From assembly GCA_039809385.1 (NCBI GenBank), contig JBDHUY010000019.1, forward strand, positions 1 to 28,326: DNA of 28,326 bases. The letters are read 5' to 3'. The notes beneath the pieces were generated by a model. It was not told the origin of the DNA, did no database searches, and worked only from the letters and a program-made list of their open reading frames with translations. Position numbers and translations under genes: made by a program. Origin of the DNA: Candidatus Altimarinota bacterium (GTDB lineage Bacteria; Patescibacteriota; Gracilibacteria; JBDHUY01). Positions 1 to 28,326 of the stretch are shown here, piece after piece. Position 1 is the stretch's first letter. Each line of letters opens with the position of its first letter.

Positions 1-154
1 TCTCAAAGAACGTCTCGGGCTCGTATCCACCCTCGCTCGAAGTGTCAACGGCTATTTAGCCCATTATATTCATGTCCTCTTCGGCTATTTCTTCTCCAAA
101 GCTATTTCGTAATTCAAGTTAGATATGTAAGTAGCCTTCCTTTTGTTGTTGTTC

Positions 155-961
155 TTATCTCCCGCGTTGTACCAATAAACTGCCCCCGAAAATCAATAAC
201 GAAATCACTACGATGCTTCCGCCGCTGGCCAGATCGAGGTAGTAAGAGGCGAATAGCCCGGCGACCACTGCGATTACCGAGAGAATAATTGCAAGGATCA
301 TGGTTCCCTTAAACCCCCGTTTAAACTGCATAGCGGTTATGACCGGAATGACCATGAGCGCGCCCACCAGGAGTGTTCCGACCACTCGGGTCGCGAGTGA
401 AACGGTGATCGCTGACAACAAGACCAGTACGAAATTTAATCGTTCGGCTTTGATGCCGCTGGCAATAGCCACCTCTTCATCCGCCGATACCATAAACAGC
501 TTGTTATACAGGAGCACAATACATGCGACGATTAATGTACCGCTAAGTGCCGTGATCCAAATGTCGGACCACGAGACAGTAGTGATAGAACCGAATAAAT
601 AGCTGAACAGATTCACATTTACTCCTTTGATCCAGGAGACCAGTAAGATAGCCAAAGCTAAGCTTCCCGACAAAAATAACGCCAAGACCGATTCGCCAAA
701 GAGTTTTTTACGAGTGCGCAAATATTCTATCCCCGCCCCGGCCAAAATTGCTGCCGCAATTGCTGTAATAAACGGATAGATCCGTGTAACCAAGCCGATC
801 GCGACTCCCAGCAGCGATACGTGTGCCAGGGTATCGGCCATCAACGAATAGCGTCGTACCACCAGAAATATACCGATCAAAGGTGCTACCACCGCGATAA
901 TCAGGCCTGCGATGAAGGCCCGGATCATGAAATCGAATGTAAAAATTTCCAACATAATCAA
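155..961 (-). CDS. znuB: Zn/Mn ABC transporter permease (ABC-3 family)
   Basis: 268-aa hydrophobic ORF with ABC-3 motifs 'LVVRRYSLMADTLAHVSLLG', 'SYLFGSI', 'DEEVAIASGI' and 'VGTLLVGALMVIP'. Same locus as znuA and znuC. Confidence 0.95.
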   Translation of the reverse strand: MIMLEIFTFDFMIRAFIAGLIIAVVAPLIGIFLVVRRYSLMADTLAHVSLLGVAIGLVTRIYPFITAIAAAILAGAGIEYLRTRKKLFGESVLALFLSGSLALAILLVSWIKGVNVNLFSYLFGSITTVSWSDIWITALSGTLIVACIVLLYNKLFMVSADEEVAIASGIKAERLNFVLVLLSAITVSLATRVVGTLLVGALMVIPVITAMQFKRGFKGTMILAIILSVIAVVAGLFASYYLDLASGGSIVVISLLIFGGSLLVQRGR

Positions 962-997
962 ACGTTCAAAGTGTAAAGGCAGATTCTTCCCCGCGGA

Positions 998-1027
998 GCA
1001 GATTCTTTGCTATCGCTCAGAATGGAC
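998..1027. repeat. Degenerate REP-like element (GATTCTTCGCTACGCTCAGAATGAC type)
   Basis: gcagattctttgctatcgctcagaatggac closely matches the copy at 10552-10579. The 10-mer gcagattctt is also duplicated at 979-988. Confidence 0.75.
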
Positions 1028-1028
1028 A

Positions 1029-1055
1029 GTAGCAGCAGACCCGTGTGTCTGCTGC
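1029..1055. repeat. GTAG-type REP-like hairpin
   Basis: GTAG overlapping the start of a perfect 9-bp stem: GCAGCAGAC-CCGTGT-GTCTGCTGC. Confidence 0.65.
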
Positions 1056-1208
1056 CCCGGAAAATCCGTTAACTACCAGGGATTAATGAGAAGTTCAAAA
1101 GGTTAAAGGTCCTATAATGTAGTTCAGCGAGAAGAAACTTTTCCGGGAGTAATGCGTAAAGATTTTAATATCGTAGCTTTAGACTATTCGCTGTATAAGC
1201 AATTCTCC

Positions 1209-2450
1209 TCACTCCCTTCTCCCACCCCCGTTCTCCAGCAGCTTTCTTTCCCGTTTCTTTGGGAGTGTCTGCTGCATGGTGCGAAATTTATCGGCTTCCA
1301 TATTGCCCCAGTACCAGGCGGCCAAAGCGGTGGTAATAGGCACTGCCAGCAAAAGGGCGGAACTTCCTACCAGAGTCCGTACGATCTCTTCGGCGATAAA
1401 TTCCCCATTTAAAATCACCCACAACGGCTGGGTCGAATTGATCGAAAATAATAAGAATAAGGGGAGGGACGCTCCGGCATAGGCCAGGGCCAGAGTATTG
1501 ATCAGCGAAGCGATATGCTCTTTGCCGATCTTGAGTCCGCGTCGGTAGAGTTCCGTCCATCCAAAAGAAGGACTGGCATCTTTGAGCTCAAAAATAGCCG
1601 CGCTTTGGGCGCTGGTGATATCGTCCAGAATTCCCAGCGTTCCGATGATCATACCGCTTAACAATAGTCCGCGTAAATCGATTTTGTCGAACGAGCCCAA
1701 TTGCAGAAAAAACGATTCTTCCGACCCCAGACCGAACAGCTTACTCCATGAAACAAACCATAAAGCCAGGATAATCGCCGTAGCAAGTGTGGCAAACGTA
1801 CTTACTACCGCCACGGTGGTTTTGCGGCTGATCCCGTGTGCCAGATACATGGAAACTAAAATGATAAGAATGGCACCGGCAAACGTTATCAGAAGGGGAT
1901 TTTGCCCATCTACCAGATTGGGAATGATGAACTGCGCCAGAACCAGAATACTGAACCCTAAGCCCAGAATCGAATTGAAGCCATGCCAGCGTCCGAAGAA
2001 GACCGCCACGCCGAAGAAAATTGCCAGGATCCACAGGATTGCCGGCAGGCGGTAAGGGTCCATAATGTAGTAGGGATTTTTCAACTCCGGATTATATCCC
2101 AGGACTACCGTTTCGCCCTCCTTGAGGTACTGCGAAGCTTCCAGCGAAGCTCCGCCGTATTCCAGACGGATGAGTTCGCCTTTCCTGTCTCCTTCTCCTA
2201 ACTTTATTTGTAGAATCTGATATTTTTGTTTTTGGCCGAAAATGTCGCGCTCGCCTTTTTCCAGTACATGCAGAACCTCTCCGGTCAAATAGGTATCGGG
2301 TTGGTCGGACATGGCGGTAGCTGTTTTAGCCGGACTGTCCGCATTGGTATTGCTATTTTCGTTTGCTGTCTGCGCATTTGTAGTAATGGGCAGAAAAAGC
2401 AGAGTGCAAAGCAGGAACAGACTTAGAATAAATCCTTTTTTCATATCCAA
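1209..2450 (-). CDS. YibE/F family membrane protein
   Basis: N-terminal signal/anchor, beta-rich extracellular region, multiple TM helices, and the family motifs 'GILDDITSAQSAAIFEL', 'HIASLINTLALAYAGASLP' and 'EEIVRTLVGS'. The start may be the ATG at 2444. Confidence 0.9.
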   Translation of the reverse strand: MDMKKGFILSLFLLCTLLFLPITTNAQTANENSNTNADSPAKTATAMSDQPDTYLTGEVLHVLEKGERDIFGQKQKYQILQIKLGEGDRKGELIRLEYGGASLEASQYLKEGETVVLGYNPELKNPYYIMDPYRLPAILWILAIFFGVAVFFGRWHGFNSILGLGFSILVLAQFIIPNLVDGQNPLLITFAGAILIILVSMYLAHGISRKTTVAVVSTFATLATAIILALWFVSWSKLFGLGSEESFFLQLGSFDKIDLRGLLLSGMIIGTLGILDDITSAQSAAIFELKDASPSFGWTELYRRGLKIGKEHIASLINTLALAYAGASLPLFLLFSINSTQPLWVILNGEFIAEEIVRTLVGSSALLLAVPITTALAAWYWGNMEADKFRTMQQTLPKKRERKLLENGGGRRE

Positions 2451-2462
2451 AGAACGTAAAGT

Positions 2463-3239
2463 TTAGCGGTCGTGGTGGTGAATAAATTTCATTTTTTTAC
2501 CGTAGAGTTCTTCCAGCGCGTTGCTCTGAAAAAAGTCCTCGGCGCTGCTGTGTGACACAAGCCGGCGATTCAAGCACAAAACCGATTCGACTTCTTTGGC
2601 GATCACGTCGACATCGTGCGAGACAAATACGATTGTCAGACCGATATCGCAATGCAACTGATCCAGAAAACGATAAAATTCTTCTTGAGAATGTATGTCG
2701 ACTCCCGTGGTCGGTTCGTCCAGGATCAGAACTTCCGGTTTTGTGGCCAATGCTCTGGCGATGAATACCCGTTGTTGTTCGCCTCCCGACAGATCGGATA
2801 CCCGTTTGTGCCGCAGAGGCAGGATATTGGTAATCTCCATCGCTTTTTCAACCGCCTCCCGATCTTCCCGGGTTTGCCTGTGCCAGAACGGGATATGACT
2901 TTTACGAGCTCCCCGTACAATCTCTTCCACCGACGCCGGGAAACCATTATACGCTGTGGCGCTTTTTTGCGGAACATACCCGATCTTTTGTTGGTCCCGG
3001 AATTGGTTTATCGAAACCCCGAATAGGTTAATATTTCCTTCGGTAAGGGGGATCAATCCCAGAATCAGCCGAAGCAGCGTGGTCTTGCCACCGCCGTTAG
3101 GGCCGATCAAACCTACATAGGCACCCGCTTCGATTTGAAAATTAAGATCTTCCAGTACCACTTTACCCTCGGTACGGTAAGAAACATGTTGGGCTTCGAT
3201 AATGGGATTTTTTTTTGGTGCAGTATGTTCCACGGGCAA
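2463..3239 (-). CDS. znuC: Zn/Mn ABC transporter ATP-binding protein
   Basis: Walker A GPNGGGKTT, 'IGYVPQ', signature LSGGEQQRV, Walker B ILDEPTTGVD, H-loop VSHD and a His-rich C-terminus. Confidence 0.95.
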   Translation of the reverse strand: MPVEHTAPKKNPIIEAQHVSYRTEGKVVLEDLNFQIEAGAYVGLIGPNGGGKTTLLRLILGLIPLTEGNINLFGVSINQFRDQQKIGYVPQKSATAYNGFPASVEEIVRGARKSHIPFWHRQTREDREAVEKAMEITNILPLRHKRVSDLSGGEQQRVFIARALATKPEVLILDEPTTGVDIHSQEEFYRFLDQLHCDIGLTIVFVSHDVDVIAKEVESVLCLNRRLVSHSSAEDFFQSNALEELYGKKMKFIHHHDR

Positions 3240-3308
3240 GAAAGATACTAACTAAAAACATGGAAACATAATAGATCAAACGTCATTCGCCCCTGTGCGC
3301 AAATGAGA

Positions 3309-3449
3309 GTTCAAGTTCAAACGTCAAAGCTCAATCCGCCGCGGTAGACAAAGTAGGTCCAAATATCAGATAACAAAAAATATGTATGAAGCTGTTGGGG
3401 GTTGGATAATGGGTTTTTTTTGGCATTGAGATTTTGAACTTTGGCATTC
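3309..3449. repeat. Degenerate heptamer tracts in inverted orientation
   Basis: gttcaa gttcaaa cgtcaaa gctcaat (3309-3335) faces tttggca ttgaga ttttgaa ctttggca (3419-3449). Confidence 0.55.
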
Positions 3450-3480
3450 TGTGGGGATGTTACCTCTTTAGTATGATATT

Positions 3481-4464
3481 TTAGCTTGGATCGCACTCTA
3501 ACGCTTTTTGTAAGGTTTTCAGGTTTTCCCGCATAATCGTGAAATACGTCTTGCCCTCTGCTTGTTCTGCCGGTGTCAGTCCTTCCAGCGGATTAAATAC
3601 GATGGTTTGAGTACCAGTTTCACTGGCGAGTGTTTCAGCCAGTTTGGGGCTTACCAGTGATTCCATCAGAATATACTTGATGTTGTTCCTGCGGGCAAGC
3701 AGGGTGAGACTGGCCAGGGTTTTGGGGCTTGGCTCGCCCTCGGGTGAAAGACCGCTGATACTTTCGACTGTAAGATTATAACGAGCGGCCAGATAATTGA
3801 AAGCGGCGTGTGAGCTGATTACCGTAGTTTGACGGCACGCAGAGAGGGATGCTCTGTAGGCCGCATCCAGTTCGGCTAGCGCTGTTTGTACCTTCTCCCG
3901 GTTGGACGCGTAAACGGAAGCGTTTTGCGGATCTTTCTCTTTCAAGGCCCGTTCCACTAAGGTAACTTGCTGTTTCATGAGAACCGGATCGAGCCAGATA
4001 TGCGGATCGGTCGTATGTTCGTCGCTTTCGTGTTCTTCTTCCGCTTCGCCTTCTTCGTGCTCATCGTGTCCCGCTCCTTCACGCAGCGTAACGCCTTCGC
4101 TTATTTTTACGATGCCGATGCCCCTTTCTTGCAGCTCCGGAGCTAGCTTTTCGGCCCACGGATCCAGTCCAGCTCCTAGATAAACGAGGATGTCGCTCGC
4201 ATATATCTTTTGAATATCTTGCGGTGTGGGCTCATAGTCGTGTGGTTCTATGCCATTGGGTACGATCGAAGTCACGGTAACAGCACTGCCGCCGATTTCC
4301 TGTGCCAAGAATTCCAGCGGGTAAAAACTGGCCACAATGTTGATCTTTTTGGATACAGTAGCATTCTCGTTTGGTCCGGCTATTGTATTTCCCGGTTTTT
4401 GTTGACACCCGGTGAGCAGGGTGAGGCAGGCCAGAATGGTAAAGGAAAGTGTTTTCGTTTTCAT
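3481..4464 (-). CDS. znuA: Zinc ABC transporter substrate-binding lipoprotein
   Basis: Lipobox LLTGC, 'EPHDYEPTP', His/Glu-rich loop 'GHDEHEEGEAEEEHESDEH', 'DPHIWLDP' and 'SHAAFNYLA'. The His-rich loop points to Zn rather than Mn. Confidence 0.95.
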   Translation of the reverse strand: MKTKTLSFTILACLTLLTGCQQKPGNTIAGPNENATVSKKINIVASFYPLEFLAQEIGGSAVTVTSIVPNGIEPHDYEPTPQDIQKIYASDILVYLGAGLDPWAEKLAPELQERGIGIVKISEGVTLREGAGHDEHEEGEAEEEHESDEHTTDPHIWLDPVLMKQQVTLVERALKEKDPQNASVYASNREKVQTALAELDAAYRASLSACRQTTVISSHAAFNYLAARYNLTVESISGLSPEGEPSPKTLASLTLLARRNNIKYILMESLVSPKLAETLASETGTQTIVFNPLEGLTPAEQAEGKTYFTIMRENLKTLQKALECDPS

Positions 4465-4536
4465 ATGAGTAGGGAAGTGAAAGTATCTAGTATTTGTCGT
4501 AATAAAATAGCGAGCCGATGGCTCTAAGCTGTTAGC

Positions 4537-4962
4537 TTATTGGCATTTGCGACACAGGCCGAAAAATTCGAGAGAGTGGCGCTGGATTTTAAACTTTTTT
4601 TCTTTCTGGATGCGTTTTTCTTCGTGAGTTAAATCGTTCGACAACTCTACATCTTCAACTTTTTCGCAGCTGATACAGATCAAGTGATGGTGGTGATCTT
4701 CTCCTACAAGCTCGTAGCGTTTTTTGTCTTCGCCCAAGTAGATACTTTTGACCATGTTCTGGCTTTGCAGAAATTCGATTTCGCGGTATACAGTGGTTTT
4801 ATTGACGATAATACCTGCTTCTTTGAGGCGTTCGATCAGCTCGGGAACAGCCAGAGGTTTCTCATTATGTGCTAGTATTTTCAGCATGGCGGAGCGAACT
4901 TTGGTGATACGATGGCCTCTGCTTCGCAAGAATTCGATAATCTGAACGGCAGTATAGTTCAT
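4537..4962 (-). CDS. zur: Fur-family transcriptional repressor, most likely Zur
   Basis: 'RITKVR', 'TTVYR', 'HHHHLICISC' and C-terminal 'GLCRKC' (two CxxC). Directly upstream of znuA. The start at 4962 (MNYT) is preferred over 4983 because of the promoter position. Confidence 0.85.
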   Translation of the reverse strand: MNYTAVQIIEFLRSRGHRITKVRSAMLKILAHNEKPLAVPELIERLKEAGIIVNKTTVYREIEFLQSQNMVKSIYLGEDKKRYELVGEDHHHHLICISCEKVEDVELSNDLTHEEKRIQKEKKFKIQRHSLEFFGLCRKCQ

Positions 4963-4988
4963 ATAAATCCATGATAGAAACATCTTTA

Positions 4989-5017
4989 TGTTTACGCAAA
5001 TAAGTTGCGGATGTCAA
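4989..5017 (-). promoter_or_regulatory. Putative sigma70 promoter with operator palindrome upstream of zur-znuA
   Basis: Minus strand reads TTGACA-TC-CGCAACTTATTTGCG-TAAACA: perfect -35, weak -10, with the imperfect palindrome CGCAA-N5-TTGCG in the spacer. Confidence 0.65.
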
Positions 5018-6699
5018 AGATTTTTTGTTTCATTGTTCTCAAATTCTTGCAGCAGTTTTTGCCAGGCCTCTTTGTATGAGTTGTTTCGTGAAGCATGATG
5101 GATCATCTGTGTTGCCATTCTAATACTATCAACTACTGCTGAGTGTCTATCCAATGAGTTCTTCTCAGTAGCTAGACAACCGCGTAAAAGAGATCCAGCA
5201 TTCTTGCCCGGGAGGGGCCATTGTTCCAGATCGATCATAATAGAAGGGTCAATCTGGAGTTCTTTTTGGGCGCAGGCCATAAATCCTGTATACATCATAT
5301 TTATCCCTTCTAGTACGCACCCCAAAACATCTGTTTTGAGTAATGCTATGTCAGTTTTTTCATCTAGATTTTTGCGCTCTTCTACCAAAATGCGGGAAGC
5401 GTGTTTCCCTAAAATAAACAACCAGGAACCGATCTCCTCATTTTTATACGAGCTATCGTTATTGGGATTCATAAATCCGCGAACAGCTTTGATCGACTCC
5501 AATAACCATTGAGTATAGATGCTTACTGCTTCTATGCGAACATTTTCTGGAACATTTTTGCGTAAGGCTAGTGTCAAGAGAATAAAGGCATCACAGCGCA
5601 GTTGTGGTTTTCCATCAGCTTTTATAGGAGGTGTGCTTTTTAAAATTGCTGACCATCGCTCTATAGAGGCAGTAGTCCTTGCAGGATCGGTATTAGCTTT
5701 GAGGAGGTATCGTTTCCCCTCTTCTACTTGATTGGGATCGTCCGTATGGATGAGCAAGACGTGGCAATCAGTTACCGTTTCGAGACCCAAGGAAAAACTG
5801 CCCCAAACCCAGTCAAAATCACGCCGTTTTCCTAATTGATCTATACAGACACCTTTTGCTCGTCGAATGGGAAATTCTGTGCTGTTAAGCGCTTTCAATA
5901 TTTGCTCTGAGGTTATACCTTCAGGGAATAAGAGAGTTTCAGTATAGGAAGTATGGATTCTGTTGTGATCAACGGTAGCCTGGCCCAACATTGCTCCCCT
6001 CTCATCATTTTTCTTTTTTCGTCCTAAAGAAACGAACGGAGCAGGAGACCTAACAAATACTGGTTGGGTAATTTTTTCTCTTGCCATTCTTATAATTTCA
6101 TCTACATTATTTGGATTGTTATGATCAAAAAATAATACAGGCGTATCATTGTTGGTCAGATTTGTTATTCTTTCCATGAATGCTTCTTTAATCCCTGCTA
6201 TAGAATCTCCTCTAGTAACTACAGCCATTTGAGCATGACGTAATTGTGAGGGGAGTAGTCCGTCACATATATCTAGCTCAAAATCTCGTGCATTGACCAT
6301 GGCTATGATACAATAACGAACACCAGCGATGGACAAAGCAACCGGGAGTTCATCTCCGTCTATCCCTCCTGATGGTTCGATGACGAGAGCGGTAGTTCCA
6401 CTTTTTTGGGCTATTTCTGCGATGGCAATAAGTTGATCCAAACTACTACAAGCAATACATCCGCTGGTAATCGTTTCTACAGGGACCCCGCTCTGTTCTT
6501 CAATGCGTTTTTTATCTGGATTCACAGCTCCGAAATCGTTCACTATGACCTTTGGCCGTTGACCATTGGGAAGTTGCCGGAGCAAATGATTTATTATAGT
6601 CGTTTTTCCTGCGCCAAAAGGACCAGTAACGACATAGGCGGTAACCCCACTCTCCCTACTTTGCTCTGCTGCGACATCTGAGGTAGCAGTTGTATTCAT
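5014..6699 (-). CDS. COG0523/CobW-family P-loop GTPase (metallochaperone) with long C-terminal extension
   Basis: 'TGPFGAGKTT', 'IVNDFG', 'GCIACS', 'IEPSG' and CobW_C-like 'IRRAKG', followed by about 230 aa of unrecognised helical sequence. Confidence 0.88.
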   Translation of the reverse strand: MNTTATSDVAAEQSRESGVTAYVVTGPFGAGKTTIINHLLRQLPNGQRPKVIVNDFGAVNPDKKRIEEQSGVPVETITSGCIACSSLDQLIAIAEIAQKSGTTALVIEPSGGIDGDELPVALSIAGVRYCIIAMVNARDFELDICDGLLPSQLRHAQMAVVTRGDSIAGIKEAFMERITNLTNNDTPVLFFDHNNPNNVDEIIRMAREKITQPVFVRSPAPFVSLGRKKKNDERGAMLGQATVDHNRIHTSYTETLLFPEGITSEQILKALNSTEFPIRRAKGVCIDQLGKRRDFDWVWGSFSLGLETVTDCHVLLIHTDDPNQVEEGKRYLLKANTDPARTTASIERWSAILKSTPPIKADGKPQLRCDAFILLTLALRKNVPENVRIEAVSIYTQWLLESIKAVRGFMNPNNDSSYKNEEIGSWLFILGKHASRILVEERKNLDEKTDIALLKTDVLGCVLEGINMMYTGFMACAQKELQIDPSIMIDLEQWPLPGKNAGSLLRGCLATEKNSLDRHSAVVDSIRMATQMIHHASRNNSYKEAWQKLLQEFENNETKNL

Positions 6700-6741
6700 A
6701 AGAAAATAATAAAAAGATATAATGTACCTGTTCCAAATAAT

Positions 6742-7827
6742 TTATAGTCCAGCTATTACTTCGCTGATTGTCGGGTACGCAATGCACATGGTATAATTCT
6801 GTTCTTCAGGTGAAAAGTTGTGCTCCCCACTCCCTTGCTGATCTAAGTAAAATTCGAACTTGCTGGGAATGACAATGACTTTCGCAGTATTTGGTCCGTC
6901 CATTTCGTTTAATGCCTTTATGGCAGCTACATCCGTAGGTAAGTCGCCAAAATAGAGGATAGTTTCCCCTGCTGGAATTGCTGCTCGAAACTGATGTAAT
7001 CGCGGCTTCCCACCAAGTACTGGATCGGCTGGAAAGATGCTGTCTGCAGACAGCATAGTTTCTCCGATAAAATCATGACGGGACAACAATGGAATCAGAC
7101 TGTCCTGAGAACGATTGCTGATAAGGCCAAATCCTTTGTTCTGTTTTTTACAGAATTTATTAAGTGCTCCTACAAGCTCTCTGGCTCCTACAAGCTCTTG
7201 TACTTGGGGCTCGAAGATTAGTAGATAGATGGCTAAATAAGCTTCAAACACAAATCGGGAAGTAATGCCGTTTTTTACATATCGTTCTCCAGAAATAGGT
7301 GATATATCTCCTGTTCTTCCGTTCAGCGCATATTCTTGCACATTCTGTTGAAGAATATGGATCAGCTCCTCGATTTTTTTCATATTTGTATTGCTCTTGT
7401 GGGGTGTATACTCTTGAACAAGCTTTTCAAACCGCTCGTACGCTTGTGGCAAATCGATTGGGCTAAACGGCAGAAAAGCTCCTCCGTACGCTCTAGAACT
7501 CATTCGAAAAATATCTTTTTCACTGATATGGGCAACGTCGCCTATGTCGTAGACGCCTTGTCGAAGTATTTTTAGAGATTCTGAAGCGACAAAAGGAACT
7601 CGTTGAAAAACACTAGAATTCTGCGAATAAAAGTTTTCTAAATTGTATAAAACATCAATCTTTTTAACTTCAGATACTTCAACATCGAAAACATGACGAA
7701 GTGTAAAGATGGCCGCATCGTTCATCTTTTCGGTATTGTCGAACAGAAATCCATCGTTGTCCAAGAAAATGTGTTGCTGTGATACTAGCCAATTCTTTAA
7801 TTTTTGAGCTGTGGTATTGTTCTTCAT
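6742..7827 (-). CDS. HAD-superfamily hydrolase with large cap insertion
   Basis: Motif I 'IFLDNDGFLFD', motif II 'LISNR', motif III 'GKP' and motif IV 'YFGDLPTDV'. The start overlaps the upstream stop (ATGA, 7824-7827). Confidence 0.8.
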   Translation of the reverse strand: MKNNTTAQKLKNWLVSQQHIFLDNDGFLFDNTEKMNDAAIFTLRHVFDVEVSEVKKIDVLYNLENFYSQNSSVFQRVPFVASESLKILRQGVYDIGDVAHISEKDIFRMSSRAYGGAFLPFSPIDLPQAYERFEKLVQEYTPHKSNTNMKKIEELIHILQQNVQEYALNGRTGDISPISGERYVKNGITSRFVFEAYLAIYLLIFEPQVQELVGARELVGALNKFCKKQNKGFGLISNRSQDSLIPLLSRHDFIGETMLSADSIFPADPVLGGKPRLHQFRAAIPAGETILYFGDLPTDVAAIKALNEMDGPNTAKVIVIPSKFEFYLDQQGSGEHNFSPEEQNYTMCIAYPTISEVIAGL

Positions 7828-8777
7828 GAATTATGTATTGCCAGTTGGGATAAATTTTTCTGGAAATATCTTGGTATGATTAGCGGCTTTTCGTAAGGTT
7901 TTATTCTTACCTTTCCGTTATGTTCTTGGAAATAGCAAGTTCCTCGTGAGGCTGATATCTCGATACCAGAATCGACCGGATAAATACATAATCGTGGCGT
8001 ACAAGTCTTGTGGGCATGCTGAGTTACTTGCCAGCCCCACTCCGGGTGTATGCCTTTACTTCTATGTATCTCGAAATGCGCTCTTGCTAGAAGCAGGTTT
8101 TCAAATTCTGATAACGTTCTGTCAGGAAAACATCGCAGAAATCTTTTTAGCAGGCTCTGTATCTGTGGCTGAGAAAGAATACTGTATGGGTTCATGTTTT
8201 CTATTTCTTTTCTGAACTTGTCTATCAGGCATTGTTTTTGTAAGGTTCTATCTTCCAGCCAGTCCATGATTGACACATTTTTAAGCATGGATTTACGCAG
8301 AATCATTCTGCAGTTTTGGCGATACTGTTCGATCTCAGCGAAGTTTATCAGTCCTCCTAGACTGAAGATACTTCCGTCAGAGATGACCCGGAAACGAAGG
8401 CCTGGTTTGTATAACACGGTCGATACCTTGCTAATCAAGTTCAGGTTCAAAAACATCAGCTGTTCTGACAGGTCAGGTTTGGTGATATCTGCACCTGTTT
8501 TGAAGGGAAGGTCGTAAAAAAATAATGAAAGCGGTTTATCAGCTTTTACCATGGGTTCGGCCCATTCACAGAACTGCTTTTCCACCAATAACTTTGCGGA
8601 GGATGACATACCATTTGGTCTGCGAATTTGCGTTGATTGTAAAAAACTCCAGATCACACGAACCGTTTCTTGTGCTGTAGTCATGGGTTTCTTCTTGCAA
8701 TCATGAGCATATTCAGCTAAACGTCGCTCTTTTTGACAGAGCCAAATAGTTAAAAACACATTCTCTTGGTGATACAT
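7824..8777 (-). CDS. Divergent PvcA/Dit1 (L-Tyr/L-Trp isonitrile synthase)-like protein
   Basis: Ordered motifs 'LPFKT', 'KPDLSE', 'YKPGLRFRVISDGSIFS' and 'YRQ' parallel the PvcA/Dit1 pattern FPxKS..LPDxAE..YPPG..CSDGxVF. The C-terminal motifs are poorly conserved. Alternative start at 8684. Confidence 0.65.
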   Translation of the reverse strand: MYHQENVFLTIWLCQKERRLAEYAHDCKKKPMTTAQETVRVIWSFLQSTQIRRPNGMSSSAKLLVEKQFCEWAEPMVKADKPLSLFFYDLPFKTGADITKPDLSEQLMFLNLNLISKVSTVLYKPGLRFRVISDGSIFSLGGLINFAEIEQYRQNCRMILRKSMLKNVSIMDWLEDRTLQKQCLIDKFRKEIENMNPYSILSQPQIQSLLKRFLRCFPDRTLSEFENLLLARAHFEIHRSKGIHPEWGWQVTQHAHKTCTPRLCIYPVDSGIEISASRGTCYFQEHNGKVRIKPYEKPLIIPRYFQKNLSQLAIHNS

Positions 8778-8786
8778 AGGAAAAAA

Positions 8787-9737
8787 TTATTCCGGAATAT
8801 AGTTTGGATCAATCTGATCTTCTAATCCTGGACGATAGGTGCGTTTCCAGGAATCTTTGCTACTGAGTTTTGTGTGCAACATAAGCAGAGCTTCGTAGCG
8901 GACTTGCAGAGATTCTTTTCGTTGTTGCCCCAGATGAAATATTGCTTCAAATGCCGAGGTGTCAGCGACCTCCAAATCCAATAATCCTAGTGGTTTATTT
9001 GCTAGTCTTTTTGCCATTATTCGATCAGATTCACTGATAATAGCGATTGGCTCTAGCGGAAATTCACTTTTTACGAAGTTTAATTGCTGGCCACTCCGTA
9101 TTTGGTTTATGAGCAGGCTTATATGTTTTTCCCTCCCACTTTGTTTTGCCAAATCATAAAATTGACGAAAAACATTTAAGCTTTCTCGGTCGGGTTTTGC
9201 CACAAATACTAGGAGATCCTGAAAGAATAATGTATTACCAAAATGATCTACTCCCGCGCTGGAGTCTATTATTACTGCCTCGGTTTCTTTTATTTTAGAA
9301 AACCAGAGAATATTCTCCGCCACTGCCTGTGGTCCATGGTGGCAGCTCTGGCCTACGGCATTTGGCAAATAACTACCGGTTGCCATCATAAACAAATTTG
9401 GACGAACTTCTACGGCAAAATTATGTATAACGTAATTCTCCGTTGATATTTCAAGAAAGTTCGACCCACTTCCAGGTGGCGTTGTTTTGATAAATTCATC
9501 TAAGCTAATATGCGGGTTAGTCCCTTTAAAGTACTTACGAATGTTGTAACTATTTTCTCCATAGTTCATTTTTCTCTCTTCCGGGAATTGAATGTCAAAT
9601 AGCTGATCTATATGGCAGTTCACATCAACATCTAGTAAGAGCGTTGGTATCTTTTGTGTCTCTACCAAATACTGTGAAAATAGTGCTGACACTGTGCTTT
9701 TTCCCGCTCCGCCTTTGCCGACAAAAGCAATACGCAT
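8787..9737 (-). CDS. CooC/MinD-ParA-family ATPase (deviant Walker A), resembling the actinobacterial CooC-like subfamily
   Basis: 'MRIAFVGKGGAGKST', 'LDVDVN', 'KTTPPG', 'GQSCHH', 'IDSSAG' and terminal 'QIDP'. Confidence 0.85.
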   Translation of the reverse strand: MRIAFVGKGGAGKSTVSALFSQYLVETQKIPTLLLDVDVNCHIDQLFDIQFPEERKMNYGENSYNIRKYFKGTNPHISLDEFIKTTPPGSGSNFLEISTENYVIHNFAVEVRPNLFMMATGSYLPNAVGQSCHHGPQAVAENILWFSKIKETEAVIIDSSAGVDHFGNTLFFQDLLVFVAKPDRESLNVFRQFYDLAKQSGREKHISLLINQIRSGQQLNFVKSEFPLEPIAIISESDRIMAKRLANKPLGLLDLEVADTSAFEAIFHLGQQRKESLQVRYEALLMLHTKLSSKDSWKRTYRPGLEDQIDPNYIPE

Positions 9738-9749
9738 AGTACATGATTA

Positions 9750-9766
9750 ACGCAAGTAAGTTGCGT
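9750..9766. promoter_or_regulatory. Operator-like palindrome (putative Zur box) just upstream of the ATPase start
   Basis: ACGCAA-GTAAG-TTGCGT, 15/16 identical to 4994-5009. Confidence 0.7.
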
Positions 9767-9771
9767 CTACG

Positions 9772-9800
9772 AATATATGCAACCTAGTTGCATATGTCAA
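9772..9800 (-). promoter_or_regulatory. Sigma70 promoter with perfect operator palindrome in the spacer
   Basis: Minus strand TTGACA(9800-9795)-N17-TATATT(9777-9772). The perfect inverted repeat ATATGCAAC-CTA-GTTGCATAT lies at 9775-9795. Confidence 0.8.
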
Positions 9801-9826
9801 TGCGTTTATGAAAAAAACCGGGCTGC

Positions 9827-9855
9827 TTGAATCTTGGCTGGTTCTTTACTATCAT
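9827..9855 (+). promoter_or_regulatory. Putative sigma70 promoter of ahpC
   Basis: TTGAAT-N17-TATCAT. Confidence 0.6.
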
Positions 9856-9886
9856 AAGCATATCTTACTTCTTTCTCTGTAGCACT

Positions 9887-10516
9887 ATGCACGACGAAGC
9901 GTTGATGATGTCTGCTTTCCCTCAGGTTGAGCACGAAGTCCCGGATTTTACGTTTAAGGTGTATGATCCCAAAACTCAGGAATCAACTCTTAAGCACCTA
10001 AACGATTATCGTGGGCGCTGGGTGGTGCTGTTTTTTTATCCGGCCGATTTTACGTTTGTCTGTCCGACCGAACTCAAGGATCTGCAAAAACTCGAGGCCG
10101 AATTTGCGAAACTCGAAAATACCGAGCTGCTGGTGGTCAGTAAAGACACGGTACACAGCCACAAAGTGTGGCTGGAAGTGGAAAAGATGCTCGCCGGTTT
10201 TCCCTATCCGATGGTTTCGGATCGCAAAAGCGAACTGTCGGAGTACTTCGGTATTCATAATGCCGAGACCGGAAATTCTGAGCGCGGCACGTTTATCATT
10301 GACCCTGCCGGCAATCTCAAGTCGATCGAAATAGTCACCGAAAATATCGGGCGTTCGGCCAAGGAGTTGTTGCGCAAACTCCACGCGCTGCACTTTATCG
10401 CCGAACATCCGGGTATGGCCTGTCCGGCCAGCTGGAATGACGATATGGTGGCGCTGCGTCCCGATGTCAAAACAGCCGGGAATGTCGAGGGAGCGCAAGA
10501 AGCGGTCTCTGTGTAG
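9887..10516 (+). CDS. ahpC: 2-Cys peroxiredoxin (AhpC/Prx1)
   Basis: 'FYPADFTFVCPTE' with the peroxidatic Cys, 'RGTFIIDP', 'GRS' and resolving 'CPASW'. The true start is ATG 9887, 9905 or 9908. Confidence 0.95.
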   Translation: MHDEALMMSAFPQVEHEVPDFTFKVYDPKTQESTLKHLNDYRGRWVVLFFYPADFTFVCPTELKDLQKLEAEFAKLENTELLVVSKDTVHSHKVWLEVEKMLAGFPYPMVSDRKSELSEYFGIHNAETGNSERGTFIIDPAGNLKSIEIVTENIGRSAKELLRKLHALHFIAEHPGMACPASWNDDMVALRPDVKTAGNVEGAQEAVSV

Positions 10517-10551
10517 TACTTTCGACCTGGGGATATTGTTCGGTACTGGGG

Positions 10552-10579
10552 GCAGATTCTTCGCTACGCTCAGAATGAC
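10552..10579. repeat. REP-like hairpin element
   Basis: gcagattcttcgctacgctcagaatgac (ATTCT...AGAAT arms) downstream of ahpC, with a second copy near 998. Confidence 0.8.
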
Positions 10580-10672
10580 CAGGGACGGGGACGGGGGGAG
10601 GCAGACCGGGATGGCTGGTTCGGGTAGACGTTTTACCGTCAAAAGTTTTGTTTCGCAAAACAGGCTCTTTTG

Positions 10673-10681
10673 TGGTATAAT
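10673..10681 (+). promoter_or_regulatory. Extended -10 promoter element
   Basis: TGGTATAAT (TGn + TATAAT), 23 bp before the ATG at 10705. Confidence 0.6.
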
Positions 10682-10704
10682 GGATAGAATTCATTCTTTT
10701 TTCT

Positions 10705-11691
10705 ATGCCGCGTATTCTGCACTGCTCACGATTTACTCCTGCTGTCTTTTCATACCGTACCGTCTTTTTGTACTTGGATGAAGGTTCCTTTGGCGAGAGT
10801 GTTCCGGTACAATCCGATAGTCCGGAGCCCAAAAATGAGATTGCCAATAAGAAATTGGAAGAGCAAAAGACCGAGCAAGAAACGGAAGGGCTTTTGTCCA
10901 GTTTGTATAATCAGGTGAGGCAGAGTGATACCTTCAAGCCGTATTTTGAGGCGATCGAATCGGCGTTGAGTTTTATTCAAAACAATACCTACGATGTTCA
11001 GGAGGGGGATACGTTGTGGCAGATTATGCAGGATAAATGTCCCGGGATTACCCCTGATCAGCTGGTAGCGGCTTTTCAGGTTATGAAAAAAGACAAATTC
11101 AATCCGAATCGTATTTATGCCGACCGCGATTTGATCGGGATTACGCGCGCGCCGGACGGTAAAATCGTTTTTCAGCTCGTGCACAAAGGGCGCAACCGTA
11201 AAGGCGAGACTGTTTTTAAGCCGTACCAGATGACGATCAATTTGTCGGATCAGGCCAGTCAGCAACCTGCGGTTGTCCCCAAGAAACCAAAACGGGGAGT
11301 TGTTTCAAGATATTCTGACGGTTCTTTCAGACCTTCCAATCAGATCAATCGTCCGGAAACTATCAAACAGCCTGACCCTCGTGCCCAGGAGACGGAGCGT
11401 CAGAAACAAGAAGCGGAGAAGATACGCGCCGATTTTACGTCCCCTGAAATTACGTTTCTTCAGAATAATACTAAAGGAATTCTGGGACGTATCAGTACGG
11501 CCCAACTGGATACTTCTTTCTCTGACGCTACGGGTGATTTCAAAATGTGGATCAATGGCAAAGAATTAGTGGTACGCGGAACCGAGCTTACGGGGCAGCG
11601 CGGACAAGCTCAAAAGACTTGGGAATTTTACGAAAAACTGAAAAAGTACGAGAAAGATCTTACCAAAGTGCTGAATATTCTTAAACAATAG
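10705..11691 (+). CDS. LysM-like domain-containing protein
   Basis: 'YDVQEGDTLWQI ... NPNRIYA.D.I' resembles LysM. The remainder is charged or low-complexity, with no classical signal peptide. Confidence 0.65.
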   Translation: MPRILHCSRFTPAVFSYRTVFLYLDEGSFGESVPVQSDSPEPKNEIANKKLEEQKTEQETEGLLSSLYNQVRQSDTFKPYFEAIESALSFIQNNTYDVQEGDTLWQIMQDKCPGITPDQLVAAFQVMKKDKFNPNRIYADRDLIGITRAPDGKIVFQLVHKGRNRKGETVFKPYQMTINLSDQASQQPAVVPKKPKRGVVSRYSDGSFRPSNQINRPETIKQPDPRAQETERQKQEAEKIRADFTSPEITFLQNNTKGILGRISTAQLDTSFSDATGDFKMWINGKELVVRGTELTGQRGQAQKTWEFYEKLKKYEKDLTKVLNILKQ

Positions 11692-11702
11692 CGCTTAACT
11701 GT

Positions 11703-14651
11703 ATGGCCGAGGTGGTGAAAAATGGAGAACCAGACAAGGTGAGTCCTCTCAAAAAGTTATCGCGGTTCGCTCTGCCGGCCGCGTTGATTGTTACCGGTAT
11801 GGCTGGCCTGATGGCGGATAAAGTAAAAGCTCTTTTGCCCGGTACCTTTGGCGAGGATCATGAGAAAAAAGCTGCCGTGGTAGCAAAGGAGAAACGCTAT
11901 GGAACCTTTGAGGAATGGATTTCTCAGAAGCATACCAGCCTGCCGCTGACTTTTTTCGATTATATGGATTCCAAAGAAGATACAAACAAAAAAACGGCTA
12001 CTTTTTTTCTCCGGGATGAGAAAGACGTCAATTTGATGTTTCAACTGTTGCCCGAACTGCCCCAAGTGGCCGAGTTTGAGGGCGGCGTTGCGATTCGGAC
12101 CGAAGGTGAGGCCGAGAAGTATTTTAATCGGCTGCTTCTTGGTAACGAAAAAGATAAAGTGGCAGAAAATGTAACTCGCCTGACCCAGGTTACGAGTCGT
12201 TCGGGTACGATGGTGCGAAATACCGGTGGCGAAACGCGTGTTCTCAGAAAGAAGAACGGCGATATCCTTTTTACAATCGGCGAAATTCTGTTTCTGCTGG
12301 TTGGTGGAGGTACCGGTATTCTAAATATCAGAAAAGCCAAACAAGAAGATTTGACCGAACCTACCAGTTCTCCGCCTGCCCCTCCCACTATTTCTGGACC
12401 ACCCCTTCCACCGCCCGAAAAGGCGATCGAACATCCGCTTCTGGCTGAGGTACAGAGAATCACCGATCCCTTGCAGAAAAAAGTTCTGCTCGAGGATTTT
12501 ATTCCGTCTGGGTATGATTTTACGATCGAGGTCGATCAGGATGGAAAATTACGGGAACTGGACGTCACCGTTCCGGCCAATCGAAAGTTCTATAATTTCT
12601 TGCGTTTCCGCGATCTGCGAAAACTCGTCGTCAAAAATACTCCCGAAGTGCATGCCGGCGGCCCCGAATTAGAGGTGCTGGAGGTCCCCGACAGTAAGAT
12701 ACTGCATCTCAATAGTTTCCGCGATAAAATGCGTACCTTAAAAACGAAAGCGGCAGTTAATCTTGTCCAACTTCCGAATCTTCGGCATGTCTGGCTTTTT
12801 AAAGAGCTGGCACTGGGAAATCGAATTTTTCCAGCCGATAAATACCTGGATTTTGAGCAACACACACTGGTAAAGAATAATTTCGATTATAAAGAAGGAG
12901 GGTTGGTTCCAACCAAATATAAGACCCCTGTTCGTGGTACGGCCGCGTTGTCTGATCCTTTCGCAGTAACCAGTAATATTTCGGCCAATCCCGAGTATGA
13001 AAAGTTGCCTGACTGGTTGAAAACCGTCATTGTCCAGGATCGAATACTGCCTTTGCAGTATAGTATCTCCAGCATGAACCATCTGGTTCGATCCGTTCAC
13101 CCGGGTGACGAACTTCTGTTTATGGATGGATCCAGATTTTTAGTTACCGATATCGTGCGGGACGATTCTTTTGATTTGGATCGATTAGTCTTTTGCGGTA
13201 GTTTCACCGATGCATCGGGAAAAACCGTACACCAAACGGTTTTGACTAATCTGAACGATAGCGAAAAGGATATGGCGAACTTTCAACTTCATCATGCCCA
13301 AGGTCTCTATAAAACCGGTTTGGTGCTTAATCCAGCAGCTTCGGAAATAACATCGACACCTCAATTTCCTACCGGTACCTACCATACCGGGGCCTTGAAA
13401 CTTCCCTCTCTCGATATTCCAGATGAGCAGCGCAAAGAAACGATAGAAACATTTATTCCTCAGGGAGATCAAGAATATGCGTATTCCGTGACAGTCGATG
13501 GAAAAGAAAATCCCGTTCAAGCTGCCTATCGTCATCATGATCTGAACCAAGTTCGCCGGGAAATGATCGATGCGCGACTTCTGGCTTTGGGAGATGATCA
13601 TGCGAGTGGTTTGAAACTGATGGAGACAATGATTTTAGGCGAGTTTATCACTATGCCTTCCGATAAGGCTCGCGAGTTCATTGCTCTCTATAATGAAATG
13701 GTCAACGAAATGCCGGGCAAATTTACCAAACTGATTTCCGATTTTTCTTGGAAAGAGAAGTTTATTCCAAAGTATGAGCGTTTGCTCGAGCTAATCGGGA
13801 CAATCGACTGGATCGGAGAGGATCGGCATATGCTTCTGATTGGCGACCTTCTCTCGGATCGCGGACTCTATGACGGTATCATACTTGCGATTATCGATAC
13901 AATCCGCAAGAGAGCAAAAGCAAAAGGCTTTCACGGTCCTGTAACGATTCTTGCATCCAACCATGATTATGATTTTATCGTCTCGAAGTTTCATCCCGAC
14001 AGAACAATAGATTCGGCTCAGGCAATCTCTCATTTTCGTATGGCTATGATCGAGAGTGAAGATTCGATTTTAGAGACTATGACACGTTACTATGACAACA
14101 TGGATCTTTTACATTACGATGTCGGGAGTAAGATGCTTTTTTCTCACGGAGCTATCACCAAAGACAGTATTAGACGTTTGCAGGAAGCCATGGGCTTTCG
14201 CGAGCCTATTACCGAGAAGAATCTGCTTGATTTTATTGAACAAGCCAATACCTGGTTTCGTACCTTTACTAAAAAACTTCTAAGCGCGATGACGACGTTT
14301 ACGAATGATATGACCCAGAATAAAGAGATTGTTCGAAAAAACTTTTATCCGGAGTATGAAATCTTGGAAATGCTATTATCCCATTTTCTATGGGCGGGGC
14401 GCACCGAAGGAACACCCGGTATCGATGTTCCTCACTATACCAATCAAAATATTCCTTTGTCCGAAGCGGGAGTACGGGGGCTAGTGCATGGTCATGACCT
14501 GAAGGATCGGGGTACTAATATAAACGGCTACCGTATTGTAAATCTAGATAATATTGGGAGAAAAGGGCGTAGTAATGCCCAACAAGAGCTGGTTGATCCC
14601 ACTCGTGCCAATCTATCGGAGCCATTATTTGCTATTCCAAAGGCAGCCTGA
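11703..14651 (+). CDS. Large membrane-anchored protein with C-terminal calcineurin-like metallophosphatase (WipA/WipB-like)
   Basis: Two hydrophobic segments, a Pro-rich linker and an LRR-like stretch, then GDDH, GDLLSDRG, SNHD, SHG, HGHD and NLDN motifs. Confidence 0.75.
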   Translation: MAEVVKNGEPDKVSPLKKLSRFALPAALIVTGMAGLMADKVKALLPGTFGEDHEKKAAVVAKEKRYGTFEEWISQKHTSLPLTFFDYMDSKEDTNKKTATFFLRDEKDVNLMFQLLPELPQVAEFEGGVAIRTEGEAEKYFNRLLLGNEKDKVAENVTRLTQVTSRSGTMVRNTGGETRVLRKKNGDILFTIGEILFLLVGGGTGILNIRKAKQEDLTEPTSSPPAPPTISGPPLPPPEKAIEHPLLAEVQRITDPLQKKVLLEDFIPSGYDFTIEVDQDGKLRELDVTVPANRKFYNFLRFRDLRKLVVKNTPEVHAGGPELEVLEVPDSKILHLNSFRDKMRTLKTKAAVNLVQLPNLRHVWLFKELALGNRIFPADKYLDFEQHTLVKNNFDYKEGGLVPTKYKTPVRGTAALSDPFAVTSNISANPEYEKLPDWLKTVIVQDRILPLQYSISSMNHLVRSVHPGDELLFMDGSRFLVTDIVRDDSFDLDRLVFCGSFTDASGKTVHQTVLTNLNDSEKDMANFQLHHAQGLYKTGLVLNPAASEITSTPQFPTGTYHTGALKLPSLDIPDEQRKETIETFIPQGDQEYAYSVTVDGKENPVQAAYRHHDLNQVRREMIDARLLALGDDHASGLKLMETMILGEFITMPSDKAREFIALYNEMVNEMPGKFTKLISDFSWKEKFIPKYERLLELIGTIDWIGEDRHMLLIGDLLSDRGLYDGIILAIIDTIRKRAKAKGFHGPVTILASNHDYDFIVSKFHPDRTIDSAQAISHFRMAMIESEDSILETMTRYYDNMDLLHYDVGSKMLFSHGAITKDSIRRLQEAMGFREPITEKNLLDFIEQANTWFRTFTKKLLSAMTTFTNDMTQNKEIVRKNFYPEYEILEMLLSHFLWAGRTEGTPGIDVPHYTNQNIPLSEAGVRGLVHGHDLKDRGTNINGYRIVNLDNIGRKGRSNAQQELVDPTRANLSEPLFAIPKAA

Positions 14652-15157
14652 TGAAATTACGTTTCAGATCACTCTTATTTCTCTTGTGCTTTTTCTTTCT
14701 TCTCCCTCAAACCACCTTTGCCTGTCCGCTGTGCGCGGCGGCATTGACCACGGGGTTAGGGCTGACTCGCTATTTCGGGGTAGACGACCTGATCTCGGGC
14801 GTCTGGATCGGCGCCTGGATCGCCTTTCTGGCCTACCTCACGATACACTGGCTCGAAAAAAAAGAGATTCGTTTCCGCGGACGCGACTGGCTGGTCGCGC
14901 TCGACTACGCCCTGATCTTCCTCCTGCTTTTTTCTCATCTGGAACTCATCGGACACCCGCTCAACACCATTTTCGGAATTGATAAACTACTTCTCGGGAT
15001 GGGCTTGGGCGCCAGCGTCTTTGTCCTGTTTACCAAACGGTATACTTTTTTGCGCCAAAATGCTCCCCATATGATCGTGATACCATATCAAAAACTAGTC
15101 ATGCAAGTAGTGCCGTTAGCTCTTATAAGCCTACTGTTGTATGCGGTGATGCGATAA
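14651..15157 (+). CDS. Conserved hypothetical membrane protein with CPxC motif
   Basis: Signal-like N-terminus, 'ACPLC', 'GVDDLISGVWIG' and several TM helices. The start overlaps the upstream stop (TGATG). Confidence 0.75.
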   Translation: MKLRFRSLLFLLCFFFLLPQTTFACPLCAAALTTGLGLTRYFGVDDLISGVWIGAWIAFLAYLTIHWLEKKEIRFRGRDWLVALDYALIFLLLFSHLELIGHPLNTIFGIDKLLLGMGLGASVFVLFTKRYTFLRQNAPHMIVIPYQKLVMQVVPLALISLLLYAVMR

Positions 15158-15161
15158 AACA

Positions 15162-15238
15162 GATCAAAACTCAAAGGTTAAAAGTCAAAACCATAAGCTT
15201 CCATAGCTTTGACGTTTGAACTTTCACTTTTGACTTTC
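15162..15238. repeat. Inverted heptamer tracts between convergent genes (possible bidirectional terminator)
   Basis: gatcaaa actcaaa ggttaaa agtcaaa faces tttgacg tttgaac tttcact tttgact. Confidence 0.6.
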
Positions 15239-17005
15239 CAAGAGTCTCGCCTCTTCAAATTGCTCCGGCCCGTATACATTCATCGCATAGCCGATCCGGG
15301 CGAGCGGTTCAACCTGTTCCAGCGGTTCGTAGGAGACGGTTTCATTCCCTTTGTTTTTCCAGTACTTACTGGTGGTAAAATAGTTAACGCTAATCGCCAG
15401 GTACCCGTCTTCCGGAAAGCCGCGTGCTACATGCCAGTTTTCGTACTCAATGTCTTTCAAGTAGTGCGAAAGCTCCCCCTGCCCGAAATAGTCGATATAC
15501 AATTTTTTATCAGGATGCGCTTTGGCCCATGTGGCTAACTGGACTAATCCCTGTCCCCAGTCGATGTTCGAATCGATAAGGTAGGCGTATCCCTTTTCGG
15601 GTCCGCCAGCGAGCTGGTTGAAATAGGCCAGATAGGAGGGGAATATACGTACGTTTTCCCACACCAGCCATCCGCCTAATACTATGAGAAGGCTCCCGAG
15701 CGCAATTTGTATCTGTTTTGTTTTGCTCCTGACGTACTTGAACAGCAACATAGCCGCATAACCCAGGATGGTATAAATAAGCGGAAATACCGGTAAAAAA
15801 TAACGTAAACCGATATTCAGATTTCCTAAAGACATTAGTCCGCCGGTTAGTATCACTGCTATAATGATGCCAGCGAGGGGCAGGTCTACTTTTTTCTTTT
15901 TTAACGAAACATAGACAATCAGGATCAAAGCAAGAGGTAACGCTAATAAGATTGGCAGCGGTTCTTTGACCACATAGGCTGCCAGATAATAGTACCACCA
16001 GCCATATTCGCTAAAATCTCCCCACAGATATTGTAAAAAATTCGTAATCGGGCCTTTGGTATAGGTATAGCTTCTTAGGATTCCCAGACCGTAGACGGCC
16101 AGCGGTCGGGTGAGGTCATTCCCGTTAAAAAGGCGTACCAGATCCGCCGGAGTCTTGAGCGCATCATTCGTCGCCGGTACAACTTCCTGGATCTTCGAAC
16201 TCACCCATTCCGGGGGGGTTTGATAGGCAGAAATGCCGTAAATCAGCCATATGCTTAGGAAGGCGGAAAAGAGTCCGACTCCCAGTTGTACTGCCCGTTG
16301 TGGGTTCCAGAACTTTTTGCGGATGTAGAAAAGAATATAGACCAATCCTGTTATCAGAAAAACCGGGACTAAAAACAGTGCGGTGAATTTTGCAGTTTGG
16401 GCTACTCCGAAAGCTATTCCGGTCAGAATCGCATACAGATACCCCGGTTTCTTCCACCAGCTGATAAAGAAATAGAGTGCTACGAACATAAAGACCATTA
16501 CGCCGCTGTCCAGCGTGGCGAGCCGGCCATTCGCCAGAATATTGGGCGAAAAAGCGTAAATACAGGTTGAAATACATGCGGCAGGTATTCCCCACCAGCG
16601 TTTGATACCCCAAAATAAAAAAAGCGCGAATCCGGCAGTTAAGAGCAGGATCATCATTCTGGCCGACAAAAGGAGTTCTTCGGTTCGCGAGCCGTTATTT
16701 TTAAAGAAAAAATCGCGTCCGAAATCCCACTGGCTGCTGTTCTCGACGCTTTTGGGCTCAAGTTTGGGTTGCAAAAAAAAGTAAGGCAAGGCCATCCACA
16801 TCTTTAAGAACGGCGCATGTTCGAAATTAATATCATAGCGATGATATAAAAGATATGAATACCCAGCCGGAGGATAGACAATTTCATCGCCGGTGATCGC
16901 GTCTTTTTGCATACTGACATAGCCGCTTACAAACATTATCAGCGTTACTAGCGTCGCAAATCCCCAACCCAGCCATGATTTATGTCGGATAATCCAGGAT
17001 TCCAT
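15224..17005 (-). CDS. GT-C fold glycosyltransferase (ArnT/PMT-like, GT39/83)
   Basis: First loop 'TGDE', 'EHAPFLK', 'AKFTA', 'IGLRYFLP' and 'LAYFNQLAGG..DSNIDWGQ', with many TM helices. Confidence 0.85.
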   Translation of the reverse strand: MESWIIRHKSWLGWGFATLVTLIMFVSGYVSMQKDAITGDEIVYPPAGYSYLLYHRYDINFEHAPFLKMWMALPYFFLQPKLEPKSVENSSQWDFGRDFFFKNNGSRTEELLLSARMMILLLTAGFALFLFWGIKRWWGIPAACISTCIYAFSPNILANGRLATLDSGVMVFMFVALYFFISWWKKPGYLYAILTGIAFGVAQTAKFTALFLVPVFLITGLVYILFYIRKKFWNPQRAVQLGVGLFSAFLSIWLIYGISAYQTPPEWVSSKIQEVVPATNDALKTPADLVRLFNGNDLTRPLAVYGLGILRSYTYTKGPITNFLQYLWGDFSEYGWWYYYLAAYVVKEPLPILLALPLALILIVYVSLKKKKVDLPLAGIIIAVILTGGLMSLGNLNIGLRYFLPVFPLIYTILGYAAMLLFKYVRSKTKQIQIALGSLLIVLGGWLVWENVRIFPSYLAYFNQLAGGPEKGYAYLIDSNIDWGQGLVQLATWAKAHPDKKLYIDYFGQGELSHYLKDIEYENWHVARGFPEDGYLAISVNYFTTSKYWKNKGNETVSYEPLEQVEPLARIGYAMNVYGPEQFEEARLLESQK

Positions 17006-17036
17006 ACAATGTTGTCAACGTTGGGTAGGAGGACAT

Positions 17037-17064
17037 GTAGGGGCACGCTGCAGCGTGCCTCTAT
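17037..17064. repeat. GTAG-type REP palindrome
   Basis: GTAGGGGCACGCTGCAGCGTGCCTCTAT, a near-perfect palindrome directly after the stop of the GT2 gene. Confidence 0.8.
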
Positions 17065-17065
17065 A

Positions 17066-17806
17066 TTATTTATACCGTTTAAACCGCAGACTTGTCGCGG
17101 TGAACAGACATTCCAGTGTATCGAACCATCCGGAGAGCTTGGATGATCCGTGTACCCTGTCTGTGAAAATGATAGGAACTTCCTTTATTCTGGCCCCTTT
17201 ACGGGTAGCCTGATGTACCAGGCTCATCTGGAAAGCATATCCTTTGCTTAAAACCTGATCCAGGTTCATCTTTCTCAGCAGAGCGGTGCCGATACACCGG
17301 AACCCCGAAGTACAATCATGTACCCTGGCCATCCCGCCTACAAATCGTATGTATTGATTTCCCCAAAAGGAGAGAACATACCGGTACCACTTCCACTCGC
17401 GCGGAATACTGCCCCCCGGAATATAGCGTGAACCGATAATGAAATCATATCCTTGATCTGCCGCTTTTAGAAAATCGCGGAGATATGCCGGGTTATGCGA
17501 AAGATCCGCATCCATTTCAAATAAATAGTCCATGTCCGGCATATGTTCCAGGACATATCGGAAGCCGCGTTTGTAGGCAATGCTTAAACCCTCTTTTTTC
17601 CCACTCAAAAGAAACAGATTCGTATAGACTTTTTGTAAATCTGTGACAATATCGGCTGTCCCATCCGGCGATGTGTCGTCCACTACCAGCACAGACAAAC
17701 TCCAATTGGGAAATTTTTGGGTAAAGATCTGTTCCAGCACGGTTTTGATGGTCGCCTGTTCGTTATACGTCGGTAGAACGATGCAGGCTTTTTTTGTTTT
17801 GCCCAT
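17066..17806 (-). CDS. Polyprenol monophosphomannose synthase (GT2, DPM1/Ppm1-like)
   Basis: 'LPTYNE', 'VDDTSPDGT', 'MDADLSH', 'IGSRY', 'DCTSGFR', 'GYAFQ' and 'EVPIIFTDRVHGSSK'. Confidence 0.92.
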   Translation of the reverse strand: MGKTKKACIVLPTYNEQATIKTVLEQIFTQKFPNWSLSVLVVDDTSPDGTADIVTDLQKVYTNLFLLSGKKEGLSIAYKRGFRYVLEHMPDMDYLFEMDADLSHNPAYLRDFLKAADQGYDFIIGSRYIPGGSIPREWKWYRYVLSFWGNQYIRFVGGMARVHDCTSGFRCIGTALLRKMNLDQVLSKGYAFQMSLVHQATRKGARIKEVPIIFTDRVHGSSKLSGWFDTLECLFTATSLRFKRYK

Positions 17807-18983
17807 ACGCTGTTTCTAAAAACTGATAAAAGTACAACATCAGGAATCCTATAATGAGCATATTTCGCCAAAAGAGCAAGGAGACTGCTCCGGGTTTGAG
17901 CTCGATCAAATCCAGGAAAAATATCGGAACTACCAGATGCGTCAGAAAAATCAGGAGGTTTAACAAAAGACCGAATAACACTTTTCGCTCCTGTAGAAGA
18001 TGTCGCGAGGTAATCCCAAAGAGCGGAATAATCCATAAGAGAAATTGTGGCGAGAATACCTTATTGCATACAATGAAGGTTAAAACCACCAGAAAAGCAG
18101 TATCCCACAACCAGCGCTCTCCCTTCTTTTTCACAAACAGCGCCGAAGTAAAGAGTACGAAAAAGAGGGTGACGAAGACGTACAGAGCTGCCTGGGTCAT
18201 TTGATCGTCGTGCGGCGACGCCAGGTTTTTGGCCCCGTAAGCCGTGTAGACTTCTACCGGTTTGTCCAGTACCATTGCCAGCGACGACCAGGTACTTTCC
18301 AGGTGGATCTGGCGATTTTGGTTATACGTCCAAAAATAGAACAGCCCCTCGGTTTTGGCTCCCGAAAGAAAAAACGATCCCAATATGGCGACGATAACCA
18401 GTACGACCGCAGTCCCATACGATAGCGCCTGTTTCCAATTGCGTAAGTAGACCAAAATAAACGGAACCAGCACCAGCGGATAGAATTTTACCGTGATCGA
18501 TAGGCCCAGAACCAGCGCCGACCAGATCCAGCGTTTCCGGGTTACCAGTATTAAACTTATAAGTGTCAGAATTCCTACCAATACGTCGAGTCGCTGAAAT
18601 ACAATCTCGAACGGACAGAGAATTACGCAAAGGACAAACAGTAATAGCGGGTATTTGTCTTTTTTATCATAGAGAAGTGAGGTACATACGGTCAGAAAAA
18701 ATACGATCAGCAAACTGTACCATACTTTATAACTTTCAGGATTACTTCCCAGGAAATGGGGTACTGCCATAAAAAGCAAAGCTCCCGGCGGATATTCGAT
18801 GGTAAAGTCACGAAAGGGTACCAACCCTGCAAACCATTGATGCGCGGTATTGAAATAAAGCGAAATATCATCGGATTGCGGTCCGTAGTAAAAATTGTAC
18901 AGCGCCAGCAATAAAAACACGGCGGTTGATCCGAGCAGCCAGGGCAGAATGGCCGGATCGAAGATCTTTTTAAGATTTTTCAT
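17763..18983 (-). CDS. GT-C glycosyltransferase, GT87/DUF2029-like
   Basis: 'PFRDFTIEYPPG', 'RLD', 'KFYP' and 'NKVFSPQFLLW', multi-TM. Confidence 0.85.
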   Translation of the reverse strand: MKNLKKIFDPAILPWLLGSTAVFLLLALYNFYYGPQSDDISLYFNTAHQWFAGLVPFRDFTIEYPPGALLFMAVPHFLGSNPESYKVWYSLLIVFFLTVCTSLLYDKKDKYPLLLFVLCVILCPFEIVFQRLDVLVGILTLISLILVTRKRWIWSALVLGLSITVKFYPLVLVPFILVYLRNWKQALSYGTAVVLVIVAILGSFFLSGAKTEGLFYFWTYNQNRQIHLESTWSSLAMVLDKPVEVYTAYGAKNLASPHDDQMTQAALYVFVTLFFVLFTSALFVKKKGERWLWDTAFLVVLTFIVCNKVFSPQFLLWIIPLFGITSRHLLQERKVLFGLLLNLLIFLTHLVVPIFFLDLIELKPGAVSLLFWRNMLIIGFLMLYFYQFLETAYGQNKKSLHRSTDV

Positions 18984-20548
18984 AAGGCATAGAGGGAAAA
19001 TAGCGTTTGATTCTCATGAGTAACTATTTTTTGTAGTGGTGGTGGCAGGTTGAGATATGCGGCTTCGCTGCCACTGAGGATCAGGATCGTGCCGGGAATC
19101 AGGCGTGACATATCGCTTTCGTTGATGAACCGGATTTTCTCGCGTATCTCTTGCGGAAGGTAGAATTTATGGAATATATCGATCTCCTGACGCCCGCTGC
19201 CTGTCTCGATAATGGCCCCGGTCGTTCCGGGCCGGTAGTGTTCCAAAATAAAGCGGTTGATCTCTCCTTCCTCTTTTTGCCAGGCGCCCGGCGAATAGCT
19301 GGCATACATTGGATAGCTGTTAAAATAATGGGTGAAAAAAAGATGCGCCTGTACCAGTACCGGAATACAGAATATTCCCGCTACCACCATCCCTCCCGCG
19401 ACCGAACGCAAAAACTTTCTCGACGAGACCCATAACGTTTTTATACCAAAACCACCCAAAACCGCAAATAGTAAAACTCCGATATAACCGCGAAGCGCGT
19501 GCGGCACTCCTTCATTGGTCATAGATCCGGCCAGCGGAAAAAGTATGAGTAAGCTTAGCCAGAACAAGTGAAAAGAGTTTCGTTTACTCCGAACTATTCC
19601 GACGAGTCCTGCCAGGATCAGCGGAATCATGCCAAGATAGATCTCGCCGGTTCCATAGAGATGAACATGATGGCGTATATTCAGGTCTCCTCGCAAAAAT
19701 AAAAACTCACCCGAGAAGTACGCAAAGTAATTTTTCAGGAAACTAAACCACGGTTCTTTATCCTGAAAGATCGAGATGCTGTTGAACCGTTGGTTAAAAT
19801 CGGGATGCTGCCAAAGAAATAGACAAAAAGGTAAAATCGTTACCAAATAGACCAGGATTCCAATCCAGGCAGTCTTTCGGCGCTGCCACAGAACTTGGTA
19901 ATTTAGCATAACGAACAAAAGCAAAAAGAGCGGCGAAAATAACCGGGCAGTGGTGTAAGAATACAAAAATAATCCCATGGCGAGATTTCCCAGGATAAGC
20001 CAGGCGATCTTGTCTTTTTCCGTCCAGCGGTAGAGTCCGTAAATAGCGGTAACCAAAAAGAAAAGGCTCGAAGCGACTTCGAAACCGATCCGGTTGATCT
20101 CGAAGTGCCAGGGAAGAATGGCGAGCAGGAGTGCTGTCGCTGTACCCAGGAGTCTGCTTTTGCCGATATCTTTTCCAAGCAGATACACTATCATTATGGT
20201 CAGAAGTCCGAAGACTACAGCTACGCTGCGCAGCGTCCATTCCGAAACTCCGGCAATACCGAAAAAAGCGCTTGTGGCGTAAATGAAGAGCGGATTTTTA
20301 TACTCCCCAAAGGCTTGAAAATAGATCGGCCAGCTCATTCCGTGCTCGTCTTTGCCGCTTTCCAGTATACTGCGCGCATTTACTCCGATCGACGCTTCGT
20401 CATTGTACAGACCGGCCGGAATGTCACCAAGTTTGTAAAAATAGAGACTCCCGATCAATAGCAGACAGAATAATATCAATGCTGTTTCGATCCAAAACCT
20501 GGCTTTTTTGCCAATATGGCGCGAACTTAATGATAACGTCCTCCCCAT
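18980..20548 (-). CDS. GT-C glycosyltransferase (ArnT/GT39-like)
   Basis: 'PAGLYNDEASIG', 'GKDEHG', 'EYKNPL', 'RIGFE' and 'PHALR', multi-TM. Confidence 0.85.
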   Translation of the reverse strand: MGRTLSLSSRHIGKKARFWIETALILFCLLLIGSLYFYKLGDIPAGLYNDEASIGVNARSILESGKDEHGMSWPIYFQAFGEYKNPLFIYATSAFFGIAGVSEWTLRSVAVVFGLLTIMIVYLLGKDIGKSRLLGTATALLLAILPWHFEINRIGFEVASSLFFLVTAIYGLYRWTEKDKIAWLILGNLAMGLFLYSYTTARLFSPLFLLLFVMLNYQVLWQRRKTAWIGILVYLVTILPFCLFLWQHPDFNQRFNSISIFQDKEPWFSFLKNYFAYFSGEFLFLRGDLNIRHHVHLYGTGEIYLGMIPLILAGLVGIVRSKRNSFHLFWLSLLILFPLAGSMTNEGVPHALRGYIGVLLFAVLGGFGIKTLWVSSRKFLRSVAGGMVVAGIFCIPVLVQAHLFFTHYFNSYPMYASYSPGAWQKEEGEINRFILEHYRPGTTGAIIETGSGRQEIDIFHKFYLPQEIREKIRFINESDMSRLIPGTILILSGSEAAYLNLPPPLQKIVTHENQTLFSLYAL

Positions 20549-21720
20549 AAATTCAGCTTTATGAAGATAAGTTCGCGTAAGGTGCGCAGGCCGTCTTTGA
20601 TTGGACGTACCCGGCTGTCGGGGGCGTTATACCAACTGACTGCGACTTCTTTGATATCATATTTAAGAAGTCGCGCGATCACGAGTATTTCCATGTCAAA
20701 GCCGAAGCGTTTTACTTTCATCCGCGAAAAGATCTCCTTGGCCGCACCGTGCTGAAATGCTTTAAATCCGCACTGCGTATCCTTGATCCCGTCCAGCAAA
20801 AAAGTCTGGATCATCAAGTTTCCCAGCCGACCCAACACAATCCGGTATTTGGGCTGTTCGATTTTTATATCGCTGCCTTTGATGTACCGCGAACCGATCA
20901 CAACCTCATGTTTTTTGAGTAATGGAAACACTTTGCGCCATTCCTCGATCGGTGTCGAATTGTCGGCATCGGTAAAGAGGATATATTCTCCCAGCGCCTG
21001 TTCTACGCCTTGTTTTACCGCGAACCCTTTCCCCTGGTTTGTTGCGTAGTGAACCAACTTCAAATGAGGAATCTTTTCTTTCAGTTCGGTAACGACCTGT
21101 ACCGTTTTGTCCTTGCTTCCGTCATCTACTACCAGAATCTCGTATGTTTTCGCTTGTAGTTGACAAAAAGCGCTGACTGTTTGCAGCGTTTTAACGATGC
21201 GTTTCTCTTCGTTATAGGCCGGGATAATAATGCTTAATGTTAACGGATAATGCTCGAGATGCTGTACTACGCGGATCCGGTCGTTAAAGGTCCAGAACTT
21301 GTTGCCCATGAAGTTCCAGCTCAACACGATGACCGAGGTTATTAATTTTGCAACCACATAACCGGGTAGCTCTTTCTGCATACTGAAAAAACCGATGGAA
21401 ACATTCGGAATGATAAGAATATGTACGAAAATGTACATAAATACCAACGTTAATAATAACCCTATCCCGGCAACAAGAAAGAATTTTATGAACTGTTTCC
21501 GGATGTTGGTATGCTTATTATTGAAGGTCCAGTACTTGTTGAGCAGGAAATTGTTGATAACTGCGGCGATAAAAGAAAAACCGGTGGCGATCAGTATCGG
21601 CATCGAGACAAATTCAACCAACAGATAGAGTACGACGACGTCGACCACGGTACCGAGACCGCCGACAATGGCGTACCGGATGAAGACCAGGAAGTCGTGG
21701 AGAGGATGCTGTTTTGTCAT
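20527..21720 (-). CDS. GtrA-like domain fused to dolichyl/polyprenyl-phosphate glucosyltransferase (ALG5-like GT2)
   Basis: N-terminal GtrA ('RYAIVG', 'NFLLNKYWTF', 'NFMGNKFWTF') and C-terminal 'IPAYNE', 'VDDGSKD', 'GKGFAV', 'DADNST', 'DTQCGFK' and 'FGFDME'. Confidence 0.9.
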   Translation of the reverse strand: MTKQHPLHDFLVFIRYAIVGGLGTVVDVVVLYLLVEFVSMPILIATGFSFIAAVINNFLLNKYWTFNNKHTNIRKQFIKFFLVAGIGLLLTLVFMYIFVHILIIPNVSIGFFSMQKELPGYVVAKLITSVIVLSWNFMGNKFWTFNDRIRVVQHLEHYPLTLSIIIPAYNEEKRIVKTLQTVSAFCQLQAKTYEILVVDDGSKDKTVQVVTELKEKIPHLKLVHYATNQGKGFAVKQGVEQALGEYILFTDADNSTPIEEWRKVFPLLKKHEVVIGSRYIKGSDIKIEQPKYRIVLGRLGNLMIQTFLLDGIKDTQCGFKAFQHGAAKEIFSRMKVKRFGFDMEILVIARLLKYDIKEVAVSWYNAPDSRVRPIKDGLRTLRELIFIKLNLWGGRYH

Positions 21721-21739
21721 GAATTGATACGAATATACA

Positions 21740-21935
21740 AAACTATAAAATCTGAAATTCTAAATACCAAAGTTCAAATATTAAAATAATTTCAAAAGCC
21801 AAATATCAAATCTTTTCTTCCTATAGGATCGTTCGGATTTTACTTGAATATTCAACTGGTTCTCGCTTTGAGTTTTGATGTTGGAATTTCTTTTGGCATT
21901 TGATCCGCCGCAGCGGATGAACTTTGGATTTTTAG
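21740..21935. repeat. Degenerate heptamer tracts in inverted orientation with embedded TCCGC hairpin
   Basis: aaatctg aaattct aaatacc aaagttc aaatatt ... faces tttgagt tttgatg ttggaat ... The hairpin atccgccgcagcggat lies at 21903-21918. Confidence 0.6.
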
Positions 21936-21988
21936 CATCATAGCATTCTTCATCTCTTGATTTTCTATAACATGGGCAATATCCTCAT

Positions 21989-23908
21989 TTACAGGACTTT
22001 AAACAAATAATATCCGTCTCCCACCGCCTGCGGGTATTGATCAACCTTGGGATCATTCCCGGCAAATAGTACTTCTTCAAACAGGTCCGAACGTTTTTTG
22101 AGATTCTGGTAAAATTGTCCGTGATCGACGTTGACGATCACCCACTTCGCTTTGAAATGTTCTTTGATCCGTTCGAGATTGTTCGCATCGTTCCCGGAAG
22201 AAATGGCCGCAAATTCTTGGTAGAGTTTCCCAGGTTGTCCCGGATACGGTTCGCCTTCATACTGGTTCATGAATTCCGGATCCAGTCCGACCAGATAATA
22301 AGTTTTCGAATTAGCGAAAAAATAACGCGGGAAGACATCCCAGTCGTCCGTAAAAACAATATCTCCTTCTTGAGCATTATCCAGAAGGTACTGATGGGCT
22401 TTCTGGAGTGCCGACATGCTAAAGAGTGTCTGGGTGTCGCCGCGGGCCCGTTTTATTTCGCAAATTGCGAAATTGATCAGGCTCGGCGGCATGGCCAGAC
22501 CGGTACAATCGCGATGTACCTCTTTGACCTGCCCGTTGGCCTGAGGGACCGCATCCGATTCTCCGCCAATATGGGCTATTGGAACAGGAATCAGCAAGGT
22601 CAAGATGACAAGTGCGTAAAGACCATTTTCCAGTGTCGGTTTTAGTAGATTTTGTTTGATCTCCTCGGCCTTCTCACTCATAAATCCTTGCATGAGAGCT
22701 AGGCCGCTCAGCGTGAGGAAAAACGGCGAATATTCCACGAACCGTTTCGATTTCCATACCAGGATCAAAAACAGAAAGGACATCATCAGCATACTGACTA
22801 CTTTGGCACCGGGACGATTTTTGGAGCTGATAAATCCCAGTGCGATACCGGCAATGAAGATGAATACCGGAATCCAGTTGATCGTCAGCCAGAAGAACGA
22901 TTCATAGTTGGCCCACTCGCCGCCCACATAGCTTTTGGCGCCCAGACCGGTTTGGAATATCTGTAAAAAGAGAAACTCGAAATTCTTTGGGAAATAGGGG
23001 TTCATGATCAACCCGAGCGCGGTTCCACCGATCATGGCTACCGGTAATTTCCAGTCTACCTGTTCTTTACACACGATCTGGGCTACCAGATACACGACCG
23101 CAAATATCGGCAAAAAGGTGAAGCCGCCGTAGGACCAGACATAGAGAAACGAGAGCACTGCAATGATGCCGGCTTTATTTTTAAACGCGAAATACATGAT
23201 GGCCATCAAATAAGCCAGCGACAGCGGAATGGCTTTGATAAAACTCAAACGATAGTAAAAATCCGACGACATGGTAAAGATGGCGATCAGCGACCACAGC
23301 AGCGGTAGCGGTACTTTCAGGTGTTTCAGGATCAGATAAAAGAACAAGAAACAGGCTGCGGTGGATAAGATCATCGTTAATTTTGCTCCGGTAAATGTGC
23401 CGAATATTTGTAAGAAAGGGATCATCATGATGTGAAAGAGCAGATGGTGGTTCACATACTTTTCATTCAGCGTGGTGAAATACAGCCACGGAAAATGCTG
23501 GATAAAGATCGAGTTCAGTATCAGAACAACCAGACCGATGCCGGCGACGATCACGCCGTTTCTGACTTTATTTTTTTTGCTGAACCAGTATGCGAGTCCG
23601 AAAAGCCCGCCCAGTGAGAGGATTTGCAAAAAACCTCCTATTGCTCCCGCATTGGCGATTCCGGAAAAAATTCCGTTAGAAAAATCGAATCCCCGTTCCA
23701 GGATCAGCTGCGCCATTTTGACGTGATAGTAGCTGTCAAACTCGGAGATATATGGATTGTCCGGGTTAAACTGAATGTAGGACATCAGTAAAAAGGCTGC
23801 CACGAATACGATAACTCCCGAAAGAATATGGAAAAAACGGGCGATACTCTGCTCCTGCTGTTCCAGCGTACCGCGGTGATTATCTCTCAGCGAAGAATCG
23901 TGTTTCAT
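21989..23908 (-). CDS. Multi-pass GT-C-like membrane protein (distantly STT3/AglB-like)
   Basis: 'DSYYHVKMA' after TM1, many TM helices, 'GGEW', 'KRF' and a soluble C-terminal domain with 'FTDDWD'. Confidence 0.65.
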   Translation of the reverse strand: MKHDSSLRDNHRGTLEQQEQSIARFFHILSGVIVFVAAFLLMSYIQFNPDNPYISEFDSYYHVKMAQLILERGFDFSNGIFSGIANAGAIGGFLQILSLGGLFGLAYWFSKKNKVRNGVIVAGIGLVVLILNSIFIQHFPWLYFTTLNEKYVNHHLLFHIMMIPFLQIFGTFTGAKLTMILSTAACFLFFYLILKHLKVPLPLLWSLIAIFTMSSDFYYRLSFIKAIPLSLAYLMAIMYFAFKNKAGIIAVLSFLYVWSYGGFTFLPIFAVVYLVAQIVCKEQVDWKLPVAMIGGTALGLIMNPYFPKNFEFLFLQIFQTGLGAKSYVGGEWANYESFFWLTINWIPVFIFIAGIALGFISSKNRPGAKVVSMLMMSFLFLILVWKSKRFVEYSPFFLTLSGLALMQGFMSEKAEEIKQNLLKPTLENGLYALVILTLLIPVPIAHIGGESDAVPQANGQVKEVHRDCTGLAMPPSLINFAICEIKRARGDTQTLFSMSALQKAHQYLLDNAQEGDIVFTDDWDVFPRYFFANSKTYYLVGLDPEFMNQYEGEPYPGQPGKLYQEFAAISSGNDANNLERIKEHFKAKWVIVNVDHGQFYQNLKKRSDLFEEVLFAGNDPKVDQYPQAVGDGYYLFKVL

Positions 23909-23989
23909 ATGTCAAAATGAAGGAAGGATAGAATATAAAAAGATAAAGGAACATTGATTGAGGGCAGTAGTACTTCTCTCGGTTCTTCC

Positions 23990-24250
23990 CTAGAAACGGG
24001 ACGATGTGCTGATATTTGAAGAATAAGTACTTGTACTGGTGGCTAACGACAAATAGTAGACCGAAACTCCCAGGATCGCGAACGAGATCAATAAAAAAAT
24101 GGTTGTGCTCGGAATAATTGTTTTGGACATCATGCGCGACCGGAAAGCCACTTTCAGCGAAATGATCGTAAAAAAAAGCCAGACGAGCAATAGAAATAAA
24201 AATATCAGAATAAGTGTGAGGTTCATGGGAGAAACAATGTCAAAATTCAA
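23990..24250 (-). CDS. Small two-TM hypothetical membrane protein
   Basis: 86-aa ORF co-oriented with its neighbours, with two hydrophobic helices and a Ser/Thr-rich tail. The start may be ATG 24226. Confidence 0.6.
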   Translation of the reverse strand: MNFDIVSPMNLTLILIFLFLLLVWLFFTIISLKVAFRSRMMSKTIIPSTTIFLLISFAILGVSVYYLSLATSTSTYSSNISTSSRF

Positions 24251-24368
24251 ATCTAAGAGCAGGGGGTAAAACGTATTCAGTATAAAGTATTAAGTATGGA
24301 AACATTCCCAACGGGGGACTGTTCCCAAATTAATAATTCATCCTTCATAATTTATAATTTGGTTCTCC

Positions 24369-25718
24369 TTATTCTTCTTCGCGAATAAGTGCCAAGACTT
24401 CCCTTGTCTTTACTTCCATAGCTTCTTTGGTTTTTGCTTCCAGGTTCAGTCGGATAACGGGTTCGGTATTGCTACCGCGTACATTGAAATGATAGTCCGG
24501 GTAACGGACCGACACGCCATCGATATGATCTATCTCGGCGTCGGTGTAGTGCTCTTCGATCCGTTCCAGCGTAGCGGGAACGCTTTTTACGTTGCTGTTG
24601 ATCTCCCCGGAGATAAAGTATTTTTCTTGAAAGGTTTTCATCAAGGCCGATAGCGGTTTATCCTTTTGGGACATGATTTGGAGCAACAGGAGAGCCGAAG
24701 CGATCCCGCTGTCGCAGAAGTTCAGGTCTCGGTAGTAGTAATGTGCCGAAACTTCTCCTCCAAAAATGGCATTTTCCCGGCTCATGCGTTTTTTGATGTA
24801 GGTGTGCCCGACCCGTTCTACCAGAGCCTCTCCGCCGTTTTTCCGGATAATCTCCGGCACCGCGTCACTGGCTCGCGGGTCGTAAATAATCCTGGCCCCT
24901 TTCTCACGCGCGCAGAACCATTCGGCAAACAAAGCCGTGACAAAGTCTCCGGGCAGGGCATAGCCGGTTTCGTCGATGAAAAAACAGCGGTCGGCGTCAC
25001 CGTCGAAAGCAATGCCAAGATCGGCTTTTGCTTCTTTCACTTTTGCTTCCAGGGCTTTTTTGTTTTCCGGAATCAACGGATCCGGAATATGGTTCGGGAA
25101 ATTTCCGTTCGGCTCGAAAAACATTGGCATGATTTCCAGTTGAGGTAGCAGACCGAAAGTCGCCTGACTGATCATTCCGCCCATCCCGTTACCGGCGTCC
25201 ACCACTATTTTGTAGCGCTTGATCGTACCGGGATCGATCATCGACAGGCATTTGATAGCGTACTCCTCCATGATCCGTTCGTCTGTCGACAAACTGCCCG
25301 AGATTTGCCCCTTTTCAAATTTTCCATTTATGGCTTTCTCCTGAATCTCTTCCATGCCCAGTCCTTTTCCGATCAACTGCGGGATCTGTTTGACCATTTT
25401 AAATCCGGTCCATTCGGGCGGATTGTGCGACGCAGTATTCATGATTCCGGCACAATTGTATTTACTGCAGGCAAAATAAAAGGCGTCCGTACTAACCATA
25501 CCAATATCGATGACCGAACCGCCCTGTTCCAGTATCCCTTCAATCAATGCCTTCACGAGTTCCGGGGCCGAAATTCGCATGTCATGTCCGACCACGACCG
25601 TATCGGCTTTTGTCAACTCTACAAAAGCCCGTCCGATCCGGTAGGTGCCGGAAGCGTCTATCTGACTTGGATAAATGCCACGAATGTCGTAAGCTTTGAA
25701 AATGGATAGCTCCAGCAT
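24369..25718 (-). CDS. manB: Phosphomannomutase/phosphoglucomutase
   Basis: 'IFKAYDIRG', 'TASHNP', 'DGDADR', 'GEVSAH' and 'RGSNTEP'. The start is placed at ATG 25718. Confidence 0.95.
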   Translation of the reverse strand: MLELSIFKAYDIRGIYPSQIDASGTYRIGRAFVELTKADTVVVGHDMRISAPELVKALIEGILEQGGSVIDIGMVSTDAFYFACSKYNCAGIMNTASHNPPEWTGFKMVKQIPQLIGKGLGMEEIQEKAINGKFEKGQISGSLSTDERIMEEYAIKCLSMIDPGTIKRYKIVVDAGNGMGGMISQATFGLLPQLEIMPMFFEPNGNFPNHIPDPLIPENKKALEAKVKEAKADLGIAFDGDADRCFFIDETGYALPGDFVTALFAEWFCAREKGARIIYDPRASDAVPEIIRKNGGEALVERVGHTYIKKRMSRENAIFGGEVSAHYYYRDLNFCDSGIASALLLLQIMSQKDKPLSALMKTFQEKYFISGEINSNVKSVPATLERIEEHYTDAEIDHIDGVSVRYPDYHFNVRGSNTEPVIRLNLEAKTKEAMEVKTREVLALIREEE

Positions 25719-25886
25719 GGGAGAGAGGTTAAGGATTACAGGAAGAAAAAATCTGAGGGAGATTAGGTGAATCCTATGAAAACGGACGAAAATCAATACT
25801 TTCTTGTTATCGCAACAGAAATATCAAATTTCAAGATTTTTATTCATAGCAGCAAACCAAAAGAAATACCGAAATCATTGTGTAAT

Positions 25887-26906
25887 TTAATCCGCACTCT
25901 CCTTCGGGTTCAGTTTATTGACACTTCGAAAGAGCGAACGAATGCTGTGGTGCGAGGTGTGTATTAACCCGATCGCGACCCAGACGATATCGCGGATACG
26001 CATGAGCAGTACCAGTAAAATCGCTGTGCTTGAACTATGTCCCAGCAGCCCCAGTATAGTAGCGGTGGCGCTTTCCAGCAGCCCCAATCCGCCCGGAATC
26101 GGCATGAGCATCGAAATATTGGGCAGGAACGCGACAATAAATATTTCCGAAAAGGTCAAATGTATCCCGAGAAAATACAGAACGACCATAAATTCCAGAA
26201 TGCGCAGCGACCAGCTTGCCGCCGCCAGCAACAGCGTTATGATAAAAACGCGTTTATGATGCATGAAAAACGTGAACATCCGTTGCTCGGTCTGCATGAT
26301 CTTTTGCTCCAGATGCTGGAGTCGGGGGATGCGGTGTCCTCCCAGTAGTCGAAAGATCGTCCTGAAAAAACCCCGTTTTGTGATAGTCAGCCAGTAAAAC
26401 GATCCCAGAATCACGGCGGTGATAATCACAGTTACGATGATACTGATGAGCCCTTCGCGGCCGATCAGCCCTTTGGACAGCGCTAATAAAATGCTGATGA
26501 AAATAAAAATCATGAACGTCGTGACCTCCAACGCCTTGTCGGTAATTACCGAGAACGAGCCTTCTTTGACCGGAATACCGTGTTCTTTTTTGAGCAGGTA
26601 GATTTTGATCGGTTCGCCGGACAACAGCGTCGCGGGTGTCATGTAGCTGAGCATGAATCCTGCGAACGAATGAAGCGTCAAACGAAACAACGATATTCTG
26701 CGTCCCTCCAGATCGACCAGTATTTTCCATCGGTACGTGAAGACGATCATATTCAAAAGCGACACTGCCAAAAACAGCAGAAACGCCCACGGACTGAAAG
26801 TAGTAATACTTTCCCCAATAGTCTCCAACCCGGTTTGCATGATGCTGTTGACAAACAGAGCGATTCCGACGATGAATAAAATACCAAACAGCAGAATTTT
26901 TTTCAT
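25887..26906 (-). CDS. Lysylphosphatidylglycerol synthase TM-domain / UPF0104 flippase-like protein
   Basis: 'YRW', 'TPA..SGEP.K', 'DK' and 'PIPGGLGLLE', multi-TM. Confidence 0.88.
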   Translation of the reverse strand: MKKILLFGILFIVGIALFVNSIMQTGLETIGESITTFSPWAFLLFLAVSLLNMIVFTYRWKILVDLEGRRISLFRLTLHSFAGFMLSYMTPATLLSGEPIKIYLLKKEHGIPVKEGSFSVITDKALEVTTFMIFIFISILLALSKGLIGREGLISIIVTVIITAVILGSFYWLTITKRGFFRTIFRLLGGHRIPRLQHLEQKIMQTEQRMFTFFMHHKRVFIITLLLAAASWSLRILEFMVVLYFLGIHLTFSEIFIVAFLPNISMLMPIPGGLGLLESATATILGLLGHSSSTAILLVLLMRIRDIVWVAIGLIHTSHHSIRSLFRSVNKLNPKESAD

Positions 26907-26960
26907 GAGTTGTCTCGGCCGGATTTACCTCGTAAAAGACTATCTTGATATACGCCCCAG

Positions 26961-26989
26961 ATTGTAGCCTAAGCCTGGGGATAAAACAA
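26961..26989 (-). promoter_or_regulatory. Possible sigma70 promoter for the flippase/PMM genes
   Basis: Minus strand TTGTTT-N17-TACAAT. Confidence 0.4.
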
Positions 26990-27069
26990 CGAAAAAATCT
27001 GCGGTCAGCCCTAAAAGCCGATTTCCGGTACGACCTGTTGCGGGATATTCTTGGTTATCTTTGTGTTCG

Positions 27070-28254
27070 TCACGTTTTTCGTAATTCTTTCACAATTGAT
27101 CCAAGGGTTTTGCCGGCTGTTTCGATATCGGGGAGGATCGTATTTTTACTCAAAGTAATGCGGATAGACGAGTCTATTTCTTCCGGATGCAAATGTAACG
27201 CCTGCAATACATGCGAGGATTGATCCTGATTTACGCTGCAAGCCGATCCCGTCGAGACTGCGATTCCTGCGAGGTCCAGTCGGATCAGTAGTGTTTCGGC
27301 CCGTATTCCGGGGATGTGTATATTCAAATTATTGGGTAAGCGGTCTGAAGGAGAGCCGTTTATACGAACGTCCGGAATTTCTGTGCGCAGAATTTGCCAC
27401 AGGGTTTCTCGTATATCAAAAACATGAGTGGCATATGCGGATCTGTTTTTCTCGATCAATTCCATCGCTATGCCCATGCCGACAATTCCACCGACATTTT
27501 GCGTCCCCGCCCGCAGTCCGAATTCCTGCCCGCCGCCCACCAGGAGTGGCTCTATTTTTGTTCCGATTCGATCTGATTTGCGGATATATAATAATCCGAC
27601 CCCTTTGGGCCCATAGAATTTATGCGCAGAGAGGGTTAATGCGTCGACTCGTAGAGGCGAAAGATTTTCAGCCCCTACGACCGGATCGGGGTACATTTTG
27701 CAAGGATAATACCCATAATATTGTACTGCGTCAGTATGAAAGAATATGTTTTTTTGATGCGCGATTTCAGCCATTTCCTGTATTGGCTGAAGCGTACCGA
27801 TCTCATTGTTGGCGGCCATGATCGAGGCTAGAATCGTTTCTTTTGTGCATGCTTTTTCAAACGATTCGACGCTAACCAGTCCGTCAGGATTGACCGGCAG
27901 ATACGTGACGCTAAATCCTTCATTTTCCAAAACACTACACGCCCGTAAAATGCAGTCGTGCTCGATCATCGAGGTAATAATATGATTTCCGCGGGCACGG
28001 TTGGCCCGGGCATAACCAAGCAGGATCGTATTGTTGCTTTCGGTTGCCGAACCGGTGAACACGATCTCATCCAGTTCGCAGCCGAGCGCGTTTGCCGCCT
28101 GCTGCCGGGCACTGTTTAGGGCCACGTGGGCCTGCTGTCCGAAGCGGTGAGCCGAGGAAGGGTTTCCGAATGTATCCGTAAAATAAGGAAGCATGGCTTC
28201 CCGTACGGCAGGATCGACCGGGGTGGTGGCGGCGTTGTCGAGATAGATAGACAT
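27070..28254 (-). CDS. iscS: Cysteine desulfurase (IscS/NifS group I)
   Basis: 'YLDNAATTP', 'GNPSS', 'HTDAVQ', PLP lysine 'SAHKFYGPKG' and catalytic 'STGSACS'. The start is ATG 28254. Confidence 0.95.
   Translation of the reverse strand: MSIYLDNAATTPVDPAVREAMLPYFTDTFGNPSSAHRFGQQAHVALNSARQQAANALGCELDEIVFTGSATESNNTILLGYARANRARGNHIITSMIEHDCILRACSVLENEGFSVTYLPVNPDGLVSVESFEKACTKETILASIMAANNEIGTLQPIQEMAEIAHQKNIFFHTDAVQYYGYYPCKMYPDPVVGAENLSPLRVDALTLSAHKFYGPKGVGLLYIRKSDRIGTKIEPLLVGGGQEFGLRAGTQNVGGIVGMGIAMELIEKNRSAYATHVFDIRETLWQILRTEIPDVRINGSPSDRLPNNLNIHIPGIRAETLLIRLDLAGIAVSTGSACSVNQDQSSHVLQALHLHPEEIDSSIRITLSKNTILPDIETAGKTLGSIVKELRKT
27649..27680. repeat. GTAG-type REP hairpin inside iscS coding sequence
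   Basis: TCGTAGAGGC-GAAAGATTTTCA-GCCCCTACGA, 10-bp arms with one mismatch. Confidence 0.8.
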
Positions 28255-28261
28255 GGGGCTG

Positions 28262-28326
28262 GTCAAAAGTACTAAGTCAAAAGTACTAAGTCAAAAGTAC
28301 TAAGTCAAAAGTACTAAGTCAAAAGT
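28262..28326. repeat. Perfect 14-bp tandem repeat (GTCAAAAGTACTAA)n, running off the window end
   Basis: Four full copies plus 9 bp, with no spacers. Confidence 0.97.

Follow-up and report, generated by a model that had tools for sequence, protein, structure and literature searches.

Nine co-directional minus-strand genes (W1 to W9, spanning 155-9737 in the ORF list of the window, the 28,326-nt stretch of DNA analyzed here) make up, in the explanation that we tentatively prefer, a zinc-starvation operon that combines a zinc importer, two putative metal-handling NTPases, and an enzyme pair whose product serves zinc acquisition or mobilization. If so, a rare pair of enzymes, one with an isonitrile-synthase fold and the other a phosphatase, may help a small-genome bacterium to obtain or handle zinc.

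The four genes upstream of zur-znu are tightly packed: a 9-bp gap lies between W1 and W2, W2 and W3 overlap by 4 nt (ATGA), 42 bp lie between W3 and W4, and a further 30 bp separate W4 from zur (W5). An earlier, sequence-only reading had described this co-directional packing, and its spacings are reproduced in the ORF coordinates. It had also named the products as a CooC-like ATPase, a PvcA/IsnA-type protein, a HAD protein and a COG0523 GTPase, and these four identities were upheld by profile, motif, and structure comparisons (Table 1). Public runs from two studies contain 100% identical contigs that span the zur/W4, W4-W3-W2, and W2/W1 junctions.

Table 1. Genes, promoters, and operators of the locus (positions in the window)
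Feature	Position	Strand	Basis
W1, CooC/MinD-type P-loop ATPase	8787..9737	-	Pfam CbiA; PDB CooC match
W2, divergent DIT1/PvcA/IsnA-family protein, isonitrile-synthase fold	7824..8777	-	PF05141, PDB phmmer, Foldseek
W3, HAD-superfamily phosphatase-like protein	6742..7827	-	motifs; HAD_2 in relatives
W4, COG0523-type GTPase with private C-terminal domain	5014..6699	-	cobW 79.9 bits; ortholog alignment
W5, Fur-family repressor, Zur by context	4537..4983	-	PF01475 88.7 bits
W6, ZnuA/AdcA-type zinc-binding lipoprotein	3481..4464	-	Pfam ZnuA 285 bits
W7, ZnuC-type ABC ATPase	2463..3239	-	ABC_tran
W8, YibE/F-family membrane protein	1209..2450	-	PF07907 (YibE_F) 236.7 bits
W9, ZnuB/AztB-type permease	155..961	-	ABC-3
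Promoter P1, TTGACA-17-TATATT	9772..9800	-	region's best sigma-70-like match, 11/12
Operator 1, TGCAACCTAGTTGCA, TGCAAC-N3-GTTGCA-type palindrome in P1 spacer	9778..9792	.	sequence and genome pattern scan
Operator 2, CGCAACTTACTTGCG, between -10 hexamer and W1 start	9751..9765	.	sequence and genome pattern scan
Putative internal promoter P2, TTGACA-17-TAAACA	4989..5017	-	inferred from sequence
Operator 3, CGCAACTTATTTGCG, in P2 spacer before zur	4995..5009	.	sequence and genome pattern scan

A 15-nt palindrome, YGCAA-N5-TTGCR, is common to P1 and P2, which bears out the earlier proposal that the W1 and zur promoters share an operator. P2, whose -35 hexamer overlaps the stop codon of W4, was not listed by the promoter scan because its -10 is weak. 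The refined pattern YGCAACTTANTTGCR has three matches at 0-1 mismatch in the 1.87-Mb genome, all at P1 and P2; it was built from these same sites, and independent support comes from its recurrence in other genomes. There, W1-type or Fur-family genes have an exact match within 60 bp of their ends in 6 of 12 loci, and a one-mismatch match within 70 bp in three further loci, so that a box stands at or near the W1 promoter in 9/12; by our own arithmetic, about 0.05 exact matches per 13-kb locus are expected by chance. An exact match, TGCAACTTAGTTGCA, also separates the COG0523 gene of a Parcubacteria locus (L004) from a divergently oriented Fur-family gene, and another immediately precedes a canonical COG0523 gene in L047. 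This cross-genome comparison gives good support to the predicted control of the operon by a Zur-type repressor.

W5 has the motifs HHHH (97-100) and CxxC (103-106 and 144-147). It matches Fur (E 8e-20) better than PerR (5e-14) or Zur/FurB (4e-13) in the PDB, and its best NCBIfam matches are likewise Fur and PerR, not Zur. Of the Zur control proposed earlier, the shared box and the zinc-gene context thus stand, whereas the regulator is nearest Fur and PerR among PDB structures; W5 is Zur by context only, and its sequence alone cannot give it that name. These matches would suit a repressor that senses iron, manganese, nickel, or (PerR-like) peroxide instead of zinc starvation, as would the AhpC peroxiredoxin gene that adjoins P1 divergently (9827-10516). 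We consider such a signal very unlikely: the 14 other loci checked contain no AhpC gene; in other genomes, this regulator and box adjoin a ZIP transporter (L044), ZnuABC (L051), or cobW with CobW_C (L047); and a different contig of the window's genome carries another Fur-family gene, adjacent to another ZnuA-family binding protein of its own. The zinc-type features of W6 also speak against it. Its best PDB matches are the zinc binders YcdH (E 4e-60) and AdcA (E 3e-55), and its sequence shows a His/acid-rich loop (residues 132-150) and His at three ligand positions, the third included; as judged from these features, W6 looks like an ordinary binder of free Zn(II) ions. This context points to an operon that responds to zinc.

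The general plan is that of known Zur regulons with COG0523 proteins (ZigA, ZagA/YciC, YeiR type) and ZnuABC: a Fur-family repressor, palindromic promoter boxes, ZnuABC with a His-rich ZnuA, and a COG0523 GTPase in one regulon. The window differs from them in that a CooC-type ATPase is included and W4 is extended by a C-terminal domain and lacks CxCC; its box, TGCAAC-N3-GTTGCA, is, to our knowledge, unfamiliar among described Zur boxes.

W1 is a CbiA/ParA-type P-loop protein (Pfam, 27 bits) with a Walker A motif GKGGAGKS at residues 7-14. Its closest solved relative is CooC, the nickel-insertion ATPase of CO dehydrogenase (3kje, E 2e-6), with which it shares the deviant Walker A and the position of the metal motif: Cys-His-His (residues 132-134) of W1 aligns with Cys-Tyr-Cys of CooC, and Cys-x-His is invariant in all 12 aligned family members where CooC has Cys-x-Cys. 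W1 is also about 60 residues longer, has conserved TTPPGxGS and C-terminal QID motifs of its own, and is associated with zinc-transport and Fur-family genes, not with CO dehydrogenase. Members of the W1 family occur in 15/400 other phylum genomes; in 8 of the 11 loci fetched they adjoin a Fur-family gene, and elsewhere other enzymes follow the CooC-like gene. The Atlas clusters nearest W1 are named CooC-like (a lead only).

W2 scores just above the cut-off of Pfam DIT1_PvcA (PF05141; 26.6 against 26.4 bits), and phmmer against the PDB gave a match to 9dhm (E 3e-6). Its AF2 model (pLDDT 86.7) retrieved PIsnA and PvcA as the top eight Foldseek hits (E 3.5e-10 to 2e-8, TM 0.53-0.58), so in the predicted structure W2 has the PvcA/IsnA isonitrile-synthase fold that the sequence-only reading had assigned to it. 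With this family, including the fungal ICS/Dit1 proteins, W2 shares a length of about 315 aa and the N-terminal-half motifs; the family-wide conserved P91, K93, D102, E105, Y123, G126, G135, and Y152 are all kept. Isonitrile chemistry is, however, not assured, because W2 is distant from the solved enzymes (15-18% identity, rmsd 5.7-7.5 Å), its C-terminal half diverges from canonical members, and it reaches 25.6 bits on the PvcA equivalog model against a cut-off of 600 bits. Nor was a PvcB/IsnB-type Fe/2-oxoglutarate dioxygenase partner found in the genome of W2, which does encode a ribulose-phosphate 3-epimerase that bears on substrate supply. The partners of W2 are instead a HAD phosphatase and a COG0523 GTPase, under predicted zinc control and in a CPR-like host. 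The subfamily is very rare: about six close relatives were found among 1.84 billion representatives, and close W2-like proteins in 0/400 phylum genomes.

All four HAD motifs are intact in W3 (DNDG 23-26, ISNRS 236-240, GGKP 272-275, GDLPTD 294-299) and invariant in 8/8 sequences, with an insert of about 190 residues separating motifs I and II. W3 itself gave no Pfam match; HAD_2 was matched by 7/7 of its relatives (best E 8e-8). No W3-like protein was found in 400 class genomes. The L004 copy may be decaying, since its HAD-like part is frameshifted and no longer has motif I.

The gene order COG0523-long, PvcA-like, HAD-like is conserved in 4/4 independent loci (the window, L003 [the same as L005], L004, and L006), all from CPR or metagenomic sources. 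The four-gene cassette described earlier is therefore borne out for W4-W2-W3 and not for W1: as judged by gene order, the conserved unit is these three genes, and W1 appears to be a separate, much wider-spread member of the same regulon. A CPR-like host, also part of that reading, agrees with our failure to find uL30 in the genome, with the size of relatives' genomes (0.7-2.0 Mb), and with homologs in Saccharibacteria and Parcubacteria MAGs.

The COG0523 GTPase domain of W4 covers residues 21-183. Alignment with the L003 and L004 orthologs delimits a private C-terminal domain of about residues 326-561 (window 5017-5724), which has no Pfam or PDB match and occurs only with W2/W3 (4/4 loci; 0/400 other phylum genomes). 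The middle part looks CobW_C-like (an Atlas lead only, of fairly high score). CxCC and a His-rich linker, both typical of COG0523 proteins that handle metal, are present in the orthologs; W4 of the window has no such linker, and C-I-A-C stands where CxCC would be. This arrangement, in which the same enzymes always neighbor a COG0523 protein that has a domain of its own, is explained by a chaperone-client relation no less well than by zinc acquisition: W4, perhaps with W1, would be a metallochaperone dedicated to its client, the W2/W3 pair, which either depends on insertion of a scarce metal when zinc is limiting or substitutes for a zinc-dependent step, and makes an ordinary metabolite. Consistent with this, W4 is the sole cobW-family gene in the genome, neither an exporter nor a receptor that a secreted molecule would require was seen in the locus, and Zur regulons commonly pair COG0523 proteins with zinc-independent paralogs of zinc enzymes. 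On the other hand, HADs use Mg(II), we know of no zinc enzymes in the PvcA family or among HAD phosphatases, and we can name no zinc-dependent step for W2/W3 to bypass. Overall we regard this relation as possible but rather unlikely.

The distribution of the triad is very patchy (three CPR lineages or metagenomes, yet 0/400 genomes of the same class), and the GC content is 40-42% across 5-10 kb compared with 45-50% in the flanks. Both would be expected of a horizontally moving cassette that landed in, or came to be co-transcribed with, a zinc regulon and whose product, e.g., an antibiotic-like isonitrile, an envelope molecule, or one directed at a host, is unrelated to zinc; canonical isonitriles are often bioactive. 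We think this improbable, since the link to the regulon recurs independently: the L004 triad comes with a divergently oriented Fur-family gene and with the palindrome of P1 and P2, and in L003 the triad adjoins a YibE/F gene, a family that in L010 and L044 is likewise found close to Fur-family genes. Moreover, every triad includes a COG0523 metal GTPase, and in the window P1 with its boxes is on one side of the triad and zur-znu on the other, with no terminator-like site of note found by a scan of that region.

In the zinc-acquisition reading that we prefer, W5, as Zur, would bind the TGCAAC-N3-GTTGCA-type boxes in P1 and in P2 before its own gene, and zinc scarcity would therefore derepress all nine genes. 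ZnuABC and the YibE/F protein would import Zn(II), and W1 and W4 would handle metal, the W1 dimer offering a Cys/His site where CooC has its Cys-x-Cys nickel site. W2 and W3 would join an amine, most likely an amino acid, to a keto-sugar phosphate such as ribulose-5-phosphate, with W3 removing phosphate from the substrate, an intermediate, or a by-product and W4 tied to the pair through its private domain. The product would be a small N-C1 compound, either an alpha-isonitrile or an N-formyl or keto-alkyl relative, that serves zinc acquisition or mobilization. A single isonitrile is a soft ligand that suits Cu(I) better than Zn(II), which counts against a zinc role. Neither an exporter nor a metallophore-type receptor was found in the locus, and the W2/W3 product is a candidate metallophore at most.

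Biosynthesis genes under zinc control beside uptake genes are also a feature of the staphylopine/pseudopaline (Cnt) and kupyaphore systems; unlike these, the window locus encodes neither an exporter nor a NikA/Opp-type receptor, and it lacks genes of the nicotianamine-synthase-like, opine dehydrogenase, NRPS, and ScoE types. The kupyaphores, isonitrile lipopeptides that act as zinc metallophores in Mycobacterium tuberculosis, illustrate that zinc can be acquired by means of isonitriles (PMC8872721). Fungal ICS-family clusters respond to metal starvation too, but to that of copper, as stated for Aspergillus fumigatus (PMC5974471). A second, distinct CPR subfamily of PvcA-like proteins adjoins a ROK sugar kinase gene in 3/3 loci checked and, in L022, two Cof-type HAD phosphatases.

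Nine closely packed open reading frames, W1 to W9, occupy the minus strand from 9737 down to 155, with predicted promoters before W1 (P1) and before the zur gene W5 (P2). The spacings that a sequence-only reading had given for the first four genes (9 bp, an ATGA overlap and 42 bp) agree with the ORF coordinates. Contigs from public sequencing runs of two studies bridge the zur/W4, W4-W3-W2 and W2/W1 junctions with 100% identity to the window (in X5 and X6 they cover the stretch only in part), so the operon arrangement is not an assembly artefact. None of the runs listed as containing the locus is of RNA. The GC content is 40-42% across W1-W4 (window 5000-10000) but 45-50% for the znu genes and elsewhere in the window, which is compatible with acquisition of that part by transfer. 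The znu part of the operon contains two untypically long gaps, 3240-3480 (241 bp) and 962-1208 (247 bp). A small terminator-like hairpin lies 3' of zur (4512-4524), and a 6-3-6 palindrome, TAAGCT-AAC-AGCTTA, immediately follows the zur stop codon; an Rfam search of the window returned no family.

Operon genes, promoter elements and the PvcA-like genes of a second subfamily
Feature	Position	Strand	Description
P1	9800-9772	-	TTGACA-17-TATATT, 11/12, the region's top promoter match
Palindrome in P1 spacer	9778-9792		Within the 17-nt spacer of P1
Second palindrome	9751-9765		After the -10 hexamer, ahead of the W1 start
Third palindrome	4995-5009		Inside a TTGACA...TAAACA pair (17-nt spacer), 5' of W5
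W1	8787-9737	-	CbiA/ParA-type P-loop ATPase (profile search)
W2	7824-8777	-	DIT1_PvcA, 26.6 bits (cut-off 26.4)
W3	6742-7827	-	No family in profile search of the window protein
W4	5014-6699	-	cobW GTPase domain, residues 21-183 of 561
W5	4537-4983	-	Fur family
W6	3481-4464	-	ZnuA
W7	2463-3239	-	ABC ATPase
W8	1209-2450	-	YibE/F
W9	155-961	-	ABC-3 permease
Second PvcA-like subfamily	L020:1281-2408, L021:1252-2394, L022:8451-9584		Other CPR genomes

The host genome, G000, comprises 1.87 Mb in 26 contigs, is 95% complete and has ~46% GC. No uL30 gene was found in it by a search that was positive in 13 of 14 control genomes, genome sizes in its class range from 0.7 to 2.0 Mb, and relatives of the cassette sit in metagenome-assembled genomes titled Saccharibacteria and Parcubacteria. 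A CPR-like host, though large for CPR, is therefore consistent with the data. Searches for 16S in two of the other genomes, G401 and G402, found none.

We analyzed the palindrome as a candidate Zur-type operator. The loose pattern YGCAA-N5-TTGCR has nine matches in G000, three of them at this locus. A refined pattern, YGCAACTTANTTGCR, gives three genome matches with at most one mismatch, all at this locus, a count that is circular, and 21 two-mismatch matches genome-wide. The TTGACA...TAAACA pair before W5 overlaps the W4 stop codon. Outside G000, the comparison set consisted of 12 loci of other genomes carrying a W1 relative. An exact loose-pattern box lies within 60 bp of the ends of the W1 or Fur-family genes in six of these (L042, L045, L046, L048, L050 and L051), and a one-mismatch box within 70 bp in three further loci (L043, L052 and L010). 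In L047 an exact box stands immediately 5' of a canonical cobW gene with a CobW_C domain; no box was found nearby in L044 or L049. Chance would give ~0.05 exact boxes per 13-kb locus by our own arithmetic, assuming equal base frequencies. The parcubacterial locus L004 also carries an exact box, between divergent Fur-family and COG0523 genes. This comparative evidence is independent of the refined count in G000, and we conclude that the palindrome is the putative operator of a phylum-wide Fur-family regulator.

The metal sensed by W5 is left undecided by its sequence alone. Its PDB matches are Fur (8e-20), PerR (5e-14) and FurB/Zur (4e-13), and every NCBIfam match falls below its cut-off. Gene context does decide, and points to zinc, because of the type of ZnuA encoded, the transport and COG0523 neighbours of the regulator, and a second Fur/ZnuA pair in the same genome. 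W6 is nearest to the zinc binders YcdH and AdcA and has a His/acid-rich loop and His at three ligand positions. Beside this regulator and its box, other genomes have ZnuABC (L051), a ZIP transporter (L044) or COG0523 (L047). Elsewhere in G000 (contig C3:173522-174931), a second Fur-family gene, whose product is 28% identical to W5, adjoins the gene for a further ZnuA-family binding protein (25% identity to W6); this pair is probably a system for another metal. An AhpC/peroxiredoxin gene (window 9827-10516, plus strand) lies divergent from P1, and W5 might accordingly be read as PerR-like, a reading we have downgraded since no AhpC gene occurs in 14 other related loci checked. A Fur-family repressor together with its box in promoters of zinc-uptake genes, as in a Zur regulon, is found here at the level of sequence comparison. 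The operon is very probably a zinc-starvation regulon, an assignment well supported by the comparison.

W1 has a CooC-like core with a deviant Walker A motif (GKGGAGKS, residues 7-14), and its top PDB match is CooC itself (3kje, E 2e-6). At the position aligned with the Cys-x-Cys nickel-binding motif of CooC, W1 has Cys-His-His and 11 relatives have Cys-Tyr/Phe-His, so that Cys-x-His is invariant in all 12 sequences aligned. We found W1 in 16 of 401 phylum genomes, G000 included and no other member of its class. Among the best 11 of 15 neighbourhoods (the weaker G435, G700, G572 and G408, E 5e-14 to 6e-16, were left out), a Fur-family gene directly adjoins W1 in eight; it does so too in L010, which comes from the same Parcubacteria genome as L004. 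Znu, ZIP and COG0523 genes and PLP enzymes were the other neighbours seen in these loci. Directly 3' of W1 stands a PALP (cysteine-synthase-like)-rhodanese fusion in two loci (L042:4662-6122 and L043:7322-8776) and an Orn/DAP/Arg-decarboxylase-like PLP enzyme in another (L047:4354-5814), which suggests a variable enzyme slot 3' of W1 in the box-controlled regulon. Given its Fur-family neighbours and the varied enzymes downstream, W1 looks like a core regulon member that is followed by this slot. A W1 dimer would offer a Cys/His site, and the family would then form a second, unrecognised class of zinc metallochaperone beside COG0523. The W1-like gene of the Parcubacteria genome G402 (L008/L010:8966-9871) contains four in-frame stops, one TGA and three TAG.

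The sequence-only reading treated W1 to W4 as one cassette. Three of the four recur together: the order COG0523-long (W4), PvcA-like (W2), HAD-like (W3) recurs in all four independent loci, namely the window, L003, L004 and L006, and W1 stands apart from this triad. L003, which is 99.9% identical to L005, has YibE/F upstream of the triad; in L004 a divergent Fur-family gene and a box accompany it; and L006 is a 1.5-kb fragment in which the PvcA-like gene is preceded by the C-terminal end of the GTPase and followed by the first part of the HAD-like gene. Near position 11320 of L004 the PvcA-like frame continues into HAD-like sequence that lacks the first 56 residues, motif I among them, and is then frameshifted. 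Decay or mis-assembly may account for this copy, and for that reason we did not count it as a clean fusion. The in-frame stops of G402 and the frameshift reflect either gene decay or error-prone assembly.

W2 passes the PF05141 cut-off marginally (27 bits in a scan of its own genome), with scores of 33.7-57.7 bits for the closely related P0002-P0006 and P0008. A sequence search of the PDB with W2 gave matches over residues 73-267 to the isonitrile synthases 9dhm and 9dh4 (E 3e-6), and also a match to PvcA (3e59). Among 1.84 billion representative proteins only 17, W2 included, matched at E <=1e-3; the close ones comprise five full-length proteins and a fragment, the others being ordinary DIT1_PvcA proteins. 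One protein of 1009 aa with 18 repeated short matches (P0007) was excluded from all alignments, and alignment A5 was built without P0008 and P0011. An AF2 model of W2 from an 18-row alignment reached a pLDDT of 86.7, compared with 35.1 from the single sequence. In a Foldseek search of the PDB its best eight matches were all PIsnA and PvcA chains (9dh4, 9dhm and 3e59; E 3.5e-10 to 2e-8, TM 0.53-0.58), followed by tyrosyl-tRNA synthetases and cyclodipeptide synthases (E ~1e-3, TM ~0.3). The PvcA/Dit1 fold claimed from the sequence is thus borne out by the model and its Foldseek matches. W2 has all of P91, K93, D102, E105, Y123, G126, G135 and Y152, positions that show full or at least 90% conservation across the 18-sequence alignment; its C-terminal half is subfamily-specific. 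The PvcA equivalog NF045653 of NCBIfam gives W2 25.6 bits against a cut-off of 600. Because the predicted fold and the conserved residues are kept and the C-terminal half is peculiar to the subfamily, W2 is, on sequence and model, a true yet distant DIT1_PvcA member and not a PvcA orthologue. In G000 we found a gene for ribulose-phosphate 3-epimerase and none for a PvcB/TauD-type dioxygenase. A word-based homologue search with W2 recovered only the query, and a search of 41 related genomes found it in G000 alone.

The window W3 protein and its seven relatives (46-50% identity) share HAD motifs that are invariant in all eight sequences: DNDG (23-26), ISNRS (236-240), GGKP (272-275) and GDLPTD (294-299), with ~190 residues between motifs I and II. 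HAD_2 is matched by every family member except the window protein (7/8). The W3 profile matched nothing significantly in the PDB, and G000 alone among 401 genomes contained a W3-like protein in a search of the class. W4, the sole cobW-family gene product of G000, has a G3E GTPase domain (PF02492, 79.9 bits). In place of CxCC it has G-C-I-A-C-S at residues 80-85; its orthologues in L003 and L004 read GCICC and GCVCC and possess His-rich linkers that the window protein lacks. Pfam detects no CobW_C in W4, and an Atlas feature search with residues 215-561 returned CobW_C clusters at 0.81-0.82, under the level that counts. All three W4 proteins (window, L003 and L004) share an extra C-terminal domain of ~230 residues that has no Pfam or PDB match and was absent from the 400 other phylum genomes searched; a word-based search with this part of W4 likewise recovered only itself. 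A complex prediction for W2, W3 and the W4 C-terminal domain, run without controls, scored 0.00 (mark 0.32) and carries no weight in either direction.

From family and context, we reasonably infer that W2 and W3 may use a sugar phosphate to form a small N-C1 compound derived from an amine. The weakest link is the proposal that such a compound would serve zinc acquisition, for which the abstracts of two studies offer precedents, one on copper-responsive ICS clusters of Aspergillus fumigatus (PMC5974471) and one on isonitrile lipopeptides of Mycobacterium tuberculosis as zinc metallophores (PMC8872721). Among the nine genes and the scanned neighbours we found no metallophore exporter or metal-ligand receptor, and the ZnuA protein W6 is of the ion-binding type. 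The tight, exclusive link of W2 and W3 to a specialised COG0523 protein would be explained about as well if W4 were the chaperone and W2 and W3 its clients. Under the zincophore reading the triad, present in few lineages, would combine an amino acid with a pentose phosphate into a new, minimal isonitrile-type zincophore. We consider it unlikely that all three propositions hold jointly: a zinc-starvation regulon of CPR's own, a CooC-type Cys/His chaperone class and an isonitrile-type zincophore module.

CPR/Patescibacteria are regarded as making almost nothing of their own, members of the isonitrile-synthase family have been described in antibiotic, pigment and copper-responsive pathways, and few clients of COG0523 proteins are known. 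All components of the operon come from established families, and ICS clusters that respond to metals have been described before. A literature search of main texts, largely from open journals, found no description of the gene set. Nor did we find, in main texts, a paper joining COG0523 with isonitrile, or isocyanide with Patescibacteria; among the papers listed, a title or abstract linking isocyanide synthase to Zur and zinc; a paper on isocyanide synthase, ribulose-5-phosphate and the active site; one for the structures 9DH4/9DHM/9DHN or for PIsnA in the relevant sense; or anything relevant on YibE. If the proposal is true, a conserved metal-controlled enzyme module would be an unexpected CPR investment in trace-metal competition, the triad would give these reduced episymbionts a first biosynthetic capacity of this kind, and a zinc-linked, dioxygenase-free, phosphatase-paired branch would broaden the chemistry of the isonitrile-synthase family. 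The comparison itself yields a candidate CPR-wide Zur box, a CooC-like ATPase family that is Zur-linked and whose Cys-x-His is invariant, and a COG0523 subfamily for which two defined neighbours can be named as candidate clients, which is rare for COG0523.

A second PvcA-like subfamily (375-380 aa) is present in CPR, in 6 of 400 phylum genomes (E 4e-7 to 3e-11). A ROK-family sugar kinase adjoins it in all three loci checked, none of which has zinc genes nearby, and in L022 two Cof-type HAD phosphatases and an M20 peptidase adjoin it as well. Given these ROK and Cof neighbours, sugar-phosphate enzymes are a recurrent partner of the PvcA-like family in CPR. In the remainder of the window, a plus-strand gene (11703-14651) encodes a 982-aa protein whose residues 712-951 match a WipA-like phosphatase domain (E 3.6e-14), and is flanked by two ORFs without a family match (10705-11691 and 14651-15157). 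Five consecutive glycosyltransferase genes on the minus strand (15224-21720; two PMT-type, GT2, GT87 and GtrA+GT2) probably form a surface glycosylation cluster.
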